Notes under the pieces: generated by a model
The model's database searches: none
What the model was told of the DNA's origin: nothing
The model's input: the letters and a program-made list of their open reading frames with translations, nothing else
Assembly: GCA_963991835.1 (NCBI GenBank)
Contig: CAXDRT010000002.1
Coordinates: forward strand, 1 to 42,311
Origin: an uncultured euryarchaeote
GTDB lineage: Archaea; Thermoplasmatota; Poseidoniia; Poseidoniales; Poseidoniaceae
Reading direction: 5' to 3'
Length of the DNA stretch: 42,311 bases
Part shown: positions 1 through 42,311 of the stretch, one piece after another
How the letters are laid out: the number at the start of each line of letters is the position of its first letter
Numbering within the stretch: the stretch's first letter is position 1
Position numbers and translations under genes: made by a program

Positions 1-722
1 ATACCCATTTGAGCAGACATGACATCAACGACGGTGTCTCCCATCTCGAGAGCAAGACCAACGTCTCGAATCATCGGGGCAACAAGGTCCCCGTCGTAGC
101 CGTTACCTGGTGTGTGATCTTTATTCGGTTCATCTGTTCGCTTCAGAGCGGTTGCTATTGCAACAACTCCTTCCTGCCATGTAGATCGAAATCCTTTGCC
201 ACCAAATCGTGAACCATCTGGTGTTTCCATACCAGAAAAGAAAACGTCCTTGAGATGGGCATCCATTGCACGAGTTCTTGTCATCATGCGCTGCCATTCC
301 ATTCGATTCTCCATGGATGTTGACATGTAATGCGCTAAACGACGGAAACAAAGACGTATATCGATGATAATATGTTTCATCCTTCGTTCCAAGTGCTCGT
401 TTATGCTTCTTCGAGGCATGACCTCATCATCCATTATAGGTTTGATTTTGAGTTCATTCTGAGCTGAAAATCCTTTTTTGAAAGCATCTACGAAACGTGA
501 AGAGAAAGAATGCCATGATTCTCCATCGAAGGATTGTTGGCCATCAACATGGAGATGATCCCAAACGTTTGCAGCAAGAAAAACATGCCCTTCATGACGC
601 TCTGTAAAGAACCGCATTACTTCTGCCCGAGCAGCATCAATAAGCAATGGTTGGGTGAAAACGCATGCAGATTTCGGCGACCAATCAGCACCGTGAATTG
701 TTGGAAGTGTTCCTTGTGACAT
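1..722 (-). CDS. Thiamine-diphosphate-dependent 2-oxoacid dehydrogenase E1 component, alpha-like N-terminal part (3' end runs off the window)
   Basis: Absent from the ORF track because it has no stop inside the window. My reverse-strand translation from ATG 722 stays open to position 1 (MSQGTLPTIHGADW...). The visible distal part (RMMTRTRAMD...GKGFRSTWQEGVVAIATAL...GDLVAPMIRDVGLALEMGDTVVDVMSAQMG) follows the E1-alpha pattern. A G-rich SD-like run (GGGGGCGGGG) lies just upstream of the ATG. Confidence 0.5.
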   Translation of the reverse strand, partial: MSQGTLPTIHGADWSPKSACVFTQPLLIDAARAEVMRFFTERHEGHVFLAANVWDHLHVDGQQSFDGESWHSFSSRFVDAFKKGFSAQNELKIKPIMDDEVMPRRSINEHLERRMKHIIIDIRLCFRRLAHYMSTSMENRMEWQRMMTRTRAMDAHLKDVFFSGMETPDGSRFGGKGFRSTWQEGVVAIATALKRTDEPNKDHTPGNGYDGDLVAPMIRDVGLALEMGDTVVDVMSAQMG

Positions 723-795
723 ACCCCGCCCCCGTATCTGCGAAGGTCGCCTAAGTTTCAATGCTATGGATTGGTCTTACAATCAAAAAATTGAA

Positions 796-1593
796 TTATT
801 CCTCTTCTCCAATAGATTCTCTAAGAACTCGAATTGATGTTCTGGTGACGATAACAGTTACGATTACAGTTGCAATTATACCGAGTAGGAGCATGAACAA
901 ACCGAGAGGAGAATTACTCAAACCACCAACCCCTGAACGACTCAAAGCAATGGAGCCAAGAGCATGTCCATAATATGCATAAATCAAGCAGTAGATCAGG
1001 CTTGATGTATTTGAAACCAAGAAGACGCGTAATGAAACGGGTGTAGCGGACATAATGTAATTGAGCCATTCATCTGGAAGAATTGGAGATAAGCGAACCA
1101 GTACTGATATTTTCATAGCGTCTTGATCAAGAGCTTTCTCAATATTCTGCATCCTTACATCGTTCTGTATCGATGCTTGAATTGATTCGCGAAACATCCA
1201 CCTTCCGAGGACGAAAGCAATGAGGCCGCCAAGCATTGATGCAACAAAGTTGACTATCGCGGCAATCCAGAATGGGAATATTGCTCCTGCACCAATCTTT
1301 ACGAACGGAGTGGGCAACAACAACACGATTGCCAATGAGAGCATTATGGTGAATAAGAACGGACCCCATAGCCCAAATCCCTTGAACCATTCAATGATTT
1401 CAGCCGCATCTCGAAACAAGAAATATCCTGCCACTGCACAGATAAGTAAGACGAAAAATCCAAACCAAGCCCTCCATCTATAGAGATTAGGTTGTTGCTC
1501 TTTCATCTTCTGCAGGTTTTTTTGACCATCCATTAGATGAAGTTCTGATGGCCTGGGCAGCTGAAGGTCGGAAGGTTTTGGTAAACTCTTCAT
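796..1593 (-). CDS. TVP38/TMEM64 (DedA-related, VTT domain) integral membrane protein
   Basis: 265-aa ORF with several TM helices. It carries the family-typical stretch LLPTPFVKIGAGAIFPFWIAAIVNFVASMLGGLIAFVLGRWMFRE. GAGGAG lies upstream of ATG 1593, and the upstream gene's stop is 7 nt away. Confidence 0.7.
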   Translation of the reverse strand: MKSLPKPSDLQLPRPSELHLMDGQKNLQKMKEQQPNLYRWRAWFGFFVLLICAVAGYFLFRDAAEIIEWFKGFGLWGPFLFTIMLSLAIVLLLPTPFVKIGAGAIFPFWIAAIVNFVASMLGGLIAFVLGRWMFRESIQASIQNDVRMQNIEKALDQDAMKISVLVRLSPILPDEWLNYIMSATPVSLRVFLVSNTSSLIYCLIYAYYGHALGSIALSRSGVGGLSNSPLGLFMLLLGIIATVIVTVIVTRTSIRVLRESIGEEE

Positions 1594-1599
1594 TGAGAT

Positions 1600-2625
1600 C
1601 TACTCCTCTTCAGATTCAGGCAATGATGACAACACATCGCCAAGCATTTCGGTTGCATCTTCGATTCGAGTCATGAGAGTTGTATCGGAAACTGCCCCTG
1701 GTCGGCCTAAATCCCACATCAATTCGTGAACCATCTCAGTGGTAAGACGAGTCATGTTGAGAACCTGTGGGTCGATGCGTTCAAGGTGATCATCCGGTAG
1801 TATTGCAACCTGTTCTGGTGTTTCATCAAGAATTTCATCCATTACAGATTCAATCTCAGAAGCAATATTGTCAGCCTGAGTTTCTAGAATCGATTCCATT
1901 CCTCCCATTGATACCGACTTTGATTGATCGCTTAAATCGCCAAGCGCTTTCTTTTTCTTAAGTTCTTCAAACGAAGGACCTACTCCACCTTGCGCCTCAT
2001 CACCATCCTGAACCAAGCGATTTAGAGCAATTCGTAAGATGTTCGAAAGATCTGTTGCTTCAAGGTCCAAGTCAACTTCCATCCCATCCTCGCCCATTTG
2101 GGTAAGAATTTCATTGATGAACGACTCATTAATTCGATCTGGACCTACAAGTCCTTTGAGCATAGGAAGAGCCCAGCCGCCACCGCCAGCCATCATTCCT
2201 ACATCGAATGATCCGCCTCCACCTCCGACTTCAACATCGGCAGGTGGTGGAACAAATTGCTTACGAGCATGTTTCCACAATTGCTCTATGAGTTTACTCA
2301 TATCAACTGGTTTTCCAATAACTTCATGGATACCTGCTTTTGCAGCAGTGAGTAAAAACTCACTCGATGTGCTTCTCGACAACATCACAATTCGACACTT
2401 GAATGCAAACTCAGGATCACCCATCAATCGCTGAGAAGCGTCAATCGCGTCTCCCGAACTCCAATCGCCTTCGAGTAGGACAATCTCTGGCATTACAGCC
2501 AAAGCAGTACCCTCTGCTTGACGTAATGTACCAGCACGTGTAACATCAAAGCCTTCTCGTTCAAGCGTGGATGCAAGAAGGGTCCTACGACCCTGATTCT
2601 CATCCGCAACGATGACTTTTGCCAT
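1600..2625 (-). CDS. Response regulator receiver (CheY-like) protein with an uncharacterised acidic C-terminal domain
   Basis: N-terminus MAKVIVADENQG...IVLLEGDWSSGDA...IVMLSRS...VIGKPV matches the receiver-domain landmarks (acidic pair, phospho-Asp region, S/T, K-P). The track ORF starts at TTG 2634. ATG 2625 gives the canonical MAKVIV start. A Gly-rich linker is followed by about 200 aa of acidic sequence with no recognisable output domain. Confidence 0.75.
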   Translation of the reverse strand: MAKVIVADENQGRRTLLASTLEREGFDVTRAGTLRQAEGTALAVMPEIVLLEGDWSSGDAIDASQRLMGDPEFAFKCRIVMLSRSTSSEFLLTAAKAGIHEVIGKPVDMSKLIEQLWKHARKQFVPPPADVEVGGGGGSFDVGMMAGGGGWALPMLKGLVGPDRINESFINEILTQMGEDGMEVDLDLEATDLSNILRIALNRLVQDGDEAQGGVGPSFEELKKKKALGDLSDQSKSVSMGGMESILETQADNIASEIESVMDEILDETPEQVAILPDDHLERIDPQVLNMTRLTTEMVHELMWDLGRPGAVSDTTLMTRIEDATEMLGDVLSSLPESEEE

Positions 2626-2675
2626 GATGACCAACGAGCAACGGGAGGTTACGCTCTTTGAACCTCACCCTTGTT

Positions 2676-3836
2676 TTAGCCTCTTATGACATCTTCTGGA
2701 GCAATTTGACTCCATGCCATAATGCCTCCATCCAAATTGTAAAGGCGATTATTCTCAATTCCTGCTTGAATCAAGAACATGATTGCAATTTGTGAACGCA
2801 TACCGCTTCTGCAAATGACCACGATATCTCCTTCATCTGGAACTTCTGAGGAATGTGATGCGATTGTATCATGCACTGCATGAAGACCGAAACGATTCAA
2901 TCGGATTTGTTCAAGTTCCTCTGCACTACGTACATCGATAATGAACGGGTTCCATCCTTCAGATTGCTTCGCCTTTACGGAAGCCACATCAATTGATTGC
3001 ATCATGTCCCTTCCATTTGAAGACCCTTCATCAATCTGTTTGTTCGACGGCATGCAATACAATGGATCATCAAAGAGTCGTTGCACGACTGACAAATCCT
3101 GTATCTCATCTCGGGTTTCCAAAGCCTCGAAACGAAGCATACGAGTCGACATTTCGAGAGCATCATACAAGAGTAATGAACCAATCAATTTGGTTTCTAA
3201 TCCAAGAATGAGTTTGATGACTTCTGTTGCTTGAATACTGCCAACAACGCCAGGAAGAACACCAAACACACCAGCATCTGCACAATTTTGTAAGGCACCA
3301 GCAGGTGGTGCTTCGGGAAAGAGATCTCGATAACAGCGAGAATGTTCAGTTGAAAACACAGACACTTGTCCTTCAAAACGGTGGATTGAACCGTAAATCC
3401 ATGGAATGGACAGTAAATGGCAAGCATCATCAATCAGATATCGGGTTGGAATATTATCGGTTCCATCGACAACGACATCCCATCCTTGCAAGACATCAAG
3501 AGCGTTCTCTGGATTGAGGCGATAAGGGTAAAGTTCAATCTCAAGATTTGGATCTAATGCGAGCAATCGAGCCTTTGCTGAATCTACTTTCTTTGAACCT
3601 ACATCCTCTGTTCGATGAATAATTTGGCGTTGAAGATTTGAGATATCCACGACATCATCATCGATAATACCAATTGTACCAATGCCTGCTGCTGCTAGAT
3701 AAAGAAGAACAGGACTTCCTAGGCCACCAGCTCCAATCACAAGGACACGGGCTGCAGCCAGTTTCTCTTGACCTTCATGACCAACATTAGGAAGGACGAG
3801 ATGACGGGCATGACGTTCCATATCGACCATGGCCAT
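2676..3836 (-). CDS. moeB: MoeB/ThiF/UbaA-type E1-like adenylyltransferase fused to a C-terminal rhodanese domain
   Basis: Carries the dinucleotide/ATP-binding motif VLVIGAGGLGSPVLLYLAAAGIGTIGIIDDDVVDISNLQRQIIH and a C-terminal rhodanese active-site loop VVICRSGMRSQ. The track ORF extends to 3989, but that part overlaps trxB. ATG 3836 (MAMVDMERHARHL) removes the overlap. Confidence 0.85.
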   Translation of the reverse strand: MAMVDMERHARHLVLPNVGHEGQEKLAAARVLVIGAGGLGSPVLLYLAAAGIGTIGIIDDDVVDISNLQRQIIHRTEDVGSKKVDSAKARLLALDPNLEIELYPYRLNPENALDVLQGWDVVVDGTDNIPTRYLIDDACHLLSIPWIYGSIHRFEGQVSVFSTEHSRCYRDLFPEAPPAGALQNCADAGVFGVLPGVVGSIQATEVIKLILGLETKLIGSLLLYDALEMSTRMLRFEALETRDEIQDLSVVQRLFDDPLYCMPSNKQIDEGSSNGRDMMQSIDVASVKAKQSEGWNPFIIDVRSAEELEQIRLNRFGLHAVHDTIASHSSEVPDEGDIVVICRSGMRSQIAIMFLIQAGIENNRLYNLDGGIMAWSQIAPEDVIRG

Positions 3837-3870
3837 CCCAAGCGTAGGTCTGTCAAATAGACATCGTTGC

Positions 3871-4800
3871 TCAATGAACGTTCTCTTCAAGCCACTTTTC
3901 AGCATCCATGGCTGCTTGGCAGCCCATACCTGCTGCTGTAATCGCTTGCTTGTATCGAGTATCAACAACGTCACCTGCCGCAAAGACACCAGGTACGTTT
4001 GTCATGGTATGTTCATGGTGAAGAATGTAGCCTTCATCATCAGTAGTAACCTGACCACCAAGGAAGTCTGTTATTGGTGTGTGGCCAATTGCAATGAAAG
4101 CACCTGTTACTGCAATGTCTTCAGTAGATCCGTCTCTTGGATCTTCTAGAACTGCTCCTGTAAGTCCTTTCTCATCACTGAGCCATTCCTTAACCTGTCT
4201 GAATGTTTTGATTTCGATCTTTGGATGATTTGCTGCTCGTTCATACATGATGGTTGATGCACGGAACACGTCTCTTCGGTGAACCAACGTGACCTTTGAA
4301 GCAAATCGTGTAAGGAAGGTTGCTTCCTCACATGCTGAATCACCACCGCCGATGACCATGACTTCCTCATCTCGGAAAAATGCACCATCGCAAGTTGCAC
4401 ATGTGGAAATACCTCGGCCTTTCTGTTCAGCTTCTCCAGGTGCGTTAAGCCAAATGGATTCTGCTCCAGTAGAGACAATGATTGAATGAGTGAGGAATTC
4501 TTCTCCTTCCACAGTGACCTTGTACGGACGTGATGATAGATCTACACTCCCTACATTCTTATCCTGAACTTTGAGTCCAAAGCGTTCAGCTTGTTCTCGA
4601 AGTTGCATCATCATCTCAGGACCTCCAATACCTTCAGGATAGCCAGGGAAGTTCTCGATATCGCTTGTAAGCATAAGTTGTCCACCAGACATATATCCAG
4701 CGAACATGAGAGGCTCAAGCATGGCTCTTGCAGCGTACAATCCAGCAGTATATCCAGCAGGGCCGGAACCGATTATGATGAGGTTGTGGACTTCAGACAT
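3871..4800 (-). CDS. trxB: Thioredoxin-disulfide reductase
   Basis: Has the FAD motif NLIIIGSGPAGYTAGLYAARA, the redox-active CATCDG, the NADPH motif VIGGGDSACEEA and the C-terminal GVFAAGDV. Start chosen at ATG 4800 (MSEVHNLIIIGSGPAG). The 43 codons upstream in the track ORF look non-coding. Confidence 0.92.
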   Translation of the reverse strand: MSEVHNLIIIGSGPAGYTAGLYAARAMLEPLMFAGYMSGGQLMLTSDIENFPGYPEGIGGPEMMMQLREQAERFGLKVQDKNVGSVDLSSRPYKVTVEGEEFLTHSIIVSTGAESIWLNAPGEAEQKGRGISTCATCDGAFFRDEEVMVIGGGDSACEEATFLTRFASKVTLVHRRDVFRASTIMYERAANHPKIEIKTFRQVKEWLSDEKGLTGAVLEDPRDGSTEDIAVTGAFIAIGHTPITDFLGGQVTTDDEGYILHHEHTMTNVPGVFAAGDVVDTRYKQAITAAGMGCQAAMDAEKWLEENVH

Positions 4801-4937
4801 CTGACTCACTTCCCGACCAACACCCCGACAGACTTGAACATTATCCATACAAACTCTGGAATTTTCCTTGATTTGGTTTGGGAAAAACATACTGCGTCGG
4901 ATAAAGACATATGTACTACAGTGTGGCAAATAGAAAT

Positions 4938-7900
4938 ATGAACAAGCATGGTTATTTTATTCCAATCTTACTAACCAGCCTGTTGTTGTGTTGTACACTT
5001 CCCCTACAATCTGAGCAGATGACTGAAATTTCAATCCATGAATCAACTGAAACTTCTGGCCGTAATTCGATCCATGAAGGAGACTGGGCGGTGGCTCAAA
5101 AACAACGCATGCATTGCGAATCAACGTTTGATTATGATATACATTCGGATTATATCGCAACTCTTGATTGCCCAAGTTACGGCGAATCTTACATCACCAT
5201 CTACCACAATTCCGATTGGAACGTACTCATTGAATCCGTGGAATCCGACATAAGTATCGATTTGTTGGAGTTTTCTCCGGATGGAAGTTACTTGGTTGCT
5301 TACGGTAATTTGGATTTTGAAATCTATCGCACCTCGGATTGGGAGCAAGTATTTTCTGGCAATGTCCTATCCGAAAACGGCTATTACTACGACATCAATG
5401 GAATCACGTGGTCGGGAGATGGAGAAAGAGTTCTTTTTATGACTGGTGAAGACGGTGGAAAAATGTATGAGGGGCCAGATTGGGAAGAAGTGACAGGAAC
5501 CTCTTCTACAGGAATCTATGCCGTTCATCATCCGACTAAAGACATCCTCTGGTACGTGAACAACGATGCCACTGGAAATGAATACGAGTTTGAAAACATC
5601 CCGTTTGTAGGTTATCAGTGGGTCATGAAGCGAAGCTTTACTCTGACATACAACCCTGGGGTTGGGCCATTGTCTGTAGATCCGGATGGCGACTACCTTG
5701 TGATGAGTACTGAGTATGGTGTTTCGGCTTATTCAACCTCAGATTACAGCCTGGAGTTCACTTCTTCAACGGCATCAGGACCTGTTTCATTTTCTACGAA
5801 TTCAGATTCCATCATGTTTCAAAATGAAGAAAACTATGACATTTACTCCACGAGCAATTGGCAGGAAATCTCATCGATAACTGGACCTGAGCATGATTGT
5901 TATTATGATGGAGCGATAAAATTCAGATTTACTTCTGGTGATGGAGAACTTCTTGTTCTTGATAATCTCTGCTATGAGACTTATCTTTCTGGATGGATGC
6001 CTGATGAAGATTCAGATGGTGTAGCGGAGGTTCAGGACATCTGCCCCTTTACCCCTGAAACCGAAGAGTCTGATGCCAAGGGTTGTAGTTTGAGTCAAAA
6101 GGATACGGACCTCGATGGAGTAAATGACCGAGATGATCTCTGCCCAAGAACCAAGACAAACGAAATTGCAAACAGTGGCGGATGCTCTCCCTCTCAGTTG
6201 CAAGATACTGATGGAGATGGATCCTCTGATTCCGATGATTTGTGTCCAGATACACCTACCGGTGAACCAGGAAATATCTACGGGTGTAGTTCAAGCCAAA
6301 GGGATGTCGATGGAGATGGCCTTTCTGACTCGACTGATAATTGTCCTTTATCAGCAGTTGATGCATGCCCAAACATCATTTCTTGGGAGGTCAATAAAGA
6401 TATAATTCCCGGAACAAGTGAATTTTCAACACCGAAATGGTCACCTACAGGCGAATTTATTATCACAAGGGACTATGATTCTGAAAATATTTTCCTGCTT
6501 GATAGTAATTTTTCATTAGAAACTGAATTCATACATTCTGTTCCAGACACCTATATTCAAGACTATTTATGGACACCAAATGGACAATCGATCATTGTTT
6601 TTTGGGAAAGTTCAAATTATTACAATTCAACATGCGGATATTCAATAATCGATGTTTCTGGATCTGATGAAGCAGTCCACAATCCATTCAGTTCGGAATG
6701 CGATTCTATCCAAGCTTACGCAATAAATCCTGATGGTGGTGAAGTTGCTATTTCTTACTTTTATTATGGGACATATACTGGTAAAATGATTGCAATCGAA
6801 CTAGAATCAGGAGTGGAAAAGTTTGTTGATGAAAATTATTCTCCAGGTTCTTTAACGTACACTCACGATGGAACTGCTTTGATTGGAACCATGTCTGGAA
6901 GTATCTTGATTTGGGATACTTTTGATGGCTATCTTATTCGCTCAAAATCCATAGGTTCAATTGATTCTCTACTTCTTTCACCAGAAGGTGATTTCGTTTA
7001 TACATGGGAGGATGATATCTTAAAGATACATTCGTTTAACTCACTCGAACTCCTTTTTTACACATCGGTTGAACGTAATTCTCAGGAGGTCACTTACGAG
7101 GCAAGAATAACCAATCTTGAATTTTCTAGGAGTAACAAATTATTGTATGTAAGCATGGCTGAAAGGACATATGGGGGGACATATTACTACAACTCGTCAA
7201 TCCACACATATGAAATTGTGAATTCTCATAGTAGCATCAACTATATTGGTAAAACAGCTGATGTTAATCAATCATATTGGATTTATTCAGACGTTTCTCC
7301 AGATGAAAGTAAGGCAATTGTTCGTCTAGGAGGGGGTCTAAATGGATACATTGTATGGAAAAGTGATTCGGATGGAGATAAGATGGGGGATTTATCCGAT
7401 CAATGTCCAAATACAGGAATGAACAACAGTATCGACGAAAACGGATGCAGTTGGGAACAACAAGATGATGACTCTGATGAGGTATCAAACATGTTTGATC
7501 TCTGTCCAAATAGTCCAGAAGGAATATTCACGGATGATGTTGGATGCACAGATCAACAAGTCGATCAAGACTTAGATGGAGTTTGCAATGAAGGTGCGAT
7601 GAGTACAGGGCCATCAAATTGCGCTGGAGAAGATGATTGCCCGAATACACCACCAGGAAAACCAATCAGCTCGATAGGATGCAGTTGGGAGCAAGAAGAT
7701 GAAGACCTCGATTATGTACAGAATGGCAATGATTTATGCCCTGATACAGATCTTTTCGATACACCTGATTCGGTAGGTTGTGGTGAAAAACAGCGTGATA
7801 CAGATGGCGATACTGTAAACGATTTCTGGGATGTGTGCTCATCGACTGGCGTTAATTTAACCGTTGATGAGGTTGGATGCTCAGACATTGAAGTAGACAG

Positions 7901-8495
7901 CGATAGCGATACTGTATGCGATAGAGATGCTCCATCATCCGGACCTTCTGATTGTAAAGGAACAGATACATGTCCAAATACTGGAGCAAACGAATCTGTA
8001 GATTCTAATGGTTGTTCATGGAATCAAAAGGACGACGATAGCGATGGAATTTTCAACGGAAATGATGCTTGTCCAGGTACGACAAAGCCGGATGGATCTC
8101 CTGATGGATGTTCAAGTTGGCAGCGAGATTCTGATGATGATGGAATTGCAGACGCAATTGATGAATGTGCCAAAACCCCTACAGATGAATTCTCCAATCA
8201 AGTCGGCTGTTCTGATAGCCAAGGCCAAGGAGGCATGGCATCGGATCAAGATGATTCATCCATAGCACAATGGGCTATAATCGCAGGAATTGTCGTTATT
8301 GCCCTCTTATTTGGAGGATTTTTACTTCGTCGAGATGGTTTAGCAGGTGAAGACAAAAACTCTCCTCTGATATATCCAGAATATGCGACCCGTGGAACAA
8401 TGAAAGAAGGACGCGAGTGGATTGAATATCCGGAAGGAAGTGGGAATTCCTTCTATCGAGACCCATCCAATGGCCAATGGGTCAAAATCGACTGA
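4938..8495 (+). CDS. Giant cell-surface protein: signal peptide, two PD40/WD40-like beta-propeller regions, two thrombospondin type-3-like Ca-binding repeat arrays, C-terminal TM anchor and short tail
   Basis: ATG 4938 gives MNKHGYFIPILLTSLLLCCTLPLQS, a signal peptide. Propeller-type repeats include FSPDGSYLVA, WSPTGEFIIT, WTPNGQSIIVF, INPDGGEVAIS, YTHDGTALIG and LSPEGDFVYT. TSP3-like repeats include DTDLDGVNDRDDLCP, DTDGDGSSDSDDLCP and CSWEQQDDDSDEVSNMFDLCP. The TM helix is WAIIAGIVVIALLFGGFLL, followed by RRDG. Confidence 0.85.
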   Translation: MNKHGYFIPILLTSLLLCCTLPLQSEQMTEISIHESTETSGRNSIHEGDWAVAQKQRMHCESTFDYDIHSDYIATLDCPSYGESYITIYHNSDWNVLIESVESDISIDLLEFSPDGSYLVAYGNLDFEIYRTSDWEQVFSGNVLSENGYYYDINGITWSGDGERVLFMTGEDGGKMYEGPDWEEVTGTSSTGIYAVHHPTKDILWYVNNDATGNEYEFENIPFVGYQWVMKRSFTLTYNPGVGPLSVDPDGDYLVMSTEYGVSAYSTSDYSLEFTSSTASGPVSFSTNSDSIMFQNEENYDIYSTSNWQEISSITGPEHDCYYDGAIKFRFTSGDGELLVLDNLCYETYLSGWMPDEDSDGVAEVQDICPFTPETEESDAKGCSLSQKDTDLDGVNDRDDLCPRTKTNEIANSGGCSPSQLQDTDGDGSSDSDDLCPDTPTGEPGNIYGCSSSQRDVDGDGLSDSTDNCPLSAVDACPNIISWEVNKDIIPGTSEFSTPKWSPTGEFIITRDYDSENIFLLDSNFSLETEFIHSVPDTYIQDYLWTPNGQSIIVFWESSNYYNSTCGYSIIDVSGSDEAVHNPFSSECDSIQAYAINPDGGEVAISYFYYGTYTGKMIAIELESGVEKFVDENYSPGSLTYTHDGTALIGTMSGSILIWDTFDGYLIRSKSIGSIDSLLLSPEGDFVYTWEDDILKIHSFNSLELLFYTSVERNSQEVTYEARITNLEFSRSNKLLYVSMAERTYGGTYYYNSSIHTYEIVNSHSSINYIGKTADVNQSYWIYSDVSPDESKAIVRLGGGLNGYIVWKSDSDGDKMGDLSDQCPNTGMNNSIDENGCSWEQQDDDSDEVSNMFDLCPNSPEGIFTDDVGCTDQQVDQDLDGVCNEGAMSTGPSNCAGEDDCPNTPPGKPISSIGCSWEQEDEDLDYVQNGNDLCPDTDLFDTPDSVGCGEKQRDTDGDTVNDFWDVCSSTGVNLTVDEVGCSDIEVDSDSDTVCDRDAPSSGPSDCKGTDTCPNTGANESVDSNGCSWNQKDDDSDGIFNGNDACPGTTKPDGSPDGCSSWQRDSDDDGIADAIDECAKTPTDEFSNQVGCSDSQGQGGMASDQDDSSIAQWAIIAGIVVIALLFGGFLLRRDGLAGEDKNSPLIYPEYATRGTMKEGREWIEYPEGSGNSFYRDPSNGQWVKID
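6000..6368 (+). repeat. Coding tandem array 1 of thrombospondin type-3-like (DxDxDGxxDxxDxCP) repeats
   Basis: Four consecutive units, each with an acidic Ca-binding loop followed by CP: PDEDSDGVAEVQDICP, KDTDLDGVNDRDDLCP, QDTDGDGSSDSDDLCP and RDVDGDGLSDSTDNCP. Confidence 0.8.
7361..8225 (+). repeat. Coding tandem array 2 of thrombospondin type-3-like repeats
   Basis: Repeated units include GCSWEQQDDDSDEVSNMFDLCP, GCSWEQEDEDLDYVQNGNDLCP, GCSWNQKDDDSDGIFNGNDACP, QRDTDGDTVNDFWDVC and QRDSDDDGIADAIDECA. The corresponding DNA segments are also visibly similar. Confidence 0.8.
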
Positions 8496-8622
8496 CCAAT
8501 TCTATCTCTAATCGAAGATTGATAAGCGAGGGGTTGGTCGTTCTTCTATGGACGTCGTCTCACACTGGTTCATGGGTTCAGGAGCGACCCATTGACGAAC
8601 CAAGTTTTGGGGTGCTGGAGCA

Positions 8623-9081
8623 ATGGGTGTTCTTCCAGATCTTCTGGTCTTTATTCCGAATTCATTTATTGTTGGAGATCGACCCGAAATTGATGAAAAT
8701 ACGGTCACTGCTGACTTGGGTTGGTATGCATGGGAAGCATATCAAGTCACACATAGCTTGGTTTGGATGACAATTGGATTCCTCTTTACATGGATCTTTT
8801 TTGAGAAGAGAGGCGTATCTCGTCGTTTGTTTACCAACGATTCACTGTCTGCTAGGGATGCTGCTATGTGGATGTGGTTGCCTTGGCTTATTCACATCAT
8901 TAATGACATTCCAACACATACCGCAGCGTTCTTCCCAACACCATTCCTTGCACCGTTTAGTGATATTCACTTTGATGGATTACGATGGAGTACACCGTGG
9001 GTCTGGTTTACCAATCTTGCAATCATCATCGTGATTTGGAGTTCGATTTTCTACAAGAAAAAGCGAATGAATGCATCATAG
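8623..9081 (+). CDS. Membrane-bound metal-dependent hydrolase, YdjM/DUF457-like (the ATG-to-stop ORF lacks the family N-terminus, which lies upstream behind an in-frame TGA)
   Basis: GVLPDLLVF, QVTHSLVW and IHIINDIPTHTAAFFPTP correspond to the LLPDIDH, FTHSLL and SHILADMLTP landmarks of E. coli YdjM. The same reading frame upstream reads ATG 8548 MDVVSHWFMGSGATH, then TGA (8590-8592), then RTKFWGAGA before the annotated Met. Confidence 0.55.
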   Translation: MGVLPDLLVFIPNSFIVGDRPEIDENTVTADLGWYAWEAYQVTHSLVWMTIGFLFTWIFFEKRGVSRRLFTNDSLSARDAAMWMWLPWLIHIINDIPTHTAAFFPTPFLAPFSDIHFDGLRWSTPWVWFTNLAIIIVIWSSIFYKKKRMNAS

Positions 9082-9471
9082 GAACGGTATCAAAGCATCA
9101 ACTGCAGCCGTAGCGTGAGGACCTAACCGTGGCTTGATGTGCTCAGGTTGAGCCCCAGGTCCGATGATGCCCAAACCAATTGGCTTGTCATGAACGAGTT
9201 GTAATTCGAGAATGGTTTTTACAACGGCTTGTCCCATTGCAAGTCCATGATCCGTTTCTCCTTTTTCGATAATTCCTAAGCAAAATGCACCTGCAACTTC
9301 TTCATCGGAAAGCACTCTATCGAGGGCAAGTGGTATTTCCATGCATCCTTGAACCCGAATAACATCAGATATTGTCAAATCAAGATCTTCGGCTTGCGAG
9401 GTCGCAATTGTGAGCATTCGTTCAATTTCTTCTGAGTGATACATAGCGCATACTGCAACAATATTTGTCAT
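9076..9471 (-). CDS. ribH: 6,7-dimethyl-8-ribityllumazine synthase (archaeal type)
   Basis: VQGCMEIPLALDRVL...LGIIEKGETDHGLAMGQAVVKTILELQLVHDKPIGLGIIGPG lines up with Methanocaldococcus lumazine synthase (VPGVFDMPLAVKKLL...IGCVIEGETEHDEIV...YDKPVTLGISGPG). Its 3' end overlaps the convergent gene by 6 nt. Confidence 0.85.
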   Translation of the reverse strand: MTNIVAVCAMYHSEEIERMLTIATSQAEDLDLTISDVIRVQGCMEIPLALDRVLSDEEVAGAFCLGIIEKGETDHGLAMGQAVVKTILELQLVHDKPIGLGIIGPGAQPEHIKPRLGPHATAAVDALIPFL

Positions 9472-9473
9472 AA

Positions 9474-10073
9474 TTAATTCTCCTTTAGTACTCGTTCAAC
9501 AGTCTCCACAATCATCATGGTTGTTGAATCGATTTCGATGTTTACGGCATCCCCTGCTTGCTTCGAGCCAAGTGTTGTCAAGCGGAGTGTTTCGGGAATT
9601 ATATGAAGGTCAAACTCATTTTCAATGACCTCTCCAAGCGTCAGTGATATTCCATCAATACCGACATATCCCTTTGTTTGAATGTATTTCTGGATAGATG
9701 GTGGGGCTTTGATTTTCAATTGTGCGCCTTCACCAACACGCTCTGAATATGTAAGCAATCCACGGCCAATAATGTGCCCTGACAGGAGGTGTCCTCCAAC
9801 CTCATCACCATATCGAAGAGAACGTTCGATATTGACTTCATCATCGACAACTCGTTCACCAAGTGTTGTTCGTTCCATGGTTTCAGGTATGATGTCAAAG
9901 GTCACAAGTTTATCCTTTATTGAGGTCGCAGTTAAGCAAACACCGTCGATTGCTACACTTGCACCGATGGCGAGGTGTTGAGTATCTGGACAGGCAATTG
10001 AAAACGTTGTGATTCCATTACCTTCCTGAATGGATTTGATAACACCCAATCCTTGAACAATACCAGTAAACAT
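9474..10073 (-). CDS. ribE: Riboflavin synthase, bacterial/eukaryotic MFTGIV type (two-barrel alpha chain)
   Basis: Has the hallmark N-terminus MFTGIVQGLG and an internal duplication (GASVAIDGVCLT / GYVGIDGISLT). The ATG at 10073 overlaps the ribL stop as TGATG. The track start at 10076 is a GTG one codon upstream. Confidence 0.92.
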   Translation of the reverse strand: MFTGIVQGLGVIKSIQEGNGITTFSIACPDTQHLAIGASVAIDGVCLTATSIKDKLVTFDIIPETMERTTLGERVVDDEVNIERSLRYGDEVGGHLLSGHIIGRGLLTYSERVGEGAQLKIKAPPSIQKYIQTKGYVGIDGISLTLGEVIENEFDLHIIPETLRLTTLGSKQAGDAVNIEIDSTTMMIVETVERVLKEN

Positions 10074-10519
10074 CACTGTTCACCGCCTTTAGCACGGGAA
10101 AGAATTCGAGCGATAATCTTCCTTGTCCCATCAAGATCGTCACTCAACCCCTCTACTCGAACAACTTCTATAGATTCAAAACCACGTTCTTGCAATGCGA
10201 TTTTTATCCTGTCCTCAGCGTGTTCCTGATCATAACCTAGAGCAATTACATCAGGTTCGACTAGAGGGAGGATGTCGAAGATTGGAACGTCTGGGGCGTT
10301 TCCAATTCTCGCTTCATCAACCGGCTTTAATCCTTCAACCATACGGCGCCTTAGGTCTTGATTGGTGACAGGTTCATGCTTTCGAATACGTACAGTATCA
10401 TCATGAGCAACAACAACTGTGAGATGGTCACCAAGAGCCTTAGCTTGCTCGAGATAGTGAAGATGTCCTGCGTGGAGAAGATCAAAAACACCGACTGCCA
10501 TGACCTTACGCATTGTCAT
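10073..10519 (-). CDS. ribL: FAD synthase, archaeal RibL type (cytidylyltransferase-fold FMN adenylyltransferase)
   Basis: 148 aa. VMAVGVFDLLHAGHLHYLEQAKALGDHLTVVVAHDDTV carries the (H/T)xGH nucleotidyltransferase motif. Size and layout match MJ1179-type RibL, and the gene sits inside a riboflavin operon. Confidence 0.85.
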   Translation of the reverse strand: MTMRKVMAVGVFDLLHAGHLHYLEQAKALGDHLTVVVAHDDTVRIRKHEPVTNQDLRRRMVEGLKPVDEARIGNAPDVPIFDILPLVEPDVIALGYDQEHAEDRIKIALQERGFESIEVVRVEGLSDDLDGTRKIIARILSRAKGGEQ

Positions 10520-10528
10520 CCCTCAGGT

Positions 10529-11263
10529 TCAAGCAGATGCATCTGCTTTTTGAGATTGCTCATGAAATGCAGCGATTACTTCTGCTCCTTCTAAGAATGG
10601 AATGTTTCGCTCCTCTGCCCATTTGCGAGCATCAGAAACAGAAAGAGCACCATCCCCTTCTGGCTGCAACATTTCTGCACCGATGACGACAGGGACAAGA
10701 TTTGCAAGTCGTGCGAGTCCAACTGCGAGTTCGGTATGTCCTTGTCGAGTATCCAATCCCCCAGAAGATTCCCTGCAAACAGGGATATGACCAGGGGTTC
10801 TAAATTCAGCACCCATTCGCTCCTGCGCTTCTGTTTCGCTAAGATTTTCTTCAAGCACTGTCTTACTCAGTTCGGCAAATCGACGTGTTGTGAGAGCACG
10901 ATCATGGTCAGTAATTCCTGTGTATGTCTCTCGGTGATTCAACGAGAGGGTAAAGGCAGATCTTGAGTCATATCGTAAATCATTGGTTTTCAATACAGAT
11001 AGGATGGGATATTGATTCATCAGAGCATCATGCGTGTGCAAGTCTTGAAGGAATGGGAGGCCAAAGACTTCTCCGACATCGTGCCCTACTGCAAGAAACA
11101 GAAGCCCTCCACAATCCTTTCGAAGTTGTCGCATTGTACTCGGCTCAGCATAGAGTGCTGGAAACAGTAAGTCTGTCTCTCCCTCTCGTTTATCTGAATC
11201 GAAGAGGCAAACGGGATTTCCATCACGAAACGCTTGTAATGCAGCATCAATGTTACCGGACAT
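10529..11263 (-). CDS. ribB: 3,4-dihydroxy-2-butanone 4-phosphate synthase (stand-alone, archaeal-like)
   Basis: DSDKREGETDLLFPA, SLNHRETYTGITDHDRA, FRTPGHIP and RQGHTELAVGLARLANLVP are collinear with M. jannaschii RibB. Start chosen at ATG 11263 (MSGNIDAAL); the track ORF begins 18 codons earlier. Confidence 0.9.
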   Translation of the reverse strand: MSGNIDAALQAFRDGNPVCLFDSDKREGETDLLFPALYAEPSTMRQLRKDCGGLLFLAVGHDVGEVFGLPFLQDLHTHDALMNQYPILSVLKTNDLRYDSRSAFTLSLNHRETYTGITDHDRALTTRRFAELSKTVLEENLSETEAQERMGAEFRTPGHIPVCRESSGGLDTRQGHTELAVGLARLANLVPVVIGAEMLQPEGDGALSVSDARKWAEERNIPFLEGAEVIAAFHEQSQKADASA

Positions 11264-11386
11264 AAACCGCGGTTTCTTTTCACCTTCATGAACCGTCGTA
11301 TTGGAGAGTATGTACACAAATCCGGCAAACGGATGACGGAAAGGGGTTAATGCAGGGAACTGTTTGGCTTTGATTCGCGGGGTGGA

Positions 11387-12541
11387 ATGATGGGAGTAAA
11401 ATTGGGACCTGCTGGAGTACCTTTGTCATGCAAAGGGCGTACGATTGTTGAAGGAATGGATGACATCATAGCACTTGGTCTTGAGACCATGGAAGCACAA
11501 ACTGTTCGACTCATTCAACCTCAACATTTCGAGCAATACTGGCAAGCAGGCGTTCTTGCAAACAAAGCTGATTTCGAAATGAACATTCACGGACCATACT
11601 ATGCTGAACTCCTTGGAAATCGAGTTTCTCGTGGGCGATCTCTTGCAAAGATTGAGGCAACGCTCCAAGCAGCTCGAACCATCAATGCACGTCACATCAC
11701 ACTCCACGCTGGTCACTACGGCGATTTCGGAAAAGGAACTGCTGCTAACGAACAAGTTGCTAACATCTTTTCCAGTGTTGTTCAACGCGTTCATGACATC
11801 TGGCACGACGATGAAGATGAATTTCCTGTGTTTCCTTGGATTAAAGACGGTACTCCGTCAAAGATTGGAATTGAAACATCAGGACGGCAAGAATTGTGGG
11901 GAAGTCTTGAGGAAGTTCTCGAAGTCGTGAATCACGTTGAAGGAACAATTCCTGTCCTCAATATTGCACACATACACGCTCGTGGACATGGACGAATGAA
12001 GACCTCTGAAGACTATGGCGAATTGTTTGATATGGTTCGAGAGTCCATAGGTACAAAGGAATTCTATTGTCACTTTTCTGGAGTTGAACATCGAACTGGA
12101 AATGCGATGCACTACACTCAAATCAAGAAGTCTGACCTCAACTTTGAACCACTTGCAGAATTTATTGTCGAAGACGGAGGATGGTTGGATATCACCCTCA
12201 TTTCCGATTCACCTCTTCTTGAGCACGATGCAATGTACATGCTACAGAATATTGACAAAGCCAAACACAAGCAACTCGAGCGAAAAGCACGAGAAGATCG
12301 TCGAAGAGCACTTGCTGCTCAAACTGGAACGTCTGTCGAAGATATTCAGCGTCGAGAAGAAGAGATGGCAAAACTCCGCCAAGGTGGCGCTGCAGAACCT
12401 GTTGCAGAAGAACCCGTTGTAGAACCGGTAAAGGAAGAGAAAAAGCCAGAAAAGAAACCGAAGAAAGCTGCTTCGAAGAAGAAGGAAGCCAAAGAAGAGG
12501 ATTTCTCTTTTGAAGAAGACGACGATGATGATTTATTCTGA
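11387..12541 (+). CDS. AP endonuclease family 2 / endonuclease IV-like TIM-barrel protein with a long Lys/Glu-rich tail ending in an acidic-aromatic tip
   Basis: The motifs NIHGPYY, ITLHAGHYG, IGIETSGRQELWGSLEEV, NIAHIHARGHG and CHFSGVEH follow the order of the endonuclease IV metal-binding motifs but are divergent. The last ~95 aa are low complexity (EEKKPEKKPKKAASKKKEAKEEDFSFEEDDDDDLF). Confidence 0.6.
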   Translation: MMGVKLGPAGVPLSCKGRTIVEGMDDIIALGLETMEAQTVRLIQPQHFEQYWQAGVLANKADFEMNIHGPYYAELLGNRVSRGRSLAKIEATLQAARTINARHITLHAGHYGDFGKGTAANEQVANIFSSVVQRVHDIWHDDEDEFPVFPWIKDGTPSKIGIETSGRQELWGSLEEVLEVVNHVEGTIPVLNIAHIHARGHGRMKTSEDYGELFDMVRESIGTKEFYCHFSGVEHRTGNAMHYTQIKKSDLNFEPLAEFIVEDGGWLDITLISDSPLLEHDAMYMLQNIDKAKHKQLERKAREDRRRALAAQTGTSVEDIQRREEEMAKLRQGGAAEPVAEEPVVEPVKEEKKPEKKPKKAASKKKEAKEEDFSFEEDDDDDLF

Positions 12542-12632
12542 TTCGGTGACTTCATTACACACAAGAAACCAATTCTTGGACCTAAGATTGTAGGCAATGC
12601 ACATAAGTGCAAGGATATCGAGGATTAACCTC

Positions 12633-13631
12633 ATGGCACATATCGCAGTTTTAGGATTAGGTAATTGGGGGACGGCTATTGCACGACTTTGGCTCCTTGA
12701 AGGTCACAGTGTGAAAGGATGGACAATCGAACAAGAAGTCTATGAGTCCATCATGATGGACGATGTAAATCGAAAATACCTTCCAAATCAATCTGTTGAA
12801 GGTTTGGAAGTGACAATGCGGCTCGAAGAAGCGATGGAAGGCGTTGAAATTGTGGTCTTAGCAATTCCATCTTCAGTGATTCTCAACGTTGTAAACGATG
12901 TCATTCCTCATCTTAGACCGGGGCATGTTCTTCTCGACTTAGCGAAAGGACTCGCCCCTGGTAAGCGACTCATTTCAGAAGCCATTCATGAATCTCTTCG
13001 TGAAGCTGGTTGTTCAAATCCTCTTGCAGTGCTTACTGGACCAACCATTGCTCCAGAAGCAGCAAGTGGTGTAATGACGACTGCTCTTGTAGCATCTGAG
13101 GATGTTTCCGTAGCAAAGCGATTAGCAGAGACACTTTCTACGCCTACGCTTCTTCTTCATGCTGCATCCGATCCAGAAGGTGCAGAACTTTGGGGAGCGT
13201 TCAAGAACGTCGTCGCACTTGCTTGTGGACTTGTTGATGGTTTGAAGACAACAGGCACGCTTGGCGGTGACAATCTCAAGGCTGCTATTTTTAGTGCTGG
13301 ATTCAAAGAAGGATGTATTCTCCTACCACTCCTAGGAGCAAAGGCCGAGGTTGCATTTGGACCAGCTGGTCTTGGAGACATGTACGTAACATCAACCTCT
13401 CCTTTCGGCCGAAACAGATCGATGGGGGAAAAACTTGGAACTGGATTGTCCCTTGAAGAGGCACTCGAAGAAATGACAATGGTTGCTGAAGGCGTTCGTG
13501 CTGCTCGTATGTTCAGAGATCGAGCAATTGACCAATCGATTAACATTCCATTCACAAAAGCGCTCAATACTCTGCTTGACGGTGATATCGATGCAGAAGA
13601 GTGTTGTCGCAGAATGGTTCTCTTGGGCTAG
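12633..13631 (+). CDS. gpsA: NAD(P)H-dependent sn-glycerol-3-phosphate dehydrogenase (bacterial GpsA type)
   Basis: MAHIAVLGLGNWGTAIA (Rossmann motif), LAKGL, LTGPTIAPE, GAFKNVVALACG, GLGDMYVTSTS..RNR and VAEGV are collinear with E. coli GpsA. GAGGA lies 9 nt upstream of ATG 12633. Confidence 0.88.
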   Translation: MAHIAVLGLGNWGTAIARLWLLEGHSVKGWTIEQEVYESIMMDDVNRKYLPNQSVEGLEVTMRLEEAMEGVEIVVLAIPSSVILNVVNDVIPHLRPGHVLLDLAKGLAPGKRLISEAIHESLREAGCSNPLAVLTGPTIAPEAASGVMTTALVASEDVSVAKRLAETLSTPTLLLHAASDPEGAELWGAFKNVVALACGLVDGLKTTGTLGGDNLKAAIFSAGFKEGCILLPLLGAKAEVAFGPAGLGDMYVTSTSPFGRNRSMGEKLGTGLSLEEALEEMTMVAEGVRAARMFRDRAIDQSINIPFTKALNTLLDGDIDAEECCRRMVLLG

Positions 13632-13726
13632 TGTCTCGTTTGAGAAGTTGTTGGATAAGGCAATTGTCCAAACTCCATCACTGTCCTTTAACAAACGGTT
13701 AAGAGTAATTGAGTTAGGAAGTTAAC

Positions 13727-14755
13727 ATGGGCAAACGGGGAGTGCTTCTAATCAACGTAGGAACACCCGATGAACCTACGATACCTTCCGTAAAAAAATA
13801 CCTAAAAGAATTTCTTTTAGATCCAGATGTAATCGACATCCCCGCACCTCTTCGACACCTTTTGGTTAGAGGTATTATCCTTCGTGTACGTCCTAAGAAA
13901 ATTGCGCCATTATATCAAAAAATATGGATGGAAGAAGGTTCTCCGCTACGAGTTTACTCAGGACGGATTACGACCTCGCTGAATGAAATGTTTGATGACA
14001 CAGAATTCGAATTCAGCATGCGATACGGTAACCCAAGCATTAGTGCCGGACTTGCTAAACTTCAGGCAGCAGGAGTTGATGAACTCCTTTTGTTACCTAT
14101 GTTCCCGCATTATGCTCAAGCAACGACTGAATCATCACTAAAACACGCCCGTAAGCAACTCGCTGCAATGGACTGGACGCCATCTCTTCTTGAGATGCAA
14201 CATTTTGAGACTGAAGAAGAATATACAACTCCTCTAGCCAATTCAATACAACCTCACATTGACAACGACACACACCTTTTGTTTTCTTATCATGGCTTAC
14301 CAATATCTCACGTAAAACGGATTGATAAGTCTAAAAAACACTGTCAGAAAACTGATGATTGTTGTTCTATAAAATGTGATGCCAATCACCTTTGCTACGC
14401 TCATCATTGCATGGAAACAACGCTATCGGTGGTTGCAAAACTTGGACTCGAAATGGATGCATGGTCTTTGAGTTATCAAAGTCGATTAGGTCCTGTAAAA
14501 TGGCTCGAACCATCAACGATGAACAAGGTGGAAGAACTCGTAAAACGAGGTGTGAAGAAGTTAGCAATCGTCGCACCAGCATTCCTCGCAGATGGATTAG
14601 AAACACTTGAAGAACTCGATATTGGCATACGCGAACACTTCTACGAACTTGGAGGAGAAGAACTCACAGTCATTGGATGCCTCAATGATGACAGTGAATG
14701 GATCGAAGGCCTCGGAGTCTTAATTGACAAAACATTCCAAACCGCATCAGCCTAA
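13727..14755 (+). CDS. hemH: Ferrochelatase with an internal cysteine-rich insertion
   Basis: GVLLINVGTPDEPT..VKKYLKEFLLDPDVI, LLPMFPHY, FSYHGLP, QSRLGPVKWLEP and AFLADGLETLEE are canonical ferrochelatase motifs. It has an extra segment, HCQKTDDCCSIKCDANHLCYAHHC. Confidence 0.9.
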   Translation: MGKRGVLLINVGTPDEPTIPSVKKYLKEFLLDPDVIDIPAPLRHLLVRGIILRVRPKKIAPLYQKIWMEEGSPLRVYSGRITTSLNEMFDDTEFEFSMRYGNPSISAGLAKLQAAGVDELLLLPMFPHYAQATTESSLKHARKQLAAMDWTPSLLEMQHFETEEEYTTPLANSIQPHIDNDTHLLFSYHGLPISHVKRIDKSKKHCQKTDDCCSIKCDANHLCYAHHCMETTLSVVAKLGLEMDAWSLSYQSRLGPVKWLEPSTMNKVEELVKRGVKKLAIVAPAFLADGLETLEELDIGIREHFYELGGEELTVIGCLNDDSEWIEGLGVLIDKTFQTASA

Positions 14756-16008
14756 ATCAAATCTGCTAAGCGCTCGGCCTCGGAGATTACGTGCGTGATT
14801 GAGACTCCTGAAAAACCCCAACCAGCCCGAACATAAGCGTATTTTTCCTTCGAGAGGGAAGCCATGTATCCAGGTAAATAGGATGGAATTTTTCGATCCC
14901 CAATATGCTGAAACAACACTGGCTCATGGGGTGAAATAAGGTTTCGAGCAGAATCGAGAAGTTCCATTGGGTCTCCTTTCCACCTTGAAGCAGGCACCAT
15001 GAGGCGAAACATTCGAGTTCCTTCTGGAGCTCGTTGAGATGAATGAACATCGCTTTCATGAAGAATTCCACTAATGGGTATGTTCGAATCGGGAATAAGG
15101 GTCCCATAGCCAGTTTGAATATGTGATACGTCTTCATTACGATAACCAATGGCATAGACCGATAGAGACGTGAAGACGTCTTTTGGACCAGAAGGAACCG
15201 TCCAAATTACCGAGGATTGTGGGACATTGTACTGAGAGGCTACATCTTCTGGAGAAGATGCATGAAAACCTGTTTTGAGAGAAACATTTGACATCGCTTC
15301 AAGGGTTGAAACCAATTTGTCAATGAGCGTTTTCATCCCACCAGATAGCGAGGCTACAGATCCTTTCCTAGGTGTGAAAAGAGGGTATGTCTTACGTATT
15401 TTCTTTTTCAACTTCGACCATTTGACAGGAGGGTTCCTTCCAAATTTTGTTAATGATGGGAATAAGAAATCAGCATCGACGTTTGCAGCAACATCATTCA
15501 CGATACCAAGCGTCATAGCATCAGCAATTTGTTCATTTGGAAGGACCTCAGCCACGGAACGACTTCCTTTGCGAGCATCAAGCATGGAGCGTCGTAGACG
15601 AAAAAGGCCAATCTTGAATGCAGTCTTCCATGAAAGTTGGTGTTGCTTTCCATCAATGTAAATCCATCTTTTATGTGCTAGAGGATTGGATTGAGAGAAC
15701 TCTTTGCCCAAATCTAGATCTTCTATCAATCTCCAAACAGAAGGATGGCTACGCGTGGCATTCACTGCAACATCGCACACCCACTCACCTTCTTTCCAGG
15801 TATCAATCACACCTCCGAATGTGTTGTTGGATTCAACAAGCGTCACCTGAATATCAGGTCGTTTGGATGCCAAACGATAGGCAATGGTCAATCCAGAGAG
15901 ACCACCGCCTACTATGACGACATGTTCGGAAGAATCGAAACCGTCTGGAACTAAGAAGGGGCGACGTAATTCATCGCCATGCCGAATCCATTCATCTGTT
16001 GAGTACAT
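14752..16008 (-). CDS. hemY: FAD-dependent protoporphyrinogen IX oxidase (HemY/PgoX family; coproporphyrinogen oxidase CgoX activity not excluded)
   Basis: Has the N-terminal FAD motif VVIVGGGLSGLTIAYRLA...VTLVESNNTFGGVI. It is 418 aa long and sits between hemF and hemH. Its stop overlaps the hemH stop by 4 nt (convergent genes). Confidence 0.8.
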   Translation of the reverse strand: MYSTDEWIRHGDELRRPFLVPDGFDSSEHVVIVGGGLSGLTIAYRLASKRPDIQVTLVESNNTFGGVIDTWKEGEWVCDVAVNATRSHPSVWRLIEDLDLGKEFSQSNPLAHKRWIYIDGKQHQLSWKTAFKIGLFRLRRSMLDARKGSRSVAEVLPNEQIADAMTLGIVNDVAANVDADFLFPSLTKFGRNPPVKWSKLKKKIRKTYPLFTPRKGSVASLSGGMKTLIDKLVSTLEAMSNVSLKTGFHASSPEDVASQYNVPQSSVIWTVPSGPKDVFTSLSVYAIGYRNEDVSHIQTGYGTLIPDSNIPISGILHESDVHSSQRAPEGTRMFRLMVPASRWKGDPMELLDSARNLISPHEPVLFQHIGDRKIPSYLPGYMASLSKEKYAYVRAGWGFSGVSITHVISEAERLADLI

Positions 16009-16020
16009 TGTATGAATTCC

Positions 16021-16932
16021 TCACTCAACCCAGTCGATTGGATTCTTCAGCAAGGTTTGCATACGTTCTTCCTCACTGTCGGGTTTAATTTCATGACAAT
16101 ATTCCCATCGAGCCGTGAGAGGAAGAGACATCAGTATGCTTTCTATACGCCCATTTGTTTTCAGGCCAAAGGTTGTGCCTCTGTCGTAAACGAGATTGAA
16201 CTCAACATATCTCCCGCGACGAACCTGTTGCCAGTCCTTGTGATGTTCATCATATTCCATATCTTTTCTACGTTCAAGAATAGGAAGATAGGATTCTAAA
16301 AACGATTCAGCGCAATCAGTAACAAAGGCGAAGCATGCTTCTTTGTTATCCCGAAGATCATCGAAAAAGATACCTCCTACTCCGCGTGCTTCCTGACGAT
16401 GAGGAATATGGAAATAATCATCACACCAGTCCTTGAACTTAGTATAATTAGCGACATCATGTCGGTCACAGACCTGTTTCAATGTTGAATGAAAGTGGAT
16501 AGCATCCTCTTCAAAAAGGTAACTCGGAGTGAGATCTGCACCTCCACCAAACCACCAACTCCCTTCTTTTTCTCCATTGCCTCGCTCGAAATATCGATAA
16601 TTTGCATGGACTGTTGGGGCCATTGGATTCTTGGGATGAAGGACCAAACTAACTCCTGTTGCGAAAAAATCGAGATCCTCATCAGCAAGGAGGTGGCCAC
16701 CTCCCATGGCTTTGGCTGCTTCAGGTTCGAGTGTTCCATAAACGACACTTACATTGACACCTGCTTTCTCAAAGACTGAACCTTCGGAGAAGACTCTGCT
16801 GCGTCCTCCGCCTCCCTCTTCTCGTTCCCAAATGTCTTCTCTGTAATCCGTTTCATCAATAAGGCACAATGCCTCACAAATTTCGTCTTGAATGCGGTAC
16901 ACCATGTCAATCATCAGTTGACGCATTCTCAT
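16021..16932 (-). CDS. hemF: Oxygen-dependent coproporphyrinogen III oxidase
   Basis: EREEGGGGRSRVFSEGSVFEKAGVNVSVVYG, HPKNPMAPTVHANYRYFE, WWFGGGADLTPSY, GVGGIFFDDL and RGRYVEFNLVYDRGTTFGL are classical HemF motifs. ATG 16932 overlaps the hemE stop as ATGA. Confidence 0.92.
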   Translation of the reverse strand: MRMRQLMIDMVYRIQDEICEALCLIDETDYREDIWEREEGGGGRSRVFSEGSVFEKAGVNVSVVYGTLEPEAAKAMGGGHLLADEDLDFFATGVSLVLHPKNPMAPTVHANYRYFERGNGEKEGSWWFGGGADLTPSYLFEEDAIHFHSTLKQVCDRHDVANYTKFKDWCDDYFHIPHRQEARGVGGIFFDDLRDNKEACFAFVTDCAESFLESYLPILERRKDMEYDEHHKDWQQVRRGRYVEFNLVYDRGTTFGLKTNGRIESILMSLPLTARWEYCHEIKPDSEEERMQTLLKNPIDWVE

Positions 16933-17960
16933 CCCTCTGTGATTGTTCTCAATACTGCTTCGACACAATCTATTTTCGCTGATGGAGCGAATCCATGACC
17001 GAGATTGAAGATGTGTCCTGGCTTATCGCCAGCTGCATTTAGGACATCGATTGTGGCCTGTTTTGCTGTTTCGACTGACCCATGCATGTACGATGGATCG
17101 AGATTTCCTTGGAACGCAATATCGTTTCCAAATTGTTGACGGTTTTGAGAAAGGTCGTCTCGCCAATCGAGTGAGATGGCCTTAATATCAAATTCACGGA
17201 TACAAGAGTGGAGATGGCCTGAACCCTTTGCATAATGGATGATTGGGACGTGTTTTTCTGTTTTCTCTTTGAAGACTTCTATGGCCCGTTGAGTTGCAGG
17301 CATTGCTAACTCTCGATATGTTGTAGGTGATAACAAACCCGCCCATGTATCAAACAATTGCACTGCATCTGCTCCTCCATGATTCACTTGGTCCGCCAAG
17401 AGTTCACCTACGATTTCCCCCATAGACATTAACATTCGAAGTGCTGATTCACGATCTGAAAATATCTTTGCTCGAGCATTGTGGAAATCTTTGTCCCCAG
17501 TTCCTCCAGAGAGGAGATACATGCAAATCGTCCATGGACATCCTGCAAAGCCAAGACGAGCAAGGCTGTCACCAGTGTGTTCTCCTACAGCTTTGATACC
17601 GTCCGCTGCCCAAGGAGCATGCTTTCTCGCAGAAAATGAAATCCAATCATCAACATCTGAAAGTTCAAAGTCACTAATTCGAATTCCTCCTCCATACTCA
17701 ACATCGTATCCAAGCCCTGGTAATGGAGTAAGAATATCGCTAAAGACAATGGTAGCATCTAATTTCTTGTATCGATTGATTGGTTGAAGCGTTATTTCCG
17801 TGCAAAGATCAACATCTTGACATCGTTCCCAGAATGAATGTTCGGCAGCGATTTTCCTATATTCAGGCAGATGGCGCCCCGCTTGCCTCATGAACCAAAC
17901 AGGAGTTTGATCAACTGGTTGGAGATTTAATGCCCCCAAAATGCGTTCTCTACCGTTCAT
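16929..17960 (-). CDS. hemE: Uroporphyrinogen decarboxylase
   Basis: The signature PVWFMRQAGRHLPEYR lies near the N-terminus. Also present: VFSDILTPL, QLFDTWAG, GNLDP and FNLGHG. Confidence 0.95.
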   Translation of the reverse strand: MNGRERILGALNLQPVDQTPVWFMRQAGRHLPEYRKIAAEHSFWERCQDVDLCTEITLQPINRYKKLDATIVFSDILTPLPGLGYDVEYGGGIRISDFELSDVDDWISFSARKHAPWAADGIKAVGEHTGDSLARLGFAGCPWTICMYLLSGGTGDKDFHNARAKIFSDRESALRMLMSMGEIVGELLADQVNHGGADAVQLFDTWAGLLSPTTYRELAMPATQRAIEVFKEKTEKHVPIIHYAKGSGHLHSCIREFDIKAISLDWRDDLSQNRQQFGNDIAFQGNLDPSYMHGSVETAKQATIDVLNAAGDKPGHIFNLGHGFAPSAKIDCVEAVLRTITEG

Positions 17961-17961
17961 A

Positions 17962-19251
17962 TCAATCCCTCATTTCGAGAAGTACATCATCAAGCGCATC
18001 AACCATGCCTGTGATGTGATGCTCTTCGTGAGCAGTGGCTATGAAACCAATTTCATAGGCAGAAGGAGCGAGCATGTATCCACGTTCAAGCAATCCGTGA
18101 TGTACATCAGCGTAGAGTGTTGCAGCATCCTTTGGAATCATATCAGAGCGGCTCGGTGGAGATTGAGATCCAGGTGAAAACCAGAATAAACTACCTAATC
18201 GCACGAGCCTCATCGGCATGTTATGTTTTTCAAGAACATGTTGTACCTTTTCTTCCAAGAGTGCACCAAGGTGTTCTAATTGGTCATAGGCTTCATCATT
18301 GAGCAACTCAAGAGTTCGAAGTCCAGCCGCCATCGCTAAAGGATTGCCTGAAAGTGTACCAGCCTGATATACGGGACCTAGGGGAGAAAGATGTTCCATG
18401 ATTTCATCACGAGCACCATAGGCTCCGACTGGTAAGCCTCCACCGATGACTTTTCCAAGAGCAGTTATATCAGGGACAATACCACAAAGATCACCATAAC
18501 TTCCATCTTTGAATCGAAAACCGCTAATGACCTCATCAAAAATAAGGAGTGCTCCGTGTGCATCACAAAGGGTTCTGAGATTCTGTAGGAATTCCGTCGA
18601 TTGTATCAACAATCCGTTGTTTGCGGGTAGAGGCTCGATAACAATGGCTGCGATTTCATCACCATGTTCTTGGAAAAGATACTCCACTGCTTCGATATCA
18701 TTTAGTGGTGCTATGAGGGTTGTAGCTACAGTCTGTGCAGGAATCCCTGGACTGCTGGCAATACCGAATGTGGCTAAACCACTGCCTGAACTTACCATTA
18801 AAGAATCGACGTGACCATGGTAACATCCTTCGAATTTGATCAGGATATCACGATTTGTGTAACCTCTTGCAAGACGGACTGCACTCATGACAGCCTCGGT
18901 TCCTGAAGAAACAAATCGAACTTTATCCATGTGCTTGAAGCGCTTTTTTACGTGTTTTGCGAGTTCAATCTCCCCGATATGGGGTGCTCCGAAAGAAGTT
19001 CCATTCTGCATTTTTTCAGATACAGTTTGGATAATGCTCGGGTGAGCATGCCCATGTATCAATGGCCCCCACGATTGGACAAAGTCAACAAGTTCGTTAC
19101 CATCAACATCGGTCACAATTGCACCAGAGGCTTTTTCAAAATAAATCGGGTTTCCATGCACTGATTTGAATGCTCGAACAGGCGAATTTACTCCACCTAC
19201 AAGATGAACTGAAGCTTCAGTGTGCAGTTCATTTGACAGAGAACGATCCAT
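17962..19251 (-). CDS. hemL: Glutamate-1-semialdehyde 2,1-aminomutase
   Basis: GGVNSPVRAFKSV, FVSSGTEAVMSAVRLARGYT, LIFDEVISGFR, the PLP-lysine context LGKVIGGGLPVGAYG and YQAGTLSGNPLAMAAG. It is 429 aa long. Confidence 0.95.
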   Translation of the reverse strand: MDRSLSNELHTEASVHLVGGVNSPVRAFKSVHGNPIYFEKASGAIVTDVDGNELVDFVQSWGPLIHGHAHPSIIQTVSEKMQNGTSFGAPHIGEIELAKHVKKRFKHMDKVRFVSSGTEAVMSAVRLARGYTNRDILIKFEGCYHGHVDSLMVSSGSGLATFGIASSPGIPAQTVATTLIAPLNDIEAVEYLFQEHGDEIAAIVIEPLPANNGLLIQSTEFLQNLRTLCDAHGALLIFDEVISGFRFKDGSYGDLCGIVPDITALGKVIGGGLPVGAYGARDEIMEHLSPLGPVYQAGTLSGNPLAMAAGLRTLELLNDEAYDQLEHLGALLEEKVQHVLEKHNMPMRLVRLGSLFWFSPGSQSPPSRSDMIPKDAATLYADVHHGLLERGYMLAPSAYEIGFIATAHEEHHITGMVDALDDVLLEMRD

Positions 19252-19260
19252 GGTAAAACC

Positions 19261-20235
19261 TCATTCAATCCATTGCTGACCAATCGCATCTCGGGCATGG
19301 TAAGATACTATGATGTCAGCACCCGCTCTTTTGAAGGCATGTAATATCTCACGAACCATCTTTCCACATTGATCATTTTCTTGGTTTGCCTGCATAACCA
19401 TTGTGTACTCGCCACTAACATTGTAGACAGCGACTGGGCGATTGACTGCGTCTGCGACTTGACGAAGAACGTCAAGATAAGGCAAACCTGGCTTAACCAT
19501 GATGATGTCTGCGCCTTCAGATTCGTCTGACTTCGCCTCAAAGATAGCCTCCGAATAACCCGAACGGATATCCATTTGATGGCTTCTACGATCACCAAAT
19601 ATTGGGGCAGAAGATGCTGCGTCTCTGAATGGTCCATAAAATGATGAGGCATATTTGACAGCGTAGGAAAGTACTCCTGTGGAATGAAATCCTCGTGATT
19701 CAAAAGCGTCTCTGATAGCCGAAACTCGACCATCCATCATATCTGAAACCGAAACATAATCTACGCCTGCTTCTGCATTTGCTAGTGCAATCTCAACCAA
19801 GCGTTGCACACTCTGGTCATTGTTGATGTGATCATCCAAAATTAGACCGCAATGGCCGTGATCTGTTGCAGTACACAAACAAACGTCCGTGAACAAAACA
19901 ATCTGATCACCAAAACGTTCTCGTAATTTTCGAACAGCTTGTATACCGTGCATTTGAGCATCAGATGCAACAGTAGCCATTGCATCTTTATGATCTGATT
20001 CGATCACTGCAAACAGCATGTGAGCATTTAGGCCAATAGAGACGTCATTGGAAATCGTTTCGAGTAAAACATCGACTGATTGCCGATGTATACCTGGCAT
20101 ACCATCGATGGGCTGGTTAATATTTTCACCAGCTACAACAAAGTGAGGTTGAACAAGTGATTGGGAAATCGAGGCCCCAAAGATGAGGTCTCGCCGGGAT
20201 TGAGTCCAGCGGTTAATTCTCGGTCGTGTTTGCAT
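19261..20235 (-). CDS. hemB: Porphobilinogen synthase (delta-aminolevulinate dehydratase), Zn-type
   Basis: The cysteine-rich metal site DVCLCTATDHGHCG marks a Zn-dependent enzyme. Also present: SDMMDGR, YASSFYGPFRDA, MVKPG.PYLD and AYNVSGEY. Start taken at ATG 20235 (MQTRPRINR), which overlaps the hemC-hemD 3' end by 23 nt. The track ORF extends to 20304. Confidence 0.93.
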   Translation of the reverse strand: MQTRPRINRWTQSRRDLIFGASISQSLVQPHFVVAGENINQPIDGMPGIHRQSVDVLLETISNDVSIGLNAHMLFAVIESDHKDAMATVASDAQMHGIQAVRKLRERFGDQIVLFTDVCLCTATDHGHCGLILDDHINNDQSVQRLVEIALANAEAGVDYVSVSDMMDGRVSAIRDAFESRGFHSTGVLSYAVKYASSFYGPFRDAASSAPIFGDRRSHQMDIRSGYSEAIFEAKSDESEGADIIMVKPGLPYLDVLRQVADAVNRPVAVYNVSGEYTMVMQANQENDQCGKMVREILHAFKRAGADIIVSYHARDAIGQQWIE

Positions 20236-21928
20236 CGTTCTCACCCCTTTTGTTCCACCATTCGGATATAAATTCTGCAGTAGGTCCATCGAGCACTTCC
20301 ACAACAGATTGTGAAAATTCTGGGAGTGTTTCTATATGTTCCTTTGTGCTTTGTCCCATACACAGTATATTTGTTGGTATTGGTAAAGCATTCTCAACCC
20401 ATGACCTCGCTGAAGAAGAAGAGGAGAGAAGAAGAGTGTCCTTCTCAGAATCAATATCGACCGTCGAAACAGACTTCATTTGATTTTCATACCCAGTCCA
20501 TACACTCACATCATAGCCTTCTGAAGTGAGTATGTCATTCAAGAACGATGGAGCAAGATCAGAGCGAGGTAACAAAAGAGGTGTGCTTTTAGGAATCTTG
20601 TCGATAATGAATTTAGCGAACTCTTTCGAGTTTCTTGCTTGAGCACATACCGATACGGTCACTCCCAATCGAAAACAAGCGCGAGCGGTTCCTTCACCGA
20701 TTGCCATCCATTGAATGCGTTTTATGTCCTCATTCTTTTGAGAGATTTCAACTGCACAGCGGGCTGCGAAGGGAGAGGTGAGCACAAGGTAGGGCCACGA
20801 TGAACGATTACTATTCGGATCTAAGAACTGGGACGGCCAGTTAGAATAATTCGGACTCAGTGTCACCACAGACTGGTTTACAACTGGAATTCCTTTACTT
20901 TGCAACAGAAGCGAAAGGCGGTCTGAGTTAAGCGTTGATACGATTTTTGGACCCTCGATTTTATCGTTACTCGTTTCTGAAGTTTCTTCAGGAAGAGTAA
21001 TCTGAAGATCGGTCAAATTTCCATCATAATGGAAGGTTGGAAACGATCGGCCTTGACAAAAAATAGTGCGCCAATTTTCTGGAGAGATTTTTACAGTTAC
21101 GCTCTGTTCTTCAACTTGAATCCCAGCAGGGTATAGGCACCCTCCACCTACCGATGAAAGAAGAGCACGTTCATGAACAACGGCTTCTTCTGTTGGTTGA
21201 TGATTGAGTAAAGAACGCACTGAAGAGTACTTTTGTTTATCCTTGGAAAGGCAATGTACGCTGATTGCGCCTTGTCCAGGGGCAGTGGGCCATTGTTGAT
21301 GTGAAAGTCGTACAGCTCCAAAATTCAGCATCCATGGCTCCAATACCTCTGCATCGAGCAAACGCTGGAGTCCAACTTCTGCAAGGACAATGCAATCAAC
21401 ACGACCCTCTTGAAGCCGTTTCAATCGAGTTTCGACGCGTCCTCGGACTGCAAGGGGAATCAAATCAGGGCGCTGACTCAATAGAAACGACTGCCGGCGA
21501 CCAGATACTGTTCCAACTGTGCTTCCTTTTGGAAGGAAATTCAATGCTGTTTCGATTTCAATGGATTCTTGACAAGACAACACTTCTTGCAATGTTTGGC
21601 CATTGTCAGAATTTGCGAAGAGCAAAACGTCATTTTTCGAACCTCGTTCTAAGTATGCCAAACAATCGATTGAATCATCGATCTTAACGGGGACATCTTT
21701 ACTTGAATGAACTGCTAAGTCAATTTCTCCATCGATTAGTTGCTTGTCCACTGCGTGAATAAACTGTCCAACTTCAGAAGAAAGATCCCCTCCTAGAGAA
21801 CGATCGCCAGAAGTGGAAATACCTACGAGTTTGGTTTCAACACCCTTCTCATTCAGCAATTTTTCAACCTGACGAGCCTGCCACATCGCTAATGCCGAAG
21901 TTCTCGTACCGATACGGAGCAATGACAA
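20213..21928 (-). CDS. hemC: Bifunctional hydroxymethylbilane synthase / uroporphyrinogen-III synthase (HemC-HemD fusion)
   Basis: The N-terminal ~300 aa carry LRIGTRTSALAMWQA, AVHSSKDVP, RGRVETRL and the dipyrromethane cysteine in VGGGCLYPAG, so this part is HemC. The C-terminal ~250 aa (WPYLVLTSPFAARCAV...LLPRS...LLLSSSSSARSW) follow the HemD pattern. The TTG start at 21928 is preceded by GGAGG (21936-21940) at 7-nt spacing. Confidence 0.88.
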   Translation of the reverse strand: MSLLRIGTRTSALAMWQARQVEKLLNEKGVETKLVGISTSGDRSLGGDLSSEVGQFIHAVDKQLIDGEIDLAVHSSKDVPVKIDDSIDCLAYLERGSKNDVLLFANSDNGQTLQEVLSCQESIEIETALNFLPKGSTVGTVSGRRQSFLLSQRPDLIPLAVRGRVETRLKRLQEGRVDCIVLAEVGLQRLLDAEVLEPWMLNFGAVRLSHQQWPTAPGQGAISVHCLSKDKQKYSSVRSLLNHQPTEEAVVHERALLSSVGGGCLYPAGIQVEEQSVTVKISPENWRTIFCQGRSFPTFHYDGNLTDLQITLPEETSETSNDKIEGPKIVSTLNSDRLSLLLQSKGIPVVNQSVVTLSPNYSNWPSQFLDPNSNRSSWPYLVLTSPFAARCAVEISQKNEDIKRIQWMAIGEGTARACFRLGVTVSVCAQARNSKEFAKFIIDKIPKSTPLLLPRSDLAPSFLNDILTSEGYDVSVWTGYENQMKSVSTVDIDSEKDTLLLSSSSSARSWVENALPIPTNILCMGQSTKEHIETLPEFSQSVVEVLDGPTAEFISEWWNKRGENDANTTEN

Positions 21929-21939
21929 CTGGAATCCTC

Positions 21940-23463
21940 CTATGCTGTGGTTTTTGTGCTCAATCGATAAACGAGTTGTTGTACATCATGAGCAACTTTC
22001 TGCAATAGGGTTTGATTGAGTTCTCGTTTTGTTTGGAAAATCATATCTCCAATCTCATCGATTGAAAAACCACCTTTTTTGTTGCATATCCATGTAGCAA
22101 TCTCTCTTGAGAACGGTTGTATCTGGGCTTCTTCTGTTGACATTACTGAATCATTTGACAACCACTCCAATGAGAGTTCCTCAAGGAGTTTGTACATACG
22201 AGATCGAAACATTGCTTCGTTACGGTCTGTAAGAGCTGCCATGAACTTTGATTCAACATCTGAGATGGCAACTTCGCTTTTTTTAATCGTTGAAGTATAA
22301 TCCCATTCCTTTCCGTATTGACGGGATTCTCGAATCCAGTGCTGCATACCAAAGTAGTTCGATTCGTTTGCTAGTATCGAAGAATCAATCGAAGGTGGCC
22401 ATGAAAAATCCATCACAACTGCATCTTCATCAACCGGCAATGGTGTATTTTGATTGTAGACCGGTGTTTCTGCACGAATGGTTGAAATTACGAGTTTCGT
22501 TTTATTGGCAGATCTGTGCCATTCTTCGAATGAAATTAGACGAACTTTTTTAACGAGTTCTGGATATTTAGATTGACTCTTTCCTATTGACCGGGATACG
22601 ACTGTAACATCACTTTGCCCAAGTTCTAATAGTGCAGATATTGCTTTTAGCCCCATGTCTCCAAAACCAAGTACAACAGGAGAAACATCTGAGTTTTCTG
22701 AGAGGATTTTTTCCAAACTATTCGTTGCAAGATTCAGCATAGATTCAGTTGTATTTGTAAAACCAAATTCCTTCCTTATGGTACGATTAGCCGCAATGAT
22801 ATGATCAAAAAATGTTCCCTTGTGGACGCTGAGAAGATCGTTCTTTTTGTGCCAAGCGATAGCATCTCTGAATTGTGCCATTACTTGCAATTCTCCCAGC
22901 ATGAAGGAGTCTAAACCGCTGCATATTTTCACTAAATTACGCCAAACGGACATGCCTGAATATTTCTTGAAGGGCGCTTCCTCTAATTCGAATGCTTCCA
23001 ATATAGATTTTTCAAGGAGGTCGCATGTTGTGGAAAAACCAACGTAGAGGACTCGATTACACGTTGAGAATTCAAATATTTCTTCTCCTAAATTTGAGTT
23101 GATTCTTCTAATAAGGTCGAGCCGTTGATTCAGAGTAAGGCCTTCGGACGTTAAGGATTTTACAACTTCTACGTTTCCTGGGGCCAGTTTTATTGAGATC
23201 ATGGAAAGGCCATCGAGAACTGATTGATGCCCTGTTGACCCGGCAGCCATTGGATTCGTGTGGCTAAGCGAGGAGTTTGACAATATGATTTTGTTGCTTC
23301 CGCTAACCATTTCATCGCCCCCTGTTAGTGGCGGGGCAAAACAAGTATACGAACCCTTGTTCATTGAATTCAGTTCAAATATCTCGCAGTAGGCCGAATA
23401 TACAGATTTTATCTGCTTCAATGCAGATGAAGTGATTTCTAACCGAAGAGAATTTTTCCACAC
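21940..23463 (-). CDS. hemA: Glutamyl-tRNA reductase (N-terminal boundary uncertain)
   Basis: Has the active-site motif FSTCNRVLYVGF and the NADPH fold VVLGFGDMGLKAISALLELG. The longest ORF starts at GTG 23463. Alternative starts are ATG 23310 (preceded by AGGGGG) and ATG 23202 (MISIKLAPG). The last one puts the catalytic Cys at the usual position of ~48. Confidence 0.85.
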   Translation of the reverse strand: MWKNSLRLEITSSALKQIKSVYSAYCEIFELNSMNKGSYTCFAPPLTGGDEMVSGSNKIILSNSSLSHTNPMAAGSTGHQSVLDGLSMISIKLAPGNVEVVKSLTSEGLTLNQRLDLIRRINSNLGEEIFEFSTCNRVLYVGFSTTCDLLEKSILEAFELEEAPFKKYSGMSVWRNLVKICSGLDSFMLGELQVMAQFRDAIAWHKKNDLLSVHKGTFFDHIIAANRTIRKEFGFTNTTESMLNLATNSLEKILSENSDVSPVVLGFGDMGLKAISALLELGQSDVTVVSRSIGKSQSKYPELVKKVRLISFEEWHRSANKTKLVISTIRAETPVYNQNTPLPVDEDAVVMDFSWPPSIDSSILANESNYFGMQHWIRESRQYGKEWDYTSTIKKSEVAISDVESKFMAALTDRNEAMFRSRMYKLLEELSLEWLSNDSVMSTEEAQIQPFSREIATWICNKKGGFSIDEIGDMIFQTKRELNQTLLQKVAHDVQQLVYRLSTKTTA

Positions 23464-23580
23464 ATTAATGTTTCAATCGAATATCGATAAATTGGAACAT
23501 ATTCATTGCTTTTATCGAACTAAAACCAAAACTCACACATCCCGTACATAATTTTCTTTCCTAAGGGCCGATTTCCTCAT

Positions 23581-23832
23581 ATGTTGGAAGTTTATGCTCT
23601 GTACATGGCAGATGACCAGACCAACGATTTGGATGAATTTGAGGCGGGTCTTTTGACATGGTTGGTCCAATCCGATTTCCACGTTGAACCATGGTCTACA
23701 GCAAAAGCTGCTAAAGCATTCAAAGTTGATGAAGACACCATTTACGAAGCTGTAGCCTCTCTTTCTCGTAAAGTTCCGAACAGAATTCAAATCTTTTACA
23801 AGAATGGTGCATTGCACATTGCTGCGGATTAG
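23581..23832 (+). CDS. Small acidic protein with a probable winged helix-turn-helix
   Basis: An 83-aa ORF that fills the gap between the hemA upstream region and the convergent phnE-like gene. WSTAKAAKAFKVDEDTIYEAVASLSRK looks like helix-turn-helix, and IQIFYKNGALHI like a beta wing. I recognise no named family. Confidence 0.4.
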   Translation: MLEVYALYMADDQTNDLDEFEAGLLTWLVQSDFHVEPWSTAKAAKAFKVDEDTIYEAVASLSRKVPNRIQIFYKNGALHIAAD

Positions 23833-23833
23833 A

Positions 23834-24727
23834 TCACTCTTCTTCCAATTTCTGCGTAACGCTTGACGGTAGAAGAATTGTCCACCATGGATGCTTTTTC
23901 CGAACCTTGTCGTCATTAAACAAAGAACGTGCAAATTTCGAGAGAATATCAAGAACTAACACGACGATGAAAATCACAATTACATAGGCAAAGACCTTGT
24001 CGTATTGCAAGAATTTGAGATAGAGATTGATGTAATATCCAATGCCTCCAGCACCGACAATTCCGATTACTGTTCCATGTCTGAAATTGTATTCAAACAT
24101 AAACACTGCCTGAGAGATCAGGTTGTTTGCTGACTCTGGTAAAATGACACCAAATGAACGTTCGAGCCAACCATGACCCATTGCTCTTGAGGCATCAAGT
24201 TGGGGTTGAGCAACCCCTTCAATGACTTCATATTGCAACTTTCCAAGATAGCCAACGGTATACAATGTCATTGCCATAATACCAGCCATAGGCCCTAATC
24301 CGACCATGATCACGAACAAAACTGCCCAGAGAATACTTGGTAGACTTCTCAAACCAGCGAGAAGAGCACGAGCGGGATAAGAGATCCAAGCAGGGCTAAG
24401 ATTCTCTGCTGCCAACAGCGCAATTGGATAAGAAATTATCATACCAAATACGGTCGCTATGAAAGCAATTTTTAGAGTTTCAAGAAGGCCTATCCAAGCA
24501 GTGGAACAGGTGAAATCAAGCCATCCTGTTTCCTCGCAAACAGGATACGCCTGTGGTTCTAAAACACTCCAATCGGGTGGCCATAAGGATTCTGTGAAAA
24601 AGGTCTGAACATTGCGAGGGCTATCGAATAGTTTTTGCCAATTTCCTTCAATAGCGGAATTTGTTACCCCGATTGCAAGAGAGAGTAGGATAATGAAAAT
24701 ACTAACCCATCTCCATTGATACCACAA
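23834..24727 (-). CDS. ABC transporter permease, PhnE family
   Basis: Carries the PhnE hallmark EYNFRHGTVIGIVGAGGIGYYI plus the EAA-like loop region and six predicted TM helices. It has a TTG start at 24727, and there is no in-frame ATG upstream. Confidence 0.85.
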   Translation of the reverse strand: MWYQWRWVSIFIILLSLAIGVTNSAIEGNWQKLFDSPRNVQTFFTESLWPPDWSVLEPQAYPVCEETGWLDFTCSTAWIGLLETLKIAFIATVFGMIISYPIALLAAENLSPAWISYPARALLAGLRSLPSILWAVLFVIMVGLGPMAGIMAMTLYTVGYLGKLQYEVIEGVAQPQLDASRAMGHGWLERSFGVILPESANNLISQAVFMFEYNFRHGTVIGIVGAGGIGYYINLYLKFLQYDKVFAYVIVIFIVVLVLDILSKFARSLFNDDKVRKKHPWWTILLPSSVTQKLEEE

Positions 24728-24795
24728 TGAAGCGATTTGAGTGGCTAGTTTTGATTGATCTTTTTCATCATACTCATCTGAAACAATCTCACCTC

Positions 24796-25473
24796 CTAGA
24801 ATTCATATATTTCGACTAATTCTCCGCTTTTAGCAGTGAATAGACGGTTTGCCATCCGCTTTGCTCTTTCAAAATCGTGTTCGACAAGTATCATGATTGC
24901 ATTATTTTCGGCGACGTAATCAAGCACTACCTTCATCACCATTTCAAGAGTCTCTTCATCAAGTTCAGCTAAGAATTCGTCTGCTAAAATAAGCCGAGGC
25001 TGTTGCGCCAGTGTTCTGGCGACTGCAACACGTCTCTGCTGTCCCCCTGATAATTTTCGAACTGGAGTTCTGAGTTTATGATAAATGCCAACGGAATCGA
25101 TTGCATCATCAGAGAATTTTCGACAAGATGGAGAGAAAGGCCACCATGGCGAGGTATGACCTGCTCGTGCCCCAAGCATGACATTGTGTAGAACACTTGC
25201 GTGTCTTATCAGACCCAAGCGCTGCGGAATGTATCCTACTTCCCCTCTTCGAGGTTTACTCTTTCCGAAAATATTGAACTCTCCTTCGAGTGGTTCAAGC
25301 AAACCTGCTAAGGTCTTCAGCAGAGTTGTTTTACCAATTCCGGAAGCTCCGTTTATTGCAATAATCTCACCTGGATTAAACGTAAAGTTAACCCTTGAAA
25401 GGAGAGGTTCACTGACCTTGTAGCCAACAGAACCAGATTGAACAACTACGTTATTCGTTGATGTCACGTTCAA
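24796..25473 (-). CDS. ABC transporter ATP-binding protein, PhnC-like
   Basis: Walker A is GASGIGKTT, the signature is LSGGQQRRVAVAR, Walker B is LILADEFLAELD and the H-loop is LVEHD. It has a TTG start at 25473 and no in-frame ATG nearby. Confidence 0.85.
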   Translation of the reverse strand: MNVTSTNNVVVQSGSVGYKVSEPLLSRVNFTFNPGEIIAINGASGIGKTTLLKTLAGLLEPLEGEFNIFGKSKPRRGEVGYIPQRLGLIRHASVLHNVMLGARAGHTSPWWPFSPSCRKFSDDAIDSVGIYHKLRTPVRKLSGGQQRRVAVARTLAQQPRLILADEFLAELDEETLEMVMKVVLDYVAENNAIMILVEHDFERAKRMANRLFTAKSGELVEIYEF

Positions 25474-25530
25474 TCACACCGTTGTCCATCAAACGAAATA
25501 CAATCGTTCAGTGGTTATCGGTCAACACAC

Positions 25531-27651
25531 TTAGATATCGTATTTTCCATCAAAGTATGCAGAGATACCTGGGACGTTTGAAATCGAATCAGAATAGCTT
25601 CCCATGTGCTCCTGTGTGTTTACGGCAATGAGCCCACCTGTGTTCAATATTTCAGGAAGAATTGAATCTCCACACATATTTTCAGGAATATCACGGTCGA
25701 CTTCATGAGTGATCTGGTTGTAACAGTATCCAGTACCTTCCTCAATCCAAGCCTCGCCATTCATGTCCATTAGAGCATTCAAGATTGCAGCTCGGGTGTA
25801 CATGTCCATCATCGCAGGATTGAACATGACAGGATGGCTTGGAGCCTTTCCAAAGAGTGGTAGTGCCACGTATCCAGACGAACCGTTTTCAGTTTCTAAA
25901 CACCAGTTTCTTTGCTTCTGAACACAGTTGAAATCGTAGGTTGTATCTGCAATGAATGCAATATCTCCACGACCTTCTGAGAGGCATCGAAGTGCTCCGT
26001 CGTAACTGTAATAGAAGTCTCCTGACTCAGGAATTGATGCATCTTCGTTAAAGAAATTGAAGATTGTTGAGCGAAGAGATGCCACGTCATCAGGGTCTCC
26101 AATAACGTCAGCGTAGCCATTTCCTATGAGGTAACCCATTGGGAGAAGCATCCCTGCCGATTTCAGCCAACCTGTGTGACAGGATGTCTTTCCTCGGAAC
26201 AGTTCAAACGGATCTGTTGAGTCATCATCATCAAGATAGGCTTCAGCAATGTCGCTTCCTGCTTTGACGTAGGCTTGTGCACCATACCAAGAACGGCCAT
26301 CGGGTTTCAAGTCTGCAGCTAGTGCAGAGAGACCGTATTCTTTCCAGCCAACCCACGCTGCTCCTCCGTCCATGAAACCGATGTCTGCATGACCAAATCG
26401 AAGAGCCTCAATAATCGCTCCTTCAGAGGCGACATCGTACAATTCCACATCAACACCGAGTTTCATAGAGAGGCGATCTGCCAGGATTTGCGGATTACCA
26501 TCGATGTTTTCGTACGTATCACGAACTTCATATGCAATTACAATCGGGTTTTTCGTCGGTTGTACAGAAGTGTTTATTCCATATTTACCGCCGTAGTACG
26601 CCTGGATTCCAGGGACGTTTCGAATTGCTGCAGAGTATGTCCCCAAGTGATCTTCTGTTGTTCCTACATCGACGATTCCACTTGGAGAGTTGATGATGTC
26701 GTCAAGAATATCTTCTCCAACTTCATCGTCTTCCATTGCGACAAGTACCTTTCGGACAATGTCAGCCTTCTCATCGCTCATTGTCGCAGGATTGTACATA
26801 ACTGGATGTCCTGGAGCACGTCCGAAGATTGGTAATTCCACGTATTCGGTTTCATCAAGGCACCAAGTGTTGCTGTCTGCACGGTCTACACAGTAGTAGT
26901 CGAGAGTTGTATCAGCAACAAATGCGATATCGCCTCGGTCCTCAGACAAACATCGAAGAGCTCCTTTGTAACTGTAGTAAGTGTCTCCTGTTTCAGGAAT
27001 TGATGCGTCTTCGTTAAAGTATTCGTAAATCGTATTTCGCATTGATTCAACAGTATTTGGATCGCCGATTACATTCGCATACCCATTCCCAATCAGATAG
27101 CCCATTGGGAGAAGCATACCTGCCGATTTTAACCATCCTGTGTGACACGATGTTTTTCCTTGGAAGAGGGCGAATGGGTCGGTGTAGATGTCATCATCAA
27201 GATGCGCATCTGCCATATCCGTACCTGCTCGAATGACGGCTCTTGCGCCGTACCAAGTCCTTCCATCGGGTTTGGTTTCTGATGCTAGGACGCCGAGGTC
27301 ATACTGTTGCCATCCAACCCATGCAGATCCCCCGTCCATGAATGCGATATCTGCATGGCCGAAACGAAGGGCTTCTATTGAAGCTCCTTCTGAGCCTACA
27401 GCGTACAATTCTACTGGTGCGTTGAGTTTCTCTGAGAGATAATCTGCAAGACGTTGAGGGTTATCATCGATGTTGGTATATGTCTCTCGTACTTCATAAG
27501 CGACAACCAATGAATCGATTTGACCTGATTCATCGACATCAGCCTTTTCATCATCTTCTCCCAGACATCCTGAAAAGGTTACTGAGAGCATAAATGCGGC
27601 CATAAAAACTGCTTTTAGATAGTTGCGTGATTTCGTGTTCATGTGTTCCAC
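25531..27651 (-). CDS. Two-lobed transferrin-like / PhnD-family substrate-binding lipoprotein (predicted Fe3+-plus-synergistic-anion binding protein)
   Basis: Signal peptide followed by the lipobox-like FSGC. Two homologous ~322-aa lobes each contain (A/G)FMDGG, WYGA(R/Q)A, SCHTGWLKSAG, YYSY.GALRCLSE.RGDIAF, AP(G/S)HPVM and Y.....(R/S)NVPG. These correspond to the transferrin Asp63, Tyr95, Thr120/Arg124, Tyr188 and His249 contexts. EALRFGHADI is PhnD-like. Confidence 0.85.
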   Translation of the reverse strand: MEHMNTKSRNYLKAVFMAAFMLSVTFSGCLGEDDEKADVDESGQIDSLVVAYEVRETYTNIDDNPQRLADYLSEKLNAPVELYAVGSEGASIEALRFGHADIAFMDGGSAWVGWQQYDLGVLASETKPDGRTWYGARAVIRAGTDMADAHLDDDIYTDPFALFQGKTSCHTGWLKSAGMLLPMGYLIGNGYANVIGDPNTVESMRNTIYEYFNEDASIPETGDTYYSYKGALRCLSEDRGDIAFVADTTLDYYCVDRADSNTWCLDETEYVELPIFGRAPGHPVMYNPATMSDEKADIVRKVLVAMEDDEVGEDILDDIINSPSGIVDVGTTEDHLGTYSAAIRNVPGIQAYYGGKYGINTSVQPTKNPIVIAYEVRDTYENIDGNPQILADRLSMKLGVDVELYDVASEGAIIEALRFGHADIGFMDGGAAWVGWKEYGLSALAADLKPDGRSWYGAQAYVKAGSDIAEAYLDDDDSTDPFELFRGKTSCHTGWLKSAGMLLPMGYLIGNGYADVIGDPDDVASLRSTIFNFFNEDASIPESGDFYYSYDGALRCLSEGRGDIAFIADTTYDFNCVQKQRNWCLETENGSSGYVALPLFGKAPSHPVMFNPAMMDMYTRAAILNALMDMNGEAWIEEGTGYCYNQITHEVDRDIPENMCGDSILPEILNTGGLIAVNTQEHMGSYSDSISNVPGISAYFDGKYDI
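25534..27516 (-). repeat. Intragenic tandem duplication (2 x ~966 bp) encoding the two lobes of the transferrin-like protein
   Basis: Residues ~46-367 and ~368-706 align almost without gaps and are roughly two-thirds identical by eye. The DNA is also similar at an offset of 966 nt: cccattgggagaagcatccctgccgatttcagccaacctgtgtgacagg starts near 26135, and cccattgggagaagcatacctgccgattttaaccatcctgtgtgacacg starts near 27101. Confidence 0.85.
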
Positions 27652-27683
27652 TTTCGCTCCCAGCCACTCAACTGATATGAATG

Positions 27684-27697
27684 TTAGGGCTCCCTAA
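27684..27697. promoter_or_regulatory. Perfect palindrome TTAGGG-CT-CCCTAA in the divergent promoter region (candidate operator)
   Basis: 6-bp arms with a 2-nt centre. It lies 33-46 nt upstream of the transferrin-like gene's ATG (27651, minus) and 42-55 nt upstream of ATG 27739 (plus), next to A/T-rich TATA-like tracts. This is a single occurrence, so statistical support is weak. Confidence 0.3.
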
Positions 27698-27738
27698 AAA
27701 AACACAAATACTATATTGCTCTCAGCGAATCAAAGAGG

Positions 27739-28662
27739 ATGAAACATCAGATGGCTCTTAGATTAAAAGTTGCTTTAACGATGCTTTTGCCCGTCGTTGC
27801 AATTGTCGGCTTGGCGTATTTTTCAGACATCTCACAAGTTGCTGAAATTGCCAAAGAACTGACCTTTCCTGTATTCTCAATGATTGTCATCATATCTGTC
27901 ATACGACCGATTATCGGAGGAATTAGATCCTCGTATGCTTATTCCCCTATAGGAAAACTACGCATCATAGATGCTGCAAAGGGATATTCCCTTTCTGCAT
28001 ACGGAGGTATCTTCCTACCGTCTTCGATAGGAGGCGACGTGTTTCGTATTGAGCATATGAAAAACTGTACAAACTCTACGAGGAAAGAGGCTTTTTTAGT
28101 CGCAGCAGTTGAACGTATTTCCGGCTTACTAAGCCTAATCGTAATGACCGTATGTGTTTCATTCTTGGACTTACCGTTCTCAATCTCATTCGACTGGGTT
28201 TATGTGATGATCTTCGTCGTGAGTCTCCTCATTATGCTGACGTTATTTATGGTGAAGAAGATGCAGACAAATTCTGTCATTGTGAAAACTGTCGATTACA
28301 TCCAGAACTATGCCTCGACAAAACTACTTGCTGGGGTTTTTTTCCTGACGGTAATTTTTCAATGCGTTTCATTGTCAATACCTGCGCTGGTCGCATGGTC
28401 TATTTCAGGATATGAAACAGGCTGTATTGTTGCAGTAATTACGCCCATCGTTGCGCTTGTTGCATCCTTGCCGATTTCAGTAGGAGGGATTGGTATTCGT
28501 GAAGCAGGTTATGTCGGATTTGGAACTTTGTTGGGTGTCGATAGTGACATCCTGCTTATTTCAGGCCTCTCTCTATCGGCATCAATAATACTCTCGGGCT
28601 TACCGGGAATCTGGCTCCAAAATGAGTTAATTTTAACCAATGTTGATCACCAAAGCGAATAA
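27739..28662 (+). CDS. Flippase-like membrane protein (lysylphosphatidylglycerol-synthase TM-region / UPF0104 family)
   Basis: A multi-pass membrane protein of 307 aa containing IFLPSSIGGDVFRI and AAVERISGLLSL, both typical of the LPG_synthase_TM family. It sits immediately upstream of a GT2 gene, which is the usual arrangement. Confidence 0.7.
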   Translation: MKHQMALRLKVALTMLLPVVAIVGLAYFSDISQVAEIAKELTFPVFSMIVIISVIRPIIGGIRSSYAYSPIGKLRIIDAAKGYSLSAYGGIFLPSSIGGDVFRIEHMKNCTNSTRKEAFLVAAVERISGLLSLIVMTVCVSFLDLPFSISFDWVYVMIFVVSLLIMLTLFMVKKMQTNSVIVKTVDYIQNYASTKLLAGVFFLTVIFQCVSLSIPALVAWSISGYETGCIVAVITPIVALVASLPISVGGIGIREAGYVGFGTLLGVDSDILLISGLSLSASIILSGLPGIWLQNELILTNVDHQSE

Positions 28663-28695
28663 ATAATTTCAACCAAACTAAAGGAAGATGAAACC

Positions 28696-29637
28696 ATGAG
28701 ACAAATGAGTTTAGATGTTGTAGTACCCCTCTACAATGATGAAGAGGTAATAGAAGAACTTTGTAAAACAGTATTCACTGTTTTGGAAGAGCAATTCAAA
28801 TCAGTTCGATTGATTTTAATCGATGATGGTTCACATGACGACACATATCAAACTGCAAAAAAAATGAGGAAAGAATTCGACAAAACCGAAGTCATTCGAC
28901 TTGCTGGAAATTATGGCCAACATCGAGCAATACTAGCGGGATTAAGAGCAACCAAAGCCGATATTGTCGCCGTAATGGATTCTGATCTTCAAGACAGGCC
29001 CGAACACATCAGTATCATGGTAGATCGAATGCTCGAAGAAGATACTTCAATGGCCATCGCTAAACGGATACGTCGAGTTGATTCTAAAATGAAGAAGATA
29101 ACAAGCAGATTATTTGGAGCGGTTTCCAACATTTTGGTCCCGTTCAAGGTTGATCCTCATCTTGGTGCTTTTCGAGTCATAAGAAAAAGTGTAGTCAACC
29201 AAGTTTGTGCTGTGAAGGAGCATACGGGAACCCCATTTTCCATGTTGTATTCATTGCAGGTACCGTTCACTATCGTCGAGCTTGAAAGGGATGCTCGGAT
29301 TGCAGGGACAACTGGTTACACATTCAAGAAATCATTGAAATTAGCCAGTGATCGAATTATGACATATTCAACGAAACCAATACGCTTAGCAATCGTACTT
29401 GGGGTTCTCTTTGGTTTGTTTTCGATGGGAATTGCTGGCTACTCAATCATCAATTACGTCATCCAGGATAAAGTCGCTCCAGGTTGGACATCTATTGTAT
29501 TCGTAACCTCGTTCTTTGGAGGATTGAATCTGTTATTTTTAGGAATACTGGGAGAGTATATCGGCCGCATATACATCGAATCGAGAGGAGTTCCCAACTA
29601 CATGATTCAGGATTCAACAATCGATGAAGACGAATAA
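28696..29637 (+). CDS. Polyprenyl-phosphate amino-sugar transferase, GT2 family, ArnC-like
   Basis: Collinear with E. coli ArnC through VVVPLYNDEE, LILIDDGSHDDT, AGNYGQHRAILAGL, MDSDLQDRPEHI, two C-terminal TM helices and LGEYIGRIYIESRGVPNY. Confidence 0.88.
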   Translation: MRQMSLDVVVPLYNDEEVIEELCKTVFTVLEEQFKSVRLILIDDGSHDDTYQTAKKMRKEFDKTEVIRLAGNYGQHRAILAGLRATKADIVAVMDSDLQDRPEHISIMVDRMLEEDTSMAIAKRIRRVDSKMKKITSRLFGAVSNILVPFKVDPHLGAFRVIRKSVVNQVCAVKEHTGTPFSMLYSLQVPFTIVELERDARIAGTTGYTFKKSLKLASDRIMTYSTKPIRLAIVLGVLFGLFSMGIAGYSIINYVIQDKVAPGWTSIVFVTSFFGGLNLLFLGILGEYIGRIYIESRGVPNYMIQDSTIDEDE

Positions 29638-29638
29638 T

Positions 29639-30316
29639 TCAACCAAAGATATGCTGTTTGGTTGATTTTCCTATCATAGCAATCGTGTCAATGATGGATA
29701 CATAATGGGAAAATGGTTCACATCGTTGTGGATATCCATCATACGGCCCGTAGTCCATCCACTTCAGTTCGATTGGAAGATCATCAAACTCATCTGTAAT
29801 GTAGTCCTTAGCCGCTGGGCCGCTTAAGTATGCATCAGCATCAACCATTTCACACATCGAGATTAGTTTTCCAACCCTATCGCCTGAAACATTGAATTCC
29901 GAAGCGTTCCTAAATTCGGTTTTAATGTCCAAATATTCTGCTATTCTCCGGATTAATTGTTGGTTAAATGTTGAAAGATGAGTAATCGATTCGTCTTCAT
30001 ATATTGGAGTGAGCAATTCCATTACATCATGAATGTGTGGACATCTCGAATAATTCCTTCGAATGGTTTCAAGATGGTTCGCCCTCCATTCACCGTCTGG
30101 TAAAACAACAGCGTCAATGGATTTACCTTTGTTTGAACCTGCAGGTATAGTCATCCATTGGGGGCCCGACGGCGTCATAATTTTGTTCCGAGTTCTCCAA
30201 TCTCTCTTCGTAAAATCCGCTGTATCATAGAAAATAAATACGTCAACACTCCCAATCAGGTGAAAATATCCTTTCCAAGGAATGTAATTGGATTGAGATA
30301 TTGCGCATACTGTCAT
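29639..30316 (-). CDS. WbqC-family protein (glycan biosynthesis, function unknown)
   Basis: AISQSNYIPWKGYFHLI...FIFYDTADFTKRDWRTRNKI matches the WbqC N-terminal signature (QPNYLPWLGYF...D.VQF.KR.W.NRN.I). ATG 30316 is 1 nt from the stop of the upstream ATP-grasp gene. The track ORF is 26 codons longer. Confidence 0.75.
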   Translation of the reverse strand: MTVCAISQSNYIPWKGYFHLIGSVDVFIFYDTADFTKRDWRTRNKIMTPSGPQWMTIPAGSNKGKSIDAVVLPDGEWRANHLETIRRNYSRCPHIHDVMELLTPIYEDESITHLSTFNQQLIRRIAEYLDIKTEFRNASEFNVSGDRVGKLISMCEMVDADAYLSGPAAKDYITDEFDDLPIELKWMDYGPYDGYPQRCEPFSHYVSIIDTIAMIGKSTKQHIFG

Positions 30317-30317
30317 T

Positions 30318-31508
30318 TCAATCCGCCTCGTATTCAGTGGTAGTGCAAAATGCTTTAGCGGCATTTGTAACGCTTTGTAGAAGGTCATCAACATCAGAGG
30401 TTATGTCCTGAACATACCCCAATTCTGCTTGCTTTGCTGCATTGAGAGCTACATAATCCCCCACTCCAAAATATAAGTTCCAAACAAATTCTTGATCGGT
30501 ATCTCCAAGTTTTGCAACTTTCCCTGGTTGATCAAAAATGAGATTTTGAATGGCATTTTGAACTCCAAGTGGGGACTGTGGTAACACAGGCTGTATTCCA
30601 AGAGCAATTTGAAGTGCTGTATCGTACATATCAATGCCCCAATATGTTCCACAAACTTCAGGCAAATGAGTCCCACCCATCCGACTTGTCATTTCGATAA
30701 TCTTAGGGCCATCTTCTGTCAGAATGAAGTCTATGTTCGAAATTGTATTGTTAATTCCAAGGGCAGAAACAGCATGCTCTACGATACTCCATACCTTTGG
30801 CATGAGTTCTGACTCCGCAGGATGTGGACATCCATGCCCAATTGGAATTCGCCTAGGAGGGGGGGTTGTAATGTCACTATGCAGCATTAATTTCTCCACT
30901 TTTCCATCAACGATGATCGCCTGAGCTCCAAACTCTTCGCCTTCGAGCCATTCCTCCATTATGATTTCTCCAGAGACACTGTACTTCTGAGCATCTATGT
31001 ATGCAGGATGGATTTCACTTGCCATCTCAATTCGATTAACGCCTCTTGATCCTGAAGAGTCAGCTGGCTTTATGACGCAAGCAGAGGAATGTGAATTGAA
31101 AAATTCAGTTCCAGATTCAACACTTTCAATCAACGCATAGTTGGCTGTTGGCACATTGAACTGTGAGAATCTTGCTTTCATCAATGTCTTATTGAGACAA
31201 GATTTACTGCTTTCTAAACCAGTCCCTGCAAGGTGTAAACAATCGATAACGAGTCCTATACTTTCTAAGCAAACATCCGTCCCTGTGGTAATAATACCAT
31301 CAATTTCGATACGTTTTGCAAGTTCTAGAACTGCGTTCGAATCGGATATATCGACTTCATGGAAGTTGGGGGCAATTTCGATACCTGGGTAATCTCCAAG
31401 AATAGAACAAACATGAACCTCTAGTTGCATTTCAATAGCAGCGATGATCAGAGGAACCTGTTGCCTCCCTGCGCCCAAAATCAAGATCTTATTTCTCTTG
31501 CCCACCAC
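30318..31508 (-). CDS. ATP-grasp domain carboxylate-amine ligase
   Basis: KILILGAGRQQVPLI is a pre-ATP-grasp Rossmann-like N-terminus. The central region (CVIKPADSSGSRGV...IMEEWLEGEEFGAQAIIVDG...EMTSRMGG) follows the ATP-grasp pattern. The gene is translationally coupled to wbqC. Confidence 0.7.
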   Translation of the reverse strand: MVGKRNKILILGAGRQQVPLIIAAIEMQLEVHVCSILGDYPGIEIAPNFHEVDISDSNAVLELAKRIEIDGIITTGTDVCLESIGLVIDCLHLAGTGLESSKSCLNKTLMKARFSQFNVPTANYALIESVESGTEFFNSHSSACVIKPADSSGSRGVNRIEMASEIHPAYIDAQKYSVSGEIIMEEWLEGEEFGAQAIIVDGKVEKLMLHSDITTPPPRRIPIGHGCPHPAESELMPKVWSIVEHAVSALGINNTISNIDFILTEDGPKIIEMTSRMGGTHLPEVCGTYWGIDMYDTALQIALGIQPVLPQSPLGVQNAIQNLIFDQPGKVAKLGDTDQEFVWNLYFGVGDYVALNAAKQAELGYVQDITSDVDDLLQSVTNAAKAFCTTTEYEAD

Positions 31509-31561
31509 TTCAAACCCTCACTTGGCAAACAATCAAAGATTGGCTTCGGACAACAAATAAT

Positions 31562-32704
31562 GTGCGTACTGTCAAGTTCAATGTCCCTTACCTTAGTGGG
31601 AACGAAAGGGACTACATCAATGAAGTATTCGATAGTGGAGAGTTTTCTGGCAATGGAGTATTTACAAAGAAGGCACAATCAATGCTTGAAAATCACTTAT
31701 CCGCGCATCGAGTGTTACTAACACATAGTTGCACAGGAGCACTCGAAATGGCCGCTATGCTCGCTGGCTTTGGTCCAGGTGATGAAGTACTCGTTCCATC
31801 GTTTACATTTGTAACAAGTGCATCTTCCATCATGAGGACAGGAGCAACAGTCGTTTTTTGTGAAATAAATCCAGATACAATGCTGATCGATTTAGATGAT
31901 CTAAAGACGAAGATTACCCCGAAGACAAAGGGTATCGTCGCTGTTGATTATGCAGGATATGGCAACGATTATGAACAAATAAATCAGATTTGTGAGCAGT
32001 ATAATCTCACATGCATCGAAGATGCTGCTCAAGGACTGGGCTCATACTGGAAAAACAGGGCATTAGGAACACATACTCGTTTTGGAGCAATCTCTTTTCA
32101 CCAAACAAAAAATATTCATTCAGGTTTAGGGGGTTGCCTGATAATCAACAATCAAGAAGACGTAAACAAGGCAGAAATGGTTTGGGAAAGAGGGACTGAT
32201 CGAAGTGCCTTTTTCAAAGGCTTAGTGGACAAATACAGTTGGCAAGAAGTGGGATCTTCCTTCTATCCAAGTGAACTGCAGGCTGCTTTTTTGTGCGCTC
32301 AATTAGAAAGCATCAACGAAAATCTATCCGCCAGAAGAGATTTGTGGAATTATTATGAGGAACTACTGAGTCACCTAGAAAAGAATGATTCATTCAAGAT
32401 ATTACGACCTCCAATCGAAAGTGAACACAACGCCCATATGATGGCTATCCAGTTTCCGACTTCAAAAATAGCCGATTCTGCACGTATGTATCTTAATGAA
32501 AATGGTGTACAAGCGGTGATTCATTATGTTCCATTACATTCATCCCCAGTGGGAGAGAAATTAGGTTATTCCGAGAGAGATTTACCAGTAACTGCACAAG
32601 CTGCTGCTTGTTTAATCAGATTACCACTCCACCTCTCGATGGAGAAGAGTGACATTGATTATGTGGTTAAGATTCTTCAAGAATATGTTTCCGACGCTGA
32701 TTGA
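31562..32704 (+). CDS. wecE: dTDP-4-amino-4,6-dideoxyhexose (WecE-like, DegT/DnrJ/EryC1 family) PLP-dependent aminotransferase
   Basis: Collinear with E. coli WecE through FNVPYLSGNERDYINEV, VLLTHSCTGALEMAAML, GDEVLVPSFTFV, EDAAQG, the PLP-lysine context FHQTKN, GTDRSAFFKGLVDKYSWQEVGSSF and NAHMM. Confidence 0.9.
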   Translation: MRTVKFNVPYLSGNERDYINEVFDSGEFSGNGVFTKKAQSMLENHLSAHRVLLTHSCTGALEMAAMLAGFGPGDEVLVPSFTFVTSASSIMRTGATVVFCEINPDTMLIDLDDLKTKITPKTKGIVAVDYAGYGNDYEQINQICEQYNLTCIEDAAQGLGSYWKNRALGTHTRFGAISFHQTKNIHSGLGGCLIINNQEDVNKAEMVWERGTDRSAFFKGLVDKYSWQEVGSSFYPSELQAAFLCAQLESINENLSARRDLWNYYEELLSHLEKNDSFKILRPPIESEHNAHMMAIQFPTSKIADSARMYLNENGVQAVIHYVPLHSSPVGEKLGYSERDLPVTAQAAACLIRLPLHLSMEKSDIDYVVKILQEYVSDAD

Positions 32705-33374
32705 TGTGTTCAAAGACGTAACAAACTACGTAGAAAACCATCACTCCTAAGATTGGAGAACTGATGAATTTGATCCAATTTTCCAATAATGGATCGCTGA
32801 CCGTAGAATCCGTGGTAAAAAATCCACCTGATAATGTCCAACTTACCGCTCGAACTCCCAGGAACATTCCAAAGAGAACAGATACTATTTCTAAATCATT
32901 ATCCATCTTAACGTTCTCAATAATTACGGCTAATACGGCGAATATCAATACACTACTAAGACCAAATCCTGTAAAAATAGACAGGAAGAGTTCATGGCTA
33001 AGTGTGAAAACAATCATCACGTTTGAATACAGAGACAAACTGATCATTTGTTCTATTTCATTCACCTGCGTGAGAATCAATGCGATGTTGAGAAGAAACA
33101 GGCCATTACTCACAACTTCTTGCTCAGAAACAACCACAACTCCTGCAAAGAGAACGCCTCCAATAACCCATAGAATGGATTCATAGGCAACGTTTTGGTT
33201 CAATTGCTTATTTTTTAGCCAGATGATGGCCATCATTGCTACAGGAAGCGTATATTCTTTATCAGGAAGAAAGAGAAGAAGAAACGTTGCAAACGGTAGA
33301 ATATACTGTGTAAAAATGCTCAATTTATTTCCAATTGCATCAGGGGCTAGAGCGGAGAAGCCCCCTTGTGACAT
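32667..33374 (-). CDS. Polytopic membrane protein of unknown function
   Basis: About 7 hydrophobic segments and no recognisable family. ATG 33374 (MSQGGFSAL) is preferred over the TTG at 33392 used by the track. Its 3' end overlaps the convergent wecE-like gene by 38 nt. Confidence 0.5.
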   Translation of the reverse strand: MSQGGFSALAPDAIGNKLSIFTQYILPFATFLLLFLPDKEYTLPVAMMAIIWLKNKQLNQNVAYESILWVIGGVLFAGVVVVSEQEVVSNGLFLLNIALILTQVNEIEQMISLSLYSNVMIVFTLSHELFLSIFTGFGLSSVLIFAVLAVIIENVKMDNDLEIVSVLFGMFLGVRAVSWTLSGGFFTTDSTVSDPLLENWIKFISSPILGVMVFYVVCYVFEHINQRRKHILEES

Positions 33375-33442
33375 AGTGTTTGGTAGAGACAATCATAATT
33401 AAATTTAGGTAATCCTAAAAATGACTTCTGTTTGGGCTAAGT

Positions 33443-34222
33443 ATGCCCAAATCAACAGAACTCTGTGGAGTGGTCTTAGCTGGCGGTTGGGGGACTAGAT
33501 TGATGCCATTGACGACGTCAACAAACAAGCACCTTTTGCCGGTCTATGATGAGCCGATGATATGCAAATCGATTGCAACACTTAGCAGAATGGGCATTAC
33601 TGATATCATGATTGTTCTAGGAGGTTATTCGGGAAATTCGTTTTTCGCACTGCTCGGTGATGGCCATCGATTTGGTCTTGAGATTCGGTATGCATATCAA
33701 GAACAAGCAGGAGGTATTGCTGAAGCATTAAGGCTCACAAAAGGATTCGTTGCAGAACGAAACGTTGCAGTCATACTTGGAGACAACGTGTTCGAGACAT
33801 CGATGGAAGCCTTTTCAGAAGAATTCCAACAAGACGATGAGAATGAATGTTATTTATTCTTGAAACCTGTTGATGAGCCTGGCGAGTTTGGCATAGCATG
33901 GATTGAATCAAGCGGGAGGATCGTAAACATGGAAGAGAAGCCTGTCAATTCTGATTCAAATCTGGCAATCACGGGGCTTTACCTTTACACTCCAAGAGTG
34001 TATGATTTAATCGATGAAATCTTAGAAACCACTGGGTATTCAAAACGAGGTGAATTAGAAATTACTGATATTAACAGATTGTTTATGAAAAAAGGTCTTG
34101 CAAAGGGCTGTTATTTTGACTCACATTGGGCTGACTGTGGGACAATCGATGCCCTTCTGGACACCTCTATACTAATGCGTACTTGGAACCAAGGACCATG
34201 GCTTAAATCAAAGGTGCAGTAA
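33443..34222 (+). CDS. rfbA: Glucose-1-phosphate thymidylyltransferase (short form sugar nucleotidyltransferase)
   Basis: GVVLAGGWGTRLMPLTTSTNKHLLPVYDEPMI is the G-x-G-T-R-L nucleotidyltransferase signature. Also present: YQEQAGGIAEAL and ILGDN. It lies directly upstream of rfbB. Confidence 0.85.
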   Translation: MPKSTELCGVVLAGGWGTRLMPLTTSTNKHLLPVYDEPMICKSIATLSRMGITDIMIVLGGYSGNSFFALLGDGHRFGLEIRYAYQEQAGGIAEALRLTKGFVAERNVAVILGDNVFETSMEAFSEEFQQDDENECYLFLKPVDEPGEFGIAWIESSGRIVNMEEKPVNSDSNLAITGLYLYTPRVYDLIDEILETTGYSKRGELEITDINRLFMKKGLAKGCYFDSHWADCGTIDALLDTSILMRTWNQGPWLKSKVQ

Positions 34223-34223
34223 A

Positions 34224-35264
34224 ATGAGAATTCTAATTACAGGTGGATGCGGATTCATTGGGAACCATGTTGTCCGTAGAACACTTATGATACCAGGCGT
34301 AGAACGAGTCGTCAATGTTGATGCATTAACCTACTCTGGAAATCTTGATAATTGCAAGGATATCATCGATCAACGTTACCGATTCGTAAATGAGAGCATC
34401 AACAACAAATCAGCGATGGATCAAATCATTGAGGATGAGAAAATCTCAGTCCTCATCCATCTGGCTGCTGAGAGTCATGTTGATCGTTCAATAAATTCAG
34501 TCCAACCTTTTGTTGAAACAAATATCGATGGAACGAGAATTTTGTTAGAATCAATTGTCGATTCGAAAACATCTGGAAGACCCATTCATTTTATTCATGT
34601 ATCAACCGATGAAGTCTATGGCTCACTAAAGCCTGATGACCCCCCATTTACTGAAGATACCCCATTGAACCCCCAAAACCCATACGCCGCTACCAAAGCA
34701 GCCTCAGATATGCTCGTTCAAGCATTTGTGAATACGCATAATATTTCAGCAGTAATCACTCGTTGTTCAAACAATTTTGGTCCAAGACAATTTCCTGAAA
34801 AACTGATTCCATTGATGACAATCAATGCGATGAATAACAAAGCACTTCCGATTTATGGAGATGGGAAACAAATCAGAGATTGGATACACGTCGAAGATCA
34901 TGTGTCGGGAATCCTCAGTTCAATGCTCGCCCTCGTAGTTGGGCAAATACGGTCTGGAGAAGTGTTTAATTTTGGAGCTGCGAATGAAAGGACAAATATC
35001 GAAATTGTTCAAACCATCATTGAAGAAATAGGAGTAGACGAATCTCTAATCTCGTTTGTAACAGATCGTCCAGGGCATGATCGAAGATATGCAATGGGGT
35101 ATGAGAAAGCAGATCGAATCCTCGGTTGGCGTCCAGAGATTGCATGGGAGGCTGGATTATCTGAAACCATACAATGGTATACTGAAAATAAAGCTTGGAT
35201 TGATTCGATTACCTCTGGTGAATATCGCAACTATATCAAAAATCAATACGGTATTGATGATTGA
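34224..35264 (+). CDS. rfbB: dTDP-glucose 4,6-dehydratase
   Basis: ILITGGCGFIGNHVV, LTYSGN, HLAAESHVDRS, STDEVYG, the catalytic Y-x3-K in YAATKAASD, and GDGKQIRDWIHVEDH. Confidence 0.93.
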   Translation: MRILITGGCGFIGNHVVRRTLMIPGVERVVNVDALTYSGNLDNCKDIIDQRYRFVNESINNKSAMDQIIEDEKISVLIHLAAESHVDRSINSVQPFVETNIDGTRILLESIVDSKTSGRPIHFIHVSTDEVYGSLKPDDPPFTEDTPLNPQNPYAATKAASDMLVQAFVNTHNISAVITRCSNNFGPRQFPEKLIPLMTINAMNNKALPIYGDGKQIRDWIHVEDHVSGILSSMLALVVGQIRSGEVFNFGAANERTNIEIVQTIIEEIGVDESLISFVTDRPGHDRRYAMGYEKADRILGWRPEIAWEAGLSETIQWYTENKAWIDSITSGEYRNYIKNQYGIDD

Positions 35265-35265
35265 T

Positions 35266-36096
35266 TTACTTCAGTATTGAACGAGCCTGTTTGACGAGCT
35301 TTACGAGTTCAACTCTCGCCTCATCTGAATTTTTAACATCATTACTGAATGCAAGACGTATCGGTTTCTTTCCAGATTCGGTGGTTGCCATCATTTCGAA
35401 CCCATACCTATCGATTGCAGTCATAACCGCTTCAGAAGTATCGATTGCTTTACTCATTGCCTTACAATAAAGAACAAGAGCATCTGCATGATCTTCATTC
35501 ATGTGGGTGATGATATCTTCAGAGAATTCATCGACAGGATCAGCTTCAGCATCACCCCATCTGGAACCACTCACCCATGACATTCGTCCAAATCCACCGA
35601 TGTAGCGTACGGAATCAACAGAGAGACGGAAAAAAGCAAAATCCTCCCAATCTGCGTATACGGATGCACTCTCGTGAGCCTCAAGGAAAGCATGTTTTGC
35701 AGCGTCTCTATCTTCACCAGTAATTTCTCGACATTCACCAACAAGAGTCACTCGACCAAGCGCCAGCGGGTTTCCTTCCCCAGTCTCTGCAATAAGCAAA
35801 GATGTCTTTGAATTCTGATTCAAATTTTTGGTATGTTCGGCAAGTTGGCTCAACAAAAATATTGGGTCACCCTCGTGCATAGCATACGTGACATAGGAAC
35901 CATATGGATATCCTTCGGATTTTGTTGAGATTGTGCATAATGTCGCAATATTCATTCTCGAAGCAAGAGTTCGAGCATATTCTGCATGCGATGGTTTTGC
36001 TACGTTTTTGTCATACAGGAGTTCTGGTTTGGAAGACCCATCTGCGTCTGGGGATGCATGTTTTGTAAATTTTTTATGCTCATTATCATTGCTCAT
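35266..36096 (-). CDS. Pyridoxamine-5'-phosphate-oxidase-like split-barrel + DUF2470 protein (HugZ/HutZ heme-degrading enzyme / GluTR-binding-protein family)
   Basis: ARTLASRMNIATLCTIS...GYPYGSYVTYA...PIFLLSQLAEHTKNL...GRVTLVG...FFRLSVDSVRYIGGFGRMSWV has the split-barrel pattern. The C-terminal IITHMNEDHADALVLYCKA is the DUF2470 signature. ATG 36096 overlaps the ATPase gene's 3' end by 11 nt. Confidence 0.75.
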   Translation of the reverse strand: MSNDNEHKKFTKHASPDADGSSKPELLYDKNVAKPSHAEYARTLASRMNIATLCTISTKSEGYPYGSYVTYAMHEGDPIFLLSQLAEHTKNLNQNSKTSLLIAETGEGNPLALGRVTLVGECREITGEDRDAAKHAFLEAHESASVYADWEDFAFFRLSVDSVRYIGGFGRMSWVSGSRWGDAEADPVDEFSEDIITHMNEDHADALVLYCKAMSKAIDTSEAVMTAIDRYGFEMMATTESGKKPIRLAFSNDVKNSDEARVELVKLVKQARSILK

Positions 36097-36961
36097 ATGT
36101 CTCACCTTTTGTATTGCTCATGTCCTCTACAGGAACACTCTCATGTTTCGCTGCTATTGTGTTTTGTGGTTCTTTAAGTTCATCTTTCACGAAGACTCGA
36201 AGGGGTTCGGAGACAGAGGTTGGTAACGAAATTTCAGAAGTTACATCAAAAACTTTCGCTATATTTTCAGATGTCAATACCTCGATAGGAGTTCCATCAG
36301 CGACTATTTCCCCATCCGATAGAAGAATAATTCGATCCGAAAACCTTGCTGCAATATTGATGTCATGTATGGCAATGAGAGCTGATTTTGGCGATTCTGT
36401 ATCTGAGACAAGCGACTTCAATTTCTTCATCACTTGAATTTGATTCTTCAAATCTAAATCACTCGTAGGTTCGTCGAGTAAGAATAATTGGGGTTCTTGG
36501 GCAATCGCCTTGGCGATGATAATTCTCTGACGCTCTCCACCCGATAATTGGTTGAATTTCCTAAATGCAAAATCTTCTAAATTCAAAAATCGAAGTGTAT
36601 CACTTACTACTTTTCGGTCATTTTCTCCTATTCTCCAGTTGATGTATGGCCTACGTCCAAGCAAGACAACATCAAAAACATCCATCGAAAAACTTGAACG
36701 AACTGATTGAGGTACATAGGAGATTAATTTAGATATTTCAACTAAATCTAATTCATTTAAATCCATTGATTTAAGTTTGATTTCAGCCGTTTGAGGCGTG
36801 ATAATTCTATTTAGACATTTGAGTAACGTCGACTTTCCTGCCCCGTTTATTCCAAGTATGGACACAAGTTCATTTTCAGGGATTGATAATTCGATCTCTT
36901 TCAAAACGTGATTATCTCCGTAACTAAACGAGAGATTTTGAACTTCTAGTAAATTACCCAT
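36086..36961 (-). CDS. ABC transporter ATP-binding protein, iron-chelate/heme/cobalamin (FepC/HmuV/BtuD) type
   Basis: LEVQNLSFSYGDNHVLKEI, Walker A GINGAGKST, signature LSGGERQRIIIAKA, Walker B LFLLDEPTSDLD and H-loop IAIHD. Confidence 0.88.
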   Translation of the reverse strand: MGNLLEVQNLSFSYGDNHVLKEIELSIPENELVSILGINGAGKSTLLKCLNRIITPQTAEIKLKSMDLNELDLVEISKLISYVPQSVRSSFSMDVFDVVLLGRRPYINWRIGENDRKVVSDTLRFLNLEDFAFRKFNQLSGGERQRIIIAKAIAQEPQLFLLDEPTSDLDLKNQIQVMKKLKSLVSDTESPKSALIAIHDINIAARFSDRIILLSDGEIVADGTPIEVLTSENIAKVFDVTSEISLPTSVSEPLRVFVKDELKEPQNTIAAKHESVPVEDMSNTKGETYEQ

Positions 36962-36965
36962 CGTA

Positions 36966-38000
36966 TCAATCCTTACCTCTTAGCAAAAGGTACATGAAAA
37001 ATGGACCTCCTATCACTGAAAGCATTACGCCAACTGGAATGACAATTGGAGCGAATAAAGTTCGACCAAGTGTGTCTGCCAATATCATCAAAAACGCCCC
37101 AAAGACCGCTGAGCATGGTATTAATTTCCTGAAATCATTTCCAACAATTATCCGAGCCATATGAGGTGCTGCTAGACCAACAAATCCAATCAAACCAGTA
37201 AATGCAATGACTATGGACGTCATCAATGCGGTTAAAATGAGAATATTCCTACGTATTTGCCTAGGATTAACTCCTGTCGATATAGCAAAATCATCGCCTC
37301 CTAACGATAAGGCATTTAGATCCCAAGACCATTTCAGAGCTGTCGGGAGTAATCCAATGACTGCAACACTAATCCAGAGAACATTCACAAGATTAGGACG
37401 GGAAAGACTACCAAATGACCAGTGGGCAAGTTGTGATAATTGTTCATCTGTTGCGAAATATTGCAATATAGATACAATCGCTCCAGAGATAAAGGTAATC
37501 GCAATTCCAATCAAAATATATGATTCCGGTGAAATTGATTTCATATCGCCTAATTTAATGATGATAAATACAACAATCAATGAGAAAAAGAAAGCATTTG
37601 CAACAATTGCTAATTCAGGTATGTTGACAACTGAAAATCCCACCACAATTGCAAGTGATGAGCCAAGAACTGCGCCTGATGAAACACCTAGCGTCAAAGG
37701 AGATACCAATGGATTGCCCAAACAACCCTGCATCAGAGCACCTGCAGTTGCCAAGGCAATACCTCCTATTATCGCCATTAATATTCTAGGAAATCTAAGT
37801 TCCCAGAGGATATTAGATTGAAGTTTATCTGGTTCATCAATTCCAAAAATGATCTTCGCTGTTTTCCACATATCTAAACTGGAAGAAGAACCTTGCCCGA
37901 TTGCAACGATTGAAAGGAAAATTGTCAAAACACAAAGAGCAACAATCGATACAATTTGTTTTTTTGCATCTTGGATGTGTTTCATCGACAATGAATCCAT
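36966..38000 (-). CDS. FecCD-family ABC permease (HmuU/BtuC-like)
   Basis: LRFPRILMAIIGGIALATAGALMQG..GNPLVSP..LGVSSGA and GLIGFVGLAAPHMARIIVG are FecCD signatures. ATG 38000 lies 4 nt after the binding-protein stop. The track ORF extends to 38075, inside the upstream gene. Confidence 0.9.
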   Translation of the reverse strand: MDSLSMKHIQDAKKQIVSIVALCVLTIFLSIVAIGQGSSSSLDMWKTAKIIFGIDEPDKLQSNILWELRFPRILMAIIGGIALATAGALMQGCLGNPLVSPLTLGVSSGAVLGSSLAIVVGFSVVNIPELAIVANAFFFSLIVVFIIIKLGDMKSISPESYILIGIAITFISGAIVSILQYFATDEQLSQLAHWSFGSLSRPNLVNVLWISVAVIGLLPTALKWSWDLNALSLGGDDFAISTGVNPRQIRRNILILTALMTSIVIAFTGLIGFVGLAAPHMARIIVGNDFRKLIPCSAVFGAFLMILADTLGRTLFAPIVIPVGVMLSVIGGPFFMYLLLRGKD

Positions 38001-38004
38001 GGCC

Positions 38005-39108
38005 CTAACCACCAAAGGAAGTGCAAACGAATGTACCGACTCTTTCGATGTCATGATGCTCCAAGTAATAATCATCTAGATATTTCTCAGCGTCAACATC
38101 CATGAAGAGAGTCGGATGGAAATATTTCGCTAAGGTGGGTAGCCCATGAATCATCATTGGGCCTGCGAATTCACCTGCCATAATGAGCATACGGTCATCG
38201 ACAATGGATTTCATTCCATCAAATCCTGCTCGCCCAGCAATAAAATCCATGTGTGTTTCACATTTGTTGTCATCGTCGAAATCATTGTATCCTATGTCAA
38301 ATGTTATTCCATCGAACATGAGAATATCTGGGTTAGCATCGATGATAGCCTCCATGTCTACATGAGTGGTATGGCCTGGCAAGTCTGCAAATACATTAAC
38401 TCCTCCAGCTCTATCGATGAGATCGGTCCATTGTGACGTTCCAGTCAAAACAACTGGATCTCTGGTTAGAGAAGCATGGTGTTCCATCACAATATCTGGC
38501 CTATCTGAATCATTTAATCCAGAAATTCGTTCTTCAACCATAGTTTCGATTTCATCAAATTCCTCGAATAGAGACTCTGCCTTTTGCTCTGCTCCAAAGA
38601 GTGTCGCAAAGGCAGAAATTTCTTCTCTTAGATAGTCATATTTATAGAAATCTAAGGCGATAACTTTGATGCCTACTGGTTCTAATTTCTCTCTGATTAC
38701 ACCGGTGTCAACCATTCCATTAGTTGCAAAGACAATATACGCATCAGGTCGGCAATCAAGGAGAGCCTCAAAATCAATTTCGGAATGAGCAGACAACTGA
38801 ACAAGCGGTACATCGGTTAGTTCAGGCCAAATAGATGCATCATCAAAGTCACCAGAGACACCGACAATTACATCGAGATCGACATCAAGCATTCGCAAGA
38901 CTGTACCTGCGTACGTATTGGTGATAACAATTCGTTCTGGGTGGTCCTCAAAACGGTGTTCAATACCGTTTGAGTCTGTAAGAACAATCGTTCCATTTTG
39001 TTCTGATTCATCATCTTGAATGGAGTATTGCCACACACCGATTGAGCAAACTAGCACCAATGCTATTTGGAATAAGGCCACGCTTCGGCCGCTAGACATC
39101 ATCATCAT
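38005..39108 (-). CDS. Class-8 periplasmic-binding-protein-like substrate-binding protein (HmuT/BtuF/FhuD type)
   Basis: N-terminal hydrophobic anchor (SVALFQIALVLVCSIGV), then PERIVITNTYAGTVLRMLDVDLDVIVGVSG and PDILMFDG, both typical of PF01497-type binders. Four consecutive ATGs (39099-39108) follow a GGAGG motif. Confidence 0.8.
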   Translation of the reverse strand: MMMMSSGRSVALFQIALVLVCSIGVWQYSIQDDESEQNGTIVLTDSNGIEHRFEDHPERIVITNTYAGTVLRMLDVDLDVIVGVSGDFDDASIWPELTDVPLVQLSAHSEIDFEALLDCRPDAYIVFATNGMVDTGVIREKLEPVGIKVIALDFYKYDYLREEISAFATLFGAEQKAESLFEEFDEIETMVEERISGLNDSDRPDIVMEHHASLTRDPVVLTGTSQWTDLIDRAGGVNVFADLPGHTTHVDMEAIIDANPDILMFDGITFDIGYNDFDDDNKCETHMDFIAGRAGFDGMKSIVDDRMLIMAGEFAGPMMIHGLPTLAKYFHPTLFMDVDAEKYLDDYYLEHHDIERVGTFVCTSFGG

Positions 39109-41446
39109 TCCTCCACAGAGTGAACATAATGGTTGAAGTCAATATGACAAGTACTATCGAACCAAGTGAAAGGAATGGAAGAAATCCTTCATCCTCTTTC
39201 TCAATCTCATCGATAGTCACGAATTCAGAGGATGAATATTCTGAAATCTTTCCACTCACCATGACATTCACTCGAAGACGGTTTTGTCCAGTCAACATGT
39301 CTTCTAGAGTTGTGAAGTTGTCACTTCCGTTGTACATCTCAATCACACCTCCCTCAGCGTCCTGAACAATGACAGAGTACCATTCAGCGTCGGGAATAGA
39401 CGACCATGAAAGATTCAATGACTCACCATTTTCAATTGTATTTGGAATAGAATCAATGACAGGAGTGGTTGGAATGAAATCAACATTGATTTGAATTTCA
39501 TCTCCTTCAATCAGATACCCAATATCAGTTAATGTATTCAAAGAATATACATAATTCCCGTCAGCATTCCTTTCCACATCGAATGATGTTGAATCGCCTT
39601 CATAGATCACTGCCCCATTCTGAATTAATTGGTAAAGTGTTGCACTTGGGAAACTTGCCCAACTGATTGTGTAATCTTTGCTTGTAATGGTTGATGATTC
39701 GGTAATGAATTTTGGTTTCGTAGGAATATCATAGCCACTTAATTCATACATTACGCTATCAGAGTGAGAACCTGGTAGCCGATCGACGATTTTCACATAA
39801 TTACGAACTGTTGAGTTGTACCACAGTTCCCAAGAAACAACTCCGTCGTCACTATCGGTAATTGTGATATAGGTCGTAAGGAATGTTTCGCCCAATACTG
39901 TAATTTCTACGTTTTCTTGAATAGAAACAGTGTTTTGTGTGTCATCGTATCCATTTGGATGTCCTGGAACTCCAATGATATTTGTTCGATTGAAATGAAG
40001 CGATTCAGGAAGGAGTTCTGAGAAAAATGCAGCTTCTTCACCTGAATTCGTAAAATCCCAACCCATTGTACCTTCTTGGAAATAAGATGAGCTTTCTGGG
40101 GCATCAACCCAATACGTCTTCACTGGCAGTAGATTGGATGCATCGAACCATCGAAAGGCCTTTTCACCTTCTTGGTACGTATCGTCAGTAATTCGGACAA
40201 GGAATGTTTCTTGATCTCGATCAAATGCATCAGAGATTGTTTCAGTCCCAATCATCGTGTATGTTCTATTATGGAAATATTCTGGAGTGTGGCTGATTGA
40301 ATAGTCCCAGCTCATGCCTGCTTGCCAAACCTGGTCATTTGTTGGATTCGGTAAAACAATCATCAAAAGTACAGGTGAGTTTTCATTCGTACCGTTGATG
40401 TTGTGCGATACGATCTTGAATTCATGTGTCCCAGATTCGAGTGGAGTGTACTCAAACGATTCATACGGACCCCTGTAGAGAAGGTTTTCTTCAGAAATTT
40501 CCCCTCGATATAAGGAGTAATAATCTGTATAGTCGCCTCCAGCCCATTCAAGATTGAATGGAGACATGATGACCGTTTCCATTTGAGACAAGAACGTGAC
40601 ATTGTGAGGGAACTCTACATCAACTATTGAAGTTAAATTAAGCCAATTCTGACCATTAGAAACAACATGTTGAACTGGAGGCATTAACTCAATACCATCT
40701 TGGTGGAGGGTAAGGGTTTCATTCCCACCAATCGAGAGATTTCTTAGTGAGAAGAAACCATCTGAATTTGTGAGAGTTGAGAGTTCTCCATTACTGACTT
40801 CAACGCCTGCAACAGGAAGGTCAAGGCTGTCCAATATGTATCCATAGATATTGTTCATGCCATGATAGAAATCGAAATGATTTGCTTTAGGATTCGAAGA
40901 CGAACCCTCTTGTAACTTGAAATGAAGAGACTGAGATGTTTGATCCGAACCATCATAGTTTGTATGGAGCGTGAAATACTCTCCTATTTTTAGGGGTCCA
41001 AACTCGACATTCCCGTCACTTACGGTCTTGCCTTCACCAGTTTCTTCAAGATAAATCACACTTGAGTTTGCAATTTCGTGGTCGATGCCATCATGCAGAG
41101 TACCTGTAATCCAGTTCTTCCCTTGATAAAAATCAAGTTCAAGATCACCATCGATATTGATGGTGCGATAGACGACTGTATGTCCATTATTCATGAAATA
41201 TGCTCGAATAACGTGCTCTCCTGGCGTAATTCCATTGAGCTCATATTCGCCATCAACAGACCAAACAGAATCAAGCGAATCTACTTTCATAGATGTGCTA
41301 TCAGCTATTTCCCCGTTCGAATCGAACAATGAGCCATAGATTCTGTACGTTTCCTCTGAAGAGGAAGTGTCTTCTGCAAGTGTAGAGAGTGGTACCACCA
41401 AACTCATGGCTAACAGGAATACTACACCAAGTGTACTACAGCGCAT
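39092..41446 (-). CDS. Surface-anchored protein with carboxypeptidase-regulatory-like and fibronectin-III-like beta-sandwich domains and a C-terminal TM anchor
   Basis: ATG 41446 (MRCSTLGVVFLLAMSLVVPLSTLA, a signal peptide) is preceded by GAGGAGAGGAG. The GTG at 41473 used by the track would run into the intergenic hairpin. Beta-sandwich-like repeats include YRIYGSLFDSNGE..., IYGYILDSLDLPVAGVEV..., LEWAGGDYTDYYSLYRG, YTISWASFPSATLYQL and LNLSWSSIPDAEWYSV. The C-terminal TM helix is FLPFLSLGSIVLVILTSTIMFTLW. Confidence 0.75.
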   Translation of the reverse strand: MRCSTLGVVFLLAMSLVVPLSTLAEDTSSSEETYRIYGSLFDSNGEIADSTSMKVDSLDSVWSVDGEYELNGITPGEHVIRAYFMNNGHTVVYRTINIDGDLELDFYQGKNWITGTLHDGIDHEIANSSVIYLEETGEGKTVSDGNVEFGPLKIGEYFTLHTNYDGSDQTSQSLHFKLQEGSSSNPKANHFDFYHGMNNIYGYILDSLDLPVAGVEVSNGELSTLTNSDGFFSLRNLSIGGNETLTLHQDGIELMPPVQHVVSNGQNWLNLTSIVDVEFPHNVTFLSQMETVIMSPFNLEWAGGDYTDYYSLYRGEISEENLLYRGPYESFEYTPLESGTHEFKIVSHNINGTNENSPVLLMIVLPNPTNDQVWQAGMSWDYSISHTPEYFHNRTYTMIGTETISDAFDRDQETFLVRITDDTYQEGEKAFRWFDASNLLPVKTYWVDAPESSSYFQEGTMGWDFTNSGEEAAFFSELLPESLHFNRTNIIGVPGHPNGYDDTQNTVSIQENVEITVLGETFLTTYITITDSDDGVVSWELWYNSTVRNYVKIVDRLPGSHSDSVMYELSGYDIPTKPKFITESSTITSKDYTISWASFPSATLYQLIQNGAVIYEGDSTSFDVERNADGNYVYSLNTLTDIGYLIEGDEIQINVDFIPTTPVIDSIPNTIENGESLNLSWSSIPDAEWYSVIVQDAEGGVIEMYNGSDNFTTLEDMLTGQNRLRVNVMVSGKISEYSSSEFVTIDEIEKEDEGFLPFLSLGSIVLVILTSTIMFTLWRNDDDV

Positions 41447-41470
41447 GGATCTCCTCTCCTCGAAGAGCGA

Positions 41471-41507
41471 CACTGGAGGGGATAGGGCGATAGTACCTCC
41501 TCCAGTG
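41471..41507 (-). promoter_or_regulatory. Intercistronic stem-loop (9-bp stem CACTGGAGG / CCTCCAGTG, 19-nt loop)
   Basis: A perfect inverted repeat, 41471-41479 paired with 41499-41507. It lies in the 93-nt spacer between the stop of the cysteine-rich protein gene (41540) and ATG 41446 of the next gene. This is the only sizeable spacer in an otherwise overlapping operon. Confidence 0.45.
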
Positions 41508-41539
41508 CCGCAGCAAGTGGATTGTGATCAACAGTTTAT

Positions 41540-42311
41540 TCAACTGTAAGATCCAATATCTTCGGCAGTAATTCCGTAATGGTCCCAAGCAGGTTGAAGC
41601 CATGCTGAGACATCATAGGAAGTTCCAAGTTGAGATGCATCTGTTAAGTCCAGGATTCCGTTCATCGATGTAGCACCGTAGTCAGCGTAGTATCCTGGCA
41701 TGTTGCTTCCAGGGAATACGGAGGCGAATCCGTTACAGATTGTCTCGTTTGTTGCTGCTGCGTATACAATGTGTCCAGCTCCCATGTTGTAGCAGACCAT
41801 ATTTCCAGTACTAGGGGATTGTACCCAAGAGAAACCATCACAGTTGCTTGCTTCTCCAGCACCAATCCATGCCATACCGTGAGTTTGGTTGTTGTAACAG
41901 GCATCAGTGTAATCTGCAGTGTATGCTTCAATGGTCTTCCAGAAAGCGTATGCTTCAGCTTGGTACTTAGGTCCATCACTTGAAGAGTCCATCTTAGAGG
42001 TGTACTTTAGTACAGCTTGGGAGTATGCGATAATCACGTTCTTGACAACATCGTTTGTTGCGTTTGTGTAACCATCTTGGTTGGATGCTTGAAGATCTGC
42101 AAGTCCTGTAATCATTGCTTGTTGGATGTGGTAGGTTGTGTTTGCCATTCCAGCAACATGCTCGGTTCCAAAGTCAGCGCCTCTCTTGTTGAGAGTTGAG
42201 ACAGGTCCACAGCCAACGTTTTCATCAGGTCCGTGGAAGAAAGCCCAGCCTTCGTCCCAGTTGTGAGGTGCACCAGAGTCGTTGTCGACGTTTCCAGCAT
42301 CAGCCTTTGCA
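41540..42311 (-). CDS. Cysteine-rich, probably secreted protein (5' end outside the window); possible Fea1/ISIP2a- or DUF4856-like iron-associated family
   Basis: The track lists 41540..42148 from an internal Met. My translation shows the frame stays open to the window edge (AKADAGNVDNDSGAPHNWDEGWAFFHGPDENVGCGPVSTLNKRGADFGTEHVAG-MANTTY...). There are six Cys, no C-terminal anchor, and it is the first visible gene of the iron/heme operon. Confidence 0.55.
   Translation of the reverse strand, partial: AKADAGNVDNDSGAPHNWDEGWAFFHGPDENVGCGPVSTLNKRGADFGTEHVAGMANTTYHIQQAMITGLADLQASNQDGYTNATNDVVKNVIIAYSQAVLKYTSKMDSSSDGPKYQAEAYAFWKTIEAYTADYTDACYNNQTHGMAWIGAGEASNCDGFSWVQSPSTGNMVCYNMGAGHIVYAAATNETICNGFASVFPGSNMPGYYADYGATSMNGILDLTDASQLGTSYDVSAWLQPAWDHYGITAEDIGSYS

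Follow-up and report, generated by a model that had tools for sequence, protein, structure and literature searches.

Background

The classic hard-acid site for Fe(III) combines one aspartate, two tyrosines and one histidine with an oxyanion, and eukaryotic transferrins are carriers, not partners of ABC transporters. The known binding proteins for Mn(II) and Zn(II) have His/Glu/Asp sites and belong to a different fold class, and the boxes of the DtxR family are common to iron- and manganese-responsive regulators. To our knowledge, all characterized members of the PhnE-type transporter family carry phosphorus oxyanions, not cations. The PhnDCE system of Prochlorococcus binds phosphite and has no linked utilization genes (PMC5700983), and Asp205 of PhnD, the specificity "cap," contacts the amine of 2-aminoethylphosphonate (PMC5700983). 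Phosphonate transport has been listed as a core trait of the Marine Group II (MGII) archaea (PMC6336850). The Fea1 domain (PF07692) is the functional domain of the diatom phytotransferrin ISIP2a (PMC7966952).

Architecture of the binding protein and its transporter genes

The window analyzed here, a stretch of 42,311 nucleotides from an uncultured member of the Poseidoniaceae, contains three open reading frames at the positions given in a preliminary description of this DNA. They encode a 706-aa two-lobed substrate-binding lipoprotein (SBP) of the transferrin/PhnD family with a pI of 4.2 (25531..27651, minus strand), an ABC ATPase (24796..25473, minus) and a PhnE-type permease (23834..24727, minus). 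The SBP starts with a signal sequence with the lipobox FSGC (residues 1-29; 27565..27651, minus), of which G28 and C29 are invariant among 29 orthologues, and the protein is predicted to be exported and lipid-anchored on the extracellular side of the membrane via the lipobox cysteine. Related single-lobe proteins also carry AGC or SGC lipoboxes. An acidic linker (residues 30-45) is followed by lobe 1 (residues 46-360; 26572..27516, minus) and lobe 2 (residues 368-706; 25534..26550, minus), as supported by alignments and per-lobe Pfam searches, and for lobe 1 also by an AlphaFold2 (AF2) model and Foldseek. The two lobes that had been described are 59% identical to each other by BLASTP (E 1e-142) and 64.7% identical over trimmed alignment columns, and lobe 2 is enlarged by an insertion of about 25 residues that includes Cys643 and Cys660. 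Orthologues were recovered from the Poseidoniales by homology search.

The best Pfam match of the full SBP was Phosphonate-bd (124.6 bits), slightly above Transferrin (111 bits), for which the cut-off is 20.3, so that chance is not a plausible explanation of the features described. The per-lobe comparison suggested in the preliminary description gave near-equal scores for Phosphonate-bd and Transferrin in lobe 1 (67.8 and 62.0 bits) and lobe 2 (62.9 and 55.3 bits), which places both lobes between the two families. The protein did not reach the NCBIfam PhnD equivalog model (53.8 bits, cut-off 261.1) or TIGR01098 (90.3 bits, cut-off 112), and a tblastn search with E. coli PhnD recovered none of these SBP genes in the related loci. 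All 60 matches listed in a sequence search of the PDB were transferrins (best E 3e-23). The top fold matches of a full-length model (mean pLDDT 73.8) were exclusively bilobal transferrins (E 1e-26), and entries with Yb, Ti, Al, Bi and Cr were among the transferrins matched in the fold search. In the structure comparison of lobe 1 (AF2 model, pLDDT 89.8), Foldseek ranked transferrin lobes first, with apo PtxB almost as good. In the phylogeny, the MGII clade has a bootstrap value of 85%, and the tree of the PhnD/transferrin superfamily resolves neither its deep nodes nor, as a result, the direction of descent.

The permease (297 aa, with a GAGGIG motif and a BPD_transp_1 domain in Pfam) scored 235.9 bits against the PhnE equivalog TIGR01097, above the cut-off of 216.7, and is presumably a homodimer, since it is encoded by a single gene. 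The ATPase (225 aa) has no C-terminal regulatory domain (ABC_tran, 102.3 bits in Pfam); its best NCBIfam match was PhnC at 139.9 bits, below the cut-off of 266.1, and there is a further resemblance to AztA and MntA, ATPases for zinc and manganese. The ATPase gene adjoins the SBP gene in 73 of the 79 other loci, the permease gene is present in 64 of the 79, and this gene order spans genomes labeled MGIIa, MGIIb and MGIII. No second binding-protein gene was found beside the permease gene in the window.

The predicted metal and anion site

By homology, the putative Fe(III) ligands of lobe 1 are D106, Y134, Y228 and H282, and the proposed anion site is made up of T171 and K175 together with a helix N-terminus (S176-A177-G178); the four ligands, T171 and K175 are those originally named. 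The proposed correspondence with Asp63, Tyr95, Thr120, Arg124, Tyr188 and His249 of human transferrin was reproduced in HMMER alignments with lactoferrin and in a MAFFT alignment with the N-lobe of human transferrin. In lobe 2, the ligands D428, Y456, Y550 and H606 agree with the preliminary description, but the anion-site residues, numbered there T492 and K496, are T493 and K497. Both lobes have lysine in place of the transferrin arginine (Arg124), and the full-length model reaches its lowest confidence in the loops of the anion site (residues 173-177 and 494-499); both observations count against iron. Of the two transferrin disulfides for which equivalents had been suggested, C118-C194 aligns with a probable disulfide in lobe 1 (C169-C234), but C227-C241 is matched only in its first half: C264 aligns with C227 and there is no equivalent of C241. 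The likely partner of C264 is C254, which lies upstream in the SBP.

The ligand and anion-site residues are invariant among 29 orthologues down to 60% identity, with the exception of H282, which is conserved in at least 90%. Every lobe of the one-, two- and three-lobed MGII forms shows the pattern D-Y-C-T-K-Y-C-H. The Asp/Tyr/Tyr/His set has been lost in a paralogous MGII group, and it is thus not simply a constant of the family. In a profile alignment with E. coli PhnD (probability 97.6%), the sole pocket residue in common was Tyr134, which corresponds to PhnD Tyr93. The PhnD cap residue Asp205 is replaced by His282, PhnD Tyr47 by Glu88, and the region of PhnD His157 is occupied by Tyr228; altogether, at five of six pocket positions, the SBP agrees with transferrin and not with PhnD.

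Operator and regulator

A palindrome, TTAGGGCTCCCTAA (27684..27697), with the family consensus TTTAGG-N4-CCTAAA, is located 33-46 bp ahead of the start codon of the SBP gene, within a divergent intergenic region of 87 bp. There it overlaps a TATA-like stretch rich in T, and its sequence agrees with positions 6-19 of the iron box of IdeR/DmdR1, TTAGGTTAGGCTAACCTAA (PMC4598388, PMC7174319). In 61 of 78 loci, the SBP gene is preceded by the motif, and exact sites occur 149 times in 1.22 Mb of related loci, as compared to about 1.3 expected. It also precedes archaeal Fea1-family genes (four of five loci), and in MGIIb an additional copy separates the SBP gene from the ATPase gene, which indicates that the transporter genes and the SBP gene are controlled alike.

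In one lineage (L087), three operators separate the SBP gene from a divergently oriented gene whose product has Fe_dep_repress, Fe_dep_repr_C and FeoA domains. This product was closest to MntR-type models in NCBIfam (100.4 bits), followed by DtxR-type models (48.3 bits), all below cut-off; the sensed metal could therefore be manganese. A second copy of the operator in the window, TTAGGTAATCCTAA (33405..33418), is situated between a gene for a hydrophobic multi-pass membrane protein (32667..33392, minus), directly upstream of which it lies, and an NTP-transferase gene (starting at 33443, plus), and was found at the same position in all six loci that have this gene pair. The membrane protein, which is without annotation and matched no Pfam family, may belong to the same regulon.

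Gene neighborhood

Directly downstream of the permease gene, the window contains a heme biosynthesis cluster (hemY-like, hemF, hemE, hemL, hemB, a hemCD fusion and hemA; 14752..23463, minus), followed by ferrochelatase (13727..14755, plus), as identified with Pfam. Only contigs from the same species as the window showed this arrangement, and hemA was absent from all 79 other loci. A FecCD-type importer, also identified with Pfam, is encoded at 35266..41473 (minus) by genes for a 793-aa CarboxypepD_reg surface protein, Peripla_BP_2, FecCD and an ATPase, and then a HugZ-like protein (PNPOx/CREG and DUF2470); no operator was found ahead of this importer in the window.

In three other loci (L020, L021, L025), genes for Fea1, the SBP, the surface protein, Peripla_BP_2, FecCD, the ATPase, flavodoxin and the HugZ-like protein form one string, and no PhnE-type permease gene adjoins the SBP gene. 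Flavodoxin is also part of the order SBP, flavodoxin, ATPase, permease (L031) and of the order Fea1, SBP, degenerate paralogue, flavodoxin (L007), and in L005 a FecCD-type cassette follows a three-lobed SBP gene. Across the loci, the most common neighbors of the SBP gene are housekeeping genes, which, like the unconserved heme adjacency, speaks against iron. In one lineage (3 of 79 loci), PHO4, PhoU and TauE are beside the cassette; the PHO4/PhoU intergenic region lacks the operator.

The preliminary description had reported no genes for C-P lyase, phnWX or ptxD in the window, and Pfam scans of its larger ORFs found none of these families. Likewise, neither the window nor 90 related loci (1.22 Mb) gave a match in tblastn searches with E. 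coli PhnG, PhnH, PhnI, PhnJ and PhnM, so that the homologues in these 91 loci are not linked to C-P lyase. The lack of catabolic genes nearby is in itself weak evidence.

Discussion

The ligand set, the operator, the regulator in L087 and the gene context support the reading proposed at the outset, and we infer that the locus probably specifies an ABC importer for ferric iron that depends on a binding protein and is regulated by metal. The checks from the preliminary description that were carried out were either favorable to this reading or neutral. By analogy with transferrin, each lobe would be a complete two-domain module that clamps one Fe(III) between the aspartate, the two tyrosines and the histidine, with a synergistic oxyanion, probably carbonate, held by the threonine, the lysine and the helix N-terminus. 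A loaded lobe may then dock on the homodimeric permease, as the conserved linkage of the three genes suggests, and release its iron into the channel, powered by the small ATPase. A metalloregulator of the DtxR/MntR family would bind the palindrome and respond to metal, and because the palindrome overlaps the promoter, the operon is expected to be de-repressed under metal scarcity. Our literature search found no paper describing this importer.

It is unlikely that the system instead imports phosphite, phosphonate or phosphate. In that case the anion would be hydrogen-bonded by the tyrosines, histidine, aspartate and threonine, in the manner of PhnD and PtxB, and would pass through the PhnE-type permease. 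Phosphonate-bd is the top Pfam match, the permease exceeds the PhnE cut-off, the ATPase is closest to PhnC, apo PtxB is a near-equal structural match, PHO4 and PhoU are neighbors in one lineage and phosphonate transport is ascribed to MGII; moreover, Tyr, His and Asp are also used in the PhnD pocket, and PhnDCE systems of marine organisms can occur without catabolic genes linked to them (PMC5700983). However, the pocket has exchanged PhnD for transferrin residues, including the specificity cap (PMC5700983), the ligand set is lost in paralogues, and neither the PhnD models nor the E. coli PhnD search recognizes the SBP. The operator is of the DtxR/IdeR type and missing from the PHO4/PhoU promoter region, flavodoxin, Fea1 and FecCD-type genes share operons with the SBP gene, and none of the 91 loci has a C-P lyase gene.

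Import of a metal other than iron, such as manganese or some other hard cation, perhaps in complex with an anion and under the control of an MntR-like regulator, seems quite improbable. It would accord with the MntR-type match of the L087 regulator, the shared DtxR-family boxes, the many metals accepted by transferrin sites and the likeness of the ATPase to AztA and MntA, but the site is of the Fe(III) class, unlike the known Mn(II) and Zn(II) sites, and the linked markers are iron-specific: flavodoxin, Fea1, the FecCD-type importer and the HugZ-like protein, to which the window adds heme synthesis and ferrochelatase. We regard as very unlikely that the SBP binds iron as a surface capture or buffering protein, or as a sensor, feeding other uptake routes while the PhnE-type transporter carries something else. 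Such a role would explain loci in which the SBP gene accompanies Fea1 and the FecCD-type system with no PhnE-type permease adjoining (L020, L021, L024, L025), as well as the three-lobed forms (L005) and tandem paralogues (L007), and would resemble the carrier function of eukaryotic transferrins. Yet the order of the three genes is kept in most loci across MGIIa, MGIIb and MGIII-labeled genomes, no other binding protein is encoded beside the permease in the window, and the extra MGIIb operator precedes the ATPase gene.

An MGII cluster said to take up phosphonate thus most likely imports iron in these abundant archaea of the ocean, by means of a membrane-anchored relative of blood transferrin with an iron-type repressor site. 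The two-lobe architecture of MGII probably arose separately from the eukaryotic one, which we propose tentatively. The SBP represents a Poseidoniales/Thermoplasmatota branch of the PhnD-transferrin superfamily, about midway between the PhnD-type oxyanion binders and the eukaryotic transferrins.

The cassette genes and their host

The ORF calls placed the three genes of the cassette where the preliminary description had located them, with the gene for the substrate-binding protein (SBP; 706 aa, 25531..27651, minus strand) followed by the genes for an ABC ATPase (225 aa, 24796..25473, minus strand) and a permease (297 aa, 23834..24727, minus strand). The SBP starts with a signal sequence that ends in the lipobox FSGC, of which G28 and C29 are invariant among the orthologues, and continues through a short acidic linker into two homologous lobes, which are 59% identical to each other by BLASTP and 64.7% identical over trimmed alignment columns. 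The permease passed the cut-off of TIGR01097 (235.9 bits, cut-off 216.7), and PhnC was the best match of the ATPase, with a score under the cut-off. The linkage of the SBP gene to PhnC- and PhnE-type genes holds in 64-73 of 79 loci. Given the lipobox and this conserved SBP-ATPase-permease linkage, the SBP is not a soluble carrier that is separate from an ABC transporter.

The host belongs to the Poseidoniales (Marine Group II, MGII), and the database proteins closest to the SBP are from Candidatus Poseidoniaceae, while relatives at about 60% identity are from Thalassarchaeaceae. An identical SBP was found on four public contigs with the gene order unchanged, and relatives of the protein are named 'PhnD/SsuA/transferrin family substrate-binding protein' by NCBI. 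Four contigs with related loci (L016, L078, L088 and L089) are labelled as Rhodobiaceae, Salinimicrobium, Yoonia and Deltaproteobacteria MAGs or SAGs; since their genes are 56-90% identical to MGII genes, we treated the bacterial labels as mis-binning, and these contigs are probably mis-binned or contaminated assemblies. A small acidic ORF of 83 aa (23581-23832, plus strand) is located on the opposite strand, with the permease gene on one side and hemA on the other. It matched no family, but is also called as a gene on the contigs of the window species (L009-L011), and small ORFs resembling it cluster as a family in 12 related loci.

A predicted iron and anion site in both lobes

The residues that the preliminary description had put forward as the ligands of a transferrin-like iron site were found in both lobes upon inspection of the sequence. 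Residue equivalences were taken from HMMER alignments to lactoferrin and from a multiple alignment (MAFFT) with the N-lobe of human transferrin, the sequence of which was validated by its full-length match to PF00405 (583.9 bits). D106 and D428 align with Asp63 of transferrin, Y134 and Y456 with Tyr95, T171 and T493 with Thr120, K175 and K497 with Arg124, Y228 and Y550 with Tyr188, and H282 and H606 with His249. The previous numbering of the anion site stands for lobe 1, and the Thr/Lys pair in lobe 2 is T493/K497 rather than 492/496. These twelve residues are invariant in 29 orthologues, down to 60% identity, except for H282, which is conserved in at least 90%.

The anion-site motif SCHTGWLKSAG aligns with SCHTGLGRSAG in transferrin, so that both lobes retain the Thr and have Lys in place of Arg; the Lys is also present in most of the protist relatives. 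Two transferrin disulfides had been suggested to have equivalents in the lobes. The pair C169-C234 does correspond to C118-C194, and C264 to C227, but the likely partner of C264 is C254, located upstream. This C254/C264 arrangement is common to ichthyosporean transferrins and does not occur in human transferrin, as judged from the alignment.

Five two-lobed MGII paralogues (P0121, P0122, P0125, P0126 and P0133; 32-45% identical by phmmer) have kept the fold and the cysteines, whereas most of the Asp/Tyr/Tyr/His set is gone from both lobes; they represent a natural control for the ligand set. The gene for one such ligand-degenerate paralogue (L007:9541-11661) is located in tandem with a full-ligand gene. 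The number of lobes varies in the Thermoplasmatota. Single lobes occur in proteins of 317-355 aa and in one 409-aa protein whose membrane anchor is C-terminal, and there are two-lobe forms and a 1156-aa form with three lobes; all have a complete ligand set (e.g., L005:2018-5488, which encodes P0086, L042:7902-8954, P0123, P0146 and P0135).

Placement between the phosphonate-binding and transferrin families

The whole SBP scored 124.6 bits against the Pfam family Phosphonate-bd (PF12974) and 111 bits against Transferrin (PF00405), the latter with a cut-off of 20.3. When the lobes were compared separately to the two profiles, as the preliminary description had proposed, the Phosphonate-bd and Transferrin scores were 67.8 and 62.0 bits for lobe 1, and 62.9 and 55.3 bits for lobe 2. 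The SBP fell short of the NCBIfam PhnD equivalog TIGR03431 (53.8 vs 261.1) and of the phosphate/phosphite/phosphonate subfamily TIGR01098 (90.3 vs 112.05). At the level of sequence, the SBP can be considered a member of PF00405 and equally of PF12974. In a series of calibration proteins, the Phosphonate-bd and Transferrin scores were 268 bits and no match for E. coli PhnD, 171 and 22 for P0203, 95 and 36 for the Heimdallarchaeota protein P0239, 86 and 80 for the single-lobe Thermoplasmatota protein P0146, 68 and 62 as well as 63 and 55 for the window lobes, 47 and 113 (46.7 and 112.8) for the Abeoforma protein P0164, and 24 and 584 for the human N-lobe. The series is monotonic, and the archaeal lobes are therefore measurably intermediate between the two families.

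In a search of the PDB sequences with either the whole SBP or lobe 1, the 60 best of 95-97 matches were all to the transferrin family, with a best E-value of 3e-23. An exhaustive search with lobe 1 against 1.84 billion representative proteins yielded only 316 relatives at E <= 0.001, which consist of proteins from MGII and other Thermoplasmatota, one Heimdallarchaeota protein and eukaryotic transferrins.

The SBP is about 16% identical to E. coli PhnD, and the profile alignment to PhnD (hhalign) has a probability of 97.6% at 17% identity, in agreement with MAFFT. In these alignments the two pockets are homologous position by position, with different occupants. A single Tyr is shared three ways, as Tyr95 in transferrin, Y134 in the SBP and Tyr93 in PhnD. 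At the position of Asp63 in transferrin and D106 in the SBP, PhnD has a Tyr; Tyr188 in transferrin, which is Y228 in the SBP, is next to His157 in PhnD; and His249 in transferrin corresponds to H282 and to Asp205 in PhnD. Furthermore, Tyr47 of PhnD is replaced by Glu88, and Ser-Thr-Ser-Gly at the N-terminus of the anion-binding helix by Lys-Ser-Ala-Gly. Pocket roles for Tyr47, Tyr93 and Ser127-Thr128-Ser129 of PhnD were reportedly described by Alicea et al. in 2012. Roles in the pocket have been assigned to His157, Asp205 and Glu177, and the amine of 2-aminoethylphosphonate is bound by Asp205, the "cap" residue, which has Tyr208 at its position in the phosphite-specific PtxB (PMC5700983). The PhnD pocket set has not been kept in the SBP: all that remains of it is Tyr93 (Y134) and some of the helix N-terminus, and the SBP is in the transferrin state at five of six pocket positions.

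The full-length AlphaFold model of the SBP was of moderate confidence (pLDDT 73.8), with the weakest spots in the anion loops. Its Foldseek matches were bilobal transferrins (E ~1e-26); the global TM-score was low, as fits lobes that are packed in a different way. The model of lobe 1 alone (pLDDT 89.8, pTM 0.85) gave the best matches to transferrin lobes, mostly in open or apo forms (TMq 0.62-0.66), and a match to apo PtxB at rank 7 (TMq 0.64, TMt 0.79). Because apo PtxB nearly equals the transferrin lobes in this search, the fold is uninformative between the two families, and we dropped it as a means to separate transferrin from PhnD. The modelled fold of lobe 1 supports membership of the superfamily without discriminating between the families.

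A conserved putative operator and a candidate DtxR-family regulator

The SBP gene is preceded by a palindrome, a putative operator referred to below as the operator, with the family consensus TTTAGG-N4-CCTAAA. The copy in the window, TTAGGGCTCCCTAA (27684-27697), is located 33-46 bp from the SBP start codon and overlaps a T-rich, TATA-like stretch. Across the 1.22 Mb of fetched loci, exact TTAGG-N4-CCTAA sites were observed 149 times, as compared to about 1.3 expected from the base composition. Of 78 loci, 61 have the operator 5' of the SBP gene, in many cases as a tandem pair, among orthologues that are only 57% identical. It fits the IdeR/DmdR1 iron box TTAGGTTAGGCTAACCTAA at positions 6-19 (PMC4598388, PMC7174319).

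An adjacent candidate regulator of the DtxR/MntR family was found in locus L087, a Poseidoniia genome labelled MGIII, and neither in the window nor in the other fetched loci. This protein of 244 aa contains Fe_dep_repress, Fe_dep_repr_C and FeoA domains, and its gene (L087:7133-7867, minus strand) and the SBP gene are oriented divergently. Of the three operator copies between the two (L087 7820-7890), one is identical to the core of the DmdR1 box.

In MGIIb (Thalassarchaeaceae), an extra operator is present between the SBP and ATPase genes (L001:2681-2694, and also in L030, L032, L037, L083 and L090), which suggests a separately controlled internal promoter. The window has a second operator copy (33405-33418) 5' of an unannotated membrane protein gene (32667-33392, minus strand), and all six loci that have this gene show the operator in front of it. 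The encoded protein is hydrophobic and multi-pass, with no family match, and the intergenic region is shared with the NTP-transferase gene of a glycosylation cluster.

Gene neighbourhood

Iron-marker genes were found next to the SBP gene and behind the same operator. Genes for proteins with PF07692, the family of algal FEA1, are present in Poseidoniales (L002:722-2254, L007:6143-7261, L021:3434-4894, L025:2080-3567 and L020:267-1457), directly behind the operator and often directly upstream of the SBP gene. The Fea1-family genes, which matched PF07692 with 80.6 and 93.2 bits, are preceded by the operator in four of five loci. The diatom phytotransferrin ISIP2a has PF07692 as its functional domain (PMC7966952).

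Several strings of genes on one strand with short gaps include the SBP gene or its relatives. In L020, L021 and L025, the string consists of an operator pair, Fea1, SBP, a surface protein of ~786 aa, Peripla_BP_2, FecCD, an ATPase, flavodoxin and a HugZ-like protein. The order is operator pair, SBP, flavodoxin, ATPase and PhnE-type permease in L031, and operator, single-lobe SBP, ATPase, permease and flavodoxin in L042, while L007 and L008 have Fea1, SBP, a ligand-degenerate paralogue and flavodoxin. In L005, the gene for the three-lobed relative of 1156 aa is directly 5' of a FecCD-type cassette. The window has such a cassette together with a HugZ-like gene 8 kb from the SBP cassette (35266-41473, minus strand). 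The genes encode a CarboxypepD_reg surface protein of 793 aa, Peripla_BP_2, FecCD, an ATPase and then a PNPOx/CREG + DUF2470 protein. The latter resembles HugZ-type heme-degrading enzymes, and the region may be a unit for uptake and utilisation of heme or iron chelates. The operator was not found before this FecCD-type operon.

A complete heme pathway and ferrochelatase are encoded directly downstream of the permease in the window. We rejected this adjacency as general evidence for iron, as it was seen only in the window and the contigs of its own species, with hemA absent from 79 of 79 other loci; being species-specific, it is kept as local context only. Porphobilinogen deaminase and uroporphyrinogen-III synthase are fused in one ORF of 571 aa (20213-21928, minus strand), the 3' end of which overlaps the mechanically called hemB ORF (19261-20304, minus strand) by 92 bases; the public gene calls use a later hemB start, giving 324 aa. 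The commonest neighbours of the SBP cassette are housekeeping genes (G3P dehydrogenase, a TIM-barrel protein and riboflavin genes). A protein of 1194 aa encoded elsewhere in the window (4911-8495, plus strand) has a thrombospondin type 3 repeat as well as weak matches to beta-propellers; we regard it as a probable large surface protein.

Eukaryotic relatives and lobe duplication

The closest eukaryotic relatives of the archaeal lobe are transferrins from unicellular holozoans (ichthyosporeans and corallochytreans; 29-34% identity), which have the Lys and a cysteine pattern in common with the archaeal proteins. Between the two archaeal lobes the identity is 59-65%, as compared to 24-34% with any eukaryotic lobe, and in a bootstrapped neighbour-joining tree of 69 lobes the SBP lobes are placed inside an MGII clade (85% bootstrap support). 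Because of this identity and grouping, the duplication that produced the two archaeal lobes was probably independent of the eukaryotic one. The deep nodes of the tree have 22-31% support, and we discarded it as an arbiter of the direction of descent.

The proteins P0239 (from a Heimdallarchaeota MAG) and P0203 are single-lobed; their ligand positions are occupied by Asp, Tyr, Thr, Tyr and His, and they are without the cysteines and the Lys. Their Phosphonate-bd scores are far above their Transferrin scores, which places such Heimdallarchaeota-type forms nearer to PhnD, and they may represent an earlier stage of the PhnD-transferrin series. Giant transferrins of 1415-2661 aa (P0124, P0134, P0138, P0150 and P0151) were identified in Chromosphaera, Corallochytrium and unidentified eukaryote-like sequences; P0124 and P0138 have four to five full lobes and P0134 has up to 13-14 matched stretches, and the ligand set is kept in most of the resolved lobes.

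The graded series is compatible with descent of transferrin from archaeal binding proteins like the single-lobe Heimdallarchaeota-type forms. A more far-reaching scenario, which we put forward only tentatively and hold to be rather doubtful, is that the transferrin iron site arose not in eukaryotes but in ABC binding proteins of archaea (Thermoplasmatota/Poseidoniales), from PhnD-like oxyanion binders; the holozoan lineage leading to animals would have acquired transferrin from such a marine prokaryote, and the archaeal proteins would survive as representatives of the ancestral stock of blood transferrin, in the original transporter context.

Function of the cassette

We consider it likely that the locus encodes a metal-regulated ABC importer of Fe(III). 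The SBP, lipid-anchored and with two sites, would capture inorganic Fe(III) with a synergistic oxyanion and, once loaded, would dock to the PhnE-type ABC permease and hand over the Fe(III) for translocation. We infer that a DtxR/MntR-family regulator would repress the operon when metal is sufficient.

An importer of phosphorus oxyanions would fit the PhnC- and PhnE-type partners, and in one lineage PHO4, PhoU and TauE are encoded beside the cassette. The operator was not found in the PHO4/PhoU intergenic region of the loci L002-L004. A sequence search for the C-P lyase proteins PhnG/H/I/J/M gave no hits in 91 loci totalling 1.22 Mb, and Pfam scans of the window identified no C-P lyase, PhnWX, PtxD or other utilisation genes. 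The absence of C-P lyase is a weak argument alone, since PhnDCE systems of marine origin need not be linked to catabolic genes (PMC5700983). With the changed pocket also taken into account, we regard phosphorus import as unlikely.

Import of another metal such as manganese has on its side that the best NCBIfam matches of the L087 regulator are of the MntR type, although under the cut-off; the neighbours are iron markers, and this alternative seems quite unlikely to us. It is also conceivable that the SBP binds iron without serving the adjacent permease, given the relatives encoded beside FecCD-type genes; with the SBP-ATPase-permease linkage conserved in most loci, we consider this very unlikely.

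In the surface ocean, MGII count among the most abundant archaea, and we know of no cultured member. In the literature that we searched, we found no account of transferrins from archaea, MGII or prokaryotes, or of archaeal Fea1. A comparative study of MGII listed phosphonate transport as a core trait (PMC6336850), a call that probably rests on the SBP locus. If the cassette is an iron importer, the phosphorus ecology ascribed to MGII needs correction, and inorganic iron would have a defined high-affinity route into a major heterotrophic group; this route could depend on carbonate like diatom phytotransferrin, with a resulting sensitivity to ocean acidification. In that case, the SBP would also be the first transferrin-family protein to serve an ABC transporter as its binding component, and the PhnCE transporter family would have its first iron substrate. 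The proposed descent of transferrin from PhnD-like proteins becomes directly testable along a graded series from PhnD through the single-lobe proteins of Heimdallarchaeota and Thermoplasmatota and the two-lobe proteins of MGII to protist and animal transferrins. Finally, the operator and its regulon (SBP, Fea1 and flavodoxin) offer markers of iron stress in uncultured archaea.

Comparison with known systems

The eukaryotic transferrins (serum transferrin, lactoferrin, ovotransferrin and melanotransferrin; PF00405) are homologous to the SBP and have the same lobe fold, with the same Asp/Tyr/Tyr/His, anion-site Thr and helix N-terminus at aligned positions. The SCHTG...SAG motif, the C118-C194 disulfide, the C-terminal Y..AIRN motif and the two tandem lobes are also shared, although the human N-lobe is only 24-30% identical to the SBP lobes. 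Unlike transferrins, the SBP has Lys for the anion-site Arg, lacks most of the disulfides, has a different partner for C227, and has Phosphonate-bd and Transferrin scores of equal strength. It is predicted to carry a lipid anchor, and its gene lies with those of an ABC transporter, whereas transferrin is a soluble carrier taken up by receptor endocytosis.

In the "bacterial transferrins" FbpA and FutA, Fe(III) is bound through Tyr ligands together with phosphate or carbonate as the synergistic anion, and is delivered to an FbpBC-type ABC permease. By analogy, the SBP would do the same job by the same logic, but it belongs to another family of binding proteins and is paired with a PhnE-type rather than an FbpBC-type permease. 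The FbpA/FutA family was absent from the Pfam and NCBIfam matches and from the best 60 of the 95-97 PDB sequence matches; the resemblance is thus predicted to be one of working, without family membership.

PhnD, PtxB and HtxB (PF12974) belong to the same superfamily and have the same fold, the same PhnC/PhnE-type partners and the same operon layout, and Tyr93 of PhnD and the anion-binding helix N-terminus are common to the SBP. In contrast to PhnD, the pocket and cap residues have been replaced by those of transferrin (PMC5700983 for the PhnD side), and the SBP has two fused lobes with disulfides and a DtxR-type operator, and no linkage to C-P lyase.

The phytotransferrin ISIP2a/Fea1 (PF07692) of marine algae captures Fe(III) at the surface, to which it is anchored, in iron-poor seawater, as proposed here for the SBP. 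In PMC7676907, which cites McQuaid 2018, ISIP2a and transferrin are proposed to share their origin within the phosphonate-binding proteins. The archaeal Fea1 genes have the operator, and sometimes the operon, in common with the SBP gene. However, the SBP does not match PF07692, and the algal protein works by endocytosis and not through an ABC transporter.

The multi-lobed transferrins of holozoans (Chromosphaera, Corallochytrium, Creolimax, Amoebidium, Ichthyophonus and Abeoforma) display the same D-Y-C-T-K-Y-x-H pattern as the SBP, with Lys at the anion site, and the same C-x(8-12)-WC cysteine pattern. They differ from the SBP in being eukaryotic, with one to five or more lobes and no ABC partner, and in having a Transferrin score clearly above the Phosphonate-bd score (112.8 vs 46.7 bits).

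Follow-up and report, generated by a model that had tools for sequence, protein, structure and literature searches.

A conserved, iron-related transport cluster with a HOZ-type gene in Marine Group II archaea

Genes and features of the cluster

The window, a 42,311-nucleotide stretch of DNA from a Marine Group II archaeon (Poseidoniales), ends in six minus-strand genes. All six were found in our ORF check where a sequence-only reading had placed them, and with the starts chosen here we recovered the junctions it had listed: a 17-nt overlap between the surface-protein and binding-protein genes, two 4-nt gaps, and an 11-nt overlap. The sole real spacer, which that reading had put 3' of gene 1, measures 66-93 nt. 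Its labels for genes 3 to 6 fit matches to Pfam Peripla_BP_2, FecCD, ABC_tran, and a split barrel with DUF2470, respectively.

Gene 1 (41540..42311) is open at the contig end, and the window holds its 3' part of 256 codons. It had been taken for a cysteine-rich secreted protein; judged by its family matches (Pfam Fea1, 1.5e-8; NCBIfam NF038033, 1.7e-40), the product is instead an FEA1-related lipoprotein, of an algal low-iron protein family. For a full-length ortholog (L016:6505-7953), the NF038033 score is 340.5 bits, with a cut-off of 250, and Pfam Fea1 matches at 1.8e-28. Another contig of this assembly, C81, ends with the missing 5' part of gene 1, which encodes the lipobox AFAGC and a Ser/Asp-rich linker, and with the promoter region. 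Gene 1 thus matches both models for algal FEA1 and diatom ISIP2a phytotransferrin (PF07692 and NF038033), but differs from those proteins as an archaeal lipoprotein with that linker and a Cys-rich C-terminal extension, heading an ABC importer operon; iron binding here is putative. Like them, it stands behind a candidate iron box and, as a weak hint, appears strongly represented in marine RNA libraries. Belonging to the FEA1 family, gene 1 is not the new capture module that had been suggested. The family is associated with non-haem ferric iron, and membership points to non-haem iron, which counts against a haem cargo. As had been noted, the two surface proteins carry no NEAT or HasA family by Pfam, and the same search found no TonB receptor, NEAT, HasA, or HmuY family anywhere in the cluster.

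Gene 2 encodes a surface protein (39092..41473) that begins at a GTG at 41473 (793 aa) or, more likely, at an ATG at 41446 (784 aa), in agreement with the 784 aa of a database twin (P0001). An N-terminal signal/anchor is followed by Ig-like, CarboxypepD_reg, and FN3-like beta-sandwiches, a central barrel, a C-terminal transmembrane helix, and a short acidic tail; the sole Pfam match is CarboxypepD_reg (aa 209-262), and the AF2 model (pLDDT 79.5) is all-beta with a helix at 770-791. The 324 relatives, about 780 aa long, are nearly confined to Marine Group II, with source names that, among the matches listed, are mostly Euryarchaeota/Methanobacteriota archaeon or Thalassarchaeaceae, plus one Verrucomicrobiales bacterium. 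The most conserved region, aa ~378-590 (39704..40342), is a 12-stranded open beta-barrel domain that, from its model (aa 370-600; pLDDT 86.9, pTM 0.83), is a candidate ligand-binding module. Only 34 representatives of this domain occur among 1.84 billion. A Foldseek search with it gave no match at E<=1e-3, and its fold matches are weak, the best having a Z of 9.4 against the 7-8 typical for unrelated models: YmcC 2in5 (Z 9.4) and 4fvs (Z 9.3), then autotransporter barrels (Z 8.0-8.8) and LolA/VioE types (Z 6-8). Lipovitellin falls in the last range, and it and the LolA-type proteins are carriers of hydrophobic ligands.

The substrate-binding protein (38005..39108) has an N-terminal membrane anchor and a Peripla_BP_2 domain (80.4 bits), and belongs to cluster A-II. 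Its closest solved relatives are 9hrj and Yersinia pestis YiuA (6b2x), with 4mo9 as well, all siderophore-type; profile E-values to YiuA and 9hrj-type proteins are 1e-22 to 1e-25, and the two-lobe family is common to all of these. Where YiuA has a basic triad, Arg64/Arg165/Arg223 according to the accessible text of PMC5683015, the archaeal protein aligns Tyr66, Tyr155, and His211, which are invariant across 22 orthologs, as are Tyr157, His246, His249, Asp251, and Glu253. With the single sequence as query, no haem-binding SBP was found at E<0.01; IsdE (5e-5) and the B12-binding BtuF (E 0.018) were reached with a profile only, and the NCBIfam IsdE model gives 41 bits against a cut-off of 298.

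The permease (36966..38000; Pfam FecCD 6e-84, 282.2 bits) belongs to a family of type II importers; its start at 38000 agrees with ortholog starts, although the longest ORF extends to 38075. The ATPase (36086..36961; ABC_tran 7.6e-30, 104.7 bits) scores 211-227 bits with the NCBIfam corrinoid, haem, and FecE models, each time under the cut-off. That both proteins score similarly for corrinoid, haem, citrate, and hydroxamate models counts against haem. No FecCD-type ABC importer other than that of genes 3 to 5 was found in the related genomes searched.

Gene 6 (35266..36096, or from a GTG at 36105) combines a CREG/PNPOx split barrel (aa 39-183) with a following DUF2470 (DRI) domain (aa 195-270) and is predicted to encode a cytoplasmic, HOZ-type haem-binding/degrading protein. 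It had been called a HugZ/DUF2470 protein. The assignment to a haem-binding/degrading split-barrel family held, the best solved match being MSMEG_6519 (E 4.8e-52, full length), followed by AtHOZ1 and PtHOZ1; however, the domain order is the reverse of HugZ, and the HugZ model TIGR04109 gives 68.6 bits against a cut-off of 240. His90 (propionate contact) and His201/His206 (DRI pair) of PtHOZ1B correspond to His88 and His198/His203, which are kept, with Arg164 and Arg261, in 26 orthologs, one row having X at His88. In its accessible text, PMC11602992 terms mycobacterial MSMEG_6519 a haem-degradation protein, and includes non-enzymatic haem sensors in the HOZ family, which speaks against haem degradation.

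Distribution, gene neighbourhoods, and regulation

The HOZ gene occurs in 11 of 61 related genomes and strong FecCD matches in the same 11; the surface protein is likewise found in 11 and FEA1 in 10. These four markers are co-inherited, their union covering 12 genomes. A transferrin-type binding protein is present in 49 of the 61, and because HOZ is found in the 11 genomes with FecCD, it tracks the FecCD module, not the transferrin module. Across the order, 45 of 301 genomes, from 15 of 26 genera, have HOZ, and in 17 of 20 fetched loci it shares a strand with the ATPase gene of the FecCD module and lies 3' of it. The surface-protein gene is directly 5' of the binding-protein gene in all 15 order-wide loci covering that DNA and in all 7 closer loci. 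Conserved synteny, which the sequence-only reading had proposed checking, was therefore borne out (22/22 loci covering the upstream DNA place the surface protein with the importer), and gene order is maintained across Poseidoniales.

The flanks vary more. Of the 12 order-wide loci with upstream DNA available, 10 have FEA1 at the operon head; in G043 the gene lies apart from the cluster, in L070 and L084 it is absent beside the cluster, and a transferrin-type binding protein lies directly 3' of FEA1 in G043 and at locus L085. Flavodoxin is found in 14 of the 20 loci, adjoining HOZ in 13. In the window's genus, six closer loci have no flavodoxin before HOZ, FEA1 is the head gene, and rmlB/rmlA are downstream in place of PhnC/PhnE. 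In two of the 20 loci (G193 and G101), HOZ and flavodoxin sit inside a transferrin-type operon, with the FecCD module convergent and 2-4 kb away, which counts against haem. Because PhnC is directly 3' of HOZ in 10 of the 20, followed by PhnE where the contig continues, HOZ may serve the whole island, for example in recycling the cell's own haem.

A box, TTAGGNNNNCCTAA, has five exact copies in 2.0 Mb. ORFs of at least 100 aa leave 5.2% of the genome uncovered, and all five copies, with 9 of 18 one-mismatch copies, fall there. Two boxes placed 19 bp apart in tandem, with one mismatch each, precede the gene 1 start on C81; exact pairs precede FEA1 in three relatives, and of 11 order-wide loci covering the DNA before the head gene, 10 have an exact copy in it. 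Further copies precede the transferrin-type importer, a flavodoxin operon, and a ferredoxin gene. The palindrome appears DtxR-like, a DtxR-family gene is present in the genome, and the operon is probably iron-switched.

The spacer between genes 1 and 2 holds a hairpin (41467..41511; MFE -38.1 kcal/mol, z -2.66) followed by CTCTT(T). Over six genomes, 9 of 31 predicted pairs hold through changes on both sides. The hairpin is a candidate attenuator or transcript-stabilising element. Marine metatranscriptome contigs contain pieces of the FEA1, surface-protein, permease, ATPase, and HOZ genes, with no piece of the binding-protein gene among the matches listed; two contigs bridge the spacer. These results support one conserved, co-inherited, iron-related transport unit, best explained as an accessory uptake operon under iron-starvation control in this Marine Group II archaeon, and we consider it highly probable that the cluster is an iron-regulated uptake island.

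Cargo of the importer

The cluster's most likely job is the capture, import, and breakdown of haem or a similar iron compound, the cargo most likely being haem, a haem-like iron tetrapyrrole, or a haem-peptide. Haem is the single best guess predicted from the sequence, and we give it about an even chance. Coupling to a HugZ-type gene had been read as favouring haem; haem stands as the best guess, but the argument is weakened by the transferrin-type and PhnC/PhnE loci described above. Known haem-binding proteins use Tyr and His as haem ligands, and the Tyr/Tyr/His of the binding protein would count for haem, as does flavodoxin beside HOZ; the siderophore-type solved neighbours would count against it. 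As had been stated, the window also encodes haem synthesis (hemA, hemCD, hemB, hemL, hemE, hemF, a hemY-like oxidase whose Pfam assignment is weak, and hemH; 13727..23463). The genome makes its own haem, and therefore haem uptake is unnecessary for haem supply, a point we counted against haem.

A ferric siderophore or other organic iron chelate is a possible but doubtful cargo. HOZ and flavodoxin would then serve the island's response to iron starvation in general, by recycling endogenous haem or releasing iron reductively, and would not act downstream of the importer; the chelate might be an amphiphilic marine siderophore whose tail fits the LolA/YmcC-like barrel. The siderophore-type relatives of the binding protein, the HOZ genes in transferrin-type operons or next to PhnC, and the hydrophobic-ligand carriers among the barrel's fold matches agree with this, as do the siderophore-interacting proteins and FepB/FhuD-like fusions that the accessible text of PMC11602992 places beside other HOZ-like genes. 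However, all basic-triad positions are replaced by invariant Tyr/Tyr/His, HOZ tracks the FecCD module at genome level, and a Pfam search of the cluster genes gave no reductase, esterase, or biosynthesis family for siderophores.

Non-haem Fe(III), captured by FEA1 and passed to the binding protein directly or through the surface protein, is unlikely. Gene 1's family and its place at the operon head argue for it, and the binding protein might coordinate the metal itself, since its many invariant Tyr, His, Asp, and Glu residues are also compatible with direct binding of a metal ion. Yet FEA1 is missing beside some clusters, most of the genomes already have another importer, of transferrin type, for Fe(III), and HOZ would be left without a role; to our knowledge, FecCD type II importers with Peripla_BP_2 proteins carry bulky chelates or oxyanions, never bare Fe(III). 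A BtuFCD-like cobalamin or corrinoid importer, in which HOZ would be an accessory protein for tetrapyrrole handling, is very improbable: these genomes have no other FecCD-type importer, the top NCBIfam model for the ATPase is a corrinoid ABC ATPase (227 bits), and BtuC (196 bits) ranks among the best for the permease, but these scores are far under cut-off and no better than those of iron models, BtuF appears only with a profile, the cluster is confined to a minority of relatives, and its box is common to flavodoxin, ferredoxin, and transferrin-type genes.

Proposed mechanism and relation to known systems

With haem as the preferred cargo, we propose that when iron is scarce a DtxR-type repressor would leave the tandem palindromic operator that precedes the head gene. 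The membrane-tethered FEA1-family lipoprotein, judged by its family, would gather iron at the cell surface; a weak RNA hint suggests that its gene is the most strongly represented transcript, and the conserved hairpin 3' of it probably reduces read-through into the five tightly coupled genes. The open beta-barrel of the anchored 784-aa protein may capture the cargo, and the anchored binding protein, with Tyr/Tyr/His replacing the YiuA triad, would hand it to the FecCD/ATPase importer. In the cytoplasm, the HOZ-type split-barrel/DRI protein would bind and degrade imported haem, freeing iron, with electrons perhaps supplied by flavodoxin, which adjoins HOZ in most relatives and lies elsewhere in the candidate box regulon here.

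Bacterial haem importers with a linked degrading enzyme include HmuTUV/ChuTUV with ChuZ/HugZ, and Isd, in which IsdE/IsdF accompany IsdG/I. The archaeal cluster shares their logic of a receptor at the surface, a binding protein that is anchored or periplasmic, a FecCD permease with its ATPase, a haem-degrading protein in the cytoplasm, and repression by iron, but lacks their TonB receptor, NEAT, HasA, and HmuY families, has a degrading protein with the reverse HugZ domain order, and has a binding protein under every haem SBP cut-off.

HOZ-FecCD neighbourhoods are already in print for bacteria. The accessible text of Grosjean et al. (2024, J Biol Chem; PMC11602992) describes prokaryotic HOZ-like genes beside FecCD-family and transferrin-like transport genes, and its authors read these as possible haem uptake and utilisation clusters. 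The cluster here resembles them in its split-barrel-then-DRI gene beside transport genes, with MSMEG_6519 as closest solved member. It differs in being archaeal (the main text of that paper does not use the word "archaea"), in sitting behind a DtxR-like box, and in being led by an FEA1-type lipoprotein and a large anchored surface protein, neither of which figures in that text. Haem or iron uptake systems of this kind are known from bacteria, with no description yet for archaea. Marine Group II is abundant in the ocean, and the cluster is optional there.

Gene layout, importer and HOZ-like product

The cluster consists of six consecutive open reading frames on the minus strand, which encode a FEA1-related lipoprotein (gene 1, 41540..>42310, open at the contig end), a surface protein (gene 2, 39092..41473), the binding protein, permease and ATPase of an ABC importer (genes 3 to 5, 38005..39108, 36966..38075 and 36086..36961), and a HOZ protein, that is, a split barrel followed by a DRI/DUF2470 domain (gene 6, 35266..36105). 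Internal ATG starts were chosen as in orthologs, at 38000 for the permease, 36096 for the HOZ gene and probably 41446 for the surface protein. The last is favored because the product would then be 784 aa long, like its database twin (P0001) and an Atlas record. The junctions proved to be those claimed from the sequence alone, a 17-nt overlap, two 4-nt gaps and an 11-nt overlap, and with the ortholog-guided starts the sole spacer, 66–93 nt long, follows gene 1.

Genes 3 to 5 were assigned from their sequences to the type II ABC importers, with a binding protein of cluster A-II, as the FecCD permease (282.2 bits), ABC ATPase (104.7) and Peripla_BP_2 (80.4) families were all matched above Pfam cut-offs. 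NCBIfam models do not separate corrinoid, haem, citrate and hydroxamate types for this importer. The closest solved binding proteins are 9hrj/9ht5, YiuA (6b2x) and 4mo9. The IsdE model TIGR03659 scored 41.1 bits, below its cut-off of 298.65, and solved IsdE was matched (E 5e-5) with a profile only, well behind siderophore-type proteins. Thus the binding protein has no haem-SBP assignment, either by a passed cut-off or by nearest similarity to a haem-binding SBP (IsdE, HmuT/ShuT). This ranking is consistent with a siderophore or another chelate as the cargo, a reading that we consider somewhat unlikely. A basic triad of Arg64, Arg165 and Arg223 has been proposed as the siderophore site of YiuA (PMC5683015). 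HMMER alignments place Tyr66, Tyr155 and His211 at these positions of the archaeal protein, which therefore lacks the three Arg/Lys lining site 1 of YiuA-type siderophore binders, and no siderophore-processing gene is present in the cluster. None of the three residues varies among 22 orthologs, and neither do Tyr157, His246, His249, His286 and Met318/319. Axial ligands in known haem-binding proteins include Tyr, His and Met, and we take this conservation as a lead to haem ligation. In two related genomes the ATPase is 421–422 aa long (L018:2912-4177 in G005; L021:4102-5370 in G015), with an insertion of ~140 aa after residue ~65 that matched no Pfam family.

Gene 6 encodes a CREG/PNPOx split barrel (aa 39–183) followed by DUF2470 (aa 195–270; Pfam), a HOZ-like architecture as defined by Grosjean et al. 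2024 (PMC11602992). Its top solved relative, MSMEG_6519 (5bnc; E 4.8e-52), aligns over its full length (query 29–272, chain 8–250) and is a haem-degradation protein in the same paper. Further solved matches are AtHOZ1 (6m09; 3.2e-30), poplar PtHOZ1 (9bl1; 1.8e-27) and PA4388, and cyanobacterial Dri1 aligns with the DUF2470 part. The His that contacts the haem propionates is His135 in AtHOZ1, His136 in HugZ and His90 in PtHOZ1B. After confirming the poplar numbering against the solved chain, we mapped PtHOZ1B His90 to His88 of the archaeal protein and the DRI pair His201/His206 to His198/His203. Gln163 corresponds to Arg164 and Lys263 to Arg261, and His61 and His119 are lost (Ser60, Val119). 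The retained residues are invariant across 26 orthologs order-wide, one ambiguous letter (X) aside.

The sequence-only reading had called gene 6 HugZ-type. Membership of a haem-binding split-barrel family stands, in the HOZ-like form, but the narrower assignment does not. The HugZ model TIGR04109 scored 68.6 bits against a cut-off of 240, and DUF2470 is N-terminal to the barrel in HugZ, whereas it is C-terminal here. The HutZ equivalog TIGR04110, for a protein that is barrel only, scored 44.4 bits against 225. From its sequence we predict that the HOZ-like product binds haem and turns it over with a reductant. Two loci of genus g13 (L086 in G229, L087 in G111) carry a divergent HOZ class, 31–37% identical to that of the window, at the same operon position.

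The window is the entire contig C2 of an assembly of 2.0 Mb in 233 contigs, 86% complete. Among close relatives of genes 1 and 2, most bear the names 'Euryarchaeota/Methanobacteriota archaeon' and 'Candidatus Thalassarchaeaceae', and one bears 'Verrucomicrobiales bacterium'; from these names the host is placed in Marine Group II (Poseidoniales). The window also holds a complete haem-synthesis gene set by Pfam (13727..23463), as had been read from the sequence, with a weak hemY-like assignment. Within it, one 571-aa ORF (20213-21928) is a fusion of porphobilinogen deaminase and uroporphyrinogen-III synthase.

The two surface proteins

Gene 1 matches Pfam Fea1 and the NCBIfam model 'FEA1-related lipoprotein' (NF038033). 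The incomplete gene in the window scores 139 bits, and the full-length ortholog from G027 scores 340.5 against a curated cut-off of 250. We found the 5' end of the gene at the end of another contig of the assembly, C81, encoding a lipobox (AFAGC) and a Ser/Asp-rich linker, within which the assembly break falls. A sequence search of solved structures with FEA1 gave a low-complexity match only. In one relative (G043; L062:8771-9147, contig C16), what looks by eye like the 3' terminus of a 16S rRNA gene, with a sequence ending in GGATCACCTCCT, lies ~200 nt upstream of FEA1.

The sole Pfam family in the surface protein is one CarboxypepD_reg domain, and a sequence search of solved structures found no relative. 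An AF2 model (pLDDT 79.5) shows several beta-sandwiches in succession, with a barrel at the center and a helix at the C terminus (770–791), and the barrel (aa ~378–590) is the best-conserved region. Used alone as a query, it retrieved 34 representatives among 1.84 billion proteins. Its own, confident AF2 model (pLDDT 86.9, pTM 0.83) matched YmcC (2in5, Z 9.4, rmsd 4.4, 164 aligned) and a Parabacteroides lipoprotein (4fvs, Z 9.3), with autotransporter barrels at Z 8.0–8.8 and LolA, VioE and related open barrels at Z 6–8. Because the match is only slightly above the quoted background of the fold search, our description of this modeled barrel as open and YmcC/LolA-like is uncertain. Foldseek with the barrel gave nothing at E<=1e-3 (best E 1.9e-3), Atlas scores of 0.77–0.81 are leads only, and the whole protein matched only generic Ig/FN3 chains. 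Neither surface protein matched the NEAT, HasA or HmuY families in Pfam at E<=0.01; none was among the listed fold matches either, although an absent fold match does not exclude family membership.

Distribution, order and a candidate iron regulon

Among 61 related genomes, the surface protein and the HOZ gene are each found in 11 and true FEA1 matches in 10. Strong FecCD matches (>250 bits) fall in exactly the 11 HOZ genomes, and the 61 hold no further FecCD-type permease, remaining matches being at ~20 bits. The union of cluster markers is 12 genomes, and the two that deviate from the common set have short contigs or are 57% complete. The transferrin-like binding protein of a second iron importer is found in 49 of the 61. 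HOZ thus tracks the FecCD module and not the transferrin-type importer, although the genomes are kin and these counts are not independent. That second importer, made up of a 706-aa two-lobed Phosphonate-bd/Transferrin binding protein and PhnC/PhnE-type ABC genes, occupies 23834-27697 of the window, its operon (23834..27651) lying 8 kb from the cluster.

Of seven loci searched by tblastn, those of G027, G022, G005 and G009 keep all six genes in sequence (FEA1, surface protein, binding protein, permease, ATPase, HOZ) beside rmlB/rmlA, and those of G032 and G015 are partial where the contigs end. Fragments of the surface-protein, FecCD and HOZ genes lie on both C217 and C29 of G009, as two cluster copies or strain variants. 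A search with rmlB for an empty site found no match at 1e-40 in five same-genus genomes without the cluster; because the flank is itself variable, no insertion boundary can be defined.

Order-wide, HOZ is present in 45 of 301 genomes and 15 of 26 genera, in both large families. The proposed synteny with the surface protein holds, its gene directly preceding that of the binding protein in all 15 further loci containing that DNA. The proposed coupling of HOZ to the importer holds in part. HOZ follows the FecCD-module ATPase on the same strand in 17 of 20 further loci, but in G193 and G101 it sits in a transferrin-type unit (transferrin-like SBP, flavodoxin, HOZ, PhnC, PhnE), with the FecCD module convergent and 2–4 kb off. 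A flavodoxin gene is present in 14 of the 20 loci, directly before HOZ in 13, and PhnC directly follows HOZ in 10, with PhnE next where the contig continues. FEA1 heads 10 of the 12 loci having DNA upstream of the surface-protein gene; in G043 it is unlinked from the cluster and instead heads the transferrin-type operon. One locus (L085) runs FEA1, transferrin-like SBP, surface protein, SBP, permease, ATPase, flavodoxin, HOZ, PhnC, PhnE, and the form in the window's genus is headed by FEA1 and has no flavodoxin. These arrangements suggest the picture of a composite iron island with shuffled modules.

The cluster has a rare, position-specific palindrome, TTAGGNNNNCCTAA, in common with flavodoxin, ferredoxin and transferrin-type genes; we take it to resemble the DtxR/IdeR consensus. 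The 2.0-Mb genome holds five exact copies, all of which, with 9 of 18 one-mismatch copies, lie in the 5.2% of the genome without ORFs of at least 100 aa. Since five is only about twice a rough composition-based expectation, the case for this box rests on position and conservation rather than count; the same low number of exact copies led us to reject a generic promoter or terminator element. The box precedes the transferrin-like gene (an exact copy at 27684), small membrane proteins and, with one mismatch, a ferredoxin gene. Tandem boxes 19 bp apart, with one mismatch each, lie directly upstream of the FEA1 start on C81, and exact tandem boxes occupy the matching place in G027, G022 and G005. 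In G043 two exact boxes precede FEA1 and a one-mismatch box precedes the surface-protein gene. Order-wide, 10 of the 11 loci that include the DNA ahead of the head gene carry an exact box there, at positions judged from tblastn coordinates. With a DtxR-family gene also in the genome (contig C69), we interpret these palindromes before iron-related genes as a candidate DtxR/IdeR-type regulon, which would place the cluster under iron control. A tandem box also precedes an operon on C16 of the window's assembly (16372-19366, L035, G000), a candidate regulon member encoding a 544-aa secreted protein with TSP_3 repeats, a flavodoxin (PF00258, 2.3e-27), a 150-aa membrane protein with no assignment and a DUF4149 protein. 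Small membrane proteins like those of this operon also lie behind a box on C40. Another exact box (33405-33418), kept at the same place in five relatives, is flanked by rmlA (33443, plus strand) and by a 241-aa ORF that matches no family and encodes a multi-pass membrane protein (32667..33392, minus strand).

The spacer between genes 1 and 2 contains a hairpin (41467-41511; -38.1 kcal/mol, z -2.66) followed by CTCTT(T). Six genomes retain this hairpin, and 9 of its 31 pairs show compensatory changes. In four runs of two studies, marine metatranscriptome contigs include parts of five cluster genes (FEA1, surface protein, permease, ATPase and HOZ); none of the listed pieces came from the binding-protein gene, and uncovered parts carry no meaning. 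Two contigs span the spacer, though RNA contigs cannot show a single transcript. Contig depths of 20–470 for FEA1 pieces against 2–9 for the remaining genes hint at FEA1 as the dominant transcript, though such depths cannot rank genes. An Rfam search of the window and C81 found no family.

The cargo and its implications

The analysis establishes the gene families, their conserved order and co-inheritance, and the palindrome; control by iron, the roles of the two surface proteins, the cargo and haem turnover are inferred. Haem is, in our view, the best single cargo, with about an even chance of being correct. It is favored because no cytoplasmic function other than a member of a haem-binding and -degrading family, often with its own flavodoxin, is inherited together with the importer, because Tyr/Tyr/His replace the basic triad of YiuA in the binding protein, and because siderophore-processing genes are lacking. 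Prokaryotic HOZ-like genes often adjoin FecCD-family, transferrin-like and other iron genes, neighborhoods that Grosjean et al. read as possible haem uptake and utilization clusters (PMC11602992). The order-wide shuffling of modules tempers the case for haem. Bare Fe(III) would fit the FEA1 head gene, but 49 of the 61 genomes have a separate transferrin-type importer, and we regard it as an improbable cargo of the FecCD module. Cobalamin, compatible with an importer whose corrinoid and haem types the NCBIfam models do not separate, is very improbable; the cluster occurs in just 11 of the 61 genomes and has its box in common with flavodoxin, ferredoxin and transferrin-type genes.

We tentatively propose, with somewhat less than even confidence, a first archaeal haem-acquisition system. 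Planktonic Marine Group II cells would scavenge haem that is dissolved or bound to particles, or haem-peptides, by means of a receptor of an undescribed family, an anchored multi-Ig stalk carrying the open YmcC/LolA-like barrel, and passed to the Tyr/His binding protein; a flavodoxin-driven HOZ enzyme would then free the iron. With FEA1 as head gene, the system would belong to an iron island with two routes, one via FEA1 and the transferrin-like protein for non-haem iron and the other via the barrel receptor for haem.

HOZ-FecCD neighborhoods have been published for bacteria (PMC11602992), and because this core logic is already in print the surprise is limited. Our literature search, which covered main texts, found no account of haem or siderophore uptake in Marine Group II or of such an archaeal system. 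New here are the FEA1-headed variant and the switching of FEA1 between two importers, the Tyr/Tyr/His replacement, the conserved spacer hairpin, the exclusivity of the FecCD module and the order-wide shuffling. Marine Group II archaea are uncultured and among the most abundant surface-ocean heterotrophs; to our knowledge, essentially nothing is known of their iron acquisition. An iron-switched haem or chelate route, present in ~15% of sampled genomes and detectable in marine RNA libraries, would if true put them in the marine haem and iron cycle. It would also supply a new family of receptors, together with a concrete operator/regulator pair from which iron stress could be read in metatranscriptomes.

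Elsewhere in the window, a 1194-aa protein (4911-8495) carries thrombospondin type 3 repeats and weak beta-propeller/WD40-type matches below Pfam cut-offs; such TSP_3 repeats also occur in the 544-aa protein behind the tandem box on C16. A bacterial GpsA-type NAD-dependent glycerol-3-phosphate dehydrogenase is encoded at 12597-13631 of this archaeal genome, a known Marine Group II trait.
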